64,000 nt of DNA from positions 2,777 to 66,776 of the forward strand of contig JAXDIE010000023.1 in assembly GCA_034664165.1 (NCBI GenBank). The letters run 5' to 3'. Below are positions 1-64,000 of the stretch, piece by piece. This DNA comes from Thermoleophilaceae bacterium. Its GTDB lineage: Bacteria; Actinomycetota; Thermoleophilia; Solirubrobacterales; Thermoleophilaceae. Below the pieces are notes generated by a model, which saw only the letters and a list, made by a program, of their open reading frames with translations, was not told where the DNA came from and did not search any database. How positions within the stretch are numbered: the first letter of the stretch is position 1; each line of letters opens with the position of its first letter. A program made the translations under genes and the position numbers.

Positions 1-4
1 GCAC

Positions 5-1636
5 ATGCGCTGGTGGGGTTGGGGAACCGACGGCCACGACGCACCGCTGCCTCCCGCGGCGGACGCCCTGCTGGGCGAGGAGCTCGGCACCGCTCCCGGG
101 CGCCTGGTTCCAGCGCCGCTCGAGCGCGTAGCGCTCGAGGAGTCCCGGCTCGCCCCGCCCGCCCACGCGGAGCTGGCCGGCATCGTCGGCGACGACCACG
201 TTAGGACGGACAGGCTCTCCCGGGTGACACACGCGGGCGGGCGGAGCTACCCGGATCTGGTCCGCCTGCGCGCCGGCCAGGCGGAGTTCGCCCCCGATGC
301 CGTCGTGGAACCCGCCGACGGTGATGAGGTGGCCGGCCTGCTGGCCGCGTGCGCGCGCCTGGGCGTGGCCGTTGTGCCCTTTGGCGGCGGCACCAGCGTG
401 GTGGGTGGTGTCGAGGCTCTCCGCGGGCCGTTTGACTCGGTGGTCTCCGTCGACTTGCGCAGGCTCACCGGCGTCCTTTCGGCCGACCCCCACTCGCTGC
501 TTGCCACCATCGCCGCCGGCACCCTTGGGCCCGCTGCCGAGGCCGAGCTGGGCGCACGCGGCCTGACACTGGGGCACTTCCCGCAAAGCTTCGAGTTCTC
601 GACGGTGGGCGGTTGGGTGGCCACGCGCTCGGCCGGCCAGTCATCCACCGGCTACGGCCGCATCGACGAGCTCGTGGTAGCGATGAAGGTTGCCACGCCG
701 TCGGGCTGGGTCGAGTCGATCGCCGTGCCGGCCAGCGCCGCCGGGCCCGACCTGCGCGAGCTGCTGATCGGCTCGGAGGGCACCATGGGGATCATCACCG
801 AGGCCACCTTCAGGGTGCGGCCGGCACCACGGGAGCGCCGCTACGAGGCATGGTCCTTTCGCACATGGGAGGCCGGGGCCGATGCCCTGCGCGAGCTCGA
901 GCAGTCAGGCCATGCCCCCGACGTTGCCCGGCTCTCCGATGAGGACGAGACCCGGCTCTCCATGACGCTTTCGAGTGGCGTGGGCGCCAAGGCGCTCGCG
1001 CGCTACCTCGGCGCGCGCGGCCATGCCGATGGGTGCCTTGCGATCACGGGCTTCGAGGGCGATCCGGAGGAGATCGCCTACCGGCGCTACCGCGCCCGCT
1101 CGATCCTGCGCGGCCATGGTGCGCTGGGCTTGGGAACCGCCCCCGCCGAGAAATGGGTGCAGGGGCGATTCCACGGCCCTTACCTACGGGACGAGCTGCT
1201 GGCCCGCGGGATCATGGTCGACACCCTCGAGACGGCCACGACCTGGACCGGCGCGATGGGCCTCTACGAGGCGGTGCGATCGGCGATCCTTGGCGCGATC
1301 GGCGAGCGCGGCCATCGCGGGCGCGTGATGTGCCACATCTCGCACCTCTACCCCACTGGCTGCTCGCTCTACTTCACGTTCCTCACGCGCCAGGAACAGG
1401 GCACCGAGATGGAGCAGTGGCATGCGGTGAAGTCCGCAGCCGGCGATGCCATCGCGTCGGCCGGCGGCACCATCAGCCACCACCACGCCGTGGGGCGCGA
1501 CCATGCTCCATGGCTCGGCCGCGAGGTCGGGGAACTTGGCCTGGACCTGATCCGGGCAGCCAAGGCCACGCTGGACCCGGAGGGAGTAATGAACCCGGGC
1601 AAGCTGGTAGACGGGGCGCCGCTTCCCGGCGCCTGA
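5..1636 (+). CDS. FAD-linked oxidase, alkyl-DHAP-synthase/GlcD-like
   Basis: 543-aa ORF. N-terminal MRWWGWG is typical of AGPS-like flavoenzymes. FAD-binding segment VVPFGGGTSVVGG; C-terminal GGTISHHHAVGRDH. The start is 4 nt from the window edge, so upstream context is unseen. Confidence 0.8.
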   Translation: MRWWGWGTDGHDAPLPPAADALLGEELGTAPGRLVPAPLERVALEESRLAPPAHAELAGIVGDDHVRTDRLSRVTHAGGRSYPDLVRLRAGQAEFAPDAVVEPADGDEVAGLLAACARLGVAVVPFGGGTSVVGGVEALRGPFDSVVSVDLRRLTGVLSADPHSLLATIAAGTLGPAAEAELGARGLTLGHFPQSFEFSTVGGWVATRSAGQSSTGYGRIDELVVAMKVATPSGWVESIAVPASAAGPDLRELLIGSEGTMGIITEATFRVRPAPRERRYEAWSFRTWEAGADALRELEQSGHAPDVARLSDEDETRLSMTLSSGVGAKALARYLGARGHADGCLAITGFEGDPEEIAYRRYRARSILRGHGALGLGTAPAEKWVQGRFHGPYLRDELLARGIMVDTLETATTWTGAMGLYEAVRSAILGAIGERGHRGRVMCHISHLYPTGCSLYFTFLTRQEQGTEMEQWHAVKSAAGDAIASAGGTISHHHAVGRDHAPWLGREVGELGLDLIRAAKATLDPEGVMNPGKLVDGAPLPGA

Positions 1637-1672
1637 GAGAACCAGGACAGACACTCAAACGGAGGAGAACAA

Positions 1673-2089
1673 ATGGGACGCGAACAGGTCGACGTGACAC
1701 AGGAGTGGGCGGCGCCGGTCGAGAAGGTCTTCGACTACCTCGGCGAGCACGAGAACCTCAGCAAGGTCTTCGGCATCAAGGTCGAGCGGCTGCGGAGCGG
1801 CGATACGGACCGTAACGGCGTGGGCTCGGTTCGCAAGCTGGGCATCGGGCCGATCACCTTCGAGGAGACCGTGACGGACTACAAGGCCAACGAGCTCATC
1901 GAATACACGATCACCAAGGGCACGCCCCTGAAGGACCACCTGGGCACGATGCGCTTCAGCTCGACCCCGAGCGGCGGCAGCAGGCTCCACTACACGATCG
2001 CCATCGAAGGTCCGCCGATCATCACGACCCTGGTCCGGATGCAGCTCCAGCGCTCGCTGTCGAGCGCGCTGCCCAAGATCCCGGTCTGA
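1673..2089 (+). CDS. SRPBCC/START-like small protein
   Basis: 138-aa ORF with GGAGGAG RBS just upstream. Size and N-terminal pattern (W..PVEKVFDYL) resemble polyketide-cyclase/SRPBCC proteins. Family call by eye only. Confidence 0.55.
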   Translation: MGREQVDVTQEWAAPVEKVFDYLGEHENLSKVFGIKVERLRSGDTDRNGVGSVRKLGIGPITFEETVTDYKANELIEYTITKGTPLKDHLGTMRFSSTPSGGSRLHYTIAIEGPPIITTLVRMQLQRSLSSALPKIPV

Positions 2090-2449
2090 TCAGCGAACGT
2101 GCAGGGTGCCCTTCATCCTCGGATGGATGCTGCAGAAATAGCCGTATGTACCGCGCTTGAGGGCGCTCACGCCCGTCACGCTCGCGGACCCACCGAACGT
2201 GATGTCCTTGCTACGGAACACGGGGCGGTGCTTCTTGAGCTTGGTGGCCGTGACGTTGTGCGGCGCCAGATCGAAGTTCTGGAAGCTGAGGCCCCCGCCC
2301 CGCGAAATGGTCACGTTGGTGGTCGAATAGTTGCTGCCGGCGGAGCCGAGAGAAGCCAGAATGGTGCCGTTGGCGGCCAACGCCGGCGGGGCGAGCGCCG
2401 CCAGGGCCACAACGCCGATCATCAGGGGCGGGATCCGTCTCACAGCCAC
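2090..2449 (-). CDS. secreted type-1 (blue) copper protein, amicyanin/plastocyanin-like cupredoxin
   Basis: 119 aa with GTG start. Signal peptide MAVRRIPPLMIGVVALAALAPPALA. Copper ligand pattern: His in APHNV, then C-x2-H-x2-M in YFCSIHPRM. Confidence 0.8.
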   Translation of the reverse strand: MAVRRIPPLMIGVVALAALAPPALAANGTILASLGSAGSNYSTTNVTISRGGGLSFQNFDLAPHNVTATKLKKHRPVFRSKDITFGGSASVTGVSALKRGTYGYFCSIHPRMKGTLHVR

Positions 2450-2466
2450 CCAGGATATCCACGCTG

Positions 2467-3270
2467 ATGACCGAGCTCGACCGCGACACCGCTTTGAGGC
2501 CGCTCGGCGACGGCCGGTACGAGGGCGCGGTGGCCGAGGGGTGGAACACGCCGCGCGGGCCGCTCGGTGGATACGTCATGGCCATCCTGCTCCGGGGGCT
2601 GATCGAAGAGGTTGGCGATCCCGAGCGCCAAGTCCGCTCGCTGACGGTCAACTTCCTGCGATCGCCCGTGCCGGGGCCGGTCACGGTGAAGGCCGTGATC
2701 GAGCGCGTCGGGCGGTCGCTGACCACGACGACGGGCAGGCTCGAACAGGACGGCAAGGCCATCGCCATCGCCATCGCGACCTTCTCCAAGCCCTGGCCCG
2801 GGAGCCCCGAGTTCTTCGCCAACCCCATGCCTGCGGTGGAGCCGGCGGACCCGGACGGCGATTCCACGCAGGGGCTCCCACCGGGCAAACGGCCGCCGTT
2901 CGCCGACCGCCTCCGCATGCAGGTGCGCTTCGGCGCTCCGCTGTTCAGCGGAGCCGACAGCTCCCAGGTGGGTGGATGGCTGGGACTGCGCGACCCGCAT
3001 CCGCTGGATGCGCTGGCCGTGGCCCTGCTCACCGACGCCTGGTTTCCGGCGCCGTGGCCGCGACTGACGGAGCTCACTCCGGCTCCCACGATCGAGCTAT
3101 CGGTGTACTTCCGCTGTCCCCTCCCACTGCCCGCGGGCCCGCTTCTGGGCCGGTTCACCTCACGCGAGGCGCGCGCGGGCTTCTTCGACGAGGACGGCGA
3201 GCTGTGGGCGCCTGACGGGACGCTCGTGGCGCAGTCGCGGCAGCTCGCGCTGCTGATTCCACCGCACTAG
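2467..3270 (+). CDS. thioesterase-superfamily protein (acyl-CoA thioesterase II-like double hotdog)
   Basis: 267 aa. Pattern GWNTPRGPLGGYVMAILLRG ... VNFLRSP ... resembles TesB-like thioesterases. By eye only. Confidence 0.55.
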   Translation: MTELDRDTALRPLGDGRYEGAVAEGWNTPRGPLGGYVMAILLRGLIEEVGDPERQVRSLTVNFLRSPVPGPVTVKAVIERVGRSLTTTTGRLEQDGKAIAIAIATFSKPWPGSPEFFANPMPAVEPADPDGDSTQGLPPGKRPPFADRLRMQVRFGAPLFSGADSSQVGGWLGLRDPHPLDALAVALLTDAWFPAPWPRLTELTPAPTIELSVYFRCPLPLPAGPLLGRFTSREARAGFFDEDGELWAPDGTLVAQSRQLALLIPPH

Positions 3271-3277
3271 TCCGCGC

Positions 3278-4687
3278 CTACGGGCGGCGTGCGCGCATCA
3301 CCACGGTGGCCCCCTCCTTGGGGATCATCGTGACGTTGCGATGCACCGCCCGTTCGGGCCTGGGGTCCGGCGCCACCAGGTCGACGCGGCGCATGACCGC
3401 CTCCATCACCACCCGCTGCTCCGCCATCGCCAGCGTCGCGCCCAGACAGCGCCTGATGCCGCCGCCGAAGGGGATCCATTCGTAGGTCCCCGGCTTGTGC
3501 CCGAGGAAACGCTCCAGGCGGAACGTGTGCGGGTCGGGATAGAGGTCCTCTCGCTGGTGGAGCAGCAGGATGCTCATGGCAACCGGCGTGTCGGCCGGGA
3601 CTGCGTACCTGCCCAGGCGCCACGGCACGGTGACCCGTCGCCCGATGATGGGGATCACCGGCCTGATCCGCATGCCCTCGATGATCGCGGCCTCCACGTG
3701 CTCGGCCGAATCCTCATCGCTGCGCACGGCGTCGCGCAGCCGCTCGTACGCCGCGGGCGTGCGCAGCATCCGCTCGAACGTCCACGCAAGGGAATTCGCC
3801 GTGGTCTCGTGCCCGGCCAGGACCAGGGTCAGCAGCTCATCGCGCAGGTGGCTGTCGGTGAGCGGCTCGCCATCCTCCGTGGTCGTGCGCAGCAGCATCG
3901 AGAGGATGTCCGACCCGGACTCGTAGGCCCCCGACGCACGGCGCTTGCGGATCACGGCATAGGTCGGCTTGTCGAGCAGCGTGATCCCGGCACGCGTGCC
4001 GGCGACCGGCTCGTCCCGGCCGATGTTCAGCAGCTCGGAGACCTGTGCGACGGGCGTGGTCGAGAGCCTGACCAGCACCTTGATGGCGGCGCGGAGCGCG
4101 TACTCGGGGCTGCCCGGAGCGGGACGGCCCTCGATGCCGAAGATGCCCGACATGATCACATCGAGGGTGATGGCCTGCATCCGCGGAGCCAGCTGGAACT
4201 CGCGACCGGTCTGCCAGCGGTTGATCTCCCGCTCGGTCACATCGGAGATCATCGCCACGTAGCGCTCGACCGCATCGCCGTGGAACGGGGGCAGCAACAG
4301 CTTGCGCTGGCGCATGTGGTGGTCACCGAGCGCCGTGAGGGTGGAGTTGGGGCCCACGATCGGGCGAAGCGGCGACTCGCCGGTCAGCGACGGGGCCAGG
4401 GCCGGCTGTGCCGTGAAGAGCGATCGCACGTGATCCGGGTGGCTGGTGATTGCGGGGTTCCCCCGGATCATCCCGCGCAGCGTGAAGACGTCGCCCCCAT
4501 ACGCGCGGTCCCAGCGCCTGAGGAAGTCACCCTGGCGAAGGCTGAACTGCAGTGTCTGCATCAGCCGCGGGCGGGGAATCAGCGGCGGGGCCGGCAGCCG
4601 GACGTCCTGATCCTCCAGCGGGCCGGCGGGCGACGGCGGGACCTGGCCGATCCAGGGATTGGGCGGCGCCTGGGTGGTTGCGCTCAC
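3278..4687 (-). CDS. cytochrome P450
   Basis: 469 aa with GTG start and GAGGAGG RBS. I-helix LAGHETT, ExxR (EGMRIRP), heme-thiolate loop FGGGIRRCLGATLA. Confidence 0.92.
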   Translation of the reverse strand: MSATTQAPPNPWIGQVPPSPAGPLEDQDVRLPAPPLIPRPRLMQTLQFSLRQGDFLRRWDRAYGGDVFTLRGMIRGNPAITSHPDHVRSLFTAQPALAPSLTGESPLRPIVGPNSTLTALGDHHMRQRKLLLPPFHGDAVERYVAMISDVTEREINRWQTGREFQLAPRMQAITLDVIMSGIFGIEGRPAPGSPEYALRAAIKVLVRLSTTPVAQVSELLNIGRDEPVAGTRAGITLLDKPTYAVIRKRRASGAYESGSDILSMLLRTTTEDGEPLTDSHLRDELLTLVLAGHETTANSLAWTFERMLRTPAAYERLRDAVRSDEDSAEHVEAAIIEGMRIRPVIPIIGRRVTVPWRLGRYAVPADTPVAMSILLLHQREDLYPDPHTFRLERFLGHKPGTYEWIPFGGGIRRCLGATLAMAEQRVVMEAVMRRVDLVAPDPRPERAVHRNVTMIPKEGATVVMRARRP

Positions 4688-4745
4688 GATCGCATCCTCC
4701 TCATCAAGTCATCAAGGAATGTGACACCAACTGATGACAAGGTTA

Positions 4746-5372
4746 TCACCGCCAGTTGGGCACGCCCACCACGATCATCGCGAGTTGCTTCTCTGCCGTC
4801 CGGATGACGTCCTGTTCGGCGGCGCCGCCCTCAGCCGGCACCTCCAGCAGATCTTCGACGATCAGGACCATCGCGTTCACGAAGAGGGCGGCCAGCGCCT
4901 GAAGGTCCTCCGTGCCCCAGTCCTTGAGAAACGGAAACCGCGCCAGGTCGGTGGCCAGCTCGGTGGAGACCAGCCGGATCTCGCCGCGGATGGCGTGGCG
5001 CAGGACGGCGTTCCCGCTGAACCGCTCGCGGGCGATGAACCGGAAGTGCGCGCGGCTCTCGTGGACGCTGCGCACCAGTGTCTCCACCGATCCCCGGATG
5101 ACCTGCTCGGAGCGCAGCGTGTCTGCTCGCGCCGAGCGGAGCATCTGGCGGAGCGTGCGAAACGACTCGTCGACCAGCACCAGGCCGAGCTCGTCCATGC
5201 TCTCGAAGTGGCGGTAGAAGGCAGTCGGCACGACCCCCGCCGCGCGGGCCACCTCGCGCAGGCTCAATGCGCTGAAGCTGTTGCTCTCAAGAAGGCTGAG
5301 CGCTGCTCCCAGGAGTTCGTCCCTGGTCTGCTGCTTGCGCTCCTGCCGCGACTGTGAAGCACGTGTGTTCAC
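4746..5372 (-). CDS. TetR family transcriptional regulator
   Basis: 208 aa. N-terminal HTH SLREVARAAGVVPTAFYRHF. Divergent from the reductase/desaturase pair. Confidence 0.85.
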   Translation of the reverse strand: MNTRASQSRQERKQQTRDELLGAALSLLESNSFSALSLREVARAAGVVPTAFYRHFESMDELGLVLVDESFRTLRQMLRSARADTLRSEQVIRGSVETLVRSVHESRAHFRFIARERFSGNAVLRHAIRGEIRLVSTELATDLARFPFLKDWGTEDLQALAALFVNAMVLIVEDLLEVPAEGGAAEQDVIRTAEKQLAMIVVGVPNWR

Positions 5373-5428
5373 AGATCTAGTGTGACGGAACTCACAGACA
5401 TGAGGCTAACCAATCGGATTTCCTGGGT

Positions 5429-5442
5429 ACTGTGTGTACAGT
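5429..5442. promoter_or_regulatory. candidate TetR operator (ACTGT-N4-ACAGT palindrome)
   Basis: actgtgtgtacagt lies in the 97-bp divergent region between the TetR gene (start 5372) and the reductase (ATG 5470). Confidence 0.3.
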
Positions 5443-5469
5443 CGTACACTGAAACTTCGAGAGGACAAG

Positions 5470-6546
5470 ATGACCGCAACAACCACCAAGCGCCCGTTCG
5501 GAGTCGGCCTGCTCGACGCCCTGGCCGGGCCGCACGGCATTGACCGCTACCTCGAGATCCTGCGGCCCGTCTGGTCGCTCGGCGACGCCCGGGCACAGGT
5601 CACCGAGGTGCGCCGCCCCACTCGCGACAGCGTCACCCTGACACTGCGGCCCAACCGCGGCTGGTCCGGCTTCACCGCCGGCCAGTTCATCCGGATGGGC
5701 GTCGAGATCAACGGCGTCCGCGAGACCCGCTGCTACTCCCCGGCCTGCTCGGAGGGCGCCCACGGCGTCATCGAGATCACGGTGCGCAGGCATCCCGAAG
5801 GCAAGGTCTCGGGATTCCTCGTCGACAACGCGCGCCCTGGGATGCACGTCGAGCTCTCGGAAGCCGACGGCGACTTCATCCTTCCCGCGGAGCGCCCGGC
5901 CCACGTCCTGCTGCTCAGTGGCGGCAGCGGGATCACCCCGGTGATGGCCATGCTGCGCACGCTGTGCGAGGAGGGGCACCGTGGCTCAATCACGTTCCTG
6001 CACTACTCCCGAGGCCCGGCCGACGTTGCCTACAAGGCCGAGCTGGACGAGCTGGCTCGCCGCCACCCCAACGTCCGGGTGGTCCACGGCCATACGCGCG
6101 AGGCCGGCGGCGACCTTGCCGGCCACATCGACGCGGGCCATCTCCGCGCCGCCCGGGTCGACCCCGCTTGCACGCCCGCTTTCGCCTGCGGCCCGCCCAG
6201 CCTCATCGAGGCGGCCCGGCAGCTCTGGCCCGATGAGTTGCTTCACACGGAGAGCTTCCTCCCGCCTTCGCTGACCATCATCGGCGACGACGCCACGGGC
6301 AGCATCAGCTTCACCGGCAGCGGGCAGCGCGTCGAAAACGACGGCCGCACCCTGCTGGAGCAGGCGGAGCGCGCCGAACTGAGCCCCGACTTCGGTTGCC
6401 GGATGGGCATCTGCAAGACCTGCACGTGCCGGAAGACGGCCGGAGTCGTGCGTAACGCCCTGACCGGCCAGGTCTCTGCGGCCGAGGACGAGGACATCCA
6501 GATCTGCGTATCGGTGCCCGTCGGCGACGTGGCACTCGAGCTTTGA
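5470..6546 (+). CDS. ferredoxin-NAD(P) reductase-type oxidoreductase with C-terminal 2Fe-2S domain (desaturase electron donor)
   Basis: The track ORF starts at 5434. I prefer the ATG at 5470, preceded by GAGAGGA. FAD motif RCYS, NAD motif LLLSGGSGITP, 2Fe-2S cysteines CRMGICKTCTC. The arrangement resembles the Rv3230c partner of DesA3. Confidence 0.85.
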   Translation: MTATTTKRPFGVGLLDALAGPHGIDRYLEILRPVWSLGDARAQVTEVRRPTRDSVTLTLRPNRGWSGFTAGQFIRMGVEINGVRETRCYSPACSEGAHGVIEITVRRHPEGKVSGFLVDNARPGMHVELSEADGDFILPAERPAHVLLLSGGSGITPVMAMLRTLCEEGHRGSITFLHYSRGPADVAYKAELDELARRHPNVRVVHGHTREAGGDLAGHIDAGHLRAARVDPACTPAFACGPPSLIEAARQLWPDELLHTESFLPPSLTIIGDDATGSISFTGSGQRVENDGRTLLEQAERAELSPDFGCRMGICKTCTCRKTAGVVRNALTGQVSAAEDEDIQICVSVPVGDVALEL

Positions 6547-6575
6547 CACAACAACTTCGATCAAGGAGAGATGAA

Positions 6576-7697
6576 ATGAGCATCACCCACGCACACATGA
6601 CCCCCGAGCAGGCCGAGGCGTTCGGCAAGGAGCTCGACGCCATCCGCGAGCGCGTCCTGGCCGACGTCGGCCAGCGCGACGCCGACTACATCCGCAAGGT
6701 GATCCGGGCCCAGCGCGGCCTCGAGGTCGCGGGTCGCGGACTCATGTTCGCGGGCTTCTTCCCGCCCGCCTGGGTCGCCGGGACGGCCGCCCTGTCCGTC
6801 TCGAAGATCCTCGACAACATGGAGATCGGGCACAACGTGATGCACGGCCAGTACGACTGGATGAAGGACCCGGAGCTGACCAGCAAGGGCTTCGAGTGGG
6901 ACAGCGCCTGCCCGGGCGACCAGTGGCGCCACTCCCACAACTACATGCACCACACCCACACCAACATCCTGGGTAAGGACCGTGACATCGGCTACGGCGT
7001 GCTGCGCATGTCCGAGGACCAGCGCTGGCACCCGTACTACCTGGGCAACCCCCTATACGCCACGCTGCTGGCCACGTTCTTCCAGTACGGCGTGGCCCTG
7101 CACGACCTGGAGGTCGAGGAGATCACGGCCGGGCGCGCCACCTGGGGCGAGAAGCGCGAGATGGCTCAGAAGATCTGGCAGAAGGTCAGGCGCCAGACGC
7201 TCAAGGACTATGTGCTGTTCCCGCTGCTCACCGGCCCCTCGCTGCCGTTCACCCTGGCCGGCAACGCGGTGGCCAACCTCAACCGCAACCTGTGGTCCTT
7301 CATGATCATCTTCTGCGGCCACTTCCCGGACGGCGTGGAGGAGTTCACCGAGGAGGAGACAGCCGATGAGACCCGCGGTGAGTGGTACTACCGCCAGCTG
7401 CTGGGCTCGGCCAACCTCACCGGCGGCAAGCTCTTCCACATCATGTCGGGCAACCTGAGCCACCAGATCGAGCACCACCTGTTCCCGGACCTGCCGGCCC
7501 ACCGCTATGCGGAGATCTCGGTCGAGGTCAGGGAGATCTGCGAGCGCTACGGACTGCCCTACAACGCGGGCCCTCTGCACCAGCAGTTCGGCAGCGTGGT
7601 GAAGAAGATCTGCAGGCTTGCCCTGCCCGGCCGGGGTGGCAGCGATGCCGCGCCCGCCATGGAGAAGCCCGAGGTGGCACTGGCGGCCGCAGCCTGA
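6576..7697 (+). CDS. membrane fatty-acid (acyl-CoA) desaturase, DesA3-like
   Basis: Three His boxes: HNVMHG, HSHNYMHHTHTN, HQIEHHLFP. ATG at 6576 follows AGGAGA. The track ORF begins at 6543. Confidence 0.9.
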   Translation: MSITHAHMTPEQAEAFGKELDAIRERVLADVGQRDADYIRKVIRAQRGLEVAGRGLMFAGFFPPAWVAGTAALSVSKILDNMEIGHNVMHGQYDWMKDPELTSKGFEWDSACPGDQWRHSHNYMHHTHTNILGKDRDIGYGVLRMSEDQRWHPYYLGNPLYATLLATFFQYGVALHDLEVEEITAGRATWGEKREMAQKIWQKVRRQTLKDYVLFPLLTGPSLPFTLAGNAVANLNRNLWSFMIIFCGHFPDGVEEFTEEETADETRGEWYYRQLLGSANLTGGKLFHIMSGNLSHQIEHHLFPDLPAHRYAEISVEVREICERYGLPYNAGPLHQQFGSVVKKICRLALPGRGGSDAAPAMEKPEVALAAAA

Positions 7698-7710
7698 GAT
7701 CCTTTCGCAC

Positions 7711-7914
7711 ATGGCACGACTTGACGACGCGGAGACGCGCAAGGACGTGATCCAGGCGACGGTCGAATCGGGCGCGACCCACGTCGGCCAGATCGTCGGG
7801 ATCGTGGCCGGCGCGGTGCGGGACGTGACGCGCGAGGTCGGCGACTTCGCGACCGATCTGTTCGAGATGCGAGAGGCCGCGGAGCGCGCCAAGGCGGATG
7901 AGCCCGCCGAGTGA
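7711..7914 (+). CDS. small hypothetical protein (67 aa)
   Basis: ATG at 7711 lies 13 nt after the desaturase stop. Its stop overlaps the GTG of the next gene (GTGA). No recognisable domain. Confidence 0.35.
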   Translation: MARLDDAETRKDVIQATVESGATHVGQIVGIVAGAVRDVTREVGDFATDLFEMREAAERAKADEPAE

Positions 7915-9356
7915 GCCCTCCGCGGGTCGTGATCATCGGCGCCGGGATGTCCGGCATCTGCATGGGCGCGACGCTCGAGCGCCAGGGCATCGCGTCGTAC
8001 ACGATCCTCGAAAAGGGAAACGACGTGGGTGGCACCTGGCGCGAGAACACCTACCCCGGCCTGTCCTGCGACGTCGCCTCGCGCGCCTACTGCTATTCGT
8101 TCGCGCCGAATGCCGGCTGGACCAGCACCTTCCCGCCCGGGCCCGAGGTACACGGTTACTTCAAGGGAGTTGCGCAGAAGGCCGGGGTGTACGACCACGT
8201 CCGCTTCGGCGCCGAGGTCGTGGAGGGCCGCTGGGAGGCCGGGCACTGGGTGCTCGAGCTGAAGAACGGCGACAGGATCGAGGCCGACGTGGTGGTCTCG
8301 GCCTGCGGTGTCCTCCACCACCCCGTCCTGCCCGACATCGAGGGCCTCGAGACCTTCGCCGGCCCCAAGTTCCACTCCGCCCGCTGGGACCACTCCGTGA
8401 AGGTCGACGGCGTCCGCCTGGGTGTGGTGGGAACCGGATCGACCGGCGTGCAGATCACCAAGGCGCTCGGTGGCGTGGCGGCGAAGCTCTCGCTCTTCCA
8501 GCGCTCGCCGCAGTGGGTCTATCCCGTGGGCAACATCCGCTTCTCCCGGCTCAACCGGTTTCTGCATCGGCGCTTCCCTGCGCTGAGCCGCCTGTCCTAT
8601 CGTGGCTGGCAGTGGGCCTACGAGGAGACCTTCGTCAAGGCGACCATGAAGCCAGGGTGGCAGCGGCGAATGATGAGCGGGATGTGCCGTCTGCACGTGC
8701 GCTCGGTCAAAGACCCCGAGCTGCGACGCAAGCTCACGCCAGACACCCAGCCGATGTGCCGGCGCCTGATCATGGGCAAGGGCTTCTACAAGGCGGTGCA
8801 GCGCGATGACGTGGAGGTCATCACCGAGGGCATCGACCGGGTGGTCCCCGAAGGCGTGATCACCGCGGACGGCCGCGTTCATGACCTCGACGTCCTGGTT
8901 CTGGCCACGGGCTTTGACGCGCAGGCCTACCTGCGCCCGATCGAGCTGGTCGGCCCCTCGGGCAACCGTCTGAGCGAGGCTTGGGGCCACAAGCCCCACG
9001 CCTACCGCACGGTCGGCCTTCCCGGGTTCCCCAACTTCTTCATGCTGATGGGCCCCCACAGCCCGGTCGGCAACGTCTCGCTCGTGGCCATCGCCGAGAC
9101 CCAGGCCGACTACATCGCGGGGTGGGTGCGGATGCTCGACAGCGGCCAGACCAGCGCCGCCTCCCCTCGGGCCGACGTGACCGCCCGCTACAACGAGGAG
9201 ATGGTCGCGGCCCTGCCCCAGACCGTCTGGACCACCGGCTGCAAGAGCTGGTACCTGGATGCCGACGGGCTGCCGTCGCTCTGGCCGTGGACGCCCGCGC
9301 GGCATCGCGAGATGCTGGCCGAGCCACAGCTGGAGGAGTTCGAGCCCGTCGCTTAA
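7911..9356 (+). CDS. Baeyer-Villiger / flavin-containing monooxygenase
   Basis: 481 aa. Rossmann motifs IIGAGMSG and VVGTGSTG. BVMO fingerprint FxGxxxHxxxW[PD] present as FAGPKFHSARWD. Confidence 0.8.
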   Translation: MSPPRVVIIGAGMSGICMGATLERQGIASYTILEKGNDVGGTWRENTYPGLSCDVASRAYCYSFAPNAGWTSTFPPGPEVHGYFKGVAQKAGVYDHVRFGAEVVEGRWEAGHWVLELKNGDRIEADVVVSACGVLHHPVLPDIEGLETFAGPKFHSARWDHSVKVDGVRLGVVGTGSTGVQITKALGGVAAKLSLFQRSPQWVYPVGNIRFSRLNRFLHRRFPALSRLSYRGWQWAYEETFVKATMKPGWQRRMMSGMCRLHVRSVKDPELRRKLTPDTQPMCRRLIMGKGFYKAVQRDDVEVITEGIDRVVPEGVITADGRVHDLDVLVLATGFDAQAYLRPIELVGPSGNRLSEAWGHKPHAYRTVGLPGFPNFFMLMGPHSPVGNVSLVAIAETQADYIAGWVRMLDSGQTSAASPRADVTARYNEEMVAALPQTVWTTGCKSWYLDADGLPSLWPWTPARHREMLAEPQLEEFEPVA

Positions 9357-9970
9357 CCCTTCCAGGCTTCCCCGGCCCGGATTCGGTCGAAGCCGAGCCA
9401 GACGGTGTTCATCGCCGCCGCCACGATCTGCTCGCGGGGCACTTCCGGGTTGTCCGCCCACCAGATGGCCAGGCGGGTGAGGCCGCCGCGGATGATCTCG
9501 GACTCCATCGTCGACATGACCGGGTCGGCCGGACCGCCCTGCAGTGCCGAGACCATCGCCGCGAGCAGATCGACAGAGCTCTCGAGGACCTCGCGATGCA
9601 CGGCGGCGATCTCCGGGTCGCCCGTCGACTCGCTGAAGTACATCCGCGGCGCGTAGGGGTTTGCCTGCACGTAGCGGGCCCATGCGTCGAAGGCCCGCGG
9701 CACCCTCTGCTCCGCCGGCGCATCACCCGCCAGGCTCGTTCGCCACATCTCGAGGAGCTCGTCCCGCGTTCGCTCGAGCAACCGGCGGTGGAGGGCCACC
9801 TTGGACGGGAAGTGGTCGTAGAAAACCGGGGGCGTGACGCCGGCGCGCCTGACTATCGCCTCGATCGAGGCTCCGTGGTAGCCACGCTCGGTGAACACGT
9901 CGACTGCCGCCAGTTCGATGAGCTCTCGACGTGCTTCCGCGGTGAGGCGCTTCCGGGGCTTCGTTGACAA
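9353..9970 (-). CDS. TetR family transcriptional regulator
   Basis: 205 aa. HTH SIEAIVRRAGVTPPVFYDHF. Its 3' end overlaps the BVMO 3' end by 4 nt (convergent). Confidence 0.85.
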   Translation of the reverse strand: MSTKPRKRLTAEARRELIELAAVDVFTERGYHGASIEAIVRRAGVTPPVFYDHFPSKVALHRRLLERTRDELLEMWRTSLAGDAPAEQRVPRAFDAWARYVQANPYAPRMYFSESTGDPEIAAVHREVLESSVDLLAAMVSALQGGPADPVMSTMESEIIRGGLTRLAIWWADNPEVPREQIVAAAMNTVWLGFDRIRAGEAWKG

Positions 9971-9994
9971 ACCTAGTGATCCTTAGGTAGCTTC

Positions 9995-10008
9995 CTAGTG
10001 ACCACTAG
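9995..10008. promoter_or_regulatory. candidate TetR operator (CTAGTG-AC-CACTAG) with flanking CCTAGTGA direct repeat
   Basis: ctagtgaccactag is a 6-bp-arm palindrome in the 64-bp divergent region. cctagtga also occurs at 9972-9979. TTGACA lies at 9964-9969. Confidence 0.3.
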
Positions 10009-10034
10009 CTTACGACCCCGGGGAAGGGAATCCG

Positions 10035-10481
10035 ATGACTGCTGTCGACCGCCGCAACACGTCCGACCTCTTCGAGGTCCAGCGCCCTTTCGCCCCCGTC
10101 CAGTGGGCCGCCGTGATCGGCGCCTTGGTGGTGGGGCTCTGGAGCGTGGCCGGCCTGATCGCCAACCCCGACTTCACGATCGGGCCTGGGGCCACCAGCG
10201 TCCTGGTGCTCGGCGTCGACATGAACGGCTGGCACGCCGTGTCGGGGTTCCTCGTGGCCATCCCGGCGCTGATGGTCGCGTCGCGGCCGCGCCTCGCGGC
10301 GGCCTTCATCACGTTCGCCGCCGGGGGCCTGATCGCCGTGGCCATCTGGGCGCTACTGGACTCCGCCCCCCTCTGGGGTCTGTACGCGTTCAAGAACAAC
10401 CTGACGGATGCGCTGCTCCACTTCGCCACCGCCTCGATCTGGCTGACAGGCTCGGCGCACTATTACCTGAGGCGCCCGTAG
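10035..10481 (+). CDS. small polytopic membrane protein (DUF4383-like)
   Basis: 148 aa with four hydrophobic helices. NGWH and LLHF motifs are reminiscent of DUF4383. Family call is tentative. Confidence 0.5.
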   Translation: MTAVDRRNTSDLFEVQRPFAPVQWAAVIGALVVGLWSVAGLIANPDFTIGPGATSVLVLGVDMNGWHAVSGFLVAIPALMVASRPRLAAAFITFAAGGLIAVAIWALLDSAPLWGLYAFKNNLTDALLHFATASIWLTGSAHYYLRRP

Positions 10482-10489
10482 GCCGGAAA

Positions 10490-10601
10490 AACGGCAGCAA
10501 TAAGGGGCGGGTGAAATCAACGATCCCGTCCTAGGCCCGTACAGGGCGCACCAGGCGGGATCGTCGATTCGCGGCGCGGGTCGATCTTCATTGCTGCCGT
10601 T
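10490..10601. repeat. 112-nt palindromic element with perfect 12-bp terminal arms AACGGCAGCAAT / ATTGCTGCCGTT
   Basis: The arms read directly at 10490-10501 and 10590-10601. An inner long stem pairs gaaatcaacgatcccgtcc with aggcgggatcgtcgattc. The element lies in the leader of the acyl-CoA dehydrogenase gene. Confidence 0.6.
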
Positions 10602-10629
10602 GGCGTTCGTCGGCGAATAGGGTCTGGGC

Positions 10630-11868
10630 GTGACCCGGGTTCCCGAAGACGTGGCCGCTGTGATCGAGGAGATCGACGCCTTCATCGAGAAGGAGATCCG
10701 GCCGCTCGAGCAGGAGGGGGACAACGCCCGCTTCTTCGACGAGCGGCGGGAGTTTGCGCGAACCGACATCGAGGCCGGCGGCGTGCCGAGCGCCGAGTGG
10801 GAGGAGCTCCTGCTCGAGGCCTCGAGGCGCGCCGACGCCGCGGGGCTGCTCCGCTATGCCCTTCCGGTCGAGCTTGGCGGCCGTGGCGGCTCGAACCTGG
10901 ATATGGCGATCATCCGCGAGCACCTGAACAACAAGCCGATCGGGCTGCACAACGACCCTCAAAGCGAGATGTCGATCATCGGGAACTTCCCGACGGTGAT
11001 CCTGGCCCACGAGTTCGGGACGCCGGAGCAGCAGGCGGAATTCGTCGAGCTGGGGCTGAGGTACGAGCGCACGCTGGCCTTTGGGCTGACCGAGCCCAAC
11101 CATGGCTCCGATGCCACCTACATGGAGACGACCGCCCGCCGTGACGGAGAGGAGTGGGTGATCGACGGCGTCAAGCGCTTCAACTCGGGAATGCACGCCG
11201 CAACGCACGACCTGGTGTTCGCGCGCACCTCGGGCAATCCCGGCGAGCCGGCCGGCATCACGGCCTTCATCGTCGCCCGTGGCGCGCCGGGCCTGACCGT
11301 CGACTTCCACTGGTGGACGTTCAACATGCCGACCGACCATGCGGAGGTCACGCTGAAGGGCGTGCGGGTGGGCGACGACGCGATTCTCGGCGAGCTGGAC
11401 ATGGGCCTGGCGCTGGCCCAGCGCTTCGTGCACGAGAACCGGATCCGCCAGGCGGCCTCGAGCCTGGGTGCCGCGGTCTTCTGCATCGAGGAGGCCGTGA
11501 AATGGGCGCGCGAGCGCACGACCTGGGGCAAGCCCCTGTGGCGCAACCAGGCCATCCAGTTCCCGCTGGCCGAGCTCTGGACCGACTGCGAGTTGGTGCG
11601 CGGCCTGGTCCGCAGCACCGCCGCCGAGCTGGACCGGCGCAACCACATGGAGGTCACCCATCTCGTTGCCATGGCCAACTACCGCGCCAACCGACTTGCC
11701 TGCCAGGCGGCGGACCAGGGCATGCAGACATGCGGCGGGATGGGCTACACCCGGCACATGCCCTTCGAGCACATCTACCGCCACCATCGGCGCTACCGGA
11801 TCACCGAAGGCTCGGAGGAGATCCAGCTCCGCAAGGTCGGCCACGAGCTGTTCACGCGACCCCGCTGA
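10630..11868 (+). CDS. acyl-CoA dehydrogenase
   Basis: 412 aa with GTG start. LTEPNHGSDA (TEPxxGSD) and C-terminal RITEGSEEIQ are typical of ACADs. Confidence 0.9.
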   Translation: MTRVPEDVAAVIEEIDAFIEKEIRPLEQEGDNARFFDERREFARTDIEAGGVPSAEWEELLLEASRRADAAGLLRYALPVELGGRGGSNLDMAIIREHLNNKPIGLHNDPQSEMSIIGNFPTVILAHEFGTPEQQAEFVELGLRYERTLAFGLTEPNHGSDATYMETTARRDGEEWVIDGVKRFNSGMHAATHDLVFARTSGNPGEPAGITAFIVARGAPGLTVDFHWWTFNMPTDHAEVTLKGVRVGDDAILGELDMGLALAQRFVHENRIRQAASSLGAAVFCIEEAVKWARERTTWGKPLWRNQAIQFPLAELWTDCELVRGLVRSTAAELDRRNHMEVTHLVAMANYRANRLACQAADQGMQTCGGMGYTRHMPFEHIYRHHRRYRITEGSEEIQLRKVGHELFTRPR

Positions 11869-11969
11869 CGGCGCCGGAATCTTTAGATTCGCTTCACCTG
11901 GGGCCTCCATAGTGCGCGCATAGCTTGCGGTGCCATCTCGTCCCTTCGCTCGGTACCGCTGAGAGTGAG

Positions 11970-12004
11970 AAAACCCCCGGTGAGAGCCGGGGGTTTTCTC
12001 TTTT
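11970..12004 (+). terminator. rho-independent terminator
   Basis: aaaacccccgg-tgagag-ccgggggtttt followed by ctctttt, about 100 nt after the ACAD stop. Confidence 0.7.
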
Positions 12005-12008
12005 AAGA

Positions 12009-12165
12009 GTTGCGTCAGAGCCCGGATCGTGGTCGGGCAGGGTTGGATGCCGGATGCCACGGGCCGAACGCGAGCGGAGTCGATGCAAAGCATCGGCGAG
12101 CGAGCGGTTGGTGCGTGGCGCCGGCAGTCGGCCCTGCCCGGCCGCGAGACGGGTTTTGACGCAAC
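12009..12165 (+). ncRNA. candidate structured RNA (long rod-like hairpin; 6S-like or leader element)
   Basis: A 16-bp closing helix pairs gttgcgtcagagcccg with cgggttttgacgcaac. Next come ggtcgggcaggg/ccctgcccggcc, gccgg/ccggc, gccacg/cgtggc and the apical tcgatgc-aaa-gcatcgg. Non-Watson-Crick positions in the two outer helices are G-U on the + strand. Confidence 0.4.
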
Positions 12166-12185
12166 TCCTGCTCTAGGGTCGGTGG

Positions 12186-13196
12186 ATGCCGGACACCGAT
12201 GAAGTGCTCCCGGACCTGGATCTGCCGGGGGTCCACAGGCTCCAGGTGCCGACCCCGTTCGCGGTGGGCCCGGTCAACACCTACCTGCTCGAGGGCGACC
12301 CGCTCACGCTGATCGACAGCGGGCCAAATCTGGCCACCTGCCTGGTGGCGCTCGAGGCAGGGCTGAAGGACCACGGGTATGCCTTCGAAGACCTCGAGTT
12401 GCTCTTCGTCACCCATCAGCACGTCGACCACCTTGGCCTGACCAGGATCCTGGCCGAGCGCTGCGACGCCGAGGTGGTCTGCCTCGATCGCGCCGCCGGG
12501 GTGATCGGCTCCTGGGGCGAGCGGGCGGCCGACGACGACAAGTACGCCGGCCGGGTGATGCTGCGACACGGGATCGAGGAGCCCGTGGTGGTGGCGCTGA
12601 GATCACTTGCCGCCATCGTCCGGTCCTTGGGAGCCTCCGCGCCCGTTACGCGGACCCTCGAGGAGCACGAGCTCGTGACAATGGGCGGTCGCTCCCTCGA
12701 GGTCCTCCATCACCCCGGCCACAGCCCATCGGACACGCTGCTCTTCGACGCGAGTGACGGCACCCTGGTGGCGGGCGATCACCTGCTCAGCAAGATCTCC
12801 TCGAATGCGCTGCTCACCCGCCCCCTCGATGCCGAGGGGGAGGAGGACGGGCCCCGCGCAACCCCGCTGATCGACTATCGCCGGTCCCTGCTCGCGACCC
12901 GCGCGCTCGACGCACACCTGGTGCTCGGAGGGCACGGCCCCGAGATCACCGACCACCGCCCGTTGATCGACGCCCGGATAGCCGATCAGGACCGGCGCGC
13001 CGAGAAGCTGCTCGACCTGCTCCGGGTCCGCCCGATGTCAGCCCACGAGCTGGCGACGACGCTCTGGGAGCGCGTAGCCATCACTCAGGCCTTCCTGACG
13101 CTCTCGGAGGTGCTCGGGCACCTGGACCTCCTGATCGCCGACGGTGCAGCCCTGGAGGACGACAGCGGTGACGTGATCGTGTTCGAGGCGGCTTAG
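12186..13196 (+). CDS. MBL-fold metallo-hydrolase
   Basis: 336 aa. HxHxDH motif THQHVDHLG, with later HHPGHSPSD. Confidence 0.85.
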   Translation: MPDTDEVLPDLDLPGVHRLQVPTPFAVGPVNTYLLEGDPLTLIDSGPNLATCLVALEAGLKDHGYAFEDLELLFVTHQHVDHLGLTRILAERCDAEVVCLDRAAGVIGSWGERAADDDKYAGRVMLRHGIEEPVVVALRSLAAIVRSLGASAPVTRTLEEHELVTMGGRSLEVLHHPGHSPSDTLLFDASDGTLVAGDHLLSKISSNALLTRPLDAEGEEDGPRATPLIDYRRSLLATRALDAHLVLGGHGPEITDHRPLIDARIADQDRRAEKLLDLLRVRPMSAHELATTLWERVAITQAFLTLSEVLGHLDLLIADGAALEDDSGDVIVFEAA

Positions 13197-13561
13197 CCGC
13201 GGCGCCGGAACAAGCGGGCCATCAGCGCCCTGAGCCCGGTGGGCTCAGGCTCATCCGCCAGCACGGCGGTGGCCTTGCTCACGATCCGGTCGTGCATGGT
13301 GCCCAGGGCCGCGAGCATCTCGTCGCGGATGAACTCCAGGTCCTCGGTGGGAAGCACCGCCGGCCCGCGCTCCGGGCTGGCGATCACCGGATCCCACGGG
13401 GAGTAGGTGCTGGTCAGCCCCGTCAGCTCCTTCTCGAGCGCCCCGATCTGGCGGAGCAGCTCGCGCCGCATCGGGCCCTCGTCAACAGGGATCTCCGGGA
13501 GGTCGACGGGTGGCAGGAAGCCCCCGTCGGCAGGAGATCGGATCTCCTTGATCGGACGCAC
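13193..13561 (-). CDS. hypothetical protein (122 aa)
   Basis: It follows GAF-LuxR #1 on the same strand after a 20-nt gap. No recognisable domain. Coding-like composition. Confidence 0.4.
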   Translation of the reverse strand: MRPIKEIRSPADGGFLPPVDLPEIPVDEGPMRRELLRQIGALEKELTGLTSTYSPWDPVIASPERGPAVLPTEDLEFIRDEMLAALGTMHDRIVSKATAVLADEPEPTGLRALMARLFRRRG

Positions 13562-13581
13562 AGGAAAAGCCTACCGCTCCG

Positions 13582-14790
13582 CTACTCCGACGGCCAGGTC
13601 TGGCGGCCCAGCTTCATGAAGGTGGAAACTGCCTGCGCCCGGTTCGAGGCACGCAGCTTGCGCAGGATGTTGCTCACGTGGGTCTTCACCGTGCCCTCCG
13701 AGATCACCAGACGCCGCGCGATCTCCCCGTTTGTCATCCCGTCGGTCATCAGCTGGGCGATCTCGATCTCCCGCCGCGTGAGCACGTCGAGCACCTTCGA
13801 GTCGGGCACGACGAGTGCGACGGCCGAGCGGGTCACCGCCGCCGTCTCGCGGTCAAGGCGGGCCAGATCCACCTCGCCGTCGACCACCGCGTCCACCGCC
13901 TGGCCGATCGAAGTCGTCAGCGTGGCTATCCGCTCCCGCAGCGCCCGCTGGCGCTCCAGCAGCACAGTCCGCTCGAACGCGTAGCCCGCCCCCTCGGCGA
14001 ACATCCAGAGGACGTCGCGGTCGAACTCGTCCACGTGGCGCTTCTGCATGTAGCAGTCGGCGTGGATGAAGCCGATCACACGGCCCTCCGGCATCAGCGG
14101 CGCCGTCACGTAGGAGCGGCTCAGGGACACGTCCGCGATCGGCCGATGTGCCCGGGGGTCGTTCTGCACATCCCTCACGAGCATCGGCGCCCTGCGCCGG
14201 ACCATCTCGGTCTCGAGCATCATGCCGTCCAGCATCTGCTCGTCCTCCCGCCCGGCCCTGATCACCTCGGCAGCCCATTCCGGATCACCCTCGATCACGC
14301 AGGTCTCGGGGATCCAGCGCGAGTCCTGGACCCGCGACAGGATCACCCGCGAGAAGCCGATGCCCACGACCTCCTCCGGGATCCGCTGCATGATCTGGTC
14401 GATCGAGGAGACCTCGCGGAGCCGTGCCAGGCCCTCCTGCGCCCGGGCGAAGGCACGGGAGCGGTGGCGCAACCGTGCCTCGCCAAGCTCCCTCTGAAGG
14501 TCAACCAGCGCGCGCAGGTCACCGGCCAGCGCGGCGGCGGGCTTGGCCTCGAGAGCCTCGCCCACCCCGTCGACGATCCGGTCGAGGAAGAGCGAGGCGG
14601 CGTCGAAGGCCAGCAGGTCGCCCGGCCCCGCGTCGGGGAGCCCGTCGACTCGCGTGCGCGCGGCATCGACCACGGCGGCTATCCGCCCACGGAGCTCCTC
14701 GTCCTCGAGCGGCTGGCCGTCGACGAACCACTCGCTCGCATCGGGCGTGCGAAAAGGCGCGTTCCCCTCCTGGGCGGCGACCGAAGCCAC
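13582..14790 (-). CDS. GAF-domain LuxR-family transcriptional regulator (paralog 1)
   Basis: C-terminal LuxR HTH LTRREIEIAQLMTDGMTNGEIARRLVISEGTVKTHVSNILRKL. Central GAF-like block ETEMVRRRAPMLVRD...APLMPEGRVIGFIHAD. The track ORF (to 15501) runs into the P450 gene. I use the in-frame GTG at 14790, 14 nt after the P450 stop. Confidence 0.78.
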   Translation of the reverse strand: MASVAAQEGNAPFRTPDASEWFVDGQPLEDEELRGRIAAVVDAARTRVDGLPDAGPGDLLAFDAASLFLDRIVDGVGEALEAKPAAALAGDLRALVDLQRELGEARLRHRSRAFARAQEGLARLREVSSIDQIMQRIPEEVVGIGFSRVILSRVQDSRWIPETCVIEGDPEWAAEVIRAGREDEQMLDGMMLETEMVRRRAPMLVRDVQNDPRAHRPIADVSLSRSYVTAPLMPEGRVIGFIHADCYMQKRHVDEFDRDVLWMFAEGAGYAFERTVLLERQRALRERIATLTTSIGQAVDAVVDGEVDLARLDRETAAVTRSAVALVVPDSKVLDVLTRREIEIAQLMTDGMTNGEIARRLVISEGTVKTHVSNILRKLRASNRAQAVSTFMKLGRQTWPSE

Positions 14791-14804
14791 CCACCCAGGG
14801 TAGA

Positions 14805-16067
14805 TCAGGCGGAAGAAGGCGTCCAGCGGACCGGCATTGCGTGCACCCCGTGCATGAAGTTGTTCACCTGGCCGGTGAAGTCCCCGTCGAGCACGATGTC
14901 CGGCATCCGCGTGTAGATCTCGATGATCGCCGACTTCATCATCTGACGGCCCATCGCGGCCCCCATGCAGAAGTGGGCTCCGCCGGCCCCGAAGCCGAGA
15001 TGCTTGTTGGGGTCGCGCATGATGTCGAACTTCGCGGGCTCGTCGAAGATCTCCTCGTCGCGATTGCCCGAGCAGTACCAGAGCACCACCTTGTCGCCCA
15101 CGGCGATGTCGACGCCGCGGATCTGGGTGTCCTGTGTCGCGGTGCGCCGGAACTGCATGACCGGCGAGGCGTGGCGAAGGACCTCTTCCACCGCCCCGTC
15201 GACCCGGCCCTCCATGTCCTCCATGAGCAGCGCCAGCTGATCCGGGTTCTCGGTGAACAGCCGGATCGCGTGCGAGGTCGAGTGGCGAGTCGTGTCGTTG
15301 GCGGCCGAGCCGAGGAGGGAGAAGAACGCGGCGATCTCCCAGTCCTCCATCTTGCGGCCTTCGAATTCGGCCGAGAGGACCCAGCTCACCAGGTCGTCGC
15401 CGGGATTGACGCGTTTCTCCTCGGCCACCTCGAGCGCTACGTCCTGGATCCGCTGGCTCTCCTCGGCGAACGTCGTGATGGCGTCGCGCCCCTGGGCGCA
15501 CTCGGGGTCGTCCCAGGCGAGCATCTTCTCGGCGGCATCCATGATGATCGCGCCGCCCTCGCTGCCCGGGGGCAGGCCGAAGAAGTGCGCGAAGATCCTG
15601 CCGGGGAGCTCCTTGGCGAACATCTGGCAGAAGTCGCCCTCCCCCTTCTCGATCATCGCGTCGACCAGCTCACGGGCGTGGTCATGCACCCAGTCGTCGA
15701 TCTTCCTCACGTTCCGGGGGGTGAATGCGGTCTTGACGATGCCGCGGAGCTGGGTGTGCTCGGGCGCGTCCATCGCGAGGAACGAGGTCGATGCGACCTG
15801 CACGACCTCGGGAAAGTCCTCCATGAGAATGCCCTTGGCCGAGCAGAACGTGGCCGTGTCGCGGCTGATCATCTTCATGTCGTCGTACTTCGTGATCGCC
15901 CAGAACCCCGGGGTTTCATCGGTGGGGGGCAGCAGGGTCGACTCGTAGGGGCGCCTGTAGGAGACGGGCTCGTTCTGGCGGAACCAGGCGAACGTCTCCT
16001 CGCGCTCCTCGTAGGGCTTCTCCCAGAAGGACCGGGCCGAGATGTCCAGATCGACGGTTGCGCTCAT
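14805..16067 (-). CDS. cytochrome P450
   Basis: Heme loop FGAGGAHFCMGAAMG, ExxR (EEVLRH), I-helix GSAANDTT. Start MSATVDLD at 16067. The track ORF extends to 16328 through Arg/Gly-rich sequence. Confidence 0.9.
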   Translation of the reverse strand: MSATVDLDISARSFWEKPYEEREETFAWFRQNEPVSYRRPYESTLLPPTDETPGFWAITKYDDMKMISRDTATFCSAKGILMEDFPEVVQVASTSFLAMDAPEHTQLRGIVKTAFTPRNVRKIDDWVHDHARELVDAMIEKGEGDFCQMFAKELPGRIFAHFFGLPPGSEGGAIIMDAAEKMLAWDDPECAQGRDAITTFAEESQRIQDVALEVAEEKRVNPGDDLVSWVLSAEFEGRKMEDWEIAAFFSLLGSAANDTTRHSTSHAIRLFTENPDQLALLMEDMEGRVDGAVEEVLRHASPVMQFRRTATQDTQIRGVDIAVGDKVVLWYCSGNRDEEIFDEPAKFDIMRDPNKHLGFGAGGAHFCMGAAMGRQMMKSAIIEIYTRMPDIVLDGDFTGQVNNFMHGVHAMPVRWTPSSA

Positions 16068-16465
16068 TGAACAACCGCGTCCTTCTCCGCCACCAGCTCG
16101 TTGTACATCGGGAACAGGGGCTTGGTGAGCGGCACCAGCTTCAGGATCTTGTTGACGGGGCCCTTGGCCTTGACCTCGCCCTTGGCCAGGCCGACGGCCA
16201 GGTTGTACTTGCCGCGCCAGAACTGGTCGGCGGTGTCCGCCCGCATCATCAGGGTGATATCGGGAGTCACCTCGGTCGGGCCGGAGATCGTCTCCATCGG
16301 GTCGTGGAAGCGGACGGTGACCTCGCACTCGGGGTCCTCGTACACCACGCGCATGGTGATGCCGGCAGCCGCCATCTTCGGGCCCACGACCGGATGATCG
16401 GCCGCCTGGCGGAACATCTCGCCGATGTAGCGGTCGACTTCTTCTCCGTCACTGAAATAGCTCAC
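16064..16465 (-). CDS. SCP2 sterol/lipid-carrier-like protein
   Basis: 133 aa. C-terminal pattern DITLMMRADTADQFWRGKYNLAVGLAKGEVKAKGPVNKILKLVP is typical of SCP2 domains. 4-nt overlap with the P450 start. Confidence 0.65.
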   Translation of the reverse strand: MSYFSDGEEVDRYIGEMFRQAADHPVVGPKMAAAGITMRVVYEDPECEVTVRFHDPMETISGPTEVTPDITLMMRADTADQFWRGKYNLAVGLAKGEVKAKGPVNKILKLVPLTKPLFPMYNELVAEKDAVVQ

Positions 16466-16674
16466 TTGCTCTCCCTAGACTCGGGTGCCGACAGTCGGGT
16501 ATGAGCGTATGCGCGTTGCAAAGCCCTGCACATACCCCCTTTGGGGGCCTTTGCTCCGTCGCTGGTAGTAGACAGGGCCGCCCGCCAGGGCTTACCTTCC
16601 CCTGCGTGGCCGTCTCCGGTGACACCAGCGCCGCTCCGCCCCCCGGGCGCTCGTTTCTCATAGGAGGGGCAGCG

Positions 16675-17088
16675 GTGCTCCTGGTGGCGGTCTCGATGCC
16701 CTGGTACACGGCAGAGCGCGGTGGGGCGCCCGTCGAGCACATGACATTCAGCTGGGACTGGGTCCCGGCTCTCGTGATCCTGCTGCTGTTCAACTGCCTG
16801 CTTGCCCTTGGCATCGGCTTCAGCTTCTTCGGCGGCCCTGGCTACGGCCGCGCCCGCCCCATCAACCTGCTCGCGCTGGCCATAGCGTCTGCTGCCTTCG
16901 TGTGGTCCGGCTTCAGGCTCGGCCTTCCCCCCTCCTACAGCGTCGGTGAGGCCACCGCCAACGTGCATGCCTCCCTCGGCCCGTGGTTCGCCACCGGAGC
17001 CTCGCTGGCCATCCTCCGCGGCCAGTGGCTGGCCGCCGGCCTCCCCGCCGGCCGGGTCGAGAAGACCCGCCTGACACAACCTGGCTGA
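16675..17088 (+). CDS. small membrane protein
   Basis: The track ORF starts at 16501. I prefer the GTG at 16675, preceded by TAGGAGGGG. Several hydrophobic helices. No family recognised. Confidence 0.45.
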   Translation: MLLVAVSMPWYTAERGGAPVEHMTFSWDWVPALVILLLFNCLLALGIGFSFFGGPGYGRARPINLLALAIASAAFVWSGFRLGLPPSYSVGEATANVHASLGPWFATGASLAILRGQWLAAGLPAGRVEKTRLTQPG

Positions 17089-17091
17089 ATC

Positions 17092-17694
17092 TCAGGCGGC
17101 GGCGTCGGCGGCCGCGCGGCGGTCGAAGAGCTCGCGCAGCCCGACGGCCAGGGCTCCGAACAGGATCAGATCGATGGCGAAGGCCAGCGGCCCGCGCCAG
17201 CCGAACCCGTAGTACAGCCCCGAGTGGATCGCAACCATCAAAAGCAGTGCGAGCACCAGGGCGTGTGAGCGGTGGCCGGTCAGATGCTCCCGCGCCGTGA
17301 ACTCGAGCACGGCCAGAAGGCACACGGCCACGCCGGCGGTGGTCAGGACCACGCCGTTGGCGGGGCCGCGCAGGAGTCCGACCACGACGGCGATGGCTCC
17401 GCCTGCGATCACGACCTCGGTCAGCGGGAACGGGTCCCACGGCGCCGGGGCGCGGTTGGCGAGCAGGCGGCTCTTCTTGCGCGGCCCGCGTACCCGGTCC
17501 TGCTCGGCCGCGCCCTCGCGGTAGGCGGCCCTGGCCGCCGAGAGGAACTCGCGCCCCGCCTTGGGGGCGGCGCCGTCCCTGCCGGCAGCATCCTCCTCGG
17601 TCTGACCCTCATCGGCGAGGGGGCCGGGAGCCGCCTCCGACGTGTGGTCGCGACGGCGCTCGGTGCGGGAGCGCTTCTGGCGCCTGGTGGCCAT
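17092..17694 (-). CDS. membrane protein with basic N-terminal tail
   Basis: 200 aa from MATRRQKRS. Four predicted TM helices in the C-terminal half. The track ORF extends to 18003. Confidence 0.5.
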   Translation of the reverse strand: MATRRQKRSRTERRRDHTSEAAPGPLADEGQTEEDAAGRDGAAPKAGREFLSAARAAYREGAAEQDRVRGPRKKSRLLANRAPAPWDPFPLTEVVIAGGAIAVVVGLLRGPANGVVLTTAGVAVCLLAVLEFTAREHLTGHRSHALVLALLLMVAIHSGLYYGFGWRGPLAFAIDLILFGALAVGLRELFDRRAAADAAA

Positions 17695-17732
17695 CCATGC
17701 ATCCTGCTGCCCAACCCGGACGTGCGCATCCC

Positions 17733-17744
17733 CCATCCGGATGG
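17733..17744. promoter_or_regulatory. perfect 12-bp palindrome CCATCCGGATGG upstream of GAF-LuxR #2
   Basis: Read directly, about 50 nt upstream of the ATG at 17793 in the divergent intergenic region. Confidence 0.3.
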
Positions 17745-17792
17745 TTGCTACCCCCCGTTTTGGGCGATACTCTCCCCCGGAGGAGAGAGAAG

Positions 17793-18971
17793 ATGGCGGA
17801 CACCCGAGCACAGCCGAAGGGAACCGATCGCCAGACCGAACTGGTGGCGCTGGTGGTCGACACCGTCCGCCGGGCTGGCGAGCGGCTGGCAGAAGGGCCG
17901 GCGGTGGTGGGCGAAGGCGTCGACGCAGCCCGCGACGCCCTGGACGGAACGCTCGGCCAGCTGGCGGAGCGCCTGCGCGCACCGGGCGCCCAGCGCGGGG
18001 CAAAGCTCAGCGAGCTGACCGAGCTGGTGGTCGAATGCCATGCCCTGAAGGAGGCACTCGAACGCCAGGTCGGCGAGCGGCGCCTGGGCCTCCTCGGCGA
18101 CGTGCGCCTGGCACTGAGCAGCCTGCGTGGCATCGAATCCCTGCCGGGCCTGCTCGACAAGGCCGCTCAGGTGCTGTGCACGAACGTCGGCTTTGACAGG
18201 GTCTTCGTCTCGCGAGTGATCGACGCGACCCTTGTGGCCGAGAGCGTCTGGTTCCAGGGACACCCCGAGGATGCCAAGCAGCTGCTGGAGCTGTGGCGGG
18301 CACATCCGCCCGAGCTGACCCACGAGATCCTCGAGACGGAGCTGGTGCGCCGGCGCTCTGCCGCCGTGGTGCTCGACCCCGCAACGGACCCGCGGACCTT
18401 CAAGCCGCTGGTGAAGGCCACAGCGACCGGCTCCTACGTGGTCGCGCCAATCGCGCCGGAGGGCCGGGTGATCGGCTTCCTGCATGCGGACCACCACTAT
18501 TCGGGCAGGGTTGTCGACACCCTCGACCGCGACGTCCTGTGGACCTTCGCCGAGGGGTTTGGCTACGCCATCGAGCGCGCGGTGATGCTCGAGCGGCTGC
18601 GTGCCCAGCGCACCCGGATCCGCCAGATGGTGGTGTCGATCGAGGCGCTCACATCGGACCTGGTGGCCGCCGACGTCGAGATGACCGTGCGCGCCCACGA
18701 CTCCGCCGACATGGCGCACGCCGCGGCATCGATGTTCGTGGCGCCGGAGTCGAGGATCAAGGCGCTCCTCACTCCCCGCGAGCTCGAGGTGCTGGCGCTG
18801 ATGGCCGAGGGCGCCACCAACGCGGCGATCGCCAACCGCCTGGTCATCTCCGAGGGCACGGTCAAGTCACACGTCAAGCACATTCTCCGCAAGCTGCGCG
18901 CGGCCAACCGCGCCGAGGCGGTGTCGCGCTACATGCGCCTGACCCAGCCGCGGCCCGGCATTGCGGCTTGA
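17793..18971 (+). CDS. GAF-domain LuxR-family transcriptional regulator (paralog 2)
   Basis: ATG at 17793 follows GGAGGAGAG. GAF-like block ETELVRRRSAAVVLD...APIAPEGRVIGFLHAD. LuxR HTH LTPRELEVLALMAEGATNAAIANRLVISEGTVKSHVKHILRKL. Confidence 0.8.
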   Translation: MADTRAQPKGTDRQTELVALVVDTVRRAGERLAEGPAVVGEGVDAARDALDGTLGQLAERLRAPGAQRGAKLSELTELVVECHALKEALERQVGERRLGLLGDVRLALSSLRGIESLPGLLDKAAQVLCTNVGFDRVFVSRVIDATLVAESVWFQGHPEDAKQLLELWRAHPPELTHEILETELVRRRSAAVVLDPATDPRTFKPLVKATATGSYVVAPIAPEGRVIGFLHADHHYSGRVVDTLDRDVLWTFAEGFGYAIERAVMLERLRAQRTRIRQMVVSIEALTSDLVAADVEMTVRAHDSADMAHAAASMFVAPESRIKALLTPRELEVLALMAEGATNAAIANRLVISEGTVKSHVKHILRKLRAANRAEAVSRYMRLTQPRPGIAA

Positions 18972-18972
18972 G

Positions 18973-20634
18973 CTAGCGGCGGATCGGCGGGGCGTCCGGG
19001 CTGACCGCCGCGCCCGCATCCCAGGCGCGCGGGCGCCCGCCCGGCCAGTAGCCGAGAGTGAGCACGGACATGCTGCCGAGCCACGCCAGGGCCAGGGCGG
19101 CCCCGATCTCGGGGAAGAGCGCCAGGACGCCTGCGCCCACGCCCAGCGTGCCGAGGAATCGGTCCGAGAGCCCCGTCTGCATCGTCTCGTAGGCCAGCCA
19201 GGCAAGCCAGATGCCGAACAGGACCCGGCTCACGACCTCCTCCAGGACGTAGTTGATCCTCAGCAGGCTCGACCCGTCCCTTATCTGGAGCGCGACCGGC
19301 CAGGTCTGATGGGGCGCCGCCAGGAACTGGTGCACCACGTCGGCCAATGCGAAGTAGCCGATCAGCCCTGCCAGGGGCAGCAGAAGCGGCGCGATCACGC
19401 AGAGCGCCCGCAGGACCCCCGAGACAGGCCTGCGGCGCCGGATGGCAGCCCACAGGAACAGGCCCAGCGGGATCACCGCCATGTAGCCGATCAGCTTGGC
19501 GATGCTTCCCAGGAGAAACTCGCCCGAGCCGAAAGCCCGGAACTGATCCGGGAGCTGCGACACCCCGGGCTCGCGCACGCTGACGATCTCGGCCACATCG
19601 GGCGCGCCGGGACCCAGGGCAGACTGCGTGGTCCCAGACCCCCGTGCCAGGTCAATCGAGATGTTCTTGCCACTGGGGGTGACGACCCTCGCGGCCGTGG
19701 CGTTGGCGCTCACGTCGAACCCGTAGGCGTCCTCCTGGTCGAGATCATCGGTCGCGGGGCCTGTGGCCGATCCGAGCCTGCGGGCTTCACCGGTGCCCGG
19801 GTCGACCGCGTAGACGGTCGCCGCTGCCCTTGACCCGCCGCCGGACACCGCCAGCGCGATCACGTCGCCGTCGGGAGCTGCTTCGATGGCCCGCACGGCC
19901 TCTCCCGGCCCCAGCCCGGTGATCGCCACCGGGGAATCAGGCAGGACGGAGCCGTCGGCGACCTTGACGAAGTTCAGCTGATCGTCCCCGCTGGCGATCG
20001 CCGCTACGCCGTTGTCCTCGAGCTCGGCGGTCTCATCCGTGGCGCCCGGCGGCTTGACGGCCAGCGCGAGGCCGTGAACGTCACTTTCGACATCGATGTC
20101 GTGAGGAGCGCCGACGTTGCCGGTCGCGAGATCGACAGCCTGGATCTGGGGCCCATCCGGGCCGGACGTGAGCACCCGGGCGGTCCTGGAGTCGAACGCA
20201 GCGGCATCGAGGCCCACCACCGGACCCAGCTCCCTGCCCAGTGGCGTGTAGTCCTCCACCAACCCCTGGTCCGGGCTCGGCCGTCCGTTGAAGCCCCCGA
20301 CCCGGACGAGGGTGCCCCCCTTCTGGTCGATCCCGATCAGCGTCCGCTCCGTGCCGGGCGCCAGAGGCTGGCCCTTGTCGGGGCGCGGGGTCAGCGGTCC
20401 GGCGGCGGCACCGAAGATCAACGGGCCGAACACGCCGAAGATCGCGAAAAGCAGGCCGAGCGCGCCCACGATCCGCCCCACCCGGCGCTCGCGATCGATC
20501 TCATCGCCGGTCATCTGCAGCGCGGGGCCCTCGCCACGGTCGGGCGCCTCCGGGATCACTGGCTGGCGCTCGGCAGGCGGCTTGGGATTGCGCGGCTTCT
20601 TGCCGCCTGCCTTCTTGCGGCTCTTGCGGCTCAC
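18973..20634 (-). CDS. large membrane protein: basic N-tail, TM, about 300-aa extracytoplasmic domain, C-terminal polytopic domain
   Basis: 553 aa. Its start overlaps the MMPL stop by 4 nt. The middle region is rich in D/G/V repeats (possible beta-rich fold). The C-terminal about 170 aa has multiple TM helices. No family recognised. Confidence 0.6.
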   Translation of the reverse strand: MSRKSRKKAGGKKPRNPKPPAERQPVIPEAPDRGEGPALQMTGDEIDRERRVGRIVGALGLLFAIFGVFGPLIFGAAAGPLTPRPDKGQPLAPGTERTLIGIDQKGGTLVRVGGFNGRPSPDQGLVEDYTPLGRELGPVVGLDAAAFDSRTARVLTSGPDGPQIQAVDLATGNVGAPHDIDVESDVHGLALAVKPPGATDETAELEDNGVAAIASGDDQLNFVKVADGSVLPDSPVAITGLGPGEAVRAIEAAPDGDVIALAVSGGGSRAAATVYAVDPGTGEARRLGSATGPATDDLDQEDAYGFDVSANATAARVVTPSGKNISIDLARGSGTTQSALGPGAPDVAEIVSVREPGVSQLPDQFRAFGSGEFLLGSIAKLIGYMAVIPLGLFLWAAIRRRRPVSGVLRALCVIAPLLLPLAGLIGYFALADVVHQFLAAPHQTWPVALQIRDGSSLLRINYVLEEVVSRVLFGIWLAWLAYETMQTGLSDRFLGTLGVGAGVLALFPEIGAALALAWLGSMSVLTLGYWPGGRPRAWDAGAAVSPDAPPIRR

Positions 20635-23012
20635 CTGTCAAACCTCCGCGCCAGCAGCGGCACCACCAGCACCGCCGCCATCAGGCACAGTGCGAGCTCG
20701 AGCGCCACGAGCACGCCGAACTGACTGAGGACCTCCAGCCGGCTGACCACCAGCACCAGGAAGCCCAGGGCGACGGTCCCGGCGGATACGGCCACCGCCG
20801 TGCCCACGCGCTCGAAGGTCTCGGTGTAGGCGGCGTCCGGCGAACGCCCGGCCGCGCGGGCCTCGTGGTAGCGGGCTTCGAGCAACAGCCCGAACTCGAC
20901 TCCCACCGCAAGCACGAGCGGCTCGAGGCCGACGCTGAGCGGTGACAGACGGAGCCCGAGCACGAGAATCACGAGCGAGGATATCCCAGCTGCCAGCACG
21001 GCCGGGATCAGCGGGAGCAGAGCACGCCTGAAGTCGCGACGGACGGCCATGAGCACCGCGAGGACCGCCGCGAATGCGATGAGCAGAAGCCAGGGCCGCT
21101 CACCCTGGAGCTCGCGGACGCCATCGGCCGCCACGGCCACGAGCCCGGCGGGGGTGGCGGTGATGCCTGGTGGGGCGGTGGCCAGAACGCGTTCGATGCC
21201 GGTGAGGAGCTTGGCCTGCTCGGAGACCGGGAGAAGCGGCACCCCGTAGCTCAGCTCCCCGCGGGTGTGGTCATCGCTGAGCACGCTCGAGATGAAGTAG
21301 GCGGGGATGATCTTGAGCAGGTTGTCCACCTGATCCTGCGTGAGCGAGCCGACCTGGCCGGTCAGCAACAGCTCGGCCAGGCTCGGGCCGGGACGGACGC
21401 CTTGACGCAGGGCGGGGACCTTCTTCTGGACCTCGGCCATCCAGTCCAGCACGGCCGGGGATGTCACGTCCTTGCCCGTGACGGCAACGCGTAGCTGGCC
21501 GCTGGTGCCGAGCTCCTTCTGAAGCGCCTCGACCTGCTTGAGCTCGGGCAGGCCGGCAGGCGCCAGAGCGGCAAGATCCGACTGCACCTGCGTCTGGGCG
21601 CCCAGGATGATCCCTGCGACCGCGGCCACCGCCAACACCGCCAGCACGGCGCGGCGGCCGAACACCCTGATCAGCCCCGCGGGCAGCCGCAGCACCGGCG
21701 GCCTGACGCCGGCTCCACTGCCCGCGGCAAGCAGGACAGGGCCGAAGCCCATGACCACCGCCAGGCTCGCCAGCACCCCCACGGCGAGCATCTCGCCCAG
21801 GCGGTCGACCAGCGGGATGGGCCCCAGGGTCAGGACTGTGAAGCCGACCGCCATCGCCAGGGCCGCCACGCTCAGCACGGGCCCCACCGCTCGCGCGGCC
21901 TGCAGCGCTGCCTCATCCGGGGGCACGCCCTCCGACCGCAGGGCGCTGAAGCGCACCTGGAGCTGAACCGCGAAGTCGACCGCCAGCCCGAGGACCACCG
22001 GCAGGCCCGCGACCGTGGCAGGGGTCAGTCCCAACCCAAGCGGCGCGGCCAATCCCGCCGTGAGCAGCACCGCGCCGGCCGCCAGCAGGAGGGCGCGCAG
22101 CGCGTTGCGGCTGCGGAGAGCCAGGAGCAACGCCAGTGCCATGGCCACCAGAACGATCGGCGCCAGCCGGATCAGCTCTGCGCTGACCTCGGCGCTGACC
22201 GCCGCGGCCACGAGCGGGGCTCCGGCCACGGTCAAGGAGATGTCCTGGACGCTGGCCGAGCCCGCAAGCCGCTGGATCTGGCCCCCGAGCGCCCTCAGCC
22301 GGGCGTCGCTCAGCCCCGCGTCCGGGCGGACCAGGACCAACGCATGCTGGGCATCGGGGAAGAGGAAGTTGAAGCGCTCCTTGGGCGTTGTCGACGGACC
22401 GAACACCAGGGCACGCACGAAGTTGGTGTTCGACAGCGACGGCAGCCCCACGTACCCGAACCGAACGAGCAGCTGCTGGAACTGGTCCTTCACGGGGCCG
22501 AGCGCCTTGAGGCGTGCCTGCTCGGATGCCGCCTGGGCGTCCGCCGGCGTGGCGCCCGCGGCTTCCGCCCGGGCCTGGGCAGCGTCCGCGGCCCGGGCTG
22601 CACGGGTCGCGACCGGGCCGAGCTCGTCGCGCACCACGTTCTCGAGCTGGATCACCGTCTGGTTGATGAAGGTGCCCGGTCCGTAGACGACCTTGACTCC
22701 CGGGAGGGTTGCCACCTTGCCCTCCAGCTGAAGGAGTCCCACCAGGTTCCCGGGGGCCAGGATCTGCGTGGCCAGGTCGCCCTTCGCGGCGATCACGATC
22801 GGCTCGGCGCCGAACTGTGCTTCCTGCGCGCGAGTGGCCGACCCGATCGGCGAGCTGGGACTGGCGAGCAGCTCGGCCGGCGGGGATGGGCGCAGCTGGG
22901 ACGCCGAGAGGCCGGCGAGCACGGCCAGTACCACGGCCACCACGAGCGCGCCACGAGGGCGAGCCACGGCGCGGCCGATCAACCGGTAGGCGAACGCACC
23001 GGCGCGCTCCAC
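20631..23012 (-). CDS. MMPL/RND-superfamily transporter
   Basis: 793 aa. Two blocks of about 6 TM helices are separated by soluble loops, a typical MMPL layout. Starts 8 nt after the mceF stop. Confidence 0.85.
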   Translation of the reverse strand: MERAGAFAYRLIGRAVARPRGALVVAVVLAVLAGLSASQLRPSPPAELLASPSSPIGSATRAQEAQFGAEPIVIAAKGDLATQILAPGNLVGLLQLEGKVATLPGVKVVYGPGTFINQTVIQLENVVRDELGPVATRAARAADAAQARAEAAGATPADAQAASEQARLKALGPVKDQFQQLLVRFGYVGLPSLSNTNFVRALVFGPSTTPKERFNFLFPDAQHALVLVRPDAGLSDARLRALGGQIQRLAGSASVQDISLTVAGAPLVAAAVSAEVSAELIRLAPIVLVAMALALLLALRSRNALRALLLAAGAVLLTAGLAAPLGLGLTPATVAGLPVVLGLAVDFAVQLQVRFSALRSEGVPPDEAALQAARAVGPVLSVAALAMAVGFTVLTLGPIPLVDRLGEMLAVGVLASLAVVMGFGPVLLAAGSGAGVRPPVLRLPAGLIRVFGRRAVLAVLAVAAVAGIILGAQTQVQSDLAALAPAGLPELKQVEALQKELGTSGQLRVAVTGKDVTSPAVLDWMAEVQKKVPALRQGVRPGPSLAELLLTGQVGSLTQDQVDNLLKIIPAYFISSVLSDDHTRGELSYGVPLLPVSEQAKLLTGIERVLATAPPGITATPAGLVAVAADGVRELQGERPWLLLIAFAAVLAVLMAVRRDFRRALLPLIPAVLAAGISSLVILVLGLRLSPLSVGLEPLVLAVGVEFGLLLEARYHEARAAGRSPDAAYTETFERVGTAVAVSAGTVALGFLVLVVSRLEVLSQFGVLVALELALCLMAAVLVVPLLARRFDR

Positions 23013-23020
23013 GGCGTTAC

Positions 23021-24358
23021 TCAGGGCAGTGCCGGGACTTCTTGGAAGTTCTGCTTGGTCGACGGGTTGTCGATGCTGCCCGGCTCCGGGTAGGAGTTGT
23101 GCTCCTGCTTGGTGGTCAGCTTGGACACCAGGCCAACATCAACCAGCGCGTTGTAGGCGTCGATGATCTCCTGCTTGCTCGACAGGAAGTCAGGGCCGGG
23201 CGGGGCGGCAACTGCGTGCACGCGGCCAAGCTGGCCCAGCGCGTCCTTGTAGTCGTTGATCGAGCCGGTGTTGGCGAAGAAGGCGCCGAACTCCTGGTCG
23301 TAATCCTTGAGGTAGGCCACGGCGGGGATCGCCTGGCGGAGAAGCGCGTCAAGTGAGCCGATGGCCGGGTCGAGGTCCTGGGTGAATGGCCGCAGGGCGG
23401 CGAACATCGGGTTGGCCTCGTTGATGAAATGCGGAAGCTCGTCGAAGATCTGGTTGGCGTCGTGCGCCGCTGGCTTGAGATCCCGGATGGCCGGCGAGAG
23501 GTCGGTCGAAGCAACGCGAAGGTCATGGATGACAGGCGTTGCGTTGTCGGAGAGGTTCCCGAGCTTGCCGAGCGTGGTCCTTGCCGTGCGCAAGGTCGGC
23601 GGCAACTCCTGGAAGGTGGAGGCCAGCTGATCGTTCTCGGCCGACGCCGCCTCCGCGGCGTTCTTGGCCTGGACCGCGAGGGTCCTGACCTGCGCGGTGC
23701 GATCCGCGAACGCCTGGAAGGTGCTGGCGGTGTCGTCGATTGCGTGGGCCAGCTGGTCACGCTGGCCGCGGAAGACCTGCATCAGGCGGCCGCCGTCCGC
23801 AACGGTCGGCTCCATCGCGGCGAAGAGCTGGTTGAGGTCCTCGCCGTGGCCGTTGAAGGCCGTGCCGAGGCTCTGGAGGTCCTGGGTCACGTGACGGCGG
23901 GTGGGCGCGTGGAAGGTCGAGAGGATCTCCTCCAGCGCGGTGACCTCCTGGGCGTGGCTGGCCATGAGGGTGCCGTTGTCGGGCACGGCTCCCGCCTTGG
24001 GCGTGCCGGGGTCGAGATCGATGTAGGTCTCGCCGACCAGCGTCTTGATCCGGGGAGCCACGGTGGCGTCCTTGTAGATAGGCGCGACGCTGCCGTCCTC
24101 GAGCTCGAAGGTCACGAGCCCGGCCCCGCTGGGGGTCTGCCCGCGCCGGGTGACGCGGCCGACCTTGACGCCGCCGATGCGGACGTCGGAGTTCTCCACC
24201 AGGTTGAGCGGCTCGGGCAGGACCACGCTGACGTGGTACGGCTCGCTGAGGCGGAAGCGACCGCCCGCCTGCGTGTAGAGGAAGGCGAAGATCGCCAGGC
24301 ACACGGCCGAGAACAGAACGATCACGCCCACCTTCATCTTTGCGTTCTCGGCCCTCAC
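23021..24358 (-). CDS. mceF: MCE-family substrate-binding protein (sixth of six)
   Basis: N-terminal TM (VGVIVLFSAVCLAIFAFL), MCE domain with VRIGGVKVGRV, long helical region. The GTG at 24358 overlaps the mceE stop (GTGA). Alternative ATG at 24337. Confidence 0.85.
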   Translation of the reverse strand: MRAENAKMKVGVIVLFSAVCLAIFAFLYTQAGGRFRLSEPYHVSVVLPEPLNLVENSDVRIGGVKVGRVTRRGQTPSGAGLVTFELEDGSVAPIYKDATVAPRIKTLVGETYIDLDPGTPKAGAVPDNGTLMASHAQEVTALEEILSTFHAPTRRHVTQDLQSLGTAFNGHGEDLNQLFAAMEPTVADGGRLMQVFRGQRDQLAHAIDDTASTFQAFADRTAQVRTLAVQAKNAAEAASAENDQLASTFQELPPTLRTARTTLGKLGNLSDNATPVIHDLRVASTDLSPAIRDLKPAAHDANQIFDELPHFINEANPMFAALRPFTQDLDPAIGSLDALLRQAIPAVAYLKDYDQEFGAFFANTGSINDYKDALGQLGRVHAVAAPPGPDFLSSKQEIIDAYNALVDVGLVSKLTTKQEHNSYPEPGSIDNPSTKQNFQEVPALP

Positions 24359-25620
24359 TTGCCGTCCTCCCCCTGTGCGTAGCACGGCGTCACGTGCTTG
24401 AGGCCCGGGTCCGCGATCGACTCGAAGCCCGTGCTCCCCTGTGTGAGCGCGCCGCGCGGGATGGCGCCGTACGCATCGCTGAACTTGAGCACCGAGAGCG
24501 TGTCCTGGAAGAACTTGCTGAGCGAGGTGTCGAGGCACGGCATGGCCGTCTGCGTGATCCCGTCGAAGCGCGGGGCCTGCGGACGCAGCTGGGTGAAGGC
24601 CGACTCGAGCGAGTCGGTCGTCGGCTTCAGCTCCTGGGAGAGCGGCTGGAGCTGGTTGAAGGCGGGCTGCAGGTCGCGGAGCGCCGGCGTGGCGTCATCC
24701 GAGAACTGCTTGAGGCCGTTCAGCCCGTTGTCAAGCTCGTGAGCGGCCGGCACCAGCTGGCGCAGGGCCGGATCCATCTCGTCCTCCGCCGCGCGGAGGC
24801 TCGTGAAGGAATCCCGCAGGGCGGTCATGGTCGGCGGGAACTGACGGACCGTCTCCGACAGCGGCGAGCTGGCCGAGGAAAGGGATGTCAGGGTCGAGTT
24901 GCCTGCCGTGATCAGCGTGTTCAGCTGGGCGTCGCGCTCCGCAAGCAGGTCGGCCACGTTGCCGAAGTTGGTGATCACGCGCTTGAGCTCGGTCTGACGA
25001 TCCGCCATGACCGTTGTCACGTCCTGCGCCGCGTGGAGGAAGGGCGCGACCTCGGCGAAGGCCGCCTTGAGGTCTTGGCCGTTGCCCGCCAGCCCCGTCG
25101 CAAGCTCGTGCAGCAGCGTATTGAGGTGTGTACGCGTGTCCTCATCGAAGGTGTCGAGAACCCGGGAGATGTCGACCGGCGTCTCGGTCTGCTTCGAGGA
25201 GATGACCTGGGACGAGCCGGACGGGATGGCGCCGGCAGCGGGCGTGCCGCGATCGACCACAGTCACATACATGTCCTGCAGAGGGGTCTGGGGCCGGATG
25301 CGCAGCTGGGCATCCTTGTAGAGCGGGCCGTACCGGGGCACGAGCGAAAGGGTCGCGACGCCCTCGCCGTCGACCGTCCGAAGCGCCTGGACGAAGCCGA
25401 CCTTGACGCCGGCTATGCGAACCGGGTGCTGCCCTGCGAAGACGCCCTTGACGGAGTCGAATGCAACGTTGACGGTGTAGCGCTTCTCGAAGGGCTTCAG
25501 GAACGTCAGGTTGTTGAAGATCAGGACCAGGGTGATGATGGCCGCCATCAGAGCGAACACCAGCCACAGGAAGGGATTGCGCGCGCGCTCGACTTCCAGC
25601 TTCAGACGGGCGGTGTTCAC
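24355..25620 (-). CDS. mceE: MCE-family substrate-binding protein
   Basis: 421 aa. N-terminal TM, MCE domain VRIAGVKVGFV. 4-nt overlaps at both ends. Confidence 0.88.
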   Translation of the reverse strand: MNTARLKLEVERARNPFLWLVFALMAAIITLVLIFNNLTFLKPFEKRYTVNVAFDSVKGVFAGQHPVRIAGVKVGFVQALRTVDGEGVATLSLVPRYGPLYKDAQLRIRPQTPLQDMYVTVVDRGTPAAGAIPSGSSQVISSKQTETPVDISRVLDTFDEDTRTHLNTLLHELATGLAGNGQDLKAAFAEVAPFLHAAQDVTTVMADRQTELKRVITNFGNVADLLAERDAQLNTLITAGNSTLTSLSSASSPLSETVRQFPPTMTALRDSFTSLRAAEDEMDPALRQLVPAAHELDNGLNGLKQFSDDATPALRDLQPAFNQLQPLSQELKPTTDSLESAFTQLRPQAPRFDGITQTAMPCLDTSLSKFFQDTLSVLKFSDAYGAIPRGALTQGSTGFESIADPGLKHVTPCYAQGEDGK

Positions 25621-27011
25621 TTGTCATCAACTCCGATCGAAGCGCCTGCGGAGCTGGTTCCGGCCTGGGCCGTGGATGGGGCACCGAGCGTCTGGTTGAA
25701 CACACTGAAGAGGCGGTCGCACTTGATCTTGTCGTCCGCGGTCGGGTCCACCAGGAAGGTGTTGCAGGGCGAGCCGCCGCCGACGAGGTCCTCGCCGAGG
25801 CCGAGGGTGAAGTTGGCGGAGTGCGCGACTTCGTTGAAGTGCGCGCCCAGCGAGCCGACCGCGGAGAAGAACGGTCCGATGGCCTCGTAGTCCTTGAGGC
25901 CTGTGTCGGCGTCGTACTGCTGGAGGTGGGGCAGGATGCTCTCGTTGGTGCGGTCCACTGTGGGCTGCAGGCGGTTCATGAGCGGCGTGCCATCGTCGGC
26001 CGCAGCCGCCAGCTGGCGCACGGCCGGGTCGAGGTCGTCGAAGGTCTTGTCCGCGCGCTCGAGCATCGGGTCGAGCTCGTTGAAGGTGTTCTGTGCCTCC
26101 CTGGAGGCCTCGTCGAGCCTGCGCGCACCCGGACGGAGGTCGCGGGCCAGCGGATCGAGGTCGTCGAGCGTGCCGCGCAGCCGCGTCATGGTGACCTGGA
26201 CCGAGTCCATGGTCTCGGGGCCATCCTGCACGGCCTGCGAGAGGGCCGCGCCCTGGGATCCGACTGCCTGGAACGTGGTCGCGCCGTTGTCGAGAAGCCC
26301 TGCGAGGTCTGTCTCGTTGCGGCCGAGTGCACGCATGGCCGAGCCGGTCTTCGTCACGAGCCTGCCGAGGTCACCCTGACTCTGGCCCTGAAGGGCGTCG
26401 AGGCCCGGAGCGATCTCCTGGGAGGCGGGGCCGAGCGCGTCGAAGGTCTGATGGGCGGCGCGTCCGGCGAAGGCGGTGCCGGCCTCCTTGATGAAGCCAC
26501 GCATACCCGCGCGCCCGTACTCGTCGAGGGGCTGCAGTGCCTGGTCGACGTCGGTCGCGTAGCGCGTGCGGGTCTCGGGAATGATCTTGCCATCGGCCAG
26601 TGCGGGCGCGCTGGCAGATCCGGGCATGAGGTCCATCTCGAAGAAGAAGCCGAGCAGCGTCCGTCCGTAGACCGTGGCACGCGCGTCGTCCTTCATCTGG
26701 ATCGTCGGGTCGGTGATCCGGAAGCTCACGAGAGCGCCATCACCGTCCGGCTGGCGCTCGACCTTCTCGACGCGCCCGACCTCGACACCGCCGACGCGCA
26801 CCTGCGTGGTGCCCGGGCGCAGGTAGTCCGCGCGGCTGAATGCAGCGGTGTAGACCTTGCCGCCCTTCGGGATGAACGGGATCGATGCAGAGAACATCGC
26901 GTAGAGCACGAGGGCCAGGATCCCGAGCGAGATCGCCCCATTACGGACCCGGTTGGGCCGGTGCTGCCCGGGGACGAGCTCGAAGCGCTTGAAGAAGCCA
27001 CCGTCAGCCAT
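25617..27011 (-). CDS. mceD: MCE-family substrate-binding protein
   Basis: 464 aa. N-terminal TM, MCE domain VRVGGVEVGRV. Confidence 0.88.
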   Translation of the reverse strand: MADGGFFKRFELVPGQHRPNRVRNGAISLGILALVLYAMFSASIPFIPKGGKVYTAAFSRADYLRPGTTQVRVGGVEVGRVEKVERQPDGDGALVSFRITDPTIQMKDDARATVYGRTLLGFFFEMDLMPGSASAPALADGKIIPETRTRYATDVDQALQPLDEYGRAGMRGFIKEAGTAFAGRAAHQTFDALGPASQEIAPGLDALQGQSQGDLGRLVTKTGSAMRALGRNETDLAGLLDNGATTFQAVGSQGAALSQAVQDGPETMDSVQVTMTRLRGTLDDLDPLARDLRPGARRLDEASREAQNTFNELDPMLERADKTFDDLDPAVRQLAAAADDGTPLMNRLQPTVDRTNESILPHLQQYDADTGLKDYEAIGPFFSAVGSLGAHFNEVAHSANFTLGLGEDLVGGGSPCNTFLVDPTADDKIKCDRLFSVFNQTLGAPSTAQAGTSSAGASIGVDDK

Positions 27012-28300
27012 CAGCGGATCGGCTCCTTTCCGACCTGGCAGGGCTTGGGGTAGGCGTTCGAGAAGGTCGGGGTGACGCCCTTCTTGCCGCCGCCGATGGT
27101 CTCCTCGGAGGCGATGACCTCGAAGCGGATCATCTGCATCGAGCCGTCGGTGAAGCCGAGCATGCTCTCCCAGTTGTTGAACATGCGGTCGTAGTCGCAG
27201 CCGCGAGGCGCGAGGACGTTGAGGATCGGCAGCGTGTTCTTGAGGCCGTCCTCGATGTTCGGCAGCACGGGGTTCACCGTGTCCAGGAGGCCCAGCGTCG
27301 GGTTGACGGCGTCGCCGACCAGGTCCAGGGTCCTGTTGAGGTTGCGCAGGCTGGGCTGGGAATCGTCGAGGAGCTTCGAGGTCTCATTGAGCGCGCCGGG
27401 CGCGGCCTGGAGCATGGGCCGGGAGTTGCGTGCAAGCAGGCCGGTCTCGGTCACCAGCGGATCGGTGCGCGCCAGCTCGACACGGGCTGTCTGCAGCGTC
27501 GGCGGGGCCTCCTCGAGGGTGTCCTGGACGCCCTGCTCCTGCTCCTTGAAGGGCTTGAGCGCGTCGGCTTCCGGCGCGAAGCCCTGGCCGATGTCGTCCC
27601 GCACCGGGTCTGCCGCGTTGGCGGCTCCCTGCGAGGAGCTGATGAAGCGCGCGAGGGCGCCATCGAGCGCATTGACCGAGCCGACTACCTGGTCGGTGTC
27701 CTGCAGGAACTCCGGCGCCGCGGCCAGCGTCTTGTTGCCGTCGAAGCCGCGATCGGCAAACCCTTCGCCGAACTCCTTCAGGAAGATCTGGGTCTGGGCG
27801 CGGGTCTTCTTGTCCAGCGACGAGAGCGCGCCGTCGATTGTCACCGTGGCCTTGGTCTGACTGGCAGGGATGGTCGCGCCCTGGGGCAGCCGGGTTCCCT
27901 CCGTGCCCTTGGTGAGCTCGATGTAGCGGACGCCGATCGGGCTTCGCGGGCGGATGCGCAGCGTGGTGTCCGAGAGCAGCGGGCCCTGGTCGGCTGCCAG
28001 CTGAAGCTCGACCACTGCGTTGCCATCGTGCACCGAGGTGTCGGAGACCTGGCCGATGAGCTCCGCGCCCGACCGCACCTGGTAGGTGTCGGTGATGTTG
28101 TCGGCCTCTTCGAACTCCGCGTTTATGTAGTAGTAGGAGCGGCCCGGGATGCTGTTGGCCGCGTTGAAGCCGACGTAGAGCAGGAGCAGCGCGAAGAAGA
28201 TGCCGAAGGCGCCCGTGATGAGCAGGAACGGGCGGCTCTGCGGCTTACCGACCTCGCGGCCGGCGCCGGGAAGGCGCGATCTGAGCGAGGTTATGTTCAT
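27011..28300 (-). CDS. mceC: MCE-family substrate-binding protein
   Basis: 429 aa. N-terminal TM (FLLITGAFGIFFALLLLYV) followed by an MCE domain. Confidence 0.88.
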   Translation of the reverse strand: MNITSLRSRLPGAGREVGKPQSRPFLLITGAFGIFFALLLLYVGFNAANSIPGRSYYYINAEFEEADNITDTYQVRSGAELIGQVSDTSVHDGNAVVELQLAADQGPLLSDTTLRIRPRSPIGVRYIELTKGTEGTRLPQGATIPASQTKATVTIDGALSSLDKKTRAQTQIFLKEFGEGFADRGFDGNKTLAAAPEFLQDTDQVVGSVNALDGALARFISSSQGAANAADPVRDDIGQGFAPEADALKPFKEQEQGVQDTLEEAPPTLQTARVELARTDPLVTETGLLARNSRPMLQAAPGALNETSKLLDDSQPSLRNLNRTLDLVGDAVNPTLGLLDTVNPVLPNIEDGLKNTLPILNVLAPRGCDYDRMFNNWESMLGFTDGSMQMIRFEVIASEETIGGGKKGVTPTFSNAYPKPCQVGKEPIR

Positions 28301-29940
28301 GGCGCGAACAGGTAGTCGAGGAGCCGGAGGGCATCGTTGTGCTGGTTCGAGGAGGAGCCTGAGCTCTGGCCTCCGCCGAGGAGCTTGTCGACCGCACCCT
28401 TGAGCCGTGCCTGCGGGGCGTCGAGCAGCTCCTTGAGCTTGTCGGTGCCGAGCTTGGCCAAGCCCTTGACGTCATCCACGGTCTTGCCGAGGCGGTCCTT
28501 GACCTCGCCGAGCAGCTTGTCCTTCAGGTCGTTGACCTTCTTGACGGTGTCGTCGACCAGGCCCTTGGTCTTGTCGACGACGTCCTTGACCTTGTCGCCG
28601 ACGGCCTTGACGGCGTCGCCGTCGGCCGTGTCGAAGCTCTTGTCGGGGCCGTCATAGGCGTTGACGCTCTTCGAGGCGGTTGAGGGCTTCTTGTTGGCCG
28701 GCTTGGCGGAGGCCGTCTTCGCCCCGTGATCGAGGCTGACGTCGCCCGGCGAGAGGTAGCGCTCCAGCGCGTGGCTGAAGGTGTTCTTGCTGACGTACGC
28801 GCGGATGCCGAAGAGATGGCTCAGGCCGTCGGAGGTACCGATGGCTCCGGCCCAGTTGTTCATCACGCCCATGAGCTTGGCGAATGAGCCCGAGCCCTGG
28901 CTGCCGTTGCCGTCCATCTGGTCGATGATCGGATCGGCGATGTCGACGAAGTGGCGCAGACGGTTCAGCGTCGGGCGGAGGCGCTCGACGACCGGGGTGC
29001 CCTCGCGGCCCAGCCGCACCAGATCGGGTGAAATCGCGCTGGCGGTGCGCAGGGTGTTCTGCGCGGCGTCCGCGAAGTCGGGCAGCTGCTCCAGCGTGTC
29101 ATGAAGCGGATCCGCCGTCCTGCGGAGGTCGGCCGCGGCCGGCTTGAGCTGGTTGGAGGTTGTGGTGAGCTTGCCGAGCGTGGTCTGGAGCTGGGTGAGG
29201 GCGGTTGGCGCCTCGCGGAAGGTGTTGCCGAGCTCCTCGCGGCGGCTTGCTGTGACCCGGAGGGCGTCGGCCGCGCTGTCGACAAGGTTGCCGAGGTCTC
29301 CCCGGTTACCCGAGATCGATGCCACGACGCGGTCACCCTGATCGATGAGCATCTTCATCTTGTCCGTCTCCGAGCGGGCCTCGTTGGTCAGGTCCGCGAT
29401 CTGGTCGATGGCCGGGGGAAGCTCCTCGAGCAGGCCGTTGAAATCCGAGCCGCGCCCGGCGAGCATGATGCCCGCCTCGTTGACGAGGATCCTCAGGCGC
29501 GCGCGGACGTCGGGGGCCAGGATGTTCAAGGCATCGTCGATCTCGACCGGGGTCGAGGTGCGCGCCAGCGGGATAGACGTGCCCGAGGGCAGCGGCTTGC
29601 TGAGGTCGCCTACCTCGAGGTCCATGTACTTCTCGCCGAGGAGGTTCACCGGGCGTGCGGCGGCGGTGGCGCCCTCGCCGATGTTGCCGCTGCCCGGGTC
29701 AAGCAGCATGGTGACCAGAGCGGTGTCGTCCTTGCTCAGCTCGAGGTGGGTGATGATGCCCGCGTCAACGCCGCCGATCTTGACGTTCGAGTTCGGCACC
29801 AGGCCGGACGCGTCGGTGAGCTCGGCCTTGACCACGTAGGTGCCGTTCGGCGTCTCGAACACCGCGTGCTTGAAGATGAGCACGACGGGGATCAGCAGCA
29901 CGATGGCGATGATCGGCGCGAGTATGCCCTTCGTGTTCAC
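28297..29940 (-). CDS. mceB: MCE-family substrate-binding protein with K/D-rich 11-mer repeat tail
   Basis: 547 aa. N-terminal TM, MCE domain VKIGGVDAGII. The C-terminal region has about seven 11-residue repeats. Confidence 0.88.
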   Translation of the reverse strand: MNTKGILAPIIAIVLLIPVVLIFKHAVFETPNGTYVVKAELTDASGLVPNSNVKIGGVDAGIITHLELSKDDTALVTMLLDPGSGNIGEGATAAARPVNLLGEKYMDLEVGDLSKPLPSGTSIPLARTSTPVEIDDALNILAPDVRARLRILVNEAGIMLAGRGSDFNGLLEELPPAIDQIADLTNEARSETDKMKMLIDQGDRVVASISGNRGDLGNLVDSAADALRVTASRREELGNTFREAPTALTQLQTTLGKLTTTSNQLKPAAADLRRTADPLHDTLEQLPDFADAAQNTLRTASAISPDLVRLGREGTPVVERLRPTLNRLRHFVDIADPIIDQMDGNGSQGSGSFAKLMGVMNNWAGAIGTSDGLSHLFGIRAYVSKNTFSHALERYLSPGDVSLDHGAKTASAKPANKKPSTASKSVNAYDGPDKSFDTADGDAVKAVGDKVKDVVDKTKGLVDDTVKKVNDLKDKLLGEVKDRLGKTVDDVKGLAKLGTDKLKELLDAPQARLKGAVDKLLGGGQSSGSSSNQHNDALRLLDYLFAP

Positions 29941-31295
29941 TTGGCCGCGTCCCTTGCGTCCTCGGGGTCCTTGGACGGGTCAAGCGAGTCCGGCGTGTAG
30001 CCGCACTTCTCGATGAACTGCGGGTTGCCGGCGTCGACACCGGGTACGCGCGGGTAGGCGTAGTGGTCACCCGACAGGTCAGTGAAGGCCTTGGTCGTGA
30101 AGCCCGGCGGGTAGAGGTTGTTCATGATCGCGCCGGAGCTGCCTCGGACGCGGGCGTAGTGGGAGACGCTGTCGTAGTTCTGGGAGAAGCTGGCCCAGTT
30201 GGACAGGAAGCCGGCGAACTCGGGGGCGTAGGGGCGGAAGCAGCCGATCATCGGTGCCAGGTTCTTGAAGAGCGGGTCGATGTCCCTCGAGAACGGGGCG
30301 CCGCGACGCAGCATGGCGGTGATGTCCGGAGCCGAGTTGGTGATGGTCCGGACTGTGGACAGCGCGTTGGGCGCGGTGTGGCGGAGCTGCGAGAGCGCCG
30401 GGCGCATCTGGGCGGCCAGCGGGCGCAGCTGCTGCGCGCCGGGCTTGAGGTCGTTCATGAGGCCGTTCAGCTCATTGATGCTGCTGTCGAAGCGGCTGAG
30501 TGTGGTGCGGCTCTGGCGGAGGGTCTCCGGGAACTCCGCGATGTCGGTCCGGAGGTCGGCCGAGTTGCTGCCGAAGGCGTCAAACGTCTGGGCCGCGCCG
30601 GCAACGACGTTGCGGATCGCGTCGCTGTTGTTGGCCAGGATGCTGGCTGTGTTGGAGGTGTCGCTGACCAGGCGCTGCAGCGAGTACTCGTCCTGGGCCA
30701 GCTCGTGGAAGACGCCACCGGCTGCCTCGAAGGCCTCCGGGGATTCCTCGAGGCCGGATGCGAGCCCCTTCTCGTGGCCCACCACTGTGCCGCCGGTGTT
30801 GGCGAGCATCGTCTGGAAGCTCTCGCGCGTATCGGCGTTGAAGGTGTTGAAGAGGTCGTCGAACTCGACGGCCGAGACGGTGTTGTCGGTCGGGATGATC
30901 CCGCCGTCGGCGATCGCCGGTGCGCTGTCCGGGCCCGGATCCAGCTCGATGAAGCGGGTGCCGTTGCCGACCGTGGTTCCCCAGCGGGCCACCGCGCGGG
31001 TGCCCTGGTGGAGCGGCCAGACGCGCTCGTCGCTGATGCCGATCTCCACGACGGAGACGCCGTCGACGTAGCTGATCTTGCCGACCTTGCCGGCGTCGAT
31101 CCCGTCAACGCGTACGTCGAGGCCAGGGAAGAGCTGGACGGCCGAGGTGAAGCCGGCCTTGATCGTGTGCGCCTGGGTGCGCGTGCCGATGACCCACCAG
31201 ACGAAGAGCACGGCCGCGATCGCGATGATCACAAGCCATGGCCTGGATATCAGCCAGTTCCCCGCCCCCTTGCTGCGCCCCCCTACTGCCCCCAC
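29937..31295 (-). CDS. mceA: MCE-family substrate-binding protein (first of six)
   Basis: 452 aa. N-terminal TM (WLVIIAIAAVLFVWWVI), MCE domain VRVDGIDAGKVGKI. Confidence 0.88.
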   Translation of the reverse strand: MGAVGGRSKGAGNWLISRPWLVIIAIAAVLFVWWVIGTRTQAHTIKAGFTSAVQLFPGLDVRVDGIDAGKVGKISYVDGVSVVEIGISDERVWPLHQGTRAVARWGTTVGNGTRFIELDPGPDSAPAIADGGIIPTDNTVSAVEFDDLFNTFNADTRESFQTMLANTGGTVVGHEKGLASGLEESPEAFEAAGGVFHELAQDEYSLQRLVSDTSNTASILANNSDAIRNVVAGAAQTFDAFGSNSADLRTDIAEFPETLRQSRTTLSRFDSSINELNGLMNDLKPGAQQLRPLAAQMRPALSQLRHTAPNALSTVRTITNSAPDITAMLRRGAPFSRDIDPLFKNLAPMIGCFRPYAPEFAGFLSNWASFSQNYDSVSHYARVRGSSGAIMNNLYPPGFTTKAFTDLSGDHYAYPRVPGVDAGNPQFIEKCGYTPDSLDPSKDPEDARDAAK

Positions 31296-31304
31296 TGCCC
31301 GGCC

Positions 31305-32177
31305 TTAGCCTCCGACCGCCGTCCTGGGATTCGCGCCCCAGAACACCATGGTCAACGCTGCGCCGATGACACAGACGATGATGAGGTTGAGGATCATCGA
31401 CCTGGCTGTGGCCGTGCCCACACCGACGGGACCGCCCGACGCGTTGTAGCCGTAGTACATGGCCACGAGCACTATCAATGTGCCAAGGGTCATGCCCTTG
31501 ATCAGCGAGTAGAGGATGTCGACCGGCTGGGTGAAGCCCCAGTGGATGGTCTCCCAACCCGCCTGCGAGACCTCGCCGATCGTCACGATCAGAATGAAGA
31601 AGTTGGCCAGGTAGTGGAAGCCCATGCCGACCAGGAAGATCAGCGGGAACGCGACCCAGCAGGCCACGAGGCGGGTTGCCACGACGTAGCGCATCGGGCT
31701 CAGGCCCATCGTGTCCATGGCGTCGAGCTCGTCGTTGATCCGCATCGAGCCGATCTCGGCGACCAGTCCGCAGCCGACCTTGGCGGCGAGGATGCAGCCC
31801 CACATGAACGGGATGCACTCGCGCGCGGCGCAGTACGCAGTGAACACGCCCGAGTAGACGGTGGCGCCGTACCCGCGGAGCACGTAGTTGGCCTCGAGGC
31901 CGCACTCCATGCCCATGACGAACTCCATGAACCAGATCACCGCGGCCGAGCCGACGATGAGGATGCCGATCTGGCGGAGGATCTCCGCCGAGTAGCGCCA
32001 GACACCGCGGACCTCGACCAGCGTTCGGCCGACGAACGCGCCCATGTCGCCCGCCGTCTCGAAGGTCGAGCGGATGGGTGCCGTGAGACCCGCCGTGAGG
32101 CGGCTTCCGGATGTGGGAGGAGTCGCGCCTGCGCCCGCGAGTGCCGGCCGAGCGCGTCCTTGCGTTACCTCTGCCAT
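31305..32177 (-). CDS. yrbEB: YrbE/MlaE-family permease
   Basis: 290 aa from MAEVTQG (ATG 32177, 1 nt after the yrbEA stop). Polytopic. The track ORF extends to 32270. Confidence 0.88.
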   Translation of the reverse strand: MAEVTQGRARPALAGAGATPPTSGSRLTAGLTAPIRSTFETAGDMGAFVGRTLVEVRGVWRYSAEILRQIGILIVGSAAVIWFMEFVMGMECGLEANYVLRGYGATVYSGVFTAYCAARECIPFMWGCILAAKVGCGLVAEIGSMRINDELDAMDTMGLSPMRYVVATRLVACWVAFPLIFLVGMGFHYLANFFILIVTIGEVSQAGWETIHWGFTQPVDILYSLIKGMTLGTLIVLVAMYYGYNASGGPVGVGTATARSMILNLIIVCVIGAALTMVFWGANPRTAVGG

Positions 32178-32178
32178 G

Positions 32179-33051
32179 TCAGTGGAGGTTGCCGGTCTCG
32201 GGGAACGCCGCGAGCAGCATGGTCGTGAACATGTAGTTGAAGACCCAGATGCCGGCGAACGAGATGACAACCGCCTGGTTGACCGCTCGACCCACCCCCT
32301 CTGCGCCGCCCTTGACGTTCATCCCCTTGTAGCAACAGACGATGGCGATGATGAACCCGAAGAGGCTGGTCTTGATGACACTGCCCAGCAGGTCCGGAAG
32401 GGTGAAGTTGGAGCTGAACGTCGCGTAGTAGCCGGCCGAGGTCTCGTTCCAGGTGACGACCGCCGCGAACCATCCGCCCAGCACGCCGAAGCTGATGGCC
32501 AGGAGGTTCATGAGAGCGGTGATCAGGCCGAGCGCCAGGAAGCGCGGCGTGACGATGCTGCGCACCGGGTCCAGGCCGAGAACCGAGAGCGCGTCGATCT
32601 CCTCGCGCACCTTGCGGGCTCCGAGGTCCGCGCAGATGGCCGTGCCGCCGACTCCTGCCATGACCATGCCGTTGATCCACGGGGCGAACTCGCGCACGGA
32701 CGCCATCACGAAGAACGCGCCCTCGCGGTCGATGGTCCCGAACACGGAGAGGAGGTTCGAAGCCTGGAGCCCCGGCGCCCCGTAGCCGAACCCGACCGTG
32801 GTGAACATGATCGGGACGATGCATCGACGGATGAGGAGGAAGGTCTCGTCGACGAACTCGCCGCGCCATGTGAAAGGCGGGGTGATGGCGGCCGTGATGG
32901 CCTTGCCGGTCAGGATCATCATGCCGGCGGTCTGCTCGAGAATCCCGGCGGGGCCCTCCAGCACGCGCTTGGCTCCACCTCGGATTCGCTGGGGTGTGCG
33001 CTGCGGCGCGGGTAGAACGGTCCGACGCGGGGTCTGCGTTGTTGCCGACAC
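32179..33051 (-). CDS. yrbEA: YrbE/MlaE-family permease
   Basis: 290 aa with GTG start after GAGGAGGAG. Polytopic and paralogous to the next gene. Confidence 0.88.
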   Translation of the reverse strand: MSATTQTPRRTVLPAPQRTPQRIRGGAKRVLEGPAGILEQTAGMMILTGKAITAAITPPFTWRGEFVDETFLLIRRCIVPIMFTTVGFGYGAPGLQASNLLSVFGTIDREGAFFVMASVREFAPWINGMVMAGVGGTAICADLGARKVREEIDALSVLGLDPVRSIVTPRFLALGLITALMNLLAISFGVLGGWFAAVVTWNETSAGYYATFSSNFTLPDLLGSVIKTSLFGFIIAIVCCYKGMNVKGGAEGVGRAVNQAVVISFAGIWVFNYMFTTMLLAAFPETGNLH

Positions 33052-33094
33052 TTCTGACTCCTCCTCAAGAGCTTGCCCGGGAACTTCGACACAA

Positions 33095-33122
33095 GTATTA
33101 GCTGACTAGGACGTACGTGCAA
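33095..33122 (-). promoter_or_regulatory. candidate promoter of the mce operon
   Basis: On the minus strand: TTGCAC, 16 nt, TAATAC, in the only AT-richer stretch upstream of yrbEA. Confidence 0.3.
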
Positions 33123-33236
33123 TCACCTTCTGCATCCCCCTAGATGGAGATGCATCATCCGAAAGGGGTGTTTTGCCCCTCGGCACCGCTTCGCAAGCGG
33201 GTCTCGACGGCCCCGCCACGGGATACTTCCCCAACT

Positions 33237-33431
33237 ATGGAAGCCCTCCTGCCGGTGATCGCGTGCCCCCTCGACGGCCTCGCCGGCGCCGGCTTCACGC
33301 TCGTCGACATGGTCTTCATCATCGCAGTGATCCTGGCGGCGGTCTACTGCGTCGTGAGGAAGCACTACACGGTGCTGGTCGTGCTGGTGGTGGTCGCCCT
33401 GGTGGGCGGCGCGCTGCTCCTCGGGCGCTAG
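33237..33431 (+). CDS. small membrane protein (64 aa)
   Basis: ATG at 33237 (MEALLPVIA...). Two hydrophobic helices. The track ORF starts at 33144. Confidence 0.4.
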   Translation: MEALLPVIACPLDGLAGAGFTLVDMVFIIAVILAAVYCVVRKHYTVLVVLVVVALVGGALLLGR

Positions 33432-33439
33432 GCGTAGGC

Positions 33440-33765
33440 GTTCCGTCTACGGCAGCAATGAGGGGGCCGGTGTTGGGGCTGGGCATCTCCGCCGCACCCT
33501 CAGGACAAAAGAAAACGCGTTTCGCTGGGAGTAAAACCCGCGCCTCCGGGGAGCCGCGGGCGAGGCGAGGTTCCCCGCACAACCCACAGGACTAATTGCA
33601 TGGAGTTTTCCTGGGAGAACAATTCGTGGCTCCCCTTCGTCGCCTTCCTGGGCGCGGTTCCGTAACAACGGCAGCAATGAGGGCACAAAGCGAAGCCGGT
33701 GGGAGCCACCGTCCTGCCCAACGGAGACAGGACCCGCGTGCAGCAGCGGTACGAGCAGTAATTTC
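33440..33765. repeat. intergenic repeat element, copy A (core 33578-33765)
   Basis: The core aligns with 55447-55632 in the same orientation, with only scattered substitutions and indels. It contains AACGGCAGCAATGAGG-type motifs at 33447-33463 and 33667-33683. It lies between convergent gene ends. Confidence 0.75.
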
Positions 33766-33768
33766 GGC

Positions 33769-34056
33769 CTACGGCCGGCGCAGCGCTTCCGGACCGTACA
33801 TCTCAAGTTCAGCTTCAGTGATCTCCCGGCGGCCCTGGGCGCGGCGACGCTCGTTCTCCCGGCCCATCATCTGGAACAGATCCTCGGCATCGAGCTCCGC
33901 CCGCCTGGCCGCGTGCTCCTCCGGGCGGTAGTCCAGGAGGTCGCCGGCTCCGCTGCCGGGCGAGTGCAGCCAGGCCAGGATGATGAAGACCAGGACGCTT
34001 CCGAAAAAGAGTATGGCGAGCCAGGCCCCGACGGTTATGTCAGCTACGACCATCAA
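33769..34056 (-). CDS. small membrane protein (95 aa) with charged C-terminal tail
   Basis: One N-terminal TM pair (ITVGAWLAILFFGSVLVFIILAWL) followed by an acidic/basic tail. No family recognised. Confidence 0.45.
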   Translation of the reverse strand: MMVVADITVGAWLAILFFGSVLVFIILAWLHSPGSGAGDLLDYRPEEHAARRAELDAEDLFQMMGRENERRRAQGRREITEAELEMYGPEALRRP

Positions 34057-34068
34057 GAGCGGCGGAGG

Positions 34069-34716
34069 CTACTGCGGCGAGTCGATGTACTTCTTGGTTC
34101 GGGCCAGGACCTCGTCTATGTCGAGGGCCTGCGAGAAGGCCTCGCTGGGGCTCATCCCGCGGGCCATCTTGATGGCGCCGGAGTGGCGGCCCTCCACCTG
34201 CACGATGCCTCCGGCAGCTTCGAGCAACGGGCTCGAGATGATCTGTGGCGCGGCGCCGTTGTAGGCCCCGACCCCGGTGTCCTCGAGCGCCTCGGCGAGC
34301 TCCAGGAAGGACGCCTCGTCGGAGAGCGGGAAGTTGAACTTGGGGGTCTTGCCCGGCTTCCCGCCGAGCACCTCGATCACGGACTTGAGCTTCTCGACGT
34401 GCTGGGACTCGTTGTCGCCGATCAGCTGCGCGAGCTCGCGCGTGCTTGCGCTCAATGAGACCTGGTCGAGGGCCTGCGCGTAGAACGCGGCCTCGAGCTC
34501 CTCGAGGGTGAGCGCGAAGTTCGCGATGTCAAGGTCGACCTTGGCGCCTGGGCCGCCGGTGATCTTGAACTTGCCCGAGCCGAGCGCCGAGGCCACGAAC
34601 GGCTGCACGGCTGCCAGGCCGGACACCGCCGCCGTGGTGAGAGCGCCCCTCAGAAGGAAGGCGCCGCGGCTCATTCCCTCGACCTCGATGGCCCGGGTGT
34701 CGATGGGGCGGGTCAT
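34069..34716 (-). CDS. secreted ferritin-like domain protein
   Basis: 215 aa from MTRPID. Signal-like MSRGAFLLRGALTTAAVSGLAAV. Ferritin-like helices: NFALTLEELEAAFY, ESQHVEKL, AEALEDTGVGAYNG, VEGRHSG. The track ORF extends to 35328. Confidence 0.7.
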   Translation of the reverse strand: MTRPIDTRAIEVEGMSRGAFLLRGALTTAAVSGLAAVQPFVASALGSGKFKITGGPGAKVDLDIANFALTLEELEAAFYAQALDQVSLSASTRELAQLIGDNESQHVEKLKSVIEVLGGKPGKTPKFNFPLSDEASFLELAEALEDTGVGAYNGAAPQIISSPLLEAAGGIVQVEGRHSGAIKMARGMSPSEAFSQALDIDEVLARTKKYIDSPQ

Positions 34717-35426
34717 GACTTCTTGTTCCCGTCCTTCTTGAGAAGCGGCTGGATGGCGTCCATGACCTCTTTGCCGTCGGCCGGGGCAGCGATGGAGCCG
34801 TCGGGCACGATCGACCGGTCGATGAGCCCCGCGAGGGCGGCGGCATGGGCGCCCTCGACCGTGTGAATCGAAAGCGCCAGCCGCAGCACGTCCGGGCGCT
34901 CGATCCTCGTAGCCTGGCCGAGGTAGGCGGCCGCTCCGAGGTCCTCGAGGTCGGCAGCGGTCTGCAGGACCTGGCGGCGGCTGCGCAGGTCGAAGCTGGT
35001 CTCCGGGCGCGGTGCGGCGGTTGCGCCCACTCCGCTGAGGAAGCTCTTGATCGCGTCGACGTGCGCGTGCTCGGTCTTGCCGATGTCCTGGAAGAGCTTG
35101 AGATCGTCGCCCTTGAGCAAGCCACTGGCGATGGCTGCGTCGTAGAAGTCGGCCTCGATGTACTCGAGCGTGAGCGCATAGTTGGCGATGCCGACGTCGC
35201 CGGCACCGAAGGCGTCCTCGACGGCCGGATCGAACGTCGCGACGACGCGCCCGTACTGGGTGCCCTCGGAGTCCGAGTTGCGACTGGCGGTGTCGAAGCC
35301 CTTGGCCGACTCCTCTTCGTTGCCACACCCGGCGGCCACCGCCGAGAGCCCGCCGGCGAAGACCAGGCCGGCACCGGCCTTGAGTGCAGTCGCGCGCGAG
35401 ATGAGCTTGTCGGTGGGCTGGCTCAT
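34713..35426 (-). CDS. ferritin-like domain lipoprotein
   Basis: 237 aa. Lipobox LSAVAAGC. Ferritin-like helices: NYALTLEYIEADFY, EHAHVDAI, AADLEDLGAAAYLG, VEGAHAA. 4-nt overlap with the downstream paralog. Confidence 0.7.
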   Translation of the reverse strand: MSQPTDKLISRATALKAGAGLVFAGGLSAVAAGCGNEEESAKGFDTASRNSDSEGTQYGRVVATFDPAVEDAFGAGDVGIANYALTLEYIEADFYDAAIASGLLKGDDLKLFQDIGKTEHAHVDAIKSFLSGVGATAAPRPETSFDLRSRRQVLQTAADLEDLGAAAYLGQATRIERPDVLRLALSIHTVEGAHAAALAGLIDRSIVPDGSIAAPADGKEVMDAIQPLLKKDGNKKS

Positions 35427-35487
35427 GGGGGCGATCCTAGGCCGATCCGGAGCTTCCGGGTCGAAGTACGTTTAGATTCCCGAGCCC

Positions 35488-36393
35488 GTGGCAAGCCTCT
35501 TCCCCTTCGTCCAGCTCGAGTTCACCCATGCCCTTGGACCGGACGCGGGGAGGTACGTGATCGCTCCGGACGGAGGTGTGGAGAGCGCCGCGCCCGACGC
35601 ACTCGGCAGCGCCGATCTCCTGTTGCTCGAGCACGTGGGTGCGCGAACCGCATCCGAGGGCGGGCTCATCAGGCGCAAAACGCGGCCGGCGGCTCCCGGC
35701 GAGGAGCCGGCTCCCGTTGCACTGGCTCTGGCCACGATCATCCGCGCCACCTCGCGAACGCCGTCCGAGGCCGACGCCCAGAAGCTGCTGCGCGCGATCG
35801 ACTCCTCCGAGGAGGAGCAGGAGAAGTGGATCGCCGCCGCGATCGCCGACCTCAACCTGGCCATCCGCGCCTACCGCGTCGCGGCACTCGACCCCTACGC
35901 CATCGAGGTCACCCGCGCCGACCCGCGCCGCGTGCGGATCGGCTACGGCAATGGAGCCGACGTGTACAAGGGCGCCTGGAGCGCGGCCATAGCCATCCCC
36001 GCACCGCGCGCGCCCAAGCTCAGGCGTGGCGAGAAGCTCGCGCCCACCGAAGCGGTTGCCGGCGTCCTGTCCGGCCGAGCCTTCGCGCTCGACTCCGAGA
36101 GCCTGATCATGCGCGCCCTGCTCGATGTGGATCAAGGACGGACCAGGTCCGCGGCCGTGCAGCTGCGCGCCGGCTATGAGATGTTCTGGGCCGAGGTGAC
36201 CAACGAGTCGCCGCCGAGCTCCGTGAGCGAGCCGCTCACCAAACTCAAGGTCGGCGAACAGGCCGTGACCGACCTGGCCGAGCGCGGGCTGCGTGAGCCC
36301 TCCGACTCGCCCGAGCTCGGGGAGCGCGTGGCGGAGGTCTGCACCGAGATCCTCTCGGTGGTGTCGACCTGGCGCTACGAGCTCCTCCGTTGA
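35488..36393 (+). CDS. hypothetical protein (301 aa)
   Basis: GTG start. Coding-like composition. No motif recognised. Confidence 0.4.
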   Translation: MASLFPFVQLEFTHALGPDAGRYVIAPDGGVESAAPDALGSADLLLLEHVGARTASEGGLIRRKTRPAAPGEEPAPVALALATIIRATSRTPSEADAQKLLRAIDSSEEEQEKWIAAAIADLNLAIRAYRVAALDPYAIEVTRADPRRVRIGYGNGADVYKGAWSAAIAIPAPRAPKLRRGEKLAPTEAVAGVLSGRAFALDSESLIMRALLDVDQGRTRSAAVQLRAGYEMFWAEVTNESPPSSVSEPLTKLKVGEQAVTDLAERGLREPSDSPELGERVAEVCTEILSVVSTWRYELLR

Positions 36394-36404
36394 GCGGCTA
36401 GCGG

Positions 36405-37310
36405 TCACTCCATCCCCAGCGGGCCCTGGACGTCGCGGTTCAGGAACTGGCGGACGAACGGGTTGCTGGAGTTGAACATGGACTTGGCATCCCCGGCCTG
36501 AACGATCTGCCCCTTCCAGAGGACGGCGATGTACTCGCCGATCTGACGTGCGGACGCGATGTCGTGGGTGATCACGATGTAGGTGCCGCCGTTCTCCTCG
36601 TGCATCTGCTTGATCAGGTCGCAGAGGAGCGCGGTGCGCACCGGGTCGAGGCCGGAGTCCGGCTCGTCGAACATGACGATCTCGGGACCGAGCACCAACG
36701 CGCGGGCGAAGCCGGCGCGCTTGCGCATTCCGCCCGAGAGCTCCGACGGTGAGCGGTCGCCGGCCTCCTGCAGGCCGACGTCGGCCAGCCGGGAGTTGAC
36801 GATCTCCGCGATCTGCTCCTCGCGGTAGTCGGTGTGCTGGCGAAGCGGGAAGGCCACGTTGTCGTAGAGGGACATCGAGCCGAAGAGCGCGCCGTCCTGG
36901 AAGAGGATGCCGAACTTGCGGCGGACGTCCAGGAGACGGGACAGGGTCATCTTCGGGACCGACTCACCGTGCACGACGATGTCGCCGGAGTCGGGGAAGA
37001 GCAGGCCGATCAGGTGCTTGATGAGCACGCTCTTGCCCGTGCCCGACGGGCCGAGGATGATCGAGATCATGCCCTCGGGGATGCCGACGGTCAGGCCATT
37101 GAGCACCTCGTTGCGGCCGAACTTCTTGTAGACGTCCTCGACCCGGATCGACCAGAACTCCCCGGGGACCTTCTCCTCCAGCTCGAGCGCGCCCTCGTGG
37201 ACGACCTCGCCGGATTCGCTCTTGAACCCCACCGCCTGGTCGAGGAGCGCCGCGGCCTCGGGGCTGGGCCCCGGGACGGGAACGTCAGTGGGGAAGGGAT
37301 CGTCTGCCAT
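36405..37310 (-). CDS. mceG: Mce/Mla-type ABC transporter ATPase (Mkl/MceG)
   Basis: 301 aa. Walker A GPSGTGKS, Q-loop FQDGALF, signature LSGGMRKRAGFARAL, Walker B IVMFDEPDSGLDP, H-loop ITHD. Confidence 0.88.
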   Translation of the reverse strand: MADDPFPTDVPVPGPSPEAAALLDQAVGFKSESGEVVHEGALELEEKVPGEFWSIRVEDVYKKFGRNEVLNGLTVGIPEGMISIILGPSGTGKSVLIKHLIGLLFPDSGDIVVHGESVPKMTLSRLLDVRRKFGILFQDGALFGSMSLYDNVAFPLRQHTDYREEQIAEIVNSRLADVGLQEAGDRSPSELSGGMRKRAGFARALVLGPEIVMFDEPDSGLDPVRTALLCDLIKQMHEENGGTYIVITHDIASARQIGEYIAVLWKGQIVQAGDAKSMFNSSNPFVRQFLNRDVQGPLGME

Positions 37311-37337
37311 GTAGAGGTCCTCTCTGTCTTTCCCTGG

Positions 37338-37811
37338 TCAGGAAGGGCGCTTGGGAAGCAGTTCGCGGAAATTGCCGAAGTGCCCGAGCGGGCGGAGCAT
37401 CGGGACGATCCGCAGGATCTTCCGGACGGGCCCCTCGTACTCCAGGATGCGGTTGGCGATGGAGAGGCCGAGGAATGTGTGGCCGGTCCAGATGTCGACG
37501 TTGTCCTGTGCCGTGCCCCAGAGGAGCACCTCGGCCGAAGGATCGGCCTCGCGGCGGAACTCGATCGGGAAGCGGTCGAAGTAGATCGTGAAGGAGCGAT
37601 CCGCATCCGTGATGTGCGCGGTCCAGATGGTCTCCGCCACGGTGAGCCGGCGCGAGAGCCGCTCGTCCTGGGCGCACGCCGCAGCGAAGAACCCCTCGAG
37701 GACGTCCATGAGCTTTTCGGCCTGCGCCGTGGCTTCCGCGGTCACAGGGGTGCCCGCCCGGCCCGAGCCGGTTGCGTCGCTCACATCAACTCCAACTTCA
37801 CCCGTCGACAT
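37338..37811 (-). CDS. SCP2 sterol/lipid-carrier-like protein (paralog of 16064-16465)
   Basis: 157 aa. Shares ...W.G......L.......G.....GPV.KIL+.VP...PL with the other SCP2-like ORF. Lies 27 nt upstream of mceG on the same strand. Confidence 0.6.
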   Translation of the reverse strand: MSTGEVGVDVSDATGSGRAGTPVTAEATAQAEKLMDVLEGFFAAACAQDERLSRRLTVAETIWTAHITDADRSFTIYFDRFPIEFRREADPSAEVLLWGTAQDNVDIWTGHTFLGLSIANRILEYEGPVRKILRIVPMLRPLGHFGNFRELLPKRPS

Positions 37812-38051
37812 GCCATCCCCACTCTCCCCACATGGATTGCAACGACCCCCGTGTTTCCAGCATGCTATCCGCGGTGGGCGGCGGGAAACTGGCAGGCCCC
37901 CACAAAGCCCGGCGTCACCCTATGTGATCGAGCTACAAGGCGACAGGCCCCGGGGCGCCCATACCCCCCGCGGGGGATTCATATCTCCCAAGGGGCAAGG
38001 CTGACCCCCGTGCCGGCCCCCGATGCTCCCGCGGGCAATAGGGTGCGCGCA

Positions 38052-39125
38052 ATGCGACCACTACTCATCCTCGCCCTGGCCACCGCAGCCTTCACCGGCG
38101 CCGCCGACGTGGCCCAAGCCAAGAACATCGTCGACCGCAAGGTCAGCTTCAGCGTCACCAACAGTGACCAGACGGGCGGCCCCGGCGCCACCGACAACAA
38201 GCGCTACACGATCGCCGGTCGCATGATCGGCCCACGAAGCGAGCTGCGGAAGGCGCGGGCCGGGCGGCCGGCGGAGACGCCCGCCGCAACCATCTACCTG
38301 CACGGGCTCGGCTACACCAGCCTCTTCTACCACTTCACCCAGGTGCCCCAGTACGACTTCGTCACGAAGATGGCCAAGCAGGGCCACCTGTCGGTGATCA
38401 TCGACCGCATCGGCTACGGCAAGAGCGGGAAGCCCGACGGGATGGACGACTCATACGCCGCCCAGGCCACGGTCCTCCACCAGATCATCCAGAGCCTGAG
38501 GGACGGCGAGTACGAGATGGCGGGCAACGCCAGGCGGCCGGCGGTCTTCAAGACCATCGGCGTGGCCGCGCACTCCGCGGCGGTGTTCATCGCGCAGCTC
38601 GAGGACTACTCGTTCGACGACGCTGATGCCCTGGTTCTCATGAGCCTCGGCGACCTCTTCCCGAGCCCGCTCGCATTGACCGCCTTCGCCGCGACGTCGG
38701 GTGTCTGCTTCTCCGGGGGAGATCTCTCCGACGGCGACACCGGATCCCCGGGTTACGCCTACTTTGGCCAGACCGACGCCGACTTCCAGGCAGCCCACCT
38801 CTACAACATCGATCCTCGGGTCGCGGCCATCATCACCGCCCACCGCGTCCGCGACCCCTGCGGCGAGAGCGGGACGGCGCTGACCTCGATCCTCAGCGAC
38901 GCCACCCACGACCAGCGAATCCGGGTTCCCGTCCTTCTGCTCAACGGCAAGAACGATGCGCTGTTCCCGCCGCCCGCCGGCAACATCCAAAAGGTGCTCT
39001 TCCAGGGCGTGCGCGACCTGACCCAGGTGGAGGTGCCCGACACCGGACATGCCCTCCTGCTCGGCCGCACCGCCCCGATCGTGCGCGAGAAGATCGACAA
39101 GTGGCTGAGCGAACGCGGGCTCTGA
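38052..39125 (+). CDS. secreted alpha/beta-hydrolase
   Basis: 357 aa from MRPLLILALATAAFTGAADVAQA (signal peptide). Oxyanion-like YLHGLG. Nucleophile elbow variant GVAAHSAAV. C-terminal DTGHALL. The track ORF (from 36834) is an antisense run-on. Confidence 0.75.
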   Translation: MRPLLILALATAAFTGAADVAQAKNIVDRKVSFSVTNSDQTGGPGATDNKRYTIAGRMIGPRSELRKARAGRPAETPAATIYLHGLGYTSLFYHFTQVPQYDFVTKMAKQGHLSVIIDRIGYGKSGKPDGMDDSYAAQATVLHQIIQSLRDGEYEMAGNARRPAVFKTIGVAAHSAAVFIAQLEDYSFDDADALVLMSLGDLFPSPLALTAFAATSGVCFSGGDLSDGDTGSPGYAYFGQTDADFQAAHLYNIDPRVAAIITAHRVRDPCGESGTALTSILSDATHDQRIRVPVLLLNGKNDALFPPPAGNIQKVLFQGVRDLTQVEVPDTGHALLLGRTAPIVREKIDKWLSERGL

Positions 39126-39269
39126 ATCGGCGGCCGTTTCCCCCGTTGGGGTGATACTTGCCCCTCCAGCGGATGATGAAGGGGCCTGGATCATGAGGAA
39201 AGCTGGGACCACAGGACTAAGGTGCTCCGCAGAGACAGTCTCAACGCGGGCCAAAGAGGAGGAACGGGA

Positions 39270-39818
39270 ATGCAGGTAGCGACTCACACGTCGGGGGCAG
39301 AGAACAACGCAGGTCCCGTGCTGCGCGGCCTGGGCGCCGCTGGTGGCGTGATGATCGCCGTGGGCGTCGGAATGCTGCTCATGCCGTTCGTCGGCCCGCT
39401 GGTCGGGATTCCCTTCGACGGCGCGCAGGCCTTCGTGCTCGACCGCAACCGCTTCCTGCTCCACGTCTTCCCCGGCGCCGTAGGCCTGCTCACCGGGCTG
39501 GCTCTGCTCCACGCGCAGCGCATGCGCACGCGTAAGGGCCTGGCCTACCCCGAATGGCTCAAGCCCGCCATCGCCATAGCGGTGATCGTCGGGATCTGGA
39601 ACGGCGTGGGCCCCTGGGTCCTCCAGAGCGTCCTTCCCGCATCCTCCGGCACCTCGCTGATGTTCACCAACATCCAGGGCTTCGGCGGGATGAGCGGGAC
39701 ACAGCAGTTCCTGCTCGAGATGACCTGCCACTGGCTCCCCGGCGTGCTCGCCCTGGGGGCGGCGTGGGTCGCCTACGTGCTGGTCCGCCGTCTCCCTGGC
39801 AACGTCGCGGCCTCCTAG
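39270..39818 (+). CDS. four-TM membrane protein, unknown family
   Basis: ATG at 39270 follows AGAGGAGGA. 182 aa with four hydrophobic helices. Confidence 0.55.
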   Translation: MQVATHTSGAENNAGPVLRGLGAAGGVMIAVGVGMLLMPFVGPLVGIPFDGAQAFVLDRNRFLLHVFPGAVGLLTGLALLHAQRMRTRKGLAYPEWLKPAIAIAVIVGIWNGVGPWVLQSVLPASSGTSLMFTNIQGFGGMSGTQQFLLEMTCHWLPGVLALGAAWVAYVLVRRLPGNVAAS

Positions 39819-39832
39819 TCCGGACCAACGTC

Positions 39833-39868
39833 ACACAGGTCATAGCTACGCCTGTGTAGTATTTGTTG
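39833..39868 (+). terminator. terminator-like hairpin overlapping a -10-like TAGTAT
   Basis: acacagg-tcatagctacg-cctgtgt followed by the T-rich agtatttgttg. TAGTAT (39857-39862) ends 7 nt before the ATG at 39870. Confidence 0.4.
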
Positions 39869-39869
39869 A

Positions 39870-40826
39870 ATGTCGTTCAACGCACGGACCGAACCGGCCC
39901 TGGAGGTCGACCCTCTCGGGCTTGACGGTGTGATCACCGAGCTCGGCGGGCGACGGATCCTCGATGGCGTAACCCTTCCGGTCGAGGCCGGGAAGATCAC
40001 TGCGCTCGTCGGGCCTTCCGGGGTCGGCAAGACGCTCTGCGTCCGCCACCTCACCGGGCTGCTGGCGCCAACGGCCGGCCGCGTGATGATGGACGGCCGC
40101 GACATGACGACACTGACCCGCCAGGAGCTCCGCGAGCACCGCCGCCAGATGGGTGTCCTGTTCCAGGGCTCTTCGGCGCAGGGGGCCGGCCTGTTCGGCT
40201 CCCTCAGCGTCCTCGACAACCTCCGCTTCGTCCTGCGGAGCCAGACCGATCTTTCCGACGAGGAGATCATGGAGCGCGCGCGGATCCAGGTGGAGCAGGT
40301 CGGGCTCGCCCAGTTCGCCGACGCTTTTCCGCAAACCCTCTCCACGGGCATGGCCCGCCGCGCCGCCCTGGCGCGCGCGCTGGTCACCGAGCCCCGGATG
40401 CTCCTGCTGGACGACCTGGACAGCGGCATCGACGACATCCGCCTGAGCCTCCTCGCCGACCTGGTCAGGCAGGCCCAGGCCGATACCGGCATGACGGTGC
40501 TTGTGACAACCCATGACCCCGAGCTCGTGGACGAGCTGGCCGACACCGTGGCCGTTCTCCGCAGCGGCCGGATCCGTTCCATCGGCCCGCCCCACGAGGT
40601 GCTGGCCAAAGGCGGGCGCGGCGGCGGCACCTTCCTGGCCGGCGACCGCACGGCCGGGCTCGAGATGGCCCCGGAGGCCGTCGGCCCCGCCACCCTGACG
40701 GAGGTCAACCACCAGCCCGTCGGCGTCGAGGGCCGTCAGCTGCCGGCCGCCCTGCTGGGCTTCTTCATCATGGTCGCCATCGCGGCCACCTGGTTCTACG
40801 TGGCCGCGAACCACACGCCCGGCTGA
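39870..40826 (+). CDS. MlaF/MceG-like ABC ATPase with C-terminal TM anchor and degenerate Walker B/signature
   Basis: 318 aa. Walker A GPSGVGKT. Signature LSTGMARRAALARAL. Walker B LLLDDLDSG (Asp replaces the catalytic Glu). H-loop TTHD. C-terminal LPAALLGFFIMVAIAATWFYVAA. Confidence 0.8.
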   Translation: MSFNARTEPALEVDPLGLDGVITELGGRRILDGVTLPVEAGKITALVGPSGVGKTLCVRHLTGLLAPTAGRVMMDGRDMTTLTRQELREHRRQMGVLFQGSSAQGAGLFGSLSVLDNLRFVLRSQTDLSDEEIMERARIQVEQVGLAQFADAFPQTLSTGMARRAALARALVTEPRMLLLDDLDSGIDDIRLSLLADLVRQAQADTGMTVLVTTHDPELVDELADTVAVLRSGRIRSIGPPHEVLAKGGRGGGTFLAGDRTAGLEMAPEAVGPATLTEVNHQPVGVEGRQLPAALLGFFIMVAIAATWFYVAANHTPG

Positions 40827-40864
40827 ACGAAGGAGCCGGCAGGCTCGCGGAGAAAGGGTGCCGA

Positions 40865-41563
40865 ATGGCCTTTTCCGCGGAGTTGATCGACGTCCACAAG
40901 CGGGCCGGCGCGAGCCGGGCGCTGACAGACGTGAACATCGGCGTGCCCTCTGGCGACGTGACCGTCCTGCATGGCGGAGCGCGTTCGGGCAAGACGGCGG
41001 TGGTGCGCCTGATCTCCGGCCTGGACCGGGCCGACCACGGAGCCGTGCTCGTGGGCGGCAAGGCCATGTCGGGCGCATCCGGGCGGGCCCTCCGGCGCCT
41101 GCAGCGCAGCATGGCCGTGATGCTCCAGGGCGGCCCGTCCGACAGCTGCGGGCTCTTCGACTCCGCCTCGATCTTCGAGAACCTTGCCTTCCCGCTTCGC
41201 GAGTCCGGCCATGTGGCCGCCCGCCGCATCGACGCCCTGGCCCTCGACTATCTCGAGCGGGCGGGTCTTGCCCAGGTGGCTTCCGAGAAGCCGGCCGTCC
41301 TGTCGCCCGCGATGCGCAAGCGGGTGGCGCTGGTGCGGGCGTTGGCCATGCACGCGCCGCTCGTGGTGCTCGACGAGCCCGACGGCCACGCGGACCCGGC
41401 AGAGCTCGAGACGGTCTGCCGTCTGATCGAGCAGGAGCGCGAGGAGCGCTGCAACACCTATCTGGTCACGACGCGCAACTCGGCGCTGGCCGCACGGCTC
41501 GGGCACCACGTGGTGAGCCTCGACGACGGCTGCGTGGTCGAGACCTCAGCCGTCTACGCCTGA
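40865..41563 (+). CDS. MlaF/MceG-like ABC ATPase, degenerate signature and H-loop
   Basis: 232 aa. Walker A GGARSGKT. Signature LSPAMRKRVALVRAL. Walker B VVLDEPDG. H-loop position reads TTRN. Confidence 0.75.
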   Translation: MAFSAELIDVHKRAGASRALTDVNIGVPSGDVTVLHGGARSGKTAVVRLISGLDRADHGAVLVGGKAMSGASGRALRRLQRSMAVMLQGGPSDSCGLFDSASIFENLAFPLRESGHVAARRIDALALDYLERAGLAQVASEKPAVLSPAMRKRVALVRALAMHAPLVVLDEPDGHADPAELETVCRLIEQEREERCNTYLVTTRNSALAARLGHHVVSLDDGCVVETSAVYA

Positions 41564-41567
41564 GCGC

Positions 41568-42257
41568 TCACGTCCCGAGCGTCATCGTGTTGAGGGCGAA
41601 GCCGCCGTCGATGGCGATCTGCTGCCCGGTGACCTGGGCGGACTCGTCCGAGGCCAGATAGGCCACCAGCCCGGCCACCTCCTCGACCTCCGCCATCCGC
41701 CCCGAGGGCAGCGCCTCGAGCACCCGGTCCAGCACACCCTGCGGCATGGCCCGGACCTGCTCGGTGGCGATCATCCCCGGGAGCACTGCATTGGCGGTGA
41801 TCCCCTTGCCCGCGTTCTCGGCGGCGATCGTCTTCATCATCCCGAGGAGCCCCGCCTTTGACGCGCTGTAGGCGACCTGTCCCGGGAGGCCGCCGGTGGC
41901 GGCCCCGCTCGAGATCACGACGATCCGCCCGTGGCCGCGCTCGCGCATGCCTGCCAGGCAGGCCTGGACCACGCGGAAGGCGCCGGTGAGATTGACGTCG
42001 ATGTCGCGCTGCCACTGCTCAGGCGTCATCTGGTGGGCCGGCGCGATCGTCGTGGTGATCGCCGCGTTGGACACGACGACATCGATGTCGTCGAGCGGCG
42101 GCAGCTCGCCGGCTGCGACGTCGACCTGGAGGTCGCAGCCCTCGGCGCGATCGAGCGTGACCACATCCATGCCATCTGCACGCAGGCGATCGGCAATGGC
42201 TGCGCCGATACCGCGCGCGGCACCCGTCACCAGCGCGCGGCGCGGCGCGTCGGTCAA
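41568..42257 (-). CDS. short-chain dehydrogenase/reductase
   Basis: TGAARGIG, NAAI, YSASKAG. I prefer the TTG at 42257, which overlaps the GMC stop (TTGA). The track ORF extends to 42416. Confidence 0.8.
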   Translation of the reverse strand: MTDAPRRALVTGAARGIGAAIADRLRADGMDVVTLDRAEGCDLQVDVAAGELPPLDDIDVVVSNAAITTTIAPAHQMTPEQWQRDIDVNLTGAFRVVQACLAGMRERGHGRIVVISSGAATGGLPGQVAYSASKAGLLGMMKTIAAENAGKGITANAVLPGMIATEQVRAMPQGVLDRVLEALPSGRMAEVEEVAGLVAYLASDESAQVTGQQIAIDGGFALNTMTLGT

Positions 42258-43798
42258 GCCTGCGCGATGAGGTCGGCGGCCCGCTCCGCGATCATGATCG
42301 TGGGCGCATTGGTGTTGCCGCGGGTGACCGTGGGCATCACCGAGGCGTCGACCACGCGCAGGCCCTCGATACCGAGCACCTTGAGGTCGTTGTCCACCAC
42401 CTCGCCGATCGCGCACGTACTGGTGGGGTGGTACACGGACTGGGTGTAGGCGCGGGCGAAGGCCATCAGGTCCTCGTCGGAGTCCGAGTCCGGGGCGCGG
42501 AACGGCCCGGTGATCACGTCGGTCAGCGCGGGCTGCTCCGCCATCTCCATCGCCATCCGCAGGCCGGCGATGATGCTCTGGCGGTCATCCTCGGTGGCGT
42601 AGAAGTTGCTCACGATCCTCGGCTTGGAGGAAGGCAGCGGGGTCCGCAGGGTCACGCTGCCGCGGCTCGTGGGCTTGAGCACGCACGGGCCGAAGGCGAA
42701 GCCGTGCTCGGTGGCCACACCCAGGCCCTCGTCGTAATAGAGCACCGGCGCCATGTGGAACTGCACGTCGGGCGCGTCGAGTCCCGCACGCGTGCGCATG
42801 AAGCCCCCGGCTTCGGCCAGGTTCGAGGTCAACGGGCCGCGGCCCTCGCTCTCGAGCATCGCCACGTTCTCCGGGGACATCGCGGTCATCAGCGACTCGA
42901 CGTCGGTCTTGTAGTTGATCAGTGCCATGGGGTGGTCCTGCAGGTTCTCCCCGACTGGCAGGTCCTGGAGCACCTCGATCATCAGGGCCTCGAGTCCCGC
43001 CGCTGGGCCGATGCCCGACAGCATCAGCAGCTGGGGCGAGTTGTACGCGCCGGCAGAGACGATCACCTCGCGCTCGGCGCGGATCTCCTCGAGCTGGCCG
43101 TTTCGGGTGAGTTCGATGCCGACCGCTCGCGAGCCCTCGAACAGGATTCGCGTGACCAGGCCGCCGGTCACGACCTCGAGGTTGGGACGATCCGCAGCCG
43201 GGTGGAGGTAGGCCACCGAGGTGCCGCAGCGCATCCCGTTCCTCTGGGTTGTCTGGTAGCGGCCGACGCCCTCCTGGCGGGCGCCGTTGAAGTCCGGGTT
43301 GGCCTCATGGCCGAGGGCCTTGGCGGCCTCGACCCACGCGTCGGCCAGCGGGTTCATCGACCTGCCCTCGGACACACCGAGAGGCCCGCCGGTTCCGTGG
43401 AACTGGTCCTCGCCGCGCTCGTTGTCCTCGGCCTTCTTGAAGTACGGGAGCACGTCGTCGTAGCCCCAGCCTGCGGCGCCGCCCTCGGACCAGCCGTTGT
43501 AGTCGGCCTGGTTGCCGCGGATGTACACCATCGCGTTGAGGTTGCTCGTGCCGCCGAGGACCTTGCCCCGGGGCAGGTATGTCCGCCGGTTGTCCAGGCC
43601 CGGCTCGGGCTCGCTGGTCAAATCCCAGTCAAGGTCGCTCTTCTGCAGCGCCGCAAAGGCCGCCGGGATGTGCAACTCCTGCGCGGTGTCCGGCGGGCCG
43701 GCCTCGATGAGCGTGACGCTCACGTCGGAGTTCTCCGACAGCCGGGCGGCAAGGACGCAACCGGCCGAGCCGGCACCAACGATCACGTAGTCAGGCAT
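42254..43798 (-). CDS. GMC-family FAD oxidoreductase (choline/alcohol dehydrogenase-like)
   Basis: 514 aa from MPDYVIVGAGSAGCVLAARLSE. GMC signatures: GGTSNLNAMVY; C-terminal HPTSTCAIG...VVDASVMP. The track ORF extends to 44128. Confidence 0.9.
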   Translation of the reverse strand: MPDYVIVGAGSAGCVLAARLSENSDVSVTLIEAGPPDTAQELHIPAAFAALQKSDLDWDLTSEPEPGLDNRRTYLPRGKVLGGTSNLNAMVYIRGNQADYNGWSEGGAAGWGYDDVLPYFKKAEDNERGEDQFHGTGGPLGVSEGRSMNPLADAWVEAAKALGHEANPDFNGARQEGVGRYQTTQRNGMRCGTSVAYLHPAADRPNLEVVTGGLVTRILFEGSRAVGIELTRNGQLEEIRAEREVIVSAGAYNSPQLLMLSGIGPAAGLEALMIEVLQDLPVGENLQDHPMALINYKTDVESLMTAMSPENVAMLESEGRGPLTSNLAEAGGFMRTRAGLDAPDVQFHMAPVLYYDEGLGVATEHGFAFGPCVLKPTSRGSVTLRTPLPSSKPRIVSNFYATEDDRQSIIAGLRMAMEMAEQPALTDVITGPFRAPDSDSDEDLMAFARAYTQSVYHPTSTCAIGEVVDNDLKVLGIEGLRVVDASVMPTVTRGNTNAPTIMIAERAADLIAQA

Positions 43799-43823
43799 CG
43801 GCTCTCTCCTAGCTTCGGCGGGG

Positions 43824-45359
43824 TTAGACGGAACGTCCGCTGTCCTGCCAGTACTCGTCACGCAGGGCGCGCTTGAGCACCTTACCCACCGGGCTGCGAG
43901 GCAGCTCACGGACGATGACCGTCTTGGGGGTCTTGACCGGGCTGAGCCGCTCGCGGCAGTAGGCGATGATCTCGTCGGCGTCGACCTCCATGCCGCTCTT
44001 GGGCTCGACGACCGCGGTGACCGACTCGCCCCACTTCTCGTCCGGCAGGCCGATAACGGCACAGTCGTTGACCGACGGATGGCTCCAGATGACCTGCTCG
44101 ATCTCGCCTGGGTAGACGTTGAAGCCACCCGTGATCACCATGTCGCGCTTGCGGTCGACGATGTAGATGTAGCCGTCCTCGTCCTTCTGGCCGATGTCGT
44201 TGGTGCCGTGCCAGCCGTTGCGGTCGGCGGCGGCCGTCTCCTCGGGGTTCTTGTAGTAGCCCTTCATCACCATCGAGCCGCGCACAACGATCTCGCCGCG
44301 CTCGCCCGGGGGCATGAAGTTGCCGTCGTCATCCATGATCTCGACGCGCGCCACGAGCGATGGCTTGCCGCAGCTGGCCAGGCGGCCTTCCAGCCCGGGG
44401 GTCTCGAGGCACTCCATGTGCTCCTTGGGCCCGAAGAAGGTGCAGATCATGGGCGCCTCGGCCTGGCCGAAGGTCTGCGTCATGACGGGGCCGAAGACTT
44501 CGATGGCCTCCTTGAGCTTCTCGGTGGACATGGGGGCGGCGGCGTAGATGAAGTGCTGGAGCGAGCTGTAGTCGCGGTCGCGCACCGTCGGGTCGTCGAG
44601 CAGCGAGTAGATCGCGGTGGGCGGCAGGAACATCCGCGTGACCTTGTGCTTCTCGATGGAGTCGAGGATCTCGACCGGCTTGACATTCTTATGCACGATC
44701 GTGGTGCCGCCGGCGGCGAAGACGGGGAAGGAGATCGGCCCGGCCGCGTGGGTCATGGGCGCGGCCATGAGCTGGACGGGGGGAGCCGGCTCGGGCATGT
44801 GGGCGGCGAAGGCCAGGTTCATGAACTCAGCGACCCGGTGGGTGAGCATCACGGCCTTGGACTTGCCCGTGGTGCCGCCGCTGCCGAACATGATGGCCAC
44901 GGAGTCGGGGCTGTGGGCGGGCATGCCAACCTCGGTGCCCTCGGGCGCCATCCAGGTGTCCAGCTCGGCGATCGGGACCAGCTCGCGGACCACGTCGACG
45001 GCGTCGTCCAGCTGGCGCGCGAACTCCTCGAGCTCGGGGTGGAAGAACAGCACCTCGGTGTCGGAGAGCTCCAGCGTGTGCGCCAGGTCCTCGAGCGTGC
45101 CGCGGGTATTCATCGGGACCCACGACGCGTTGAGCCTCAGCGCACCGAGTACGCAGCAAAAAGCGATCGGGTCGTTCGGGGAGAAGACCGCGACCTTGGT
45201 CTCCTCTTCGACGCCCAGATCCTTGAGCTTGGCCGCAATCCGATGCGACATCGCCGACATCTCGGCGTAGGTGTACTCGCGGTCTTCGCCGTACATGACC
45301 ATGCAGGCCCGGTCGGGGTCGAGAAGAACGCCACGATCGAAGGTCTCTATTAGTTGCAT
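43824..45359 (-). CDS. acyl-CoA synthetase (AMP-forming, FadD-like)
   Basis: 511 aa. AMP-binding motif FGSGGTTGKSKAV. Later GWHGTNDIG and ITGGFNVYPGEIE. Confidence 0.9.
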   Translation of the reverse strand: MQLIETFDRGVLLDPDRACMVMYGEDREYTYAEMSAMSHRIAAKLKDLGVEEETKVAVFSPNDPIAFCCVLGALRLNASWVPMNTRGTLEDLAHTLELSDTEVLFFHPELEEFARQLDDAVDVVRELVPIAELDTWMAPEGTEVGMPAHSPDSVAIMFGSGGTTGKSKAVMLTHRVAEFMNLAFAAHMPEPAPPVQLMAAPMTHAAGPISFPVFAAGGTTIVHKNVKPVEILDSIEKHKVTRMFLPPTAIYSLLDDPTVRDRDYSSLQHFIYAAAPMSTEKLKEAIEVFGPVMTQTFGQAEAPMICTFFGPKEHMECLETPGLEGRLASCGKPSLVARVEIMDDDGNFMPPGERGEIVVRGSMVMKGYYKNPEETAAADRNGWHGTNDIGQKDEDGYIYIVDRKRDMVITGGFNVYPGEIEQVIWSHPSVNDCAVIGLPDEKWGESVTAVVEPKSGMEVDADEIIAYCRERLSPVKTPKTVIVRELPRSPVGKVLKRALRDEYWQDSGRSV

Positions 45360-45452
45360 GGGGCCGACCCTAGGTCGCCTGGGAAGCCGGGGTCTTGTAG
45401 TGCGCGTCCAAAGCGGTCGCGCGCGTGTTGGGTCAAATGGACAACCAGCTGG

Positions 45453-46589
45453 TCAGCGGTCGGTGCCCCGGGCGCGGAGGTAGAGGGACGCGGCCTCTAC
45501 GCGGTTTGCCGCTCCCAGCTTGCGCAGGATCCGCTTGACGTGGGACTTGGTGGTGCCCTCGGTGATGACAAGCTTGTCGGCAATCTGGTTGTTGGTGGCT
45601 CCCTGGGCCACCAGCGCCAGGACCTCGCGCTCGCGCCGGGTGAGCTGCGCCTCGATCGCCGTCTCCACATCCCCGAAGAGCGCCGCTGCCGACCGCGCCG
45701 CGCCCGCTTCGACCGGCCCGGCGACCAGTTCGACCTGGGCCGCCAGCTGAGCAGACACCACCGAGTCCGCCTGTGCGATGAGACTCTTGAGCTCCTGGCC
45801 CTGGGAGCGCAGCCTGTCCAGCAGCTGCATGCGCTCTACAGCGAACCCGAGCCCCTCGGCGAAGGCCCAGATGGCATCGCGGTCGAAGCCGTCGACGGCA
45901 TCGATCACGCCGGGATATCGCAGGCCCTTCTCCCCGTGCAGGAACCCGATCACCCGGCCCTCGGGCATGATCGGCGCCGCGACGTAGGCGTGCGAGCCGT
46001 AAGCCCTGACGAGCGGCTTGTACGTGGAGGGGTGGTTCTGTGCGTCGTGCACGACCATCGGCCGGCGGCGGCGGATCATCTCCGACTCCAGGATCTGCTC
46101 GCGGAGCGGCGCGGGGTTGGCCCGGCTCAGCTCCAGCAGCTCCGCCGCGCGCTCAGGGTCACTGGCCACGAAGAAGCCCTCGCAGATCATCATCGCGTCC
46201 TCCACCCGATAGATGGCAACGCGATCGAAATCGCAGGCCCATGCAACCTCGGCAGGGGCCCTCCTGATCATCGCCTCACTGGCGCCGATGCCACGGAGGC
46301 GCTCGAGGGCCTCGTGAATCCGCCCGAACACCAGCAGCCTACGGCCCATGCGCTCCTCCACGAGCTCCGAGCGCACCTGGCTCAGCTCGACCAGGGCATC
46401 CCAACGCTCGCGGTCCTCGCCGGTAAGGTCCTCCTGGCGCGCGGCCAGGGCCACATCCAGGGCGTCGAGCAGGGCCTCGGCACCGCCCTTCTCGGGCACG
46501 GTGGCGCCACAGCGCTCCAGTACCTCGGCGGCGCGGGCCACCAGCGAAGCAGAGGCCGGAGCCTCCGCCGCGGAAGATCTCTGGCTCAC
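45453..46589 (-). CDS. GAF-domain LuxR-family transcriptional regulator (paralog 3)
   Basis: GAF-like block ESEMIRRRRPMVVHD...APIMPEGRVIGFLHGE. LuxR HTH LTRREREVLALVAQGATNNQIADKLVITEGTTKSHVKRILRKL. The in-frame GTG at 46589 overlaps the upstream hydrolase stop (GTGA). The track ORF extends to 47945. Confidence 0.78.
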   Translation of the reverse strand: MSQRSSAAEAPASASLVARAAEVLERCGATVPEKGGAEALLDALDVALAARQEDLTGEDRERWDALVELSQVRSELVEERMGRRLLVFGRIHEALERLRGIGASEAMIRRAPAEVAWACDFDRVAIYRVEDAMMICEGFFVASDPERAAELLELSRANPAPLREQILESEMIRRRRPMVVHDAQNHPSTYKPLVRAYGSHAYVAAPIMPEGRVIGFLHGEKGLRYPGVIDAVDGFDRDAIWAFAEGLGFAVERMQLLDRLRSQGQELKSLIAQADSVVSAQLAAQVELVAGPVEAGAARSAAALFGDVETAIEAQLTRREREVLALVAQGATNNQIADKLVITEGTTKSHVKRILRKLGAANRVEAASLYLRARGTDR

Positions 46590-47647
46590 GTGCGCCAGCC
46601 TATTTGCCGAGCAGGTTCGGCCGGAGCGTCCAGCGGGGGCGCCTGGTCGGCGGGCACGTGCGCCGCCAGGTCGGCATGCGGGCCGTCCTTCTGCCACGAG
46701 TGCATGCCCAGGCGCTTCATGGACAGGTACTTGGCGCGGCCGTGCGCATTGCCAATCACCCAGACGCCGTGGACGGAGACCGGCAGGAGCGAGTTCCAGA
46801 AGTACGGCGGGGTGGGGTCGCGCGGCTGCGGGTCGTCCTCCATCGTCACGTCCTGGCAGATGTAGCCCTCGCCGTCCTCGTAGCTCATGCGCTCGAGCAC
46901 GCGGCCGTCGGCATCGCAGATCGCCGTCTCCCCCACGCAGATGGATGGCCATGGGACCCCGGGCATGAGCATCGTGGCCATCGTGAAGTCGCCGACGTGC
47001 GAAGGGTGCACCGCGGGCACGCCGAGCATCCGGGCCATGCGCGGCGGGGTCTCGCGCGCGTACTGGAGCAACGCCTGGTGGTCGCGATCCCAGAACCACT
47101 TCTTCGTGACGCGCCATTTCGGAAAGGAGGGAAAGTGCATTCCGCCCGCCAGGAGCTGGACCTTGCCCAACATCCGGTGCACCGTGCGGGTACGGCCCCA
47201 CTCGAAGCCGTTGGCGCAGCCGATGACCCCGAGCGATGTGTTCATCACCCCGTCGTCGGTGCCGGGCGAGTAGTAGTTGTTCTCCCAGAAGCTCGGCTGA
47301 TCCTTGTCGTGCAGGTGGATGGCGCCGTCGGGCTCGCAGAGCGCGTAGGTGCCGCGCGTGTCCTGGCCGCGCACGGCTATGAAGCCGCCGCCCACCAGGC
47401 AGCCGTACTCGCGCGCCATGTTTCGCAGCAGGGCCAGCGGCTCGCCGATCAGCGGCCGGGCAACCCTGCGCATGCGCCTGTCGTAGGCGTTGGGTGAGGT
47501 CATGGCCTCGGGCAGCCAGATGGCGTCGGGCTCGTGCTCCTTTGCCGCCTGGCGGATCAGGTCCTCGAGGTGGCGGAGGTTCTTGTCGACCTCCCCTATC
47601 TGCACGCGAGGCTGGATGGCGACCATCCGACGGACCGCGTCGGGCAT
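46586..47647 (-). CDS. carbon-nitrogen hydrolase (nitrilase superfamily), long form
   Basis: 353 aa. E in WLPEAMT, K in HLHDKDQPSFWE, Cys in LGVIGCANGFEW. The start overlaps the upstream ACAD stop by 1 nt. Confidence 0.75.
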   Translation of the reverse strand: MPDAVRRMVAIQPRVQIGEVDKNLRHLEDLIRQAAKEHEPDAIWLPEAMTSPNAYDRRMRRVARPLIGEPLALLRNMAREYGCLVGGGFIAVRGQDTRGTYALCEPDGAIHLHDKDQPSFWENNYYSPGTDDGVMNTSLGVIGCANGFEWGRTRTVHRMLGKVQLLAGGMHFPSFPKWRVTKKWFWDRDHQALLQYARETPPRMARMLGVPAVHPSHVGDFTMATMLMPGVPWPSICVGETAICDADGRVLERMSYEDGEGYICQDVTMEDDPQPRDPTPPYFWNSLLPVSVHGVWVIGNAHGRAKYLSMKRLGMHSWQKDGPHADLAAHVPADQAPPLDAPAEPARQIGWRT

Positions 47648-49320
47648 CAGCGGTCCGGGCGGGCGCGCTCGAGGATTGCGTCGAGGTCGGCGCCCGCCGG
47701 GAGGTCGCCGAAGGCGCCCCCGGCGCCCTCGCCCAGGCGGGCTGCGCAGAAGGCGTCCGAAACCGCCGCGGTCGAATGGCGGACGAGCAGCGAGGCCTGC
47801 AGGGTCCGGGCCAGGCGGCCGCAGAGACCGCGGGCGGCCGCTTCGCCGACGGGATCACCGGCCAGCTCGGAGCGGATGCCCGAGATCGCGGCGTCCAGCC
47901 TGGCGTTGGCGCCGGCGGCCAACTCGATCTCGGACAGCAGCGCATCCAGCGAGGCCGGTGAGCGGCGCCAGGCGCGCAGCACGTCCAGCGCCTGCACGTT
48001 GCCCGAGCCCTCCCAGACGGACATCAGCGGCGCCTCCCTATAGGCGCGCGCGAGGCGCGACTCCTCGATGTATCCAAAGCCGCCCTGGCATTCGAGCGCC
48101 TCCGCGAGGTGCTGCGGCGCGCGCTTGCAGGTCCAGTACTTCAGCACCGGGGCGGCCAGGCGCCTGAACATCTCCGCGTCGCCATCGCCCGCATGCGCCG
48201 TCTCGTTGGCGCGGGCGAGTCGCATGGCGCCGGCCGTGGCTGCCTCGGACTCCAAGGCCAGGTCCGCGAGCACCGCCTTCATCGCCGGCTGATCGATCAG
48301 CGCCGCGCCGAAGGCCTGGCGGTGGATCGCCCAGTGGATGGCCTCGGCAGTGCCCAGCCGCATGACGGCCGTGGAGCCCAGGACGCAGTCGTGGCGGGTG
48401 CCCCCGATCATGGCCATGATGGCCCGCACGCCGTGGCCGGGCTCGCCCACCAGGCGCCCGCGGGCATTGGTCAGGACCACCTCGGCGGTGGGGTTGGAGC
48501 GGTTGCCCAGCTTGGGCTTCAGGCGGTCGAGGTGGAAGCCGTTGGGGCGACCGTCCTCGTCGAGGCGCGGGACCAGGGCGAGCGACATGCCCTGGTCCGT
48601 CTGCGCCAGTGCGAAGAAGGCATCGGACTGGACCGCGGAGACGAACCACTTGCCACCGCTCACCAGGACCTCGCCTTCGTCCCCTCCCGGAGCCGGCACC
48701 GCAACGGTGCCCGAGCCCGCCACGTCGGAGCCGCCGCTGCGCTCGGTGAGCGCCATGCCGATCAGCGCGCCGTTCTTCTGAGAGGCCGGAAGCTCGCGCG
48801 GGTCATAGACGCCCGAGGACACGAGCGGCTCCCAGTCGGCGGCCAGCCCCGGTTCCAGCCGCAGCGCGGGCACGCAGGAGTAGGTCATTGCCAGCGGGCA
48901 CGTGATGCCCGCCTCGATCTGGGCGACAAGCAGAAACCGCGCGGCACGCGCCACGTGGGCGCCCGGTCGCGGGTCGGCCCACGGGGCTCCGGCCACGCCG
49001 TTCTCGACGGCCAGCCCCAGAAGCTCGTGCCACGAGGGATCGAAGGAGATCGAATCGACCCGGGCTCCCGCCCGGTCGTAGCTCACGTGCTCGGGCGTGC
49101 GCTCGTTGGCAGCAAACCCGCGCTCGATCCAGTCGAGCCGGCCGACGATCTCTCCGAACTCGCGGACGCCGTCCTCGCGGTCGGCTCCGCCCTCGCGGCG
49201 CAGGCCCTCGAGGAGTGCGAGGTCGCCATCAAGCACGTTGTCTCCCGACCGCGCCGGTGGAAGGGGTGCCGCGACTGCGGCCTGAAACGAATCGCCGGAA
49301 ATGGCGGGGGCTATGGCCAT
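47647..49320 (-). CDS. AidB-like acyl-CoA dehydrogenase
   Basis: 557 aa from MAIAPAISG. LTERSGGSDV, KWFVSA, and a C-terminal extension as in AidB-type ACADs. The track ORF extends to 49581. Confidence 0.82.
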   Translation of the reverse strand: MAIAPAISGDSFQAAVAAPLPPARSGDNVLDGDLALLEGLRREGGADREDGVREFGEIVGRLDWIERGFAANERTPEHVSYDRAGARVDSISFDPSWHELLGLAVENGVAGAPWADPRPGAHVARAARFLLVAQIEAGITCPLAMTYSCVPALRLEPGLAADWEPLVSSGVYDPRELPASQKNGALIGMALTERSGGSDVAGSGTVAVPAPGGDEGEVLVSGGKWFVSAVQSDAFFALAQTDQGMSLALVPRLDEDGRPNGFHLDRLKPKLGNRSNPTAEVVLTNARGRLVGEPGHGVRAIMAMIGGTRHDCVLGSTAVMRLGTAEAIHWAIHRQAFGAALIDQPAMKAVLADLALESEAATAGAMRLARANETAHAGDGDAEMFRRLAAPVLKYWTCKRAPQHLAEALECQGGFGYIEESRLARAYREAPLMSVWEGSGNVQALDVLRAWRRSPASLDALLSEIELAAGANARLDAAISGIRSELAGDPVGEAAARGLCGRLARTLQASLLVRHSTAAVSDAFCAARLGEGAGGAFGDLPAGADLDAILERARPDR

Positions 49321-49371
49321 CGGGCGATCCAACCACCTTCCGGGGGCCTTTTCCAGCGACTTTCTACCCGT

Positions 49372-49391
49372 GGGGGGTGCAATTGCCCCCC
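49372..49391. promoter_or_regulatory. 20-bp GC-clamped palindrome GGGGGGTGCAATTGCCCCCC in divergent promoter region
   Basis: Read directly. A perfect GCAATTGC core is flanked by G and C runs, in the 114-bp region between divergent operons. Confidence 0.35.
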
Positions 49392-49434
49392 TTTGCGGGA
49401 TGGCCTGACCCCCCGGGGCGCGTAGGTTGTCGGC

Positions 49435-50892
49435 ATGACCAATTCCAGAGAGCAGTTCGACGTGGTGGTTGTCGGAGCCCGCTGTGCCGGCTCGGCCGCG
49501 GCCATCACCTTCGCCAACGGGGGCCGCAAGGTGCTGGCCATCGACCGGTCGGCGTTCCCCTCGGACACGCTTTCGACGCACGCCAACTTCCCCTCCTCGG
49601 TGGCCGAGATGCAGCGGCTCGGGGCCCTTCCGCGCATCCGGAAGGCGGGCGCGCCCGAGTGCCGCGAGGCCTATCTGTCCGCTGACGGCATCGCGCTTGT
49701 CACGCCCTGGGACCCGGTCGACGGAATCGACTATGGACTCTGCAATCCCAGGGAGGCGTTCGACGAAGCGCTGGTGGAGACGGCTCGCGAAGCCGGTGCG
49801 GAGGTCCGCGAGAAGACATCGCTGGTCGACGTGCTCTGGCGCGCCGGGCGTGCCTCAGGTGTCCGGGTCAAGGGCCCGGAGGGCGAATACGAGGTCGACT
49901 GCAAGCTCGTGGTAGGCGCCGACGGCCGGCGCTCCATGACCGCCTACAGAGTCGGCGCCGACGTGCCCTATCGCGGCTCCAAGAACGGTCGCGGCCTGGC
50001 CTTCTGGTACTGCGACGACCCGATGGTGGGCACGGAGTGGAGGAACCGTCTGTGCCAGTTCCGGGCCGGCGTGACCCACACCCTGCTCTTCCCCTGCCCG
50101 GACGACCGGATGCTGGTCCTCTTCATGGGCCCCGCCGAGGAGATCCCCGACTTCCGCCGCGACCCGATGGGGATGTGGGATCGCATGATGGCCGCGAACC
50201 CGGTGACCGCCGAACGCTGCGCGGGCGCCAAGAACCACTCGAAGCTGCGCTCCACGGGCTCCACGTCGGCCTTCTTCCGCCGCTCCAGCGGCCCCGGCTG
50301 GGCGCTGGCCGGCGACTCCGGCCATTTCAAGGATCCGATCATCGGCCAGGGCATGCGCGACGCCATGCGCTTCGGCCGGATCCTGGCCGAGCGTGCCGGG
50401 CCCGTGATCGACGACCCCGCCCGCCTGGACGGGGAGCTGCTCGCCACGGAGCGGCAGCGCGACGAGGAGTGCATGGCGTCCTACCACTGGGGCAACCGCG
50501 AGTCACGGATCTTCGCCCCGAGCGACTTGGTCAAGACCACCCTGGAGACATGGTCTCGAAAGGGAGAGCCGGGGGTGGCCCAGATGTTCGACAGGACAAA
50601 GCCCCCGCACCACGTGCTGAACCCCATCGTCGGGGTGAAGATGGCGACCCGTGCGGCGCTCAAGCGAGGAACCGACCGCAAGGCCCTCCTGGCGGAGATC
50701 CGCGAGGAGGCCAGGATCGACCTCGACATCTGGCGCGAGGAGATTCGCAAGCCTTTCCGGCCGACGCGGGTCTGGGCAAGCGAGCGCCCCGGATTCGACT
50801 GGCCGAGCGCCGCTCCTGCGCAGCCAAAGGAGGCAGCGGTGGCGCCCGACTCGGACACGCTCGAGAGGTCGTTGGAAGCCGTCGGCCCATGA
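49435..50892 (+). CDS. FAD-dependent oxidoreductase/monooxygenase (geranylgeranyl-reductase/UbiH-like fold)
   Basis: 485 aa. N-terminal DVVVVGARCAGSAAA dinucleotide-binding motif. GDSGHFKDPIIGQGMRDA motif. Confidence 0.75.
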   Translation: MTNSREQFDVVVVGARCAGSAAAITFANGGRKVLAIDRSAFPSDTLSTHANFPSSVAEMQRLGALPRIRKAGAPECREAYLSADGIALVTPWDPVDGIDYGLCNPREAFDEALVETAREAGAEVREKTSLVDVLWRAGRASGVRVKGPEGEYEVDCKLVVGADGRRSMTAYRVGADVPYRGSKNGRGLAFWYCDDPMVGTEWRNRLCQFRAGVTHTLLFPCPDDRMLVLFMGPAEEIPDFRRDPMGMWDRMMAANPVTAERCAGAKNHSKLRSTGSTSAFFRRSSGPGWALAGDSGHFKDPIIGQGMRDAMRFGRILAERAGPVIDDPARLDGELLATERQRDEECMASYHWGNRESRIFAPSDLVKTTLETWSRKGEPGVAQMFDRTKPPHHVLNPIVGVKMATRAALKRGTDRKALLAEIREEARIDLDIWREEIRKPFRPTRVWASERPGFDWPSAAPAQPKEAAVAPDSDTLERSLEAVGP

Positions 50893-51932
50893 GCGCCCCC
50901 GGCGAGACGCGGAAGGTCGTGGCCATCCAGCTGGCCGTGAAGCTGGGTGAGATCTCCGCCAACCTGGCCCACATCGAGGACATCGTGGGCCAGGCGGTGC
51001 GCGAGCACTCGCCGGACATGGTCTTCCTGCCCGAGGTGTCGACCACGCCGAACATCAGCCACCGGGCCATGAGGTCGTGCCACGTGCCCGTGGACGGCGA
51101 GCCGCTGGCCCTCTACCGCAAGCTTGCCCGCGAGCACGGGTGCATCGTCGGCGCGGGTGCCCTGACGGTCCGCGGCAAGGACGCGCGCAACACCTATTAC
51201 ATCTGCGAGCCGGGCGGCGCGACCCATCTGCACGACAAGGATCAGCCGTCCATGTGGGAGAACAACTACTACGGGCCGGGCAAGGACGAGGGCGTGGTGG
51301 AGCTCTCCACCGGCGGAGCGCTCGGCGTTCCCAACGGCTTCGAGTGGATGCGGTCACGTACTGCGGCCCGTCTGCGGGGCCGGGTACGCCTGGTCACCGG
51401 CGGGATGTGCTTTCCCTCCTATCCCAAGTGGGCGCTGACCCGCCCCTACTTCTGGAGGCGGGAGCACACGACGATGCTCCAGCTGTGCCGTGAGTCCCCG
51501 GGCAGGCTGGCGCGGGTGGTCGGCGCCCCTGCGGTGCATTCGGCCCACGTGGGCGACATCACCATGGAGACGCCCATGGCGGCCGGGATCGACTGGCCGA
51601 CGATCATGACGGGGGAGACGATCATCACCGATCGCCATGGCGTGATCCTGGAGCGGCTGGCCTACGAGGACGGCGAGGGCTACATCGGCACCGAAGTCGA
51701 GTGGCGCGACCCCGAGCCCCTGGATCCCGTCCCGAACAGCTTCTGGATGACCTCGCTGCCCTTCAGCACCCAGGCGGTCTGGCACATCTGCAACAACCAG
51801 GGGCGCGCCTCCTACCTGGCCAGGAAGGCCCGGGACGGGCACGCCTGGCAACACGAGCCCTACCACGGGCTGGACCTGCCCGACTCGATTCCGGGAGACC
51901 CCGTGGCGGAGGGCGCAACCGCCCAGAGTTGA
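50889..51932 (+). CDS. carbon-nitrogen hydrolase paralog lacking the nucleophile Cys
   Basis: 347 aa from MSAPGETRK (ATGA overlap with the upstream stop). Alignable end to end with 46586-47647, but reads LGVPNGFEW where the paralog reads IGCANGFEW. The track ORF starts at 50037. Confidence 0.72.
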   Translation: MSAPGETRKVVAIQLAVKLGEISANLAHIEDIVGQAVREHSPDMVFLPEVSTTPNISHRAMRSCHVPVDGEPLALYRKLAREHGCIVGAGALTVRGKDARNTYYICEPGGATHLHDKDQPSMWENNYYGPGKDEGVVELSTGGALGVPNGFEWMRSRTAARLRGRVRLVTGGMCFPSYPKWALTRPYFWRREHTTMLQLCRESPGRLARVVGAPAVHSAHVGDITMETPMAAGIDWPTIMTGETIITDRHGVILERLAYEDGEGYIGTEVEWRDPEPLDPVPNSFWMTSLPFSTQAVWHICNNQGRASYLARKARDGHAWQHEPYHGLDLPDSIPGDPVAEGATAQS

Positions 51933-51962
51933 ACCAGATTCGGGAGCGCTGGTAGCCTCGGT

Positions 51963-51975
51963 TTTGCAGTGCAAA
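51963..51975. promoter_or_regulatory. palindrome TTTGCAgTGCAAA upstream of the PucR-type regulator
   Basis: Perfect 6-bp arms, 14 nt before the GTG at 51989. Confidence 0.3.
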
Positions 51976-51988
51976 CGGAGGACAGACA

Positions 51989-53260
51989 GTGAGCGCTCTC
52001 ACGCGTCAGCGTGAGCGCCGCAGCGCCGACGACGCAGTCGTCTCGCTGGCGGCCGAAATGCGTGCGGAGCAGACCGACCTCGGCCGCAGCATGGCCGAGC
52101 ACCTCCACTCGATCATCCCCATGTTCGGCGAGGCCGACGGCGAGCTGCTTGCAGAGACGCAGGCCAGCTGCGAGGCCAACGTTGCGCAGATCCTGCAGAT
52201 GCTGGAGCGGGGCGAGGCGGCCGAGCAGCTTGTGCTTCCCCCGGCGGCCTCCGCCTACGTGGACGGCATGGTCCGCCGCGGCGTCCCTCTGCCCGTGTTG
52301 CTTCGCGCCTACCGGCTGGGCCACCAGTGGATGTGGGATTGCTGGTCCGAGCAGCTGCGCGCGCGTGTCGACGACGCCGACGCCCTGGCCGATGTCCTCG
52401 AGCATTCCTCCGCCTTCCTCTTTGGCTACATCGACCTGATCGCCGACGCTCTGGTCGAGGAGTACGGGTCCGAGCGCGACCGCCTGGTGCGCAGCGCAGC
52501 CGCGCAGCGCAGCGAAGTGGTCCGCTCGATCCTCGCGCGGGAGCCCGTGGACGAGGAGGTGGCCAGCCGCCGCCTTGGCTATGAGCTCGCGCGCGAGCAC
52601 GTGGCCATGCGCGTGAGCGGGGACCCGGGCGGCGCCGCCGAGCTGCGCGGCCTGGAGCGTGCCGCCGAGGAAGCCGCCCGCTCCCTGGGGCCGGGCAGCC
52701 CGTTGATCGTCCCGTCCGGAGTGGCCACCCTCGACGTCTGGTGGGGCGGTCACAAGGGGCCCAAGGAGGCAAGGCTCGACGTGCTCGCGAACTACGTGCC
52801 GCCCGAGGGCATCCGCGTGGCGGTGGGGCGCCCGGGCCAGGGCATCGAAGGCTTCCGCCGCTCGCGCGAGGAGGCCGCCGAGGCCGCCCGCGTCGAGTCG
52901 CTCGCGGTCGACCCGCTGGGCGAGGGCGTGACAAGCTACGAGGACGTGGAGCTGTTGTCGCTGCTGACCGCCGATGAACGACGCGCACGCCGGTTCGTCG
53001 CCAGCCGCCTGGGCGCGCTCGCCGCGCCCGATGCCGCGGTGGCCCGGTTGCGTGAGACGCTTCTTGTGTTCCTTGCGGGCAACTGCAGCAACGTCCGCGC
53101 CGCACGGGCCCTGCACGTGCACCAGAACACCGTCGTGTATCGCGTGAACCGTGCGGAGGCGCTCCTCGGCCGCACCGTCTCCGACTGCGGGCCCGAGCTG
53201 GTCTGCGCGCTGAAACTGGCCGAGATCTTCGGCGAGTCCGTACTTACCGGCGCCGAGTAG
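51989..53260 (+). CDS. PucR/CdaR-family transcriptional regulator
   Basis: 423 aa. C-terminal PucR HTH LRETLLVFLAGNCSNVRAARALHVHQNTVVYRVNRAEALLG. Confidence 0.8.
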   Translation: MSALTRQRERRSADDAVVSLAAEMRAEQTDLGRSMAEHLHSIIPMFGEADGELLAETQASCEANVAQILQMLERGEAAEQLVLPPAASAYVDGMVRRGVPLPVLLRAYRLGHQWMWDCWSEQLRARVDDADALADVLEHSSAFLFGYIDLIADALVEEYGSERDRLVRSAAAQRSEVVRSILAREPVDEEVASRRLGYELAREHVAMRVSGDPGGAAELRGLERAAEEAARSLGPGSPLIVPSGVATLDVWWGGHKGPKEARLDVLANYVPPEGIRVAVGRPGQGIEGFRRSREEAAEAARVESLAVDPLGEGVTSYEDVELLSLLTADERRARRFVASRLGALAAPDAAVARLRETLLVFLAGNCSNVRAARALHVHQNTVVYRVNRAEALLGRTVSDCGPELVCALKLAEIFGESVLTGAE

Positions 53261-53273
53261 CCGCATTGGGGCA

Positions 53274-53299
53274 ACCGGCCAAGCTAGGCCGGCTTTTCT
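53274..53299 (+). terminator. rho-independent terminator
   Basis: accggcc-aagcta-ggccgg followed by cttttct, 14 nt after the PucR stop. Confidence 0.6.
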
Positions 53300-53384
53300 G
53301 TACTGCGCGCACACGGCCTGGGCCCTGCCAGGCGGTTAGCCTGAGCCTGCTCGACGCCAAGCTTTGGAGAGAGAGGTAAATGCC

Positions 53385-53804
53385 GTGAGCGAACTTCTGA
53401 ACGGTCGCTGCCTATGCGGCAACATCACGTACTCGTGCAGCGCCGACCCGGCGATGCAGGCGCTCTGTCACTGCACGGACTGCCAGCGACAGACGGGATC
53501 GATGGGTTCGGTGCTCGTCGGCGTGCCGGCGGGAACCCTCGACGTCGCGGGCGAGACCCTTTCGACCTACGAGACGATCGGAGAGGATCGTGGCACCCCA
53601 GCCGCCCGCGCGTTCTGCTCGAACTGCGGATCGCCGATCAGCACGACGGTGCCCGAAATGCCCGAGCTCGTCTTCATCAAGGCCGGAACACTCGACGACA
53701 CGTCCTGGCTCCAGCCCCAACTCGAGGTGTGGGGAAAGTCGGCTCAGCCCTGGCTGCCCGTCGAGGAAGGCCGTCCGCGCATGGAGCGCGGACCCGAGGG
53801 CTGA
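53385..53804 (+). CDS. GFA/CENP-V family zinc protein (glutathione-dependent formaldehyde-activating enzyme-like)
   Basis: Cysteine pattern CLCGN...CHCTDCQRQTG...CSNCGSPI. GTG at 53385 follows GGAGAGAGAGG. The track ORF starts at 53364. Confidence 0.75.
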   Translation: MSELLNGRCLCGNITYSCSADPAMQALCHCTDCQRQTGSMGSVLVGVPAGTLDVAGETLSTYETIGEDRGTPAARAFCSNCGSPISTTVPEMPELVFIKAGTLDDTSWLQPQLEVWGKSAQPWLPVEEGRPRMERGPEG

Positions 53805-53834
53805 CATGACCACTATTGAAAGGAGCCCGTTTCG

Positions 53835-54596
53835 ATGAGCGATGACCTGACTGGGCGCCGGGCGTTGGTAACGGGTGCCGCACGCGGCCTGGGACTGGCT
53901 GTCGCGGAGCTGTTCCTGGAGCGCGGAGCCACCGTGATGCTGTCGGACCGCGATGGGGCCGAGGCCGAGGCCGCGGCCGACCGTCTGGGTGACAAGGCGC
54001 TCCCGAACACGTGTGATGTGACCTCCAGCGAGCAGGTCCAGGCGATGATCGCCGCGGCCGTCTCCGAGATGGGCGGGCTCGACATCCTGGTGAACAACGC
54101 CGGAATCGAGATCTCGAAGCCCATGAACGAGCACAGCGATGAGGAGTTCCTCAACCTGCTCAAGATCAACGTGCACGGGGTGTTCATGTGCACCAAGTAC
54201 GCGGTGCCCGCCCTGGCCGAGAGCAAGGGCAACATCGTGAACATGGCCTCGGTGGCCGGGCTGGGTGCCGCGCCGCTGCTCTCGGCCTACTGCTCCTCCA
54301 AGGCCGCGGTCATCGGATTCACCGAGGTCTGCGCGCTCGAGCTGCGGGACGCGGGCATCCGCGTGAACGCGGTGTGCCCGTCGTTCATCGGCACGGAGAT
54401 GGTTGACCGGATGATCCCGATCTACGAGGAGATACTCCCCTTGCCCTTCGATGAAGTCGTGAAGATCAAGCAGGGCCGACTCGGAACCTCCGAAGAGGTG
54501 GCCGAGACCGTGGCCTTCCTGGCCTCGGATGACGCCTCCTGGACCACAGGCGCCCATTTCACCCTCGACAACGCCCTCACGGCGAGCCTTCTCTGA
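53835..54596 (+). CDS. short-chain dehydrogenase/reductase
   Basis: 253 aa. TGAARGLG, NNAG, YCSSKAA. Confidence 0.88.
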   Translation: MSDDLTGRRALVTGAARGLGLAVAELFLERGATVMLSDRDGAEAEAAADRLGDKALPNTCDVTSSEQVQAMIAAAVSEMGGLDILVNNAGIEISKPMNEHSDEEFLNLLKINVHGVFMCTKYAVPALAESKGNIVNMASVAGLGAAPLLSAYCSSKAAVIGFTEVCALELRDAGIRVNAVCPSFIGTEMVDRMIPIYEEILPLPFDEVVKIKQGRLGTSEEVAETVAFLASDDASWTTGAHFTLDNALTASLL

Positions 54597-55366
54597 TGGG
54601 CGTGCTCGACGGGAAGGTCGCAATCGTCACCGGCGCCGGCCAGGGACTCGGCCGTGCGGTGGCCGAGGAGTTCGGGCGCGAAGGCGCGACGGTCGTCGTC
54701 TCAGACATCAACGGAGATGCCGCCGAGTCGGTTGCCGCAGGCATTGACGGCGCAACCGCCGTGACGTGCGACGTCACTGACGAGGCGCAGGTCAAGGCGT
54801 TGGTCGCGGCGGCGGTGGATGCGCACGGCGGACTCCACATCATGGTGCCGAACGCGGGCATCGCGAACACGCCCACGCCGCTGACGGACCTGAGCCTCGA
54901 GGACTGGCGCAAGGTCACCTCCGTGAATCTCGACGGCGTGTTTCTCTGCATAAGGGAGGCCGCGCCGGCGATCATCGGGGCAGGCGGAGGGATCATCGTG
55001 AACATGTGCTCGATCACGGCGCTGAAGGGGTTGCCGCTGGCGGGAAGCTACGCCGCGGCCAAGGCCGGCGTGCTGTCCCTGACCAAGACCAGCGCCGTGG
55101 AGTTGCGCGACCATGGCGTGGCGGTTCACGCGATCTGCCCCGGCTTCATCGGCACCGAGCTTGTCACGGACACAAAGTCGGCGTTCGAGTCGGCTCTCGG
55201 GCTTCCAGAGGGCGGCTTCGACGAGGTCATCGCCGGTGCCCAGGGACGCTACGGCGAGGCATCCGAAGTGGCACGGCTCGCGGTGTTCCTCGCATCGGGC
55301 CGGGCGAGCTTCAGCAGCGGCTCGGAATTCGTGCTTGACGGCGGAGCCTCGGCCTCGCTCCTCTAG
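54596..55366 (+). CDS. short-chain dehydrogenase/reductase
   Basis: 256 aa. TGAGQGLG, PNAG, YAAAKAG. 1-nt overlap with the upstream SDR. Confidence 0.88.
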   Translation: MGVLDGKVAIVTGAGQGLGRAVAEEFGREGATVVVSDINGDAAESVAAGIDGATAVTCDVTDEAQVKALVAAAVDAHGGLHIMVPNAGIANTPTPLTDLSLEDWRKVTSVNLDGVFLCIREAAPAIIGAGGGIIVNMCSITALKGLPLAGSYAAAKAGVLSLTKTSAVELRDHGVAVHAICPGFIGTELVTDTKSAFESALGLPEGGFDEVIAGAQGRYGEASEVARLAVFLASGRASFSSGSEFVLDGGASASLL

Positions 55367-55380
55367 CCGCCCTTTTCTCG

Positions 55381-55632
55381 TTGCCGCTGTTTGCCCTGGT
55401 GCGAACAGCGGCAATGGGGAGGTCACCCGGGCGGCGGGGACCCTTTCACAACCCTCGGGGCTAATTGCACGGAGCTTTCCTGGGGAACAATTCGTGGTCC
55501 CCCTTCGTTGCCTTCCTGGGTGCGGTTCCGTGACAACGGCAGCAATCAGGTAACAGAGCGGCGCAAACGGGAGCCTGCCTCTCCCAACGGAGACAGGACC
55601 CGCGGTGCAGCAGCTGTACGAGCAGTAACTGG
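55381..55632. repeat. intergenic repeat element, copy B (core 55447-55632)
   Basis: Aligns with copy A. Carries AACGGCAGCAATCAGG at 55534-55549. A degenerate inverted pair ttgccgctgtt / aacagcggcaa lies at 55381-55414. Confidence 0.75.
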
Positions 55633-55633
55633 C

Positions 55634-56242
55634 CTAGCGCAGGTAGATGGCGCCCATCCACGTGGGCATCAGCGAGTCGATCACGGCCTCGGGCTTCATG
55701 TCGCCTCGCGCGAGCTGCATGTAGCAGCAGCGCTCGACCATCCAGACGAGGGCCGTGGCCATCTGGTCGGCATCGAACGGCCGGATGGCCCCGGTGGCCT
55801 GCTCGCGGCGGAAGTAGTCGGCACTGGCCTCGATGAAACGGCCGATCAGGGCGCGCCAGAAGGCGGCGAACTCCTCGTCGTAGCCGGAGACCTCGGTCAC
55901 CACCCTCAGCAGACCCGAGTGGCCGGCGTAGGCGGTGGCAACCCCGTCGAGCGCCTCGCGGACGATGGCCTCGGGCTGTCCCTCGCCATGCCACCAGCGG
56001 TCGGCCTCCAGGTAGAGCTCGTCCATCACGCTCTCGGCCGCCGCCATCAGGGCGTCGTTCTTGCCGCGGAAGTGGGCGTAGAAGGCGCTGCGGTTGATGC
56101 CGGCCTCGCGGGCGATCGCCTCGACGCTGATCTCCTTGAAGGGCCCGAGCTCTGCCAGCCGCATGGTGGCCTCGGCGGCCGCGCCGCGGACCTCGTCCTG
56201 TCGCTGGGAGAAGACCTGGCGTGTGGGCCGGGTGACCGACAT
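55634..56242 (-). CDS. TetR family transcriptional regulator
   Basis: 202 aa from MSVTRPT. HTH SVEAIAREAGINRSAFYAHF. Divergent from the monooxygenase operon. The track ORF extends to 56407. Confidence 0.85.
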   Translation of the reverse strand: MSVTRPTRQVFSQRQDEVRGAAAEATMRLAELGPFKEISVEAIAREAGINRSAFYAHFRGKNDALMAAAESVMDELYLEADRWWHGEGQPEAIVREALDGVATAYAGHSGLLRVVTEVSGYDEEFAAFWRALIGRFIEASADYFRREQATGAIRPFDADQMATALVWMVERCCYMQLARGDMKPEAVIDSLMPTWMGAIYLR

Positions 56243-56267
56243 GGCGCTGATTCTAAGCGCATCGCCG

Positions 56268-56298
56268 ACAGAGTGTTGGACACTGTGTCCTACAGTGC
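56268..56298. promoter_or_regulatory. candidate TetR operator cluster (AGTGT-TGG-ACACT overlapping ACTGT-N5-ACAGT)
   Basis: agtgttggacact (56272-56284) and actgtgtcctacagt (56282-56296), in the 118-bp divergent region. Confidence 0.35.
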
Positions 56299-56360
56299 GT
56301 TGCAGGGACCCCGGATGTGTGGTAGGACTGCCTTTCGCCCACCCTTTGGAGGAGTGACCC

Positions 56361-58001
56361 GTGAGCAAGACCCGCCGCCGCAGCATCACGCAGACCCACG
56401 ACCGCATCGGCCAGCTCGGCTGGGAGCCGGATTACCACAACCCCGTGCCGAAGTACCCCACGCGCTACCGCTTCCCGCACAAGGCCAAGGATCCGATGAA
56501 GCACATCATGCGGGAGTACCTGCCGATGGAGCTCGAGAAGGACGAACGCGTCTATGGAGGACACGACGCGGCGGTTCGGGCCGGCATGGGTGAGAAGGCC
56601 TCGGTGCGCTGGCAGGAGATCCTCAAGGGCTTCATCACGGTGACCAACTTCGCCGAGATCGGCGCCGGGCGCTGCATGTCGATGCTGATGGACGCGGTGC
56701 CCAACAACGAGCTGCGCAACGGCTACCACGTGCAGTTCGTCGACGAGATCCGGCACACCGGCATGCAGATGTCGCTGGCCCGCTGGTACGCCAAGCACAC
56801 GCCCGACCCGTCGGGGTGGAACATCGCGCAGAAGGCGCTCCCCTCCACCCCGCTCACCGGGCCCGCCATCAACATGCTCTCCCACTTCTTCGTGGGGGAT
56901 CCGATCCAGTGCGCGTTCACCCTCCAGGTTGTGGCCGAAACGGCGCTCACAAACGTGGCCTTCGTCGCTCTGCCCGACACGGCCGCTCGCAACGGCGATT
57001 TCGCCCTCCCGACCACCTACCTCTCGGTGCAGTCAGATGAGGCGCGCCACATCTCGAACGGCTACGCGACCTTGCTCACCGTGCTCCAGGACGACCACAA
57101 CGCGCCGCTGATCGAGCGTGACCTGCAGCAGGCGTGGTGGATCAACCACGCGTACCTGGACATCTTCTCCGGGGGCATCATCGAATACTTCTCGCGCGAC
57201 CGGTCGGACCCGGAGAGCTACCTTGACAAGTGGGACCGCTGGATCCGCGACGACTGGTACCGCTCATACGTGCTGAAGCTCGGCAAGCTCGGCCTGAACG
57301 TCCCGCCTGACATCTTCGAGGACGCCCGCGAGCGCATCGTGAAGGGCCTGGTCCACAAGAACACGATGCTCGGGTTCGCCGCGTGGCCCCTCCATTTCTG
57401 GCGCTTTGACCCGCTGGTCGAGCGTGACTTCGAGTGGTTCGAGTCCAAGTACCCGGGCTGGTACGACGAGTACGGCGCATTCTGGGAGGCATACGCCCAG
57501 TGCACCGACCCCGCCGACCACGCCCTCCTGCTGAACATGCTGAGCGTGGCGCCGCCGAACTGCTGGACCTGCCAGACCTCCTGCGTGATCGAGGAGGACA
57601 TCACCCACCGGGTGGTGTCGGACCACACGCGGTTCTACTGCTCAAAGTGGTGCCAGTGGATGGACGAGTCCAACCCGGGCCGCTACACGGGCGACCGCAA
57701 TTTCTTCGACCGCTACCACGGCTGGGAGGTCTCGGACGTCGTCCGCTCACTGGGCTTCGTGCGGCCCGACGGCAAGACGCTGATCGGCCAGCCGCACCTG
57801 AACGACGACAAGCAGTGGACCCTCGATGACATCAAGGCTTGCGGCGTGGAGATCCAGAGCCCGAACATCCGCATGGCCGAGGAGATGGGCCTGCCCAGCG
57901 GCAACTGGCACGAGCCGGCCATGTCGAACGGGATCGGCATGGGCGCACGCCTGCCCGACCTGCCGGCGCCGCTGGCGACGCCCGGCCCGGCAGGCGTCTA
58001 G
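56361..58001 (+). CDS. prmA: soluble diiron monooxygenase hydroxylase large (alpha) subunit, propane/acetone/phenol (Prm/Mim) type
   Basis: 546 aa. GTG after GGAGGAG. Diiron motifs FVDEIRH and VQSDEARH. C-terminal CWTC...YCSKWC cysteine cluster as in PrmA/MimA. Confidence 0.9.
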   Translation: MSKTRRRSITQTHDRIGQLGWEPDYHNPVPKYPTRYRFPHKAKDPMKHIMREYLPMELEKDERVYGGHDAAVRAGMGEKASVRWQEILKGFITVTNFAEIGAGRCMSMLMDAVPNNELRNGYHVQFVDEIRHTGMQMSLARWYAKHTPDPSGWNIAQKALPSTPLTGPAINMLSHFFVGDPIQCAFTLQVVAETALTNVAFVALPDTAARNGDFALPTTYLSVQSDEARHISNGYATLLTVLQDDHNAPLIERDLQQAWWINHAYLDIFSGGIIEYFSRDRSDPESYLDKWDRWIRDDWYRSYVLKLGKLGLNVPPDIFEDARERIVKGLVHKNTMLGFAAWPLHFWRFDPLVERDFEWFESKYPGWYDEYGAFWEAYAQCTDPADHALLLNMLSVAPPNCWTCQTSCVIEEDITHRVVSDHTRFYCSKWCQWMDESNPGRYTGDRNFFDRYHGWEVSDVVRSLGFVRPDGKTLIGQPHLNDDKQWTLDDIKACGVEIQSPNIRMAEEMGLPSGNWHEPAMSNGIGMGARLPDLPAPLATPGPAGV

Positions 58002-58010
58002 GAGGCACCG

Positions 58011-59051
58011 ATGCCGCAGGTGGTGTTCGAGCCGATTGGCGAAGAGATCGAGTGCGGTGAGGAGGAGTCGATCCTCGACGCCGCGTTCCGCCAGGGCTAC
58101 AACCTGGTCTACGGCTGCCGCGAAGGCCAGTGCTCGGCCTGCAAGTGCTACCTGCTGGAGGGCGAGGTGGCGCTGAAGCCCTACTCGACGTTCGCGCTCT
58201 CCGAGACCGAGGAGGCCAACGGCTACACGCTGATGTGCCGGGCGATGCCCGAGGAGGACCTCGTGGTCGAGCTGCTGCACTTCGACCCCGACAACTATCG
58301 CCTGGAAAACCCGATCCGCGAGGGGTCCGCCACTGTGATCACCAGCGAAGCGCTCACGCACGACATCCAGCGCCTGCAGCTCAAGGTCGACGCGCCGCTG
58401 GACTTCTCCTTCGAGCCGGGGCAGTACGTGGACATCACCGTGCCTGGGGGCGATGCCACCCGCTCGTTCTCGATGGCCAACCTGCCCGACGGCAACATCG
58501 AGCTGATGATCAAGCGCTATCCAGGCGGCCGTTTCTCCGGGTTGCTCGACGGCGAAATCGCGGAGGGCTCCCGGCTCGACTTCACCGGCCCGTACGGCTC
58601 CTTCCGCCTTCGCGCCACGGAGCGGCCGGTGCTGCTCGTGGCGGGCGGCTCCGGCATGGCGCCGGTTCTCAGCCTGCTACGCCGCCTCGCCGCCGATCGG
58701 AGCACGCGCCCTGTCCGCTTCTACTACGGCGCCCGCACCCAAGCCGACCTGTTCCACCTGGACCAGGTCGAGGAGCTGGGCGCCCGGCTCGATGACTTCG
58801 CGTTCGTCCCCGTGCTCTCCGAGTCGGGCCCGGAAGGCGCCGAGCTGGGCTTGGTGCACGAGGCCGCCTGCGGCTGCCTCGAACGAGGCGAGCTGAGCGA
58901 CGCCGAGGTGTACACGTGCGGCCCCCCGCCCATGATCGACGCTCTGATCGAGCAGCTGGTCGACGGGCGTGGCTTTGACGAGAGCCGGATCTTCTACGAC
59001 AAGTTCACGACCTCCGCCGAGGCTGCGGAAGGAGCAACGCATGACCGATGA
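58011..59051 (+). CDS. prmB: monooxygenase NADH-oxidoreductase (2Fe-2S ferredoxin plus FNR-like)
   Basis: 346 aa. CREGQCSACKC...C 2Fe-2S, RSFSMAN FAD motif, LLVAGGSGMAP NAD motif. Confidence 0.9.
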   Translation: MPQVVFEPIGEEIECGEEESILDAAFRQGYNLVYGCREGQCSACKCYLLEGEVALKPYSTFALSETEEANGYTLMCRAMPEEDLVVELLHFDPDNYRLENPIREGSATVITSEALTHDIQRLQLKVDAPLDFSFEPGQYVDITVPGGDATRSFSMANLPDGNIELMIKRYPGGRFSGLLDGEIAEGSRLDFTGPYGSFRLRATERPVLLVAGGSGMAPVLSLLRRLAADRSTRPVRFYYGARTQADLFHLDQVEELGARLDDFAFVPVLSESGPEGAELGLVHEAACGCLERGELSDAEVYTCGPPPMIDALIEQLVDGRGFDESRIFYDKFTTSAEAAEGATHDR

Positions 59052-60057
59052 GCGCAGCTTCCAGTGGTTCACCCCGACCAAGCGCCGGGCGAGCATCTAC
59101 GAGGACGTGACGATGGACACCCAGCCCTCGGTGCACCGTTTCCTCGAGCGCGGCTGGCAGATGTGCTTCGACGATGGCGCGCCGACCTGGTCGGATGACT
59201 CGACCGCCCTGAAGAGCACGAGCTGGTTCGATTTCCGCGACCCCGGCGAGCAGTGGGAGCGCCCGTTCTACCAGCGCGGCGCCGGCTCCGAGCGCCAGAT
59301 CGAGGGCGCCGTGAAGGGCGCCGCGGACGACGGGCTGTTCGCCGACTTCGACGCCGACTGGATCGCCTTCCTGCGCAACCACCTGCAGGTGCCGGCATTC
59401 ATCGACCACGGGATCTGGCTGCCAACCGCGATCGCGGCTCGCGCATGCCTCTCTGACTCGATCACCCATTGCGTGGCCATCGAGGCGAGCATGAAGCAGC
59501 GGTCGGCCCAGGCGCTGGTCCTCTACGCCATGGATCTCGAGCCCCACCTGGGCGAGTTCCCGATCGAGTCCTGCCGCAAGAGCTGGCTCGAGCACGAGGC
59601 CTGGCAGCCGAGCCGCGCCTACATCGAGAAGCTGGGCACGATCACTGACTGGGGCGAGCTGATCGTGGCCGCCAACGCCTGCTTCGAGCCGGCCGTGGGC
59701 ATGCTCGTGCGGCGGGAGCTCGGCATGCGGGCCGCGAGCGCCAATGGCGACACCGTCACTCCGGTCATTTTCCGCGCGGCCGCCCAGGAGTCGCAGTGGA
59801 TCAAGGAGTGGACCGGCGAGCTCATGCGCTTCGCGGCCGCCGACGAGCAGAACGGCGCCGCCAACAAGGAGCTGATCGCCGGCTGGGCTGCCGACTGGCT
59901 GCCGCAGGCCGAGGAGGCGGCGCGGGCGATCGCCCCGATCGCCGCCGAGCTGCCGAAGGCAATCGACTTCGACGCGGCCGTGACCGCCGGGATCGGCGAG
60001 GCGCGCGCTGTGTTCGAGGAAGCCGGCGTGGCTCTCCCCCAGGCGGTGGGCGCGTGA
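59041..60057 (+). CDS. prmC: monooxygenase hydroxylase small (beta) subunit
   Basis: 338 aa from MTDERSF (11-nt overlap with prmB). Position and size match the Prm/Mim beta subunit. The track ORF starts at 58969. Confidence 0.75.
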   Translation: MTDERSFQWFTPTKRRASIYEDVTMDTQPSVHRFLERGWQMCFDDGAPTWSDDSTALKSTSWFDFRDPGEQWERPFYQRGAGSERQIEGAVKGAADDGLFADFDADWIAFLRNHLQVPAFIDHGIWLPTAIAARACLSDSITHCVAIEASMKQRSAQALVLYAMDLEPHLGEFPIESCRKSWLEHEAWQPSRAYIEKLGTITDWGELIVAANACFEPAVGMLVRRELGMRAASANGDTVTPVIFRAAAQESQWIKEWTGELMRFAAADEQNGAANKELIAGWAADWLPQAEEAARAIAPIAAELPKAIDFDAAVTAGIGEARAVFEEAGVALPQAVGA

Positions 60058-60392
60058 GCGATCAGGGATTTGCGGATGCCCCTGCCGACGAGGGCACGCA
60101 CGACTACGTGGGGATTGTCATGTCGAAGAGCGTCGAGGGCGACGCCGTGGTCAGCGTGCTCCGCGGCACCGAAGGCGTCGAGGTGATCGAGCAGCCGTCC
60201 TTCTGGGAAGTCCGCGCCAAGGACAGGCTCGTCATCAGCTACGAGGATGTATCCGAGGAGCTTGGCGAGGACGTCGATGCGTATGCGATCCAGCACGAGA
60301 TGTCCACCCACTACGGCCGTATGCTCACTACCGACGATGCCCTGATGCTGGTCTCGGATCCGACCGAGATCATGGATCACCTGATGGGCTGA
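60054..60392 (+). CDS. prmD: monooxygenase coupling/effector protein (MmoB/DmpM family)
   Basis: 112 aa. The GTG at 60054 overlaps the prmC stop (GTGA). Size and position are typical. The track ORF starts at 59796. Confidence 0.7.
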   Translation: MSDQGFADAPADEGTHDYVGIVMSKSVEGDAVVSVLRGTEGVEVIEQPSFWEVRAKDRLVISYEDVSEELGEDVDAYAIQHEMSTHYGRMLTTDDALMLVSDPTEIMDHLMG

Positions 60393-60400
60393 CAGGAGAG

Positions 60401-61321
60401 TTGATGTCCACCGCTTCAGAAGTCCCCGGCCTCACGGTCAGGCGCATTCCCAACCCCGAGGAGCCCGTTCCGGCGGTCGCCTGGCCCACGGTCGGCCTGC
60501 TGGTTGCAGGCATCGGGATCTGGGTGGGCTCCTCCCTGGCCATGATCAACGGCGTCTGGCCCTGGTGGATCTCGACGTTCATCAACGCGTTCGCCTCCTA
60601 CGTCCTGTTCACGGTCGCCCACGACGCGGCCCACCACACGGTGTCGAGCCACAAGCGGCTCAACGACTGGCTGGGCCGGCTGGCGGTGCCGTTCTTCGCC
60701 CCGCATGCGGCCATGCCCACGTGGCGCTTCATCCACATGCAGCACCACCGGTTCACCAACCACGACGACGGGAACGACCCCGATCACTACACGATGCGCG
60801 GGCCCAGCTGGCAGCGGCCGTTCCGGTGGATCACCGTCGACCTCTTCTACATGGTCTTCTACCTGCCCAAGCTCGGCTCGCGGCCGCGCTCGGAGAAGAT
60901 CGAGCTCGCGATCCAGTGGATCGTCGTGGGAGGGATCAGCATCGCCGCAATCGCGACCGGCCATCTGTTCGAGCTGATCGTCCTCTACTACCTGCCCTGC
61001 AGGATCGCTGTGTTGTTCCTGGGCTGGGCCTTCGACTACCTGCCGCACAACAGCCTGCACCTCAAGCCCGAGGAGGACAAGCTCAAGACCACCCGCAACC
61101 GGATCGGCGGCGAGTGGTGGATGTCCCCGGCGTTCCTGTACCAGAACTACCACCTGGTTCATCACCTGCACCCGCTGGTGCCCTTCTACCGCTACATAGC
61201 GGTCTGGCGGCGTAACGAGGAGAAGTACCTGGAGGGCGATCCGGCGCTATCGACCGTGATGGGGCGGCCGATCACGGCCGATGAGTACCGGCAGATGCGG
61301 GAGCTGGTCGAACAGCACTAG
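60401..61321 (+). CDS. membrane diiron fatty-acid-desaturase-family protein (desaturase/hydroxylase/ketolase-like)
   Basis: 306 aa. His boxes HDAAHH, HMQHHRFTNH, HLVHHLHP. N-terminal TM pair. TTG at 60401 or ATG at 60404, directly after the GGAGAG that follows the prmD stop. Confidence 0.85.
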   Translation: MMSTASEVPGLTVRRIPNPEEPVPAVAWPTVGLLVAGIGIWVGSSLAMINGVWPWWISTFINAFASYVLFTVAHDAAHHTVSSHKRLNDWLGRLAVPFFAPHAAMPTWRFIHMQHHRFTNHDDGNDPDHYTMRGPSWQRPFRWITVDLFYMVFYLPKLGSRPRSEKIELAIQWIVVGGISIAAIATGHLFELIVLYYLPCRIAVLFLGWAFDYLPHNSLHLKPEEDKLKTTRNRIGGEWWMSPAFLYQNYHLVHHLHPLVPFYRYIAVWRRNEEKYLEGDPALSTVMGRPITADEYRQMRELVEQH

Positions 61322-63456
61322 CTGGGCACGACGCGAAGGGCGAGGATCGCAACGTCGTCCTCCACTCCGTCGGAAATGGAAGCGAGAATTGAGTCGACGC
61401 AAGCCTCGACGGGCTGGGGCCCGTGGGCAAACAGCGTTTGCAGGACATCGATGCCCGCGTCAATCGGAACCGTGCGACGCTCAACCAGGCCATCCGTGTA
61501 GAGCAGCAATGTGTCGCCCGGCAGCAAGTCCGCGACGTCCTCCTCATAGACGGCGTCGGCGAAAATGCCCACGGGCGGGGACGACTTACCGGCAAGTCGT
61601 ATCACCGAGCCATCGGAGTGGCGGATCAAAGCCGGTGGATGACCGGCACGGACGAAACTGACCTCCCGGGAGCGAGGGTCGAACCGCAACTGAAACAGGG
61701 TTGCCATCGGCGGGTCGTCGAACGCGATCATCAAGCGGTTCAGCCGCCGCAGGCTCGCCGCCGGCGAAAATGCGTCTTCCGCATAGGCGCGGAGCGCAAT
61801 TCGGAGCTGGCCCATGACCGAGGCCGCCCGGGCGCCGTGACCGGCGACGTCGCCGACCGTGATCGTCAGGCGGCCGTCCGCATCCTCCGTGACGTCGTAC
61901 CAGTCGCCTCCGACCTCTATGGCGTCTTCGGCCGGGAGATAGCGGCTCGCGAGTTCGATCCCTGCAACTTCCGGCAACTGCCGCGGCAACAAGGTCCGCT
62001 GCAATGTCAAAGCAGCTTCCCGCTCCCGGCGATAGGCGGTCGCGTTGTCGACCGCCATCGCGGCTCGTCGCGCCAGATCCATGGCCAGGTCGAGATCTGC
62101 CGTGCCGAAGCGCCTGCCGGATTCCGCTGCCACGAGGGTCATCGTGCCCAGGGAACGCCCGTGTGCAATCAGCGGCACCGTCATTGCGGACACCACACCC
62201 AGCCGGCGGATCAACTCGAGGTGCTCCTCGTCCTGCGCGGCCGATTCGACCAGGCCGGCGGGAATCTCCTCGAACAGCTCCGGCATCCCCGTACGCAGGA
62301 CGTTGGGGGCACCGAACGCGGCATCCGGGTCGACGGGGTAGCGCCGCTGGATCTCGCGAGCGAAGGCCACCTTTGATGGATCCGCGTGGGCAATCGCAAC
62401 GTTCCGCAGCGTGCCATTTTCCTCGGAGAGGTCGACCGTGCACCAGTCCGCAATGTGCGGGACGGCGAGCGACGCGAGCTTGTCGAGCGTCTGGTCGACG
62501 TCCAGGGACTCGGCGAGGACCTGGCTCGCACTGGCGAGGAAGGACAACGCCTGCCTGGCCGCCCGCTCAGCCTCAAACAGGCTGGTCCGCTCAATCGCAT
62601 GGGCTGCCTGCTGGGCGGTGGCGAAGGCAAACGCCCGCTCCGCGGGCGTGAAATTGTGGCCGTCGCCAAAACTGAGGGCCAAGGCACCGAGCGTGTCCTC
62701 GCCAACGACGATGGGAACGACGGCCAGCGAGCCAGGGGCGGATCTGCCCGCCAGGAGGGGATATCTCTCTTCGACCCGTGCCTGCGACTCACACCAGACG
62801 GGCTCGCGGCCGCGGATAGCCTCGGCCATGGGCAGATTGGCCGATGATGGAAACTGCCGAAGTGCCTCGATCGCCTGCACCGAGTACCCGACCCGGCGCG
62901 CGATCCTGATCTCGTTCGTCTCCGGGTCCAGGAGCCCGACCGCCCCGGCAGTGGCGCCCAGCGCCGGGACAGCCTCCGCGAGGAGAACCGCGATGGCACG
63001 GTCCGGAGTCAGCTCCTTCGACAGCAGACTGGTGAGCCGGTGTAGCCGTGCGGCCTGATCAAGGCTGCGGCGATGCTCGGTGATGTCCCTTGCGATCACA
63101 GACGCCGCTGTCACCTCCCCGGAGGCGTCCCGCACGGCCGAAACCGTCAGCGACACGATCACGGCCCTGCCGTCCTTGGTTACGCGTTCAGTCTCGTAGT
63201 GCTCGATTCGCTCGCCTGCGAACACCCTCCGCAGGATGTCCATCTCCTCACCCGATCGGTGCGGGGGCACAAGGATCGAGATGGGCCGGCCGATCGCCTC
63301 GTCCGGGGAATAACCGTAGATCTGTTGCGCTCCGCGATTCCAGCTGGTGATCGTCCCTTCGGAGTTCTTGGTGACGATGGCGTCATCCGAGGAATCGACT
63401 ACAGCCCGAAAGTGGCTGTCGCGGAGTGAGGAATCGGCGTGGCTACTCAAGGACAT
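61318..63456 (-). CDS. PAS-GAF-GAF-PP2C (SpoIIE/RsbU-type) serine phosphatase
   Basis: 712 aa from MSLSSHAD. PAS segment (DAIVTKNSEGTITSWNRGAQQIYGY), two GAF-like segments, and PP2C motifs GGDWYDV, GDVAGHG, LLLYTDGLVE. The track ORF extends to 63678 across the STAS gene. Confidence 0.85.
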   Translation of the reverse strand: MSLSSHADSSLRDSHFRAVVDSSDDAIVTKNSEGTITSWNRGAQQIYGYSPDEAIGRPISILVPPHRSGEEMDILRRVFAGERIEHYETERVTKDGRAVIVSLTVSAVRDASGEVTAASVIARDITEHRRSLDQAARLHRLTSLLSKELTPDRAIAVLLAEAVPALGATAGAVGLLDPETNEIRIARRVGYSVQAIEALRQFPSSANLPMAEAIRGREPVWCESQARVEERYPLLAGRSAPGSLAVVPIVVGEDTLGALALSFGDGHNFTPAERAFAFATAQQAAHAIERTSLFEAERAARQALSFLASASQVLAESLDVDQTLDKLASLAVPHIADWCTVDLSEENGTLRNVAIAHADPSKVAFAREIQRRYPVDPDAAFGAPNVLRTGMPELFEEIPAGLVESAAQDEEHLELIRRLGVVSAMTVPLIAHGRSLGTMTLVAAESGRRFGTADLDLAMDLARRAAMAVDNATAYRREREAALTLQRTLLPRQLPEVAGIELASRYLPAEDAIEVGGDWYDVTEDADGRLTITVGDVAGHGARAASVMGQLRIALRAYAEDAFSPAASLRRLNRLMIAFDDPPMATLFQLRFDPRSREVSFVRAGHPPALIRHSDGSVIRLAGKSSPPVGIFADAVYEEDVADLLPGDTLLLYTDGLVERRTVPIDAGIDVLQTLFAHGPQPVEACVDSILASISDGVEDDVAILALRVVPS

Positions 63457-63805
63457 GGAGTGCTTCCTCCACCGTGCCATACCGCGGAAGGAACCCGGTG
63501 AGGCCGGTGACATCGAACAGGCTGGCTGCGACCGACCCGTCAGCCGCGGCCAGCACAACGGGCACGCCGTCGCCGTCGAGCCCCTCCTTCGCGCCGAGCA
63601 CGATATGCAGCGCGCTCGAGTCCATGAACACCACCTCATCCATGACGAGGACGACCGCCGGCCCCTCCAGCGCGGCATTCAACGCCTCCGAAAAGGCTTG
63701 CGCGACACTGAGGTCGAACTCGCCCGACAGGGCGACCACGGTCGCAGTCGAGCCGGTGGGAGCGTCTTGACGCTCCACCTCGAAATTAACCTCGCCTGTG
63801 CTCAT
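63443..63805 (-). CDS. STAS-domain anti-sigma-factor antagonist (RsbV/SpoIIAA-like)
   Basis: 120 aa. Size, the DSSAL motif (MDSSALHIVLGAKE) and position between a kinase and a phosphatase gene all fit. Confidence 0.8.
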   Translation of the reverse strand: MSTGEVNFEVERQDAPTGSTATVVALSGEFDLSVAQAFSEALNAALEGPAVVLVMDEVVFMDSSALHIVLGAKEGLDGDGVPVVLAAADGSVAASLFDVTGLTGFLPRYGTVEEALHVLE

Positions 63806-64000
63806 GCCATCTCGAATCGCATCGTGACGATTGTCCCCCCGTTTGGGCGGCTGCGGACGGAGAACTCCCGCGTGAGAGTCTCGATCAGAGGAAGACCCAA
63901 TCCGAGCCCCGGGCTCGTGGCGCCCGGCCTCACCCCCGCGCCATCATCGATCACCTCGACCTTGAACTGGCGGCCTGGGCCTGAGGCACGGACGACAACC
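63802..64000 (-). CDS. anti-sigma-factor serine kinase (RsbW/SpoIIAB-like HATPase_c), C-terminal fragment, 5' end outside window
   Basis: Not in the ORF track because it has no start in the window. The minus-strand frame reads ...FKVEVIDDGAGV...GLGLGLPLIETLTREFSV...GGTIVTMRFEMA*. Its stop overlaps the STAS ATG (ATGA). Confidence 0.7.
   Translation of the reverse strand, partial: VVVRASGPGRQFKVEVIDDGAGVRPGATSPGLGLGLPLIETLTREFSVRSRPNGGTIVTMRFEMA

Follow-up and report, generated by a model that had tools for sequence, protein, structure and literature searches.

The repetitive extragenic palindromes (REP) of Enterobacteria and Pseudomonas, whose mosaic clusters are called BIMEs, are units of 20–40 nt that number in the hundreds and are associated with RAYT transposases. 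ERIC elements and MITEs are characterized by terminal inverted repeats, with the MITEs additionally displaying target-site duplications. In the actinobacteria, the Tuberculosis Rho-independent terminator (TRIT; Gardner et al. 2011) is a lineage-restricted palindromic motif found at the ends of genes; M. tuberculosis has 147 copies of it, and it has been reported only in Mycobacterium, where it is placed around position −8 relative to the stop codon (PMC3152330). [quoted passage not shown]

Here, we analyze a 64-kb stretch of DNA (hereafter the window) in which two intergenic stretches, termed copies A and B, constitute a real, previously uncatalogued non-coding sequence family. Our preferred reading, which we hold at roughly even confidence, is that these stretches are decayed short forms of a lineage-specific mosaic palindromic intergenic repeat that acts as a 3′-end hairpin or termination zone, i.e., a new sequence family of a known kind. 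The sequence-only reading of this DNA had proposed a candidate new family of sRNAs or structured elements. The family itself stands, being non-coding, absent from catalogues and represented by homologues in relatives at both loci; the designation as an sRNA or a structured element found no support. The repeat is probably a 3′-end hairpin or termination zone, and its profile is a better fit to a mosaic palindromic intergenic repeat than to a trans-acting sRNA gene.

Like the REP/BIME elements, the repeat is extragenic, lies at gene 3′ ends or between convergent genes, combines imperfect palindromic units with variable linkers, and is lineage-specific, with its presence varying between strains; the proposed roles, namely mRNA 3′-end protection and termination, are also the same. 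Palindromic units were found both as motif-armed hairpins (at 55372–55422, at 10490–10601 and in the spacers of two relatives, L057 and L058) and in long forms of the repeat, with folding z-scores of −5 to −6.5. It differs from REP/BIME in that the modules are longer, the window features two full copies and three motif-bearing spacers in 64 kb, and no RAYT gene is found in the window. Going by published description only, the likeness to TRIT lies in an actinobacterial, genus-restricted, sequence-conserved hairpin that is tightly placed by stop codons and mostly bidirectional (PMC3152330); set against that description, the motif described here starts 9–17 nt after the stop codon, within a 270–470-nt mosaic. 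With ERIC/IRU, BOX and MITE (Correia) elements it shares short and long forms generated by indels at fixed points, a modular build, strong predicted hairpins and a setting in transcribed intergenic regions. However, copies A and B have neither terminal inverted repeats nor duplications, and inverted ends are seen only in the element at 10490–10601. Finally, the site between convergent gene ends and the lack of an ORF recall the mycobacterial intergenic sRNAs (PMC3553938), but the repeat shows no promoter signal and, in the window copies, no structural signal.

Two copies of a repeat between convergent genes

An alignment of 185 columns, with 25 mismatches and 4 gap positions (E = 1e-54), puts the two copies at 84.3% identity; they share one orientation and lie 21.9 kb apart, in agreement with the sequence-only reading. 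A separate repeat search of the window recovered the central 94 nt of the pair unaided (family D5). The placement of both copies between convergent 3′ gene ends, likewise part of the original description, was confirmed by GC3-filtered ORFs, Pfam and gene calls on the near-identical contigs L003 and L062. The cores and the genes that bound their spacers are as follows:

33237–33431, plus strand: gene for a small membrane protein, whose end bounds spacer A on the left (gene call on L062; translation)
33578–33765, plus strand: repeat core, short form, copy A (alignment to copy B; MFE z of about 0 on both strands)
33769–34053, minus strand: gene for a 94-aa membrane protein, ending at the right edge of spacer A (gene calls)
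54596–55366, plus strand: short-chain dehydrogenase (SDR) gene, whose end bounds spacer B on the left (Pfam adh_short, E = 2e-54; gene call)
55447–55632, plus strand: repeat core, short form, copy B (alignment to copy A; z of about 0; identical on the independent contig L003)
55634–56242, minus strand: TetR/EthR-like regulator gene, ending at the right edge of spacer B (Pfam TetR_N and EthR_C; gene call)

Nine of the approximately 11 convergent gene pairs in the window overlap or have spacers of 11 nt or less. The sole long convergent spacers are those of 337 nt (A) and 267 nt (B), and both contain the element. The homology between them is probably wider than first noted, running across the whole spacer from stop codon to stop codon: beyond the core, spacer A features an extra motif (33448–33463) and a palindrome remnant (33537–33560), and spacer B a hairpin (55372–55422).

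The window comes from an uncultured bacterium of high GC content (68%), and its genes, which include a propane-monooxygenase-like cluster, an mce operon and an MMPL transporter, look actinobacterial; the nearest public versions of its proteins are 91% identical, with the next dropping to about 55%. Immediately upstream of locus A lies a complete mce-type lipid-uptake operon on the minus strand (23021–33051), comprising two MlaE/YrbE permease genes and six MlaD/Mce genes, and farther along from it are a Mkl-like ABC ATPase gene (36405–37310) and two ferritin-like genes. The 28 window proteins scanned included no transposase, RAYT or integrase. A tRNA-derived attachment site and a tandem array were also rejected, as no tRNAs were found and the spacers hold no tandem repeat. 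We considered and rejected the possibility that the copies are the borders of a 22-kb island, given that no integrase or transposase lies between them and, further, that a relative without the element keeps the same genes beside the 94-aa gene (two ferritin-like genes, the ABC ATPase and others).

At locus B (55367–60418), the TetR gene and the adjacent soluble di-iron (propane/phenol-type) monooxygenase cluster constitute a presence/absence cassette among close relatives, with copy B sitting at its left edge. The TetR gene and the cluster are present in the window, L059 and L060. L058 has the TetR gene alone with no monooxygenase genes, and L061 has neither: the entire cassette is absent and the SDR gene is joined to a fatty-acid desaturase gene across a 28-nt spacer. 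L059, L060 and L061 are three contig variants of the same region from one assembly (ENA ERZ25039498). The heavy fragmentation of the gene calls on all three points to long-read data rich in indels, and their small indels are therefore unreliable for arguments on frame or base pairing.

Modular anatomy of the spacers

Five homologous spacers could be aligned, namely A, B and those of L059, L060 and L065, with L059 and L060 coming from one error-prone assembly. They align as common modules split by large indels. Right after the stop codon of the plus-strand gene is a motif or a hairpin, followed by a palindrome termed H1 (CGGCTCCGCGGAGCCG in the long forms). Next is Block II, a long hairpin with the 3′ arm ACGGCAGCAATGAGGG, and then a set of variable hairpins found only in the long forms and missing from the window copies. 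The final module, Block IV–V (CTCTCCCAACGGAGACAGGACCCGCG.GCAGCAGC...ACGAGCAGTAA), ends 3–9 nt ahead of the stop of the minus-strand gene, and Block V remains joined to the 3′ end of that gene in all five spacers. The short forms measure 267–337 nt and the long forms 320–470 nt, with blocks in common. The modules recognized in the window are:

33448–33463, plus strand: extra copy of a 16-nt motif, TACGGCAGCAATGAGG, 17 nt after the stop of the plus-strand gene (motif search)
33537–33560, no strand assigned: H1 palindrome remnant, CCCGCGCCTCCGGGGAGCCGCGGG, with CGGCTCCGCGGAGCCG as its homologue in the long forms (alignment)
33578–33629 (partner 55447–55497), plus strand: segment common to the window copies only, containing the 5′ arm and loop of the hairpin proposed earlier (not present in L059, L060 or L065 when the five spacers are aligned)
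33619–33706, plus strand: Block II of copy A, a degenerate long hairpin with the 3′ arm ACGGCAGCAATGAGGG (covariance model, 78.6 bits; RNAalifold, 23 pairs, of which A and B break several)
55487–55574, plus strand: Block II of copy B (covariance model, 79 bits)
33717–33761, plus strand: Block IV–V of copy A, CCCAACGGAGACAGGACCCGC-GTGCAGCAGCGGTACGAGCAGTAA, ending 7 nt before the stop of the minus-strand gene (91% identical to L065)
55579–55628, plus strand: Block IV–V of copy B, ending 5 nt short of the TetR stop (a 51-nt match to L065 at 92% identity)

Copies A and B are without terminal inverted repeats, their end motifs being in direct orientation, and no target-site duplication was seen at their junctions.

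A recurrent motif and its hairpins

Three intergenic regions contain the 16-nt motif AACGGCAGCAATGAGG, which frequently serves as one arm of a long hairpin; such motif-armed hairpins lie at 55372–55422 and at 10490–10601, and L057 and L058 have them in their orthologous spacers. With up to one mismatch allowed, the window contains five copies of the 11-mer ACGGCAGCAAT versus 0.87 expected, a count reached in none of 100 shuffles. All of its copies are intergenic, and in each of three spacers one starts 9–17 nt past a stop codon. The two hairpins in the window are:

55372–55422, plus strand: hairpin whose stem is about 22 bp long and which begins 6 nt past the SDR stop, with a degenerate motif copy, AACAGCGGCAATGGGG, as its 3′ arm (−36.1 kcal/mol on the plus strand versus −25.8 on the minus strand; orthologous hairpins in L057 and L058)
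10490–10601, no strand assigned: 112-nt near-perfect nested palindrome between co-directional genes, with the motif as its 16-nt terminal inverted repeats (MFE −63 kcal/mol, z = −3.87, none of 200 shuffles as good)

The post-stop hairpin owes its better fold on the mRNA-sense strand to G–U pairs. Block II of L065 behaves likewise, with −53.3 kcal/mol in the mRNA-sense versus −40.4 kcal/mol in the opposite direction. This asymmetry between the strands favors an RNA-level role in the 3′ tails of the plus-strand genes, but it is not seen in L060 or L059.

The 112-nt palindrome is flanked by genes for a DUF4383 membrane protein and an acyl-CoA dehydrogenase, and its inverted ends carry the AACGGCAGCAAT(R)AGG motif that is found in both repeat copies. 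Another long intergenic region, 11869–12185, contains an intrinsic terminator with a U-tract at 11970–12004 (AAAACCCCCGG-TGAGAG-CCGGGGGTTTTCTCTTTT). Directly after it comes a 160-nt palindrome, whose arms, 12007–12053 and 12121–12167, are 79% complementary and whose sequence is unrelated to the repeat family. Unlike this canonical terminator, the hairpins of the family are without U-tracts.

Folding and the proposed compensatory hairpin

In the orientation of the window's plus strand, the long form of L065 folds with z = −6.45 (MFE −246 kcal/mol), and on the opposite strand with z = −3.74 (−220 kcal/mol). The corresponding z-scores are −5.06 and −5.30 for the long form of L060, and a weaker −1.7 and −2.0 for that of L059, which comes from a noisier assembly. 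The strong structure of the long forms on both strands indicates DNA-level palindromes. Relative to shuffles, neither core in the window displays excess stability: the plus-strand and opposite-strand z-scores are −0.15 and −0.11 for copy A, and +0.21 and +0.13 for copy B. With values around zero, an unusual thermodynamic stability of the window copies is rejected, and a hairpin function is doubtful for these copies as they are not significantly structured. The whole of spacer A gave +0.40 and +0.28. The whole of spacer B gave −1.84 and −1.33, a modest signal attributable to the post-stop hairpin at 55372–55422.

The sequence-only reading had also described a hairpin within the core, in which GGGAG (33613–33617) pairs with CTCCC (33630–33634) in copy A and GGGGA (55482–55486) with TCCCC (55498–55502) in copy B, and took the exchanged pairs to be compensatory. 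The bases are as it described them; the compensatory interpretation did not hold. Three of the five pairs are invariant G–C pairs, and the remainder is a register shift arising from a 1-nt deletion along with a CT>TC change. In copy A, CTCCC is also part of a stronger, perfect 9-bp helix between GTGGCTCCC (33626–33634) and GGGAGCCAC (33701–33709). This helix is used in the MFE structure of copy A and is destroyed by the CT>TC change in copy B. Because the 5′ arm and the loop fall in the 52-nt segment absent from the homologues of all three relatives, the proposed pairing cannot be corroborated. The hairpin change between the two copies is not evidence for conserved structure. The consensus hairpin of Block II shows no covariation: RNAalifold gave 23 pairs with a covariation term of +2.72, i.e., penalizing, for five sequences that afford little statistical power. 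A double change was found in one of the 23 pairs, and copies A and B break four to five of them.

Coding and promoter signals

The short ORFs are indeed not frame-conserved between copies A and B, as had been remarked at the outset. Across A, B and the relatives L059, L060 and L065, no frame is conserved on either strand, and on this ground we rejected a coding origin, including one by read-through of the minus-strand genes. Neither locus showed a sigma-70-like promoter, and in the five spacers no TANNNT box was found to be conserved on either strand.

Distribution in databases and relatives

In Rfam 15, the check proposed for this element, there was no match at gathering scores for the window or for L057–L061; the best hits in the permissive mode (E = 4.8 and E = 3.6) were to irrelevant families. 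The repeat likewise had no match in the plasmid and phage collections with blastn in its distant mode, which led us to reject an IS or MITE carried on plasmids or phages. Exact-pattern scans returned two matches in species-representative genomes, both by chance inside unrelated coding regions, 52 in metagenome contigs, all found to be chance by BLAST and inspection, and none in two scans of viral contigs. The homologues described here were obtained solely by fetching the orthologous spacers of a few close relatives. Taking these spacers and the database scans together, the homologues are confined to a handful of close uncultured relatives, where they occupy the same two loci.

The long form of the element is present at locus B in L059 and L060. 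L058 has only the post-stop hairpin and a Block V-like end, and the 128-nt spacer of L057 combines the post-stop hairpin with other, unrelated hairpins; both are without the repeat core, and their TetR gene is 85% identical at the nucleotide level to that of the window. At locus A, L065 (with a neighboring protein that is 84% identical) has a 470-nt long form. The element is absent from two relatives with 73–74% identity in the 94-aa protein, in which the convergent genes either share 4 nt or leave a gap of about 30 nt. Run on the window and the relatives, a covariance model of Block II recovered no significant copy beyond its five training members, with the simple post-stop hairpins scoring 14–16 bits (E of 0.1–0.3).

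Evolution of the copies

In Block II, copies A and B match at 54 of 61 positions. The matches between positional orthologues are fewer, with 44 of 63 for A and L065 and 48 of 63 for B and L060, and L065 and L060 match each other at 51 of 63. As A and B are closer to each other and have the 52-nt segment in common, they have a more recent common ancestor with one another than with their positional orthologues. Going by these similarities, this suggests that the copies were produced within the genome by gene conversion or a copy-paste process.

A different picture is presented by Block IV–V. Here, the window is 91–92% identical to L065, versus 74–78% for the flanking genes and 54–62% for their third codon positions. 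L060 has closer flanking genes and yet a more diverged Block V than L065; hence, the history of the element disagrees with that of its flanks. Identity above the level of the third positions points to sequence-specific constraint or recent exchange, a feature that a generic hairpin role leaves unexplained. Judging from this comparison, Block IV–V may be either strongly constrained or recently exchanged.

Competing explanations

Under our preferred reading of a mosaic palindromic repeat, the element would enter transcripts solely as the 3′ tail of the convergent genes on its two sides. The hairpins would act in cis, both as a termination or insulation zone and as barriers shielding the mRNA 3′ ends, in the manner of REP/BIME or TRIT. 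The copies could have spread or been homogenized within the genome by non-allelic gene conversion or some copy-paste process, with modules gained and lost through insertion and deletion. The window copies would then have lost most of their pairing and gained the 52-nt insert, after which one was copied onto the other. Both the termination or 3′-protection role and the copying mechanism are inferred. Several findings sit uneasily with this reading. The two full copies and three motif-bearing spacers in 64 kb are joined by no further significant copy. The window copies are unstructured, the hairpins of the family have no U-tracts, and there is no transposase, RAYT or integrase in the window. Finally, the identity of Block IV–V (91–92%) stands against 54–62% at third codon positions.

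This last contrast also speaks for the foremost, if unlikely, alternative, that of paralogous trans-acting sRNA genes or a 3′UTR-derived RNA, in which Block II and Block IV–V are functional and the variable hairpins dispensable. Such RNAs have a precedent between convergent mycobacterial genes (PMC3553938), and the element fills the only two long convergent spacers of the window, is devoid of a conserved ORF and, in L065, folds better in the window's plus orientation (−246 versus −220 kcal/mol). However, there is neither a sigma-70-like promoter site nor a conserved −10 box, and no terminator at a consistent 3′ end. The window copies fold with z around zero, the covariation term is positive and the strand asymmetry is inconsistent in L060 and L059. 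Moreover, near relatives are without the element, and its similarity pattern conflicts with that of the flanking genes, L060 being closer in the genes and L065 in Block IV–V. The same patchy presence, with abutting genes at the empty sites, would suit a selfish or neutral relic, namely a non-autonomous MITE-like insertion decaying with no host function, as would the size variants produced by internal insertions and deletions, the lost pairing in the window copies and the inverted ends of the related 112-nt element. We hold this to be rather unlikely, since copies A and B display no terminal inverted repeats or target-site duplication, the plasmid, phage, genome, metagenome and viral scans gave no match, and Block IV–V is conserved above the neutral expectation. 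We accord the same small likelihood as to such a relic to a new kind of functional element at convergent gene ends in an unsampled actinobacterial lineage, which might be a structured 3′-end RNA with Block IV–V (CCCAACGGAGACAGGACCCGC...GCAGCAGC...ACGAGCAGTAA) bound by some factor, or a mobile palindrome with a dedicated enzyme that inserts it exactly between convergent stops, homogenized between the loci.

The motif ACG(G)CAG(C/T)AA(T) is present in three direct copies per spacer, starting at 33449, 33668 and 33751 in A and at 55405, 55536 and 55618 in B. If these copies are putative binding or recombination sites, the spacers could be DNA-level protein-binding regions, serving a lineage-specific protein, for example, a recombinase that shuffles gene cassettes nearby. 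In keeping with this, the motif occurs more often than expected and solely between genes, makes up the inverted ends of the element at 10490–10601, and accompanies a polymorphic flank at locus B (cassette in the window, L059 and L060; TetR alone in L058; absent in L061), and five spacers have Block V still joined to the minus-strand gene at its 3′ end. Nevertheless, we deem it quite improbable: the window has no recombinase or transposase gene, the L061 junction retains no remnant of the motif, target-site duplications are not seen, and the strand asymmetry that G–U pairs give the post-stop hairpin speaks for a role at the RNA level. By far the least probable is a small-protein gene or a type I toxin–antitoxin-like locus, the candidate being the 21-codon ORF at 33600–33665 (MEFSWENNSWLPFVAFLGAVP*) with its counterpart in copy B. 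Over its 3′ two-thirds, A and B differ by two synonymous third-position changes and a stop-to-stop TAA>TGA change, and L065 has a stop codon at the same position. Against this, the N-terminal parts lie in different frames in A and B owing to the 1-nt indel, the start region is missing from all relatives, and L059 and L060 have TCA in place of the stop. Over the five sequences the variable sites number 3, 2 and 4 at codon positions 1, 2 and 3, showing no third-position bias, and neither a Shine-Dalgarno sequence nor a promoter is found.

If the mosaic-repeat reading is right, the family extends the list of palindromic intergenic repeats that are lineage-specific and lie at gene 3′ ends to an uncultured high-GC actinobacterium that has barely been sampled. 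The repeat would mark the probable end of convergent transcription in genomes where canonical terminators are rare, and would present a case of concerted evolution of non-coding paralogues 22 kb apart. It also carries a warning, in that apparent "covariation" between two copies can be a slip in a decaying hairpin. The repeat opens no long-standing question; the conserved 45-nt Block IV–V is the one feature that could hide something more specific.

Other repeated sequences in the window

The window contains further repeats of other kinds. An inverted repeat of 214 nt with 75% complementarity (47243–47456 and 51086–51299) lies inside two carbon-nitrogen hydrolase paralogues in opposite orientation (46586–47647 on the minus strand and about 50889–51932 on the plus strand). 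Three mutually similar stretches (13905–14122, 18425–18642 and 45798–45988; 73–83%, some of them inverted) are probably the marks of paralogous regulator genes. Of these, 18425–18642 falls inside a GAF/LuxR-type gene (17697–18971), and 13984–14805 and 45359–46586 are candidate genes.

Follow-up and report, generated by a model that had tools for sequence, protein, structure and literature searches.

In Actinomycetota, mycobacteria included, lipids and sterols are imported mainly by Mce transporters; the shared ATPase of these importers is MceG/Mkl (Rv0655, MSMEG_1366), solved as part of Mce1 (PDB 8FED), and the regulation of this ATPase is only starting to be understood (Mce1N, LucA/LucB). Mce1N (MSMEG_0959/Rv0513) is a membrane-anchored negative regulator that blocks docking of MceG on YrbE1B (PMC10517005). 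Our literature search on degenerate or paralogous MceG and MlaF proteins returned only nfa20200 from Nocardia farcinica, an unexplored Mkl paralogue encoded away from ABC membrane components (Casali and Riley 2007; PMC1810536), for which no report mentions degeneracy, a tail anchor, or pairing. Pairs of unlike NBDs are known from heterodimeric ABC exporters (TM287/288, TAP1/2, CFTR site 1, ABCB11), where a non-hydrolytic site has as its hallmarks an Asp instead of the Walker B Glu, a missing H-loop His, and a partner NBD with a degenerate signature (PMC7756269, PMC7544095). In PhnK/PhnL (PDB 7Z15), two different stand-alone NBDs dimerize and work on C-P lyase without a permease. Here, we analyze two adjacent ATPase genes, P1 and P2, in a 64,000-nucleotide stretch of a Thermoleophilaceae contig (hereafter, the window).

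P1 and P2 are members of the MlaF/MceG subfamily

P1 (39870..40826, + strand) encodes a 318-aa MceG-derived NBD with a predicted C-terminal TM anchor, and P2 (40865..41563, + strand) encodes a strongly degenerate NBD of 232 aa. The first-pass annotation had the coordinates and reading frames of both genes, and of the membrane ORF that precedes them (39270-39818), right. The P1 ORF starts with the ATG at 39870, which directly follows an in-frame TGA, and the conservation of the N-terminal MSFN supports this start codon; P2 starts with the ATG at 40865, with GGAGAAAGGG 5' of it.

Both proteins belong to the ABC ATPase superfamily, with matches to PF00005 (ABC_tran) at E-values of 7.6e-28 (98.3 bits) for P1 and 1.2e-17 (65.2 bits) for P2, against a cut-off of 25. 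AlphaFold2 modeled both with confidence (pLDDT 88.4 for P1, 93.5 for P2), and the models matched many ABC NBDs with a Foldseek probability of 1.0. MlaF and MceG were at the top of the fold matches for both, the query-normalized TM-scores to MceG being 0.73 (P1) and 0.89 (P2). The best PDB fold match of either protein is MlaF (Escherichia coli, Acinetobacter baumannii, and Pseudomonas aeruginosa; 6XBD, 7D06, and 7CH8), but the operon of the pair lacks MlaB, MlaE, and MlaD, and its catalytic motifs are degenerate. Among the NCBIfam models, MlaF ranked first for P1 and second for P2; the scores of 152 and 101 bits do not reach the MlaF equivalog cut-off (NF008809, 441 bits), which is stringent for actinobacterial proteins, the canonical MceG of the window (213 bits) also being below it. 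By sequence, predicted fold, and phylogeny, P1 and P2 are members of the MlaF/MceG (Mkl) subfamily; the likeness seen in the first pass is borne out by the NCBIfam models, the PDB alignments, the fold matches, and the tree.

The two ORFs are intact, with coding-type GC3 (0.91 in P1), and are under purifying selection, as is canonical MceG. The dN/dS values against L002, the closest relative, were 0.118 for P1, 0.109 for P2, 0.122 for canonical MceG, and 0.134 for the membrane ORF; L002 contains many indels, apparently assembly errors, so that several neighboring genes gave no value, the value for a GMC oxidoreductase is an artifact, and the truncated calls P0003 and P0122 are of like origin.

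Catalytic motifs and C-terminal tails

Motif positions were fixed by HMMER alignment to the solved MlaF (6xbd, 7d06) and MceG (8fed), and all motif calls made in the first pass stayed in place. P1 (+ strand) has a Walker A motif GPSGVGKT (nt 40011-40034), the Q-loop Gln Q99 (nt 40164-40166) followed by a 5-aa insertion (about nt 40170-40190), a signature LSTGM (residues 157-161, nt 40338-40352), a Walker B motif MLLLD181 with Asp182 in place of the catalytic Glu (nt 40398-40415), a D-loop SGID, and the H-loop His H215 (TTHD, nt 40512-40514). In P2 (+ strand), the Walker A motif GGARSGKT (nt 40973-40996) still fits GxxxxGKT, the Q-loop Gln Q88 (nt 41126-41128) is directly followed by a 5-aa insertion, the signature reads LSPAM (nt 41300-41314), the Walker B motif retains Glu171 (VVLD170-E171, VVLDE; nt 41360-41377), the D-loop position is occupied by GHAD, and Arg204 (nt 41474-41476) stands at the position of the switch His. 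A canonical protein, as defined from Casali and Riley (PMC1810536) and general ABC knowledge, would combine intact Walker A and B motifs, including the catalytic Glu, with the H-loop His and a signature that deviates from LSGGQ in no more than one residue, and this combination was found in neither protein; the alignment thus confirmed the earlier description of both ATPases as non-canonical (Asp182 and LSTGM in P1, LSPAM and Arg204 in P2).

The hydrophobic tail that had been noticed in P1 was recovered by Kyte-Doolittle analysis (2.16 over 19 residues) and as an AlphaFold2 helix (residues 293-314, pLDDT about 90-97), placing the predicted TM helix at about nt 40737-40811 (+ strand; ~residues 290-314). 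Of the C-terminal extension with which an MlaF/MceG protein embraces the partner NBD, P1 retains the beginning (FLxGD..GL), and a linker (residues 250-266, pLDDT <50) and the helix follow. Tails are retained in the close relatives P0002-P0007 and also in P0185, P0187, and P0189, whereas the P0010-type group has two helices. Since one hydrophobic helix, kept in orthologues, lies at the very C-terminal end of P1, the protein is predicted to be tail-anchored, in line with the first pass. P2 ends right behind the NBD core, without any C-terminal extension. Neither the Q-loop insertion nor the missing extension of P2 was mentioned in the first-pass annotation, which also overlooked the mce operon and the canonical mceG in the window.

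MceG/Mkl is the lineage nearest to the pair in the tree and shares with it the NBD fold, the Q-loop context, and the start of the C-terminal extension. It differs from the pair in several respects. P1 and most P2 orthologues have another residue in place of the catalytic Glu (P2 itself keeps Glu171); both proteins have a degenerate signature and the 5-residue insertion behind the Q-loop Gln; the TM helix of P1 takes the place of the roughly 120-aa soluble extension of MceG; and P2 is devoid of an H-loop His, a D-loop, and the C-terminal extension essential for MceG (PMC9882608).

By motif logic, site 1 of a P1:P2 dimer (Walker A and B of P1 with the P2 signature) would have no Glu and a degenerate signature, and site 2 (Walker A and B of P2 with the P1 signature) would have no His and, in the orthologues, no Glu either. 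The degeneracy of the two proteins had been called complementary, and both composite sites indeed would lack at least one catalytic element; however, Glu171 is peculiar to P2 of the window, Asp being present in the orthologues with a readable Walker B motif, so that the conserved state is the one in which both partners are without the catalytic base. The pair shares with the heterodimeric exporters the Walker B Glu-to-Asp replacement, the loss of the H-loop His, and the degenerate partner signature (PMC7756269, PMC7544095). Unlike in those exporters, which are driven by one consensus site next to a degenerate one, both sites of P1:P2 would be degenerate, and whereas the exporter NBDs are fused to full transmembrane domains, P1 has one tail helix and P2 has none.

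A clade defined by a Q-loop insertion

In the NJ tree, P1 and P2 fall into a clade that was recovered as monophyletic in 94 of 100 bootstraps, with the canonical MceG of the window as its sister; the P2-like proteins form a clade (100/100) nested within it. The 5-residue insertion directly after the Q-loop Gln is present in all 31 members of this degenerate clade and is absent from the canonical MceG/MlaF proteins in our motif table (42 proteins). In the same table, all P1-like and most P2-like proteins have another residue instead of the catalytic Glu, and the H-loop His is missing from the P2-like proteins (10/10), a subclade in which the signature and the D-loop are gone as well and no C-terminal extension is left. 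Among the P2 orthologues (P0125/6, P0188), the Q-loop Gln and the D-loop are progressively lost, as is even the Lys of Walker A, and P2 has 34% identity to canonical family members. The degenerate motifs LSTGM and LDDLDSG are themselves conserved over 59-88% identity, LSTGM being found in five of the six full-length close relatives of P1 and LSGGM in the remaining one (P0007).

A P1 scan of 185,579 species representative genomes found no close relative, the best matches, at 39% identity, being canonical MlaF-like genes. A metagenome contig scan with an alignment of P1 and its closest relatives, which ran on generic patterns (GPSGVGK, GMxRRxALA), returned ordinary MlaF/MceG loci and, as the sole clade member, L031, with a two-helix tail. 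The insertion clade is so far metagenome-only, MceG-derived, and previously undescribed.

Genomic setting of the pair

The pair had been described as an orphan without a permease. There is no permease in its operon, but the window encodes, on the opposite strand, a canonical MceG/Mkl (36405..37310, - strand; GPSGTGKS, LSGGM, MFDEPDSG, and ITHD; 213 bits to the MlaF model) 2.5 kb from the pair and, 6.8 kb from it, a yrbEAB-mceA-F operon (23021-33051). This operon consists of the MlaE-family permease genes yrbEA (32179-33051, - strand) and yrbEB (31305-32270, - strand), with matches to PF02405 at 3.6e-55 and 4e-50, respectively, and of six genes, mceA-F (23021..31295, - strand), for proteins with MlaD and Mce4_CUP1 domains. 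A GAF-LuxR (GerE) regulator is encoded 4 kb downstream of P2 (45453..46610, - strand).

P1 and P2 are adjacent in four lineages (the window, L002, the P0005 contig, and L119), with P1 identities of 59-88%, and the order of mceG and the pair is repeated in two collinear contigs. The only long contigs that contain the pair have it beside mceG; yrbE and mce genes were seen in the window only. Most clade members elsewhere are solitary: eight that we examined in other lineages (L001, L027, L030, L111, L114, L115, L116/L117, and the P0015 contig) stand alone and are not located beside mce genes; therefore, pairing and the link to Mce are not general properties of the clade. No mce genes were present within the contigs seen for clade members outside the close relatives, and mce proximity, limited as it is to close collinear relatives, is weak evidence of function. 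In L030 and L115, a GAF-GerE type regulator is encoded directly upstream of the solitary clade member.

Possible functions of P1 and P2

As a tentative interpretation, to which we give less than even weight, P1 and P2 are retained MceG paralogues that form an ATP-bound, non-hydrolyzing dimer and modulate the neighboring Mce importer via YrbEA/B. P1 would be held at the membrane by its C-terminal helix and P2 would be soluble, each binding ATP; binding is proposed because the Walker A Lys/Thr and the Walker B Asp are kept in both. A head-to-tail NBD dimer of the two would hydrolyze ATP efficiently at neither composite site, and ATP would act as a long-lived glue or switch instead of a fuel. This dimer, or P1 and P2 each combined with canonical MceG, might dock on YrbEA/B or compete for it, such that the activity of the lipid importer would be modulated and not driven. 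Whereas the fold, the motif states, purifying selection, the structure of the clade, conserved adjacency, and the nearness of the mce genes are observations, we infer heterodimerization, ATP binding without turnover, YrbE docking, and the regulatory outcome, which the first pass had likewise proposed. The evidence for a physical dimer is the adjacency of the two genes in four lineages. The region around the Q-loop is the surface that normally contacts the coupling helix of the permease, and the insertion located there could abolish docking on YrbE instead of tuning it. It also counts against this interpretation that residual activity persists in some NBDs with Asp for Glu. The block of MceG docking by Mce1N provides a precedent for regulation at this step (PMC10517005). 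Mce1N resembles P1 in having a membrane anchor but is not an NBD and has no sequence relationship to the pair; the analogy is purely mechanistic.

In a wider and somewhat doubtful version, the whole clade comprises MceG-derived pseudo-ATPases turned into nucleotide-sensing switches, with tail-anchored P1 and soluble P2, from which nearly all motifs are lost, as an ATP-glued dimer that has a dominant-negative or gating role as a subunit of the Mce importer or relays its own state to GAF-LuxR-type regulators. A rather unlikely explanation dispenses with the permease: P1 and P2 would be nucleotide switches with an NBD fold, akin to PhnK/PhnL, their partners would be transcription regulators or enzymes of lipid or terpene catabolism, and the P1 tail would only localize the complex to the membrane. 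The solitary clade members without a permease nearby, the remodeling of the permease-facing surface by the insertion, and the presence of PhnK/PhnL (7z15) among the fold matches are consistent with this, as are the neighbors found across the clade: GAF-GerE genes directly upstream in L030 and L115, TetR genes adjoining P0048 and P0185, AtuA and AtuA_ferredoxin, acyl-CoA dehydrogenase, F420H2-dependent reductase, and the GAF-LuxR gene 4 kb from the pair in the window. However, these genomes are rich in GAF-LuxR and TetR genes, so that adjacency in two or three contigs may be due to chance; no partner was found, canonical MceG is the sister of the clade, and the only long contigs with the pair carry it beside mceG. 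PhnK/PhnL, moreover, differs from P1 and P2 in belonging to another NBD subfamily, in having no membrane anchor, and in retaining catalysis.

Explanations that keep ATP hydrolysis fare less well. P1, and perhaps P2, could each pair with canonical MceG on YrbEA/YrbEB in an asymmetric motor with one near-consensus and one degenerate site, as in the heterodimeric exporters. Walker A, Walker B, and His of MceG together with LSTGM of P1 would make a nearly canonical site, P1 keeps the D-loop, the H-loop, and the start of the C-terminal extension, and YrbE1A and YrbE1B are known to bind MceG asymmetrically (PMC10517005). We regard this as improbable, given that co-transcription of P1 with P2 in four lineages would be left unexplained, that P2 lacks the extension needed for MceG function in Mycobacterium smegmatis (PMC9882608), and that the Q-loop insertion perhaps hinders docking. 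The pair could also be an ordinary, slower ATPase that still powers transport, either by the neighboring Mce system in particular conditions or with the 4-TM protein as an unconventional partner. The Walker A motif and the Walker B Asp are intact in both proteins, as are the Q-loop Gln and H-loop His in P1; the 4-TM ORF is maintained in close relatives, and in L001 a P1-like gene (two tail TM helices) begins 6 nt after a DUF4386 membrane-protein gene. Yet both composite sites lack essential catalytic residues, the P2 orthologues progressively lose further ones, and the 4-TM protein, apparently expressed from a separate unit, resembles neither MlaE nor DUF4386 nor any solved permease, making this reading quite improbable. 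The loss of catalytic residues and the fast divergence of P2 might, finally, indicate decaying, functionless mceG duplicates; we reject this on the dN/dS of ~0.11, equal to that of canonical MceG, and the intact ORFs with coding-type GC3, the confident AlphaFold2 models, and the conservation of the degenerate motifs themselves likewise render it extremely unlikely.

If the wider reading of the clade as nucleotide-sensing switches is true, P1 and P2 would do with NBDs what Mce1N does in the regulation of Mce, a mode that, to our knowledge, has not been described for any Mce or Mla system. Conserved, crippled MceG paralogues, one of them tethered to the membrane, would add a new layer to the control of Mce or put an NBD to new use as a switch, and natural NBD dimers with both sites degenerate would allow ATP binding to be studied apart from hydrolysis. 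As the family occurs only in uncultured Thermoleophilia-like lineages, its practical weight is limited.

The region upstream of P1 and the membrane ORF

A putative extended -10 element (TGTG-TAGTAT, 39853..39869, + strand) ends 7 nt 5' of the P1 ATG. L002 has the same sequence, and in L119 the element reads TGTG-TAACCT and lies 6 nt from the ATG. P1 is not preceded by a Shine-Dalgarno sequence; given this, P1 and P2, which are probably co-transcribed from their own promoter, probably share a leaderless mRNA. The hairpin previously noted between the membrane gene and the ATPases as terminator-like is present (39833..39857, + strand; 8-bp stem, 9-nt loop) but is probably not a terminator: shuffled sequences fold just as well (z = -0.55), the terminator scan did not pick it up, conservation of the left arm does not extend to L002, and the 3' arm overlaps the extended -10 element.

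The lineage-restricted, unannotated membrane ORF (39270..39818, + strand, 182 aa) starts with the ATG at 39270, preceded by GAGGAGG, and appears to be a separate transcription unit since P1 has its own promoter-like element. It had no Pfam match even at E <= 10, no sequence match in a PDB library that included the solved Mce1 complexes with LucB, and no similarity to the DUF4386 protein preceding the P1-like gene in L001; we therefore rejected it as a known partner. As proposed in the first pass, the encoded protein has about four hydrophobic (TM) segments and no similarity to MlaE. Synteny with the pair is preserved in close relatives, and the ORF evolves under purifying selection.

A pair of divergent ATPase genes derived from MceG

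The three ORFs named in the first-pass annotation, a membrane protein (39270-39818, GAGGAGG preceding the ATG), P1 (39870-40826) and P2 (40865-41563, with GGAGAAAGGG upstream), are real and correctly placed, as a recheck of the ORF coordinates showed. P1 and P2 are encoded on the same strand 38 nt apart, in a window with a GC content of ~68%, and a convergent SDR gene at 41568 abuts the end of this unit. Both proteins matched PF00005 in a profile search. Among NCBIfam models, MlaF ranked first for P1 (152 bits) and second for P2 (101 bits); neither score comes near the equivalog cut-off of 441. MlaF and MceG were the best PDB matches of both AlphaFold2 models, which are confident (pLDDT 88.4 for P1 and 93.5 for P2). 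These matches and a neighbor-joining tree agree with the MlaF/MceG resemblance recognized at first pass, and P1 and P2 are clearly derived from MceG even though their catalytic motifs and equivalog scores depart from those of functional MceG/MlaF proteins; their genes do not share an operon with yrbE or mce genes.

Motif positions were set by HMMER alignment to the solved structures of MlaF (6xbd and 7d06) and MceG (8fed), and a 42-sequence alignment agrees; the earlier motif assignments hold, with no shift to canonical residues. P1 contains Walker A GPSGVGKT, Q99, the signature LSTGM, MLLLD followed by D182 (Asp where the catalytic Glu is expected), SGID, and H215. P2 contains Walker A GGARSGKT, Q88, the signature LSPAM, VVLD followed by E171, GHAD, and R204 in the position of the switch His. 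The C-terminus of P1 is strongly hydrophobic and was modeled by AlphaFold2 as a helix (residues 293-314), bearing out the suggested transmembrane-like tail; the linker between the nucleotide-binding domain (NBD) and this helix (residues 250-266) has low confidence. The P2 chain ends directly after the NBD core.

A terminator-like hairpin had been proposed to separate the membrane ORF from the ATPases. The stability of this hairpin (39833-39857) does not exceed that of shuffled sequence, a terminator scan made no call there, and L002, a collinear metagenome contig, has a different left arm, so that we abandon this proposal. TGTG-TAGTAT ends 7 nt 5' of the P1 ATG and is identical in L002; L119, a contig from a more distant lineage, carries TGTG-TAACCT 6 nt 5' of its ATG. 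No Shine-Dalgarno sequence precedes the P1 ATG, an in-frame stop lies immediately 5' of it, and the N-terminus MSFN is conserved. Judging from the sequence, TGTG-TAGTAT is a putative extended -10 promoter of a probably leaderless P1-P2 mRNA.

L002 (ENA contig_52479) is collinear with 33776-43835 at ~83% identity, with 153 gaps in 6.6 kb. These indels, which yield truncated or frameshifted gene calls (e.g., P0003 and P0122), are probably long-read assembly errors and not pseudogenes.

A rare clade with a Q-loop insertion

Homologue searches, together with a profile search run exhaustively over 1.84 billion representatives, show close relatives of P1 and P2 to be rare. All of them derive from metagenome assemblies except two MAG-derived proteins and the record of the window itself, and none was found in any species-representative genome searched; one Thermoleophilaceae MAG encodes a close P2 homologue (56% identity), which makes an origin of the window in the Thermoleophilia probable. 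All P1-like and P2-like proteins, and a third degenerate group (P0048 and P0057), contain a 5-residue insertion right after the Q-loop Gln (QG-SSAQG-AGLF versus QDG-ALF) that none of the canonical MceG/MlaF sequences compared contains. In the neighbor-joining tree, the insertion clade (94/100 bootstraps) is the sister group of the window's own canonical MceG, and P2-like proteins form a nested clade (100/100).

In most members of the insertion clade, the catalytic Glu is replaced by Asp, and in the group of P1-like proteins whose tail has two helices (P0010, P0011, P0017, and P0022), by Gly or Ser. The H-loop His is retained in P1-like proteins, whose signature usually reads LS[AGST]GM. No P2-like protein has this His (TTRN, TTRS, ATTN, TTRD, TARD, or TTAD instead), and the signatures of these proteins are scrambled (LSPAM, LELPM, LDLPT, LSPAE, LTQSE, LADGQ, and others); the Q-loop Gln is gone in P0125, P0126, and the L119 protein, and the Walker A Lys in P0188. 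The degeneracy of P1 and P2 had been described as complementary, but this is not a conserved state because P2 orthologues with a readable Walker B carry Asp in place of the unusual Glu171.

The third group shares a Q-loop Gln to Gly change (AMLGG), with the signature LPAHA, Walker B LDEIDVG, and H-loop TTHN or TTHT. The P1-like proteins of L001 (301-2034) and L031, which belong to the P0010-type group with Walker B LDG or LDS, have two C-terminal TM helices; the L001 gene starts 6 nt past a DUF4386 membrane protein gene, so the membrane partner may differ in that lineage. P0179-P0184, which score high against the P2 profile, are ~550-aa tandem double-NBD proteins in which each half has canonical MlaF-like motifs, so that fusions of two MlaF-like NBDs do occur.

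Orphan Mkl (MceG) paralogues, e.g., nfa20200, were noted by Casali and Riley in 2007 (PMC1810536); a literature search turned up no report of an MceG clade that is degenerate, tail-anchored, or paired. The clade appears confined to uncultured lineages, and what we say of it beyond the sequence level we infer entirely.

Genomic neighborhood and the mce operon

The pair had been considered to lack a permease, which does not hold for the window as a whole. A complete actinobacterial-type mce operon, left unconnected with the pair at first pass, spans 18973-33051 (-) together with two genes that follow it: yrbEA (32179-33051), yrbEB (31305-32270), six mce genes (23021-31295), an MMPL-family gene (20631-23012), and a gene for a DUF4394+DUF4386 protein (18973-20634), all on the minus strand. 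A canonical mceG (GPSGTGKS, LSGGM, MFDEPDSG, and ITHD) is located at 36405-37310 (-). The rest of the window contains lipid/hydrocarbon catabolism genes and regulators and no further ABC permease.

Between mceG and yrbEA lie a tandem pair of ferritin-like (PF13668) genes and a 301-aa ORF without annotation (34069-35426 (-) and 35488-36393 (+)); other nonmycobacterial actinomycetes usually have mkl immediately upstream of yrbEA (PMC1810536). A 157-aa ORF (37338-37811, -) located 27 nt upstream of mceG, a position kept in two relatives, has no Pfam or PDB match, evolves faster than its neighbors (dN/dS 0.46), and may encode an MceG accessory protein.

The gene order, with two ferritin-like genes, an unknown gene, mceG, another unknown gene, a hydrolase-sized ORF, the membrane ORF, P1, and P2, recurs in two relatives, and in L119, a P2-like gene starts 46 nt downstream of a P1 gene (59% protein identity). 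P1 and P2 have thus remained adjacent in four lineages. No second NBD or permease gene adjoins the P2-like genes in L027-29, L030, L111, and L114, the P1-like genes in L001, L031, L116, L117, and the P0015 contig, or the P0048 gene in L115. Several solitary clade genes adjoin GAF-LuxR or TetR regulators or catabolic genes.

Possible roles of the pair

In ABC ATPase sites, the Walker B Glu is the catalytic base, and the H-loop His and the signature of the partner complete each site; exactly such substitutions define the nonhydrolytic sites of heterodimeric ABC proteins (PMC7756269 and PMC7544095). In a head-to-tail P1:P2 dimer, both composite sites would be degenerate, one combining Walker A, Asp182, and His215 of P1 with LSPAM of P2, and the other, Walker A and Arg204 of P2 with LSTGM of P1. 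The ATP-Mg binding residues are kept in both proteins, and the evidence best supports a dimer that would bind ATP, be membrane-tethered via P1, and hydrolyze ATP slowly or not at all. That the pair is a slow but genuine motor is quite unlikely, and an asymmetric motor formed by MceG and P1 is only a little less so. Pseudogenes are extremely improbable: in a single pairwise comparison with L002 (83% nucleotide identity, with indel errors), dN/dS was 0.118 for P1 and 0.109 for P2, similar to canonical MceG (0.122) and the neighboring SDR gene (0.099), so that both genes are being maintained and are not decaying.

The P1:P2 dimer might occupy, or compete for, the sites on YrbEA/B at which MceG docks and so modulate the neighboring Mce importer. 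We favor this Mce-linked regulation tentatively; Mce1N provides a precedent for regulation at the MceG-YrbE docking interface (PMC10517005), and the pair is of interest for both Mce regulation and ABC mechanism. The Q-loop insertion, at the permease-contacting surface, could retune docking or abolish it. Because docking might be abolished, a switch acting independently of any permease is a serious rival, if a rather doubtful one, for which PhnK/PhnL, present among the fold matches, offer a precedent.

Other features of the loci

In the window, genes for GAF-GerE (LuxR-type) regulators lie on either side of the mce region (45453-46610, -, and 17301-18971, +), and such a regulator is directly upstream of a solitary clade NBD gene in two unrelated contigs, L030 (3439-4566) and L115 (8190-9443); this may reflect a regulatory link or gene abundance alone. 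In L115, a 2-Mb contig, the solitary P0048 gene (10001-10939) is flanked by the GAF-GerE gene and a TetR gene. A soluble di-iron monooxygenase cluster in the window (56358-61321, +), encoding two Phenol_Hydrox subunits and a Fer2/FAD/NAD reductase, together with a fatty-acid-desaturase-like gene, adjoins a PAS-GAF-GAF-SpoIIE phosphatase gene (61318-63678, -), which suggests a hydrocarbon or lipid oxidation island.

Follow-up and report, generated by a model that had tools for sequence, protein, structure and literature searches.

To our knowledge, every characterized branch of the nitrilase superfamily employs a Glu-Lys-(Glu)-Cys site and a covalent thioacyl intermediate. Canonical amidases of the superfamily include PH0642 of Pyrococcus horikoshii (PDB 1j31; C146A variant, 6ypa) and the N-carbamoylputrescine amidase of Medicago (5h8i). 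Cys-to-Ala and Cys-to-Ser variants of structurally solved superfamily enzymes are used as inactive substrate traps, and by their PDB entry titles, 6ypa is the C146A variant with bound glutaramide and 5h8k a C158S variant. A literature search for a Cys-less or pseudoenzyme nitrilase returned nothing relevant. Nor did a search combining AidB with "carbon-nitrogen hydrolase" return any paper. AidB-type acyl-CoA dehydrogenases (ACADs), the class to which the partner of one of the proteins described here belongs, include E. coli AidB (3djl) and M. smegmatis FadE8; according to PMC7432924, isovaleryl-CoA dehydrogenase activity is only weak in both, and the true substrate of each is unknown.

We analyzed a 64,000-nt stretch of DNA from a Thermoleophilaceae bacterium (GCA_034664165.1, JAXDIE010000023.1:2777-66776), hereafter the window, which contains two nitrilase-fold paralogs, CNH-A (P0001, copy 1) and CNH-B (P0002, copy 2), on opposite arms of a divergent locus. 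We are highly confident that both proteins lack the canonical nucleophile and that both are members of a clade carrying Gly in its place (the Gly clade), whose genes are coupled to flavoenzymes.

A divergent five-gene module

The complete divergent five-gene module is present in the window (Table 1), and both nitrilase-fold ORFs exist where the first-pass annotation of this DNA had placed them. Each is translationally coupled to its upstream flavoenzyme gene, as that annotation also stated: the ACAD stop and the CNH-A start overlap by 1 nt in TGATG at 47645-47649, and the FAD-oxidoreductase stop overlaps the CNH-B start in ATGA at 50889-50892. A possible GTG start of the GAF-LuxR regulator overlaps the CNH-A stop (GTGA). 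An imperfect G/C-clamped palindrome surrounds GCAATTGC at 49372-49391, within the divergent intergenic region; as a candidate conserved operator it was rejected, the CAATTG core being absent from 24 equivalent intergenic regions.

Table 1. Features of the divergent locus, in window positions, and the Cys-type paralog of the same genome
Feature	Position	Strand	Remarks
GAF + LuxR/GerE regulator	45453..46589	-	downstream of CNH-A; possible GTG start at 46589
CNH-A (P0001), nitrilase-fold protein	46586..47647	-	353 aa
CNH-A residue H171	47135-47137	-	codon
CNH-A residue G147	47207-47209	-	codon
CNH-A residue C144	47216-47218	-	codon
AidB-like acyl-CoA dehydrogenase	47647..49320	-	557 aa from ATG at 49320
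Divergent intergenic region	49321..49434		114 bp, ACAD start to FAD-oxidoreductase start
FAD_binding_3 oxidoreductase (P0273)	49435..50892	+	485 aa
CNH-B (P0002), CNH-A paralog	50889..51932	+	347 aa
CNH-B residue V147	51327-51329	+	codon
CNH-B residue G150	51336-51338	+	codon
CNH-B residue C174	51408-51410	+	codon
P0272, Cys-type paralog	L004:1471-2397	-	same genome

The two nitrilase-fold proteins align end to end, with 53% identity over 335 aa (E 4e-132), and share the sequence blocks and the C-terminal extension from which paralogy along their whole length had been proposed. Both exceed the PF00795 gathering cut-off of 23.2 bits, with 42.4 bits for P0001, bearing out its assignment to the carbon-nitrogen hydrolases, and 39.3 bits for P0002, which matches with its N-terminal half only. 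AlphaFold2 (AF2) models (pLDDT 95.2 and 94.5, respectively) together with Foldseek comparison exhibit the four-layer alpha-beta-beta-alpha sandwich of the superfamily. At least 213 PDB matches were found at E ≤ 0.001, and the best 50 listed were all nitrilase-superfamily enzymes, headed by N-carbamoylputrescine amidase and PH0642 (E 1e-13 to 3e-16, TM 0.7-0.77); a look-up in the ESM Atlas gave generic CN-hydrolase clusters only. The strand-elbow-helix architecture is common to P0001, P0002, and the canonical amidases, and the catalytic Glu, Lys, and second Glu of PH0642 align with both proteins. Unlike the canonical amidases, the window proteins have a C-terminal extension of ~70 residues, HDKD rather than the YRK of PH0642 as the Lys motif, Gly rather than Cys at the elbow, resembling the engineered inactive C146A and C158S variants, and a flavoenzyme gene as partner.

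The nucleophile column and the Gly clade

In a pairwise alignment, LGVIGCANGFEW of copy 1 lies against ALGVPNGFEW of copy 2, with C144 opposite V147. The first-pass annotation had taken C144 for the triad cysteine and copy 2 for a variant with Val in its place; the opposition of Cys and Val stands, but the nucleophile column lies three residues downstream. With phmmer, C146 of PH0642 (MICFDW) pairs with the Gly of NGFEW in both P0001 and P0002, and the Cys of P0272, a Cys-type paralog (AVCWEL), aligns to C146 of PH0642. In a MAFFT alignment of 50% representatives, the column that reads CWE in P0272-like Cys-type representatives coincides with GFEW of P0001. Profile alignment of Gly-type against Cys-type proteins by hhalign (probability 100, E 4.5e-80), ungapped at the elbow, pairs G147 with Cys and C144 with Ala, and in the AF2 models the strand ends at 144/146 and the helix begins at G147/G150. 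The canonical nucleophile column (CWE/CFD motif) therefore corresponds to G147 in P0001 and G150 in P0002, and the strand-helix elbow, where a C-[WFY]-[ED] nucleophile would be expected, has Gly in both proteins, as it does in 75/75 genomic and 118/118 database homologs. The C144 column is variable, with C24/L21/V13/I8/M5/T3/S1 among the 75 genomic homologs and V44/C37/L26/I8 among the 118 from databases, and C144 of copy 1 is an incidental strand residue.

Because the nucleophile column is Gly in both copies, both lack the nucleophile, not the + strand copy alone. The first-pass annotation was thus right to deny the + strand copy a nucleophile cysteine, which rules this protein out as a canonical thiol amidase or nitrilase; no alignment puts a cysteine of copy 2, rather than G150, at the elbow. 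The contrast it had drawn between a catalytic copy 1 and a noncatalytic copy 2 falls, since the nucleophile column is invariant Gly in both and the C144 column varies. With the nucleophile Cys replaced, neither protein can form the thioester or thioimidate intermediate of canonical amidases and nitrilases.

A phylogenetic tree of 96 sequences, computed after removal of the motif columns, split 56 Gly forms from 40 Cys/Ser forms by one branch (SH-aLRT 100). A clade of Cys-less copies, raised earlier with copy 2 in mind, did not separate the two paralogs: the family around both is one Gly clade, set off by that branch from Cys-bearing relatives. Both ORFs fall in this single clade of the nitrilase superfamily, which is old, widespread, and mainly actinobacterial, and in which the nucleophile Cys of the Glu-Lys-Glu-Cys site was replaced by Gly once, CWE becoming G[F/W]EW. 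Its cultivable carriers include Conexibacter sp., Paraconexibacter, Patulibacter, and Mycobacterium pseudokansasii. The Cys-type sister group (HDKD...CWE...R..T) is of the same subfamily by the hhalign comparison, sharing with the Gly types the HDKD, WEN, and R..T motifs and a C-terminal extension with conserved Trp and Tyr, but it retains the canonical Cys, and none of its four sampled members lies behind a flavoenzyme gene (0/4). Genes next to them encode, among others, a TetR regulator, a MAPEG protein, PQQ-repeat proteins, and heparinase-like and PLP enzymes. The sister group, for which NCBIfam offered no equivalog, is also uncharacterized.

Apart from the nucleophile, the active site is retained in the crown clade. 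The catalytic Glu of the LPE motif after strand 2 (E47/E49) aligns to E42 of PH0642 and is invariant in 75/75 genomic and 118/118 database homologs; the catalytic Lys (K115/K117) aligns to the Lys of YRK in PH0642 and is invariant in both sets, so that the Glu and Lys positions are kept in both copies, as had been noted. The second Glu, seven residues past the Lys (E122/E124), aligns to the Glu of YRE and is Glu in all 75 genomic homologs and in 116/118 database homologs, the other two having Asp. E47, H113, D114, K115, D116, W121, E122, G143, G147, E149 (E152 in P0002), R152, and T155 are invariant in all 75 genomic Gly-type genes, whose identity is as low as ~48%; among these, the Glu-Lys-Glu, HDKD, E149, R152, and T155 positions are invariant in the Cys-type relatives too. 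Lys or Glu is further lost in some deep Gly subclades (P0134, P0145, P0170, P0182), which is consistent with catalysis having been lost by some members of the clade, at least.

Candidate substitutes for the lost thiol were sought among the remaining residues. C144 was rejected as a relocated nucleophile because its position varies in the family, as was position 146, which is Cys in 15/75 genes, mostly of early-branching FAD-coupled lineages, but Asn in both window proteins. Residue 171 in P0001 numbering (C174 in P0002), which we take to line the pocket as in carbamoylase and aliphatic-amidase structures, is His in every AidB-coupled copy (35/35) and Cys in all but one of those that are FAD-coupled (28/29). 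The statement that copy 2 has no nearby cysteine thus stands for the elbow but overlooks C174 (GGMCFPS). Because many Cys-type relatives also have Cys at this position (GGSCWW), C171/C174 probably goes back to the ancestral pocket and is less likely to be a new nucleophile.

Pairing with two kinds of flavoenzyme

The ACAD upstream of copy 1 matches AidB at E 1e-107 and the Brucella protein 5ez3 at E 1e-116, and it has the AidB_N domain. The partner of copy 2, P0273, has its relatives among the geranylgeranyl-reductase, halogenase, and group A monooxygenase families and matches best the generic geranylgeranyl-reductase superfamily and halogenase-like flavoproteins. Against NCBIfam equivalogs it reached 55.2 bits for QhpG (cut-off 240), 39.5 for LodB (400), and 39 for GoxB (400), far under each cut-off. 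The likeness to the LodA/LodB, GoxA/GoxB, and QhpC/QhpG pairs is an analogy only, a flavoprotein of the FAD_binding_3 class encoded beside its partner; the partner here has the nitrilase fold, not a LodA-like one, and the gene order is reversed relative to the lodAB operon.

To follow the pairing across genomes, related loci were searched with an alignment of closer homologs, which yielded 100 Gly-type genes in 68 species-level genomes. The Gly-type gene almost always stands second in a pair, translationally coupled to a flavoenzyme gene: 85/100 lie directly behind a flavoenzyme gene, 51 behind an FAD oxidoreductase and 34 behind an AidB-like ACAD. Individual gene contexts agree with these counts, and ATGA coupling to an FAD_binding_3 gene is seen for a third Gly paralog of the window's own genome as well. 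Exceptions include CNH-B genes without an upstream FAD oxidoreductase in a few genomes (L012, L014, L019). In a tree rooted on the Cys types, the early branches are FAD-coupled and, unpaired and edge genes aside, the AidB-coupled copies form one derived clade. The ancestral partner is an FAD_binding_3 oxidoreductase of ~485 aa, as with copy 2; duplication followed, and the derived clade, represented by copy 1, became coupled to the AidB-like ACAD and the GAF-LuxR regulator. Of the 68 related loci, 38 yielded a homolog of this regulator, mostly those with an AidB arm, and when flanking ORFs of the 68 loci were clustered, no other neighbor was conserved in more than 11 loci except shadow ORFs.

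In several Solirubrobacterales the pair occupies the folE slot, hpt-ftsH-[pair]-folP-folB-folK, and FolE is absent from 3/4 genomes with this arrangement and from the window's genome. Replacement of FolE by the pair was considered and rejected: all five genomes carry FolE2/GCYH-IB elsewhere, so nonorthologous displacement of FolE is not needed, and the arrangement hints weakly at a connection with pterin metabolism. A complex prediction for the P0273-type FAD oxidoreductase with P0002 gave a score of 0.00 ("no answer"), which weighs neither way.

Function of a nitrilase fold with a vacated elbow

Gly in place of the catalytic Cys, the retained active site, and the pairing with flavoenzymes together mean that neither copy is an ordinary amidase, and the current database names, "carbon-nitrogen hydrolase / predicted amidohydrolase," are probably wrong if read as a statement of mechanism. 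The best explanation, which as a whole we consider probable, is that these are nitrilase-fold proteins of a Gly clade tied to flavoenzymes, with a pocket that works without a thiol. The invariance of the rest of the pocket speaks for a functioning ligand site and against a pseudoenzyme in decay. The Gly-type proteins would most likely bind a C-N or acyl compound on which the partner flavoenzyme acts; its processing might bypass a covalent thiol step, with Glu/Lys-activated water in the space opened by the Cys-to-Gly change as one possible agent, and residue 171, His with AidB and Cys with the FAD oxidoreductase, may tune the pocket to the partner's chemistry. That the proteins catalyze a Cys-independent reaction, as opposed to purely binding a ligand, we propose only tentatively.

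By analogy, Gly at the nucleophile site could equally signal a binding-only protein, and in its full form this alternative makes the Gly types pseudoenzymes that serve as noncatalytic subunits, as modules that bind or deliver substrate, or as regulators of the upstream flavoenzyme, the pocket being kept for a ligand. We regard it as somewhat unlikely. The nucleophile is gone from every member of the Gly clade, Lys or Glu has followed it in the deep subclades noted above, the flavoenzymes to which the genes are tightly coupled are of two unrelated kinds, and by the 6ypa title, a Cys-to-Ala variant of a related amidase still binds substrate; however, a physical complex with the flavoenzyme remains putative, and pseudoenzymes usually allow their remaining catalytic residues to drift, whereas Glu-Lys-Glu, HDKD, E149, R152, and T155 are 100% invariant in the 75 genes, at just the positions that the Cys types also keep. 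The Gly clade could instead be an active offshoot of the superfamily, in which the vacated elbow, Glu-Lys-Glu, and residue 171 would form a new site acting directly on what the partner flavoenzyme consumes or produces, possibly in a complex, through a relocated nucleophile or activated water; this specific form we judge unlikely.

Two further readings carry much less weight. The upstream FAD enzyme might oxidize an invariant Trp or Cys of the pocket (W121, W150, C174), and the protein-derived cofactor so made would stand in for the lost cysteine, by analogy with LodB, GoxB, and QhpG, which build quinone cofactors in their partner proteins. Invariant Trp residues on both sides of the former nucleophile (GFEW, WEN), conservation of C174 in FAD-coupled copies, the near-obligate gene pair, and the weak NCBIfam matches of P0273 are compatible with such a role, but those matches fall far under the curated cut-offs (240-400 bits), and the AidB-coupled paralog has a dehydrogenase, not an oxygenase, as partner and His, not Cys, at 171, making cofactor maturation very unlikely. 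More improbable still is the model of the first-pass annotation, with copy 1 an active Glu-Lys-Cys hydrolase via C144 and copy 2 an inactive scaffold, perhaps in a hetero-oligomer. The Cys opposite Val near the elbow speaks for it, as does the resemblance of strand GVIGC to GVMIC of PH0642 given a 3-residue insertion, yet all four alignments, free of gaps, put the nucleophile at G147, the predicted structures place C144 inside the strand with the helix N terminus at G147, only 16/35 copy 1 orthologs have Cys at this freely varying position, and close copy 2 relatives such as P0003 (75% identity) have Cys there too.

The two paralogs of the window are accordingly read not as an active/inactive pair but as two specialized members of one nucleophile-less family within a conserved five-gene module. 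A large, strongly conserved Gly clade represents either a rare natural case of new chemistry on the nitrilase fold or a dedicated family of ligand-binding partners, and its near-obligate coupling to two different flavoenzymes provides a concrete experimental handle. One of those partners is an AidB-type dehydrogenase, and for decades it has been unclear what enzymes of this class really act on. If the Gly clade is an active offshoot, the locus would encode a flavoenzyme and a nitrilase-fold protein that work as a two-component system with new chemistry, and it could lead to the class of physiological substrates that has long been sought for AidB-type dehydrogenases.

Two paralogs and their coupled flavoenzymes

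The two ORFs proposed in the first-pass annotation are present, encoding nitrilase-fold proteins CNH-A (P0001) and CNH-B (P0002). BLASTP aligned them at 53% identity across 335 residues (E 4e-132), which bears out their proposed paralogy and indicates a relationship far beyond chance. Against the Pfam CN_hydrolase profile (gathering score 23.2 bits), P0001 scored 42.4 bits and P0002 39.3 bits, and no NCBIfam equivalog claims either protein. The proposed coupling of each copy to a flavoenzyme gene is also confirmed by stop/start overlaps. The AidB-like acyl-CoA dehydrogenase (ACAD) upstream of P0001, its length set by the choice of ATG, combines AidB_N with ACAD domains and is similar to E. coli AidB (E 1e-107), and its TGA has one base in common with the P0001 ATG (TGATG). 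The FAD_binding_3 oxidoreductase P0273 precedes P0002 with an ATGA overlap. At 46586-46589, an in-frame GTG overlaps the P0001 stop TGA (GTGA); translation of the GAF-LuxR gene further down (45453-46589) might begin at this GTG, at 46589, and with this overlap the ACAD, CNH-A, and the regulator may be translationally chained. The CAATTG core of the palindrome in the divergent promoter was absent from 24 equivalent intergenic regions of other genomes, and in L055, the closest relative, another palindrome with a G5/C5 clamp lies at a similar position.

Features of the divergent locus and of its relatives in the same genome
Feature	Location	Strand	Description
P0001 (CNH-A)	46586-47647	-	353 aa
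AidB-like ACAD	ATG at 49320	-	557 aa; upstream of P0001
Palindrome	49372-49391		imperfect, G6/C6-clamped, around GCAATTGC; 114-bp divergent promoter
P0273, FAD_binding_3 oxidoreductase		+	485 aa; upstream of P0002
P0002 (CNH-B)	50889-51932	+	347 aa
P0271 locus	L003:59-3964, contig C68		third Gly-type paralog (SGWEW, Ser at position -1)
P0272	L004:1471-2397, contig C124		canonical Cys-type member (AVCWEL); PF00795 88 bits

The nucleophile position

The first-pass annotation took C144 of P0001 (LGVIGCANGFEW) to be the triad cysteine, an assignment contradicted by four independent alignments. A phmmer search of solved structures set the Gly of NGFEW, in both window proteins, opposite C146, the catalytic residue of the PH0642 amidase from Pyrococcus (GVMICFDW), and the Cys of P0272, a fourth, Cys-bearing relative in the same genome, aligned with C146. 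A MAFFT alignment of representatives at 50% identity put ANGFEW.R.RT of the window proteins in the same column as A.CWE..R..T of more distant subfamily members. Alignment of Gly-type and Cys-type profiles by hhalign (probability 100, E 4.5e-80) was ungapped from the HDKD motif to the elbow, with Cys opposite G147 and Ala opposite C144. In the AlphaFold2 model of P0001 (pLDDT 95.2), the strand spans residues 140-144 and, after two residues of coil, the helix begins at G147; in that of P0002 (pLDDT 94.5), the strand spans 144-146 and the helix begins at G150. These borders agree with the alignments in placing the nucleophile position at the Gly. The best Foldseek matches were nitrilase-superfamily amidases (TM up to 0.77). 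The remaining three catalytic residues are kept and aligned (E47/E49, K115/K117, and E122/E124), including the Glu and Lys already reported as kept in P0002. With Gly in the nucleophile column of both proteins, the nucleophile is missing from both, and the sole elbow difference is the strand residue three positions upstream; the loss first described for the + strand copy holds, but it is not confined to that copy.

The C144 position is variable: V44, C37, L26, and I8 among 118 database homologs, and C24, L21, V13, I8, M5, T3, and S1 among 75 genes of species-representative genomes. Cys occurs there in only 16 of 35 P0001 orthologs and also in close P0002 relatives such as P0003 (75% identity). 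No invariant Cys column was found anywhere in the family alignment, and by these counts C144 is not a functional cysteine.

In a maximum-likelihood tree of 96 sequences, built with the motif columns taken out, a single branch (SH-aLRT 100) parts 56 Gly forms from 40 Cys forms (one of them Ser), and the trait changes the minimum possible number of times, pointing to one ancient Cys-to-Gly replacement. A Cys-less clade, suggested earlier as something to look for, thus exists, but it holds both window copies. All 75 crown Gly-clade genes, with identity to P0001 down to about 48%, keep E47, H113, D114, K115, D116, W121, E122, G143, G147, E149, R152, and T155, positions that are invariant in Cys-type relatives too. 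This conservation indicates that the Cys is the only catalytic residue changed in the crown and that the Gly-type pocket is under strong constraint. Certain deep Gly subclades have lost Lys or Glu as well. Early-branching FAD-coupled lineages frequently carry ACG[WF]EW, in which a Cys immediately precedes the nucleophile column (15 of the 75 genes; L061, L063, L065, L067-L069, L073-L075, L077, L078, and other loci), which could be a remnant or a nucleophile shifted by one residue; both window proteins have Asn there.

Flavoenzyme partners across genomes

A locus scan using one genome per species gave 68 loci with 100 Gly-type genes, 51 directly downstream of an FAD oxidoreductase homolog and 34 behind an AidB-like ACAD. 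For 10 genes no partner was detected, in part because of frameshifted assemblies and in part, at L012, L014, and L019, through real absence of the FAD gene; four others lie at contig ends and one behind another CNH gene. None of four Cys-type relatives has an upstream flavoenzyme, and their neighbors are unrelated; P0272 itself lies beside genes for a heparinase II/III-like protein and for a PLP-dependent enzyme. P0271 is ATGA-coupled to a second FAD_binding_3 gene, and behind it come genes for an enoyl-CoA hydratase and for a TetR/EthR-like regulator. These neighborhoods show that Gly-type genes are functionally tied to flavoenzymes. The full divergent module, with CNH-B and the FAD oxidoreductase opposite the AidB-like ACAD, CNH-A, and GAF-LuxR, occurs at roughly 30 loci in Solirubrobacterales (Conexibacter, Paraconexibacter, Patulibacter, and Baekduia), Sporichthyaceae, and Aeromicrobium, and the AidB arm is found in Mycobacterium. 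In three related MAGs (L012, L014, and L019; about 1200-2250, - strand), CNH-B (GVPNGFEW, like P0002) is directly divergent from the AidB arm and the FAD gene is truly absent, so the FAD partner can go while CNH-B stays. A Solirubrobacteraceae MAG (L045:3042-4948) has a tandem pair of Gly-type genes (GCMNGWEW and GCANGFEW) behind an AidB-like ACAD.

When the tree is rooted on Cys types, all early Gly lineages are FAD-coupled, and the AidB-coupled copies form a single derived clade (SH-aLRT 91) that groups with the P0002-type clade (SH-aLRT 99) within a 52-sequence clade of support 100. This topology indicates an old duplication behind the window genes, after which one copy switched its flavoenzyme partner. 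Position 171 tracks the partner: all 35 AidB-coupled copies carry His there (H171 in P0001), whereas 28 of the 29 FAD-coupled copies carry Cys (C174 in P0002). Judging by structures of carbamoylases and aliphatic amidases, the substrate pocket is presumably lined by residues some 24-27 positions past the nucleophile.

In several Solirubrobacterales, the FAD-oxidoreductase/Gly-type pair sits in the usual actinobacterial folE slot, hpt-ftsH-[pair]-folP-folB-(acyl-CoA thioesterase)-folK (L009:4563-7041 and L052:2545-5023, also L053, L054, L042, and L043). FolE (PF01227) is absent from three of four folE-slot genomes and from that of the window. Displacement of GTP cyclohydrolase by the pair was rejected because FolE2 (PF02649) is encoded elsewhere in all five genomes; a link of the pair to pterin or folate metabolism is possible.

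Predicted function and novelty

The canonical thiol mechanism is closed to both P0001 and P0002. We infer that what the partner flavoenzyme uses or makes, a small C-N or acyl compound, would still be bound in the pocket and would probably also be transformed there without a covalent thioacyl step, e.g., by Glu/Lys-activated water in the space freed by the Cys-to-Gly change. Thioesters do not need covalent catalysis, and the recurrence of CoA-related genes nearby (the ACAD, the acyl-CoA ligase encoded at 43824-45359 in the window, the hydratase beside P0271, and an AMP-binding ligase in Mycobacterium) makes a thioester substrate plausible. The main rival to such a transforming pocket is a pseudoenzyme subunit that only binds. 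Modification of the CNH protein by the FAD enzyme, by analogy with LodB or QhpG and their partners, would be a long shot, its sole basis being profile matches below threshold. The AidB partner gives no chemistry for the CNH protein as yet, since the physiological substrate of AidB-type dehydrogenases is not established and the isovaleryl-CoA dehydrogenase activity of E. coli AidB and of FadE8 from Mycobacterium smegmatis is no more than weak (PMC7432924).

Fold and profile place P0001 and P0002 in the nitrilase superfamily, whose defining catalytic feature they nonetheless lack. Their homologs are named in databases just "carbon-nitrogen hydrolase family protein" or "predicted amidohydrolase," and a search of the literature outside subscription journals turned up no paper on a naturally Cys-less branch of the superfamily and none on an AidB/CN-hydrolase pairing. 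What the first-pass annotation read as one possibly dead paralog is, as corrected here, a whole nucleophile-less clade tied to flavoenzymes, a finding of at least equal interest.
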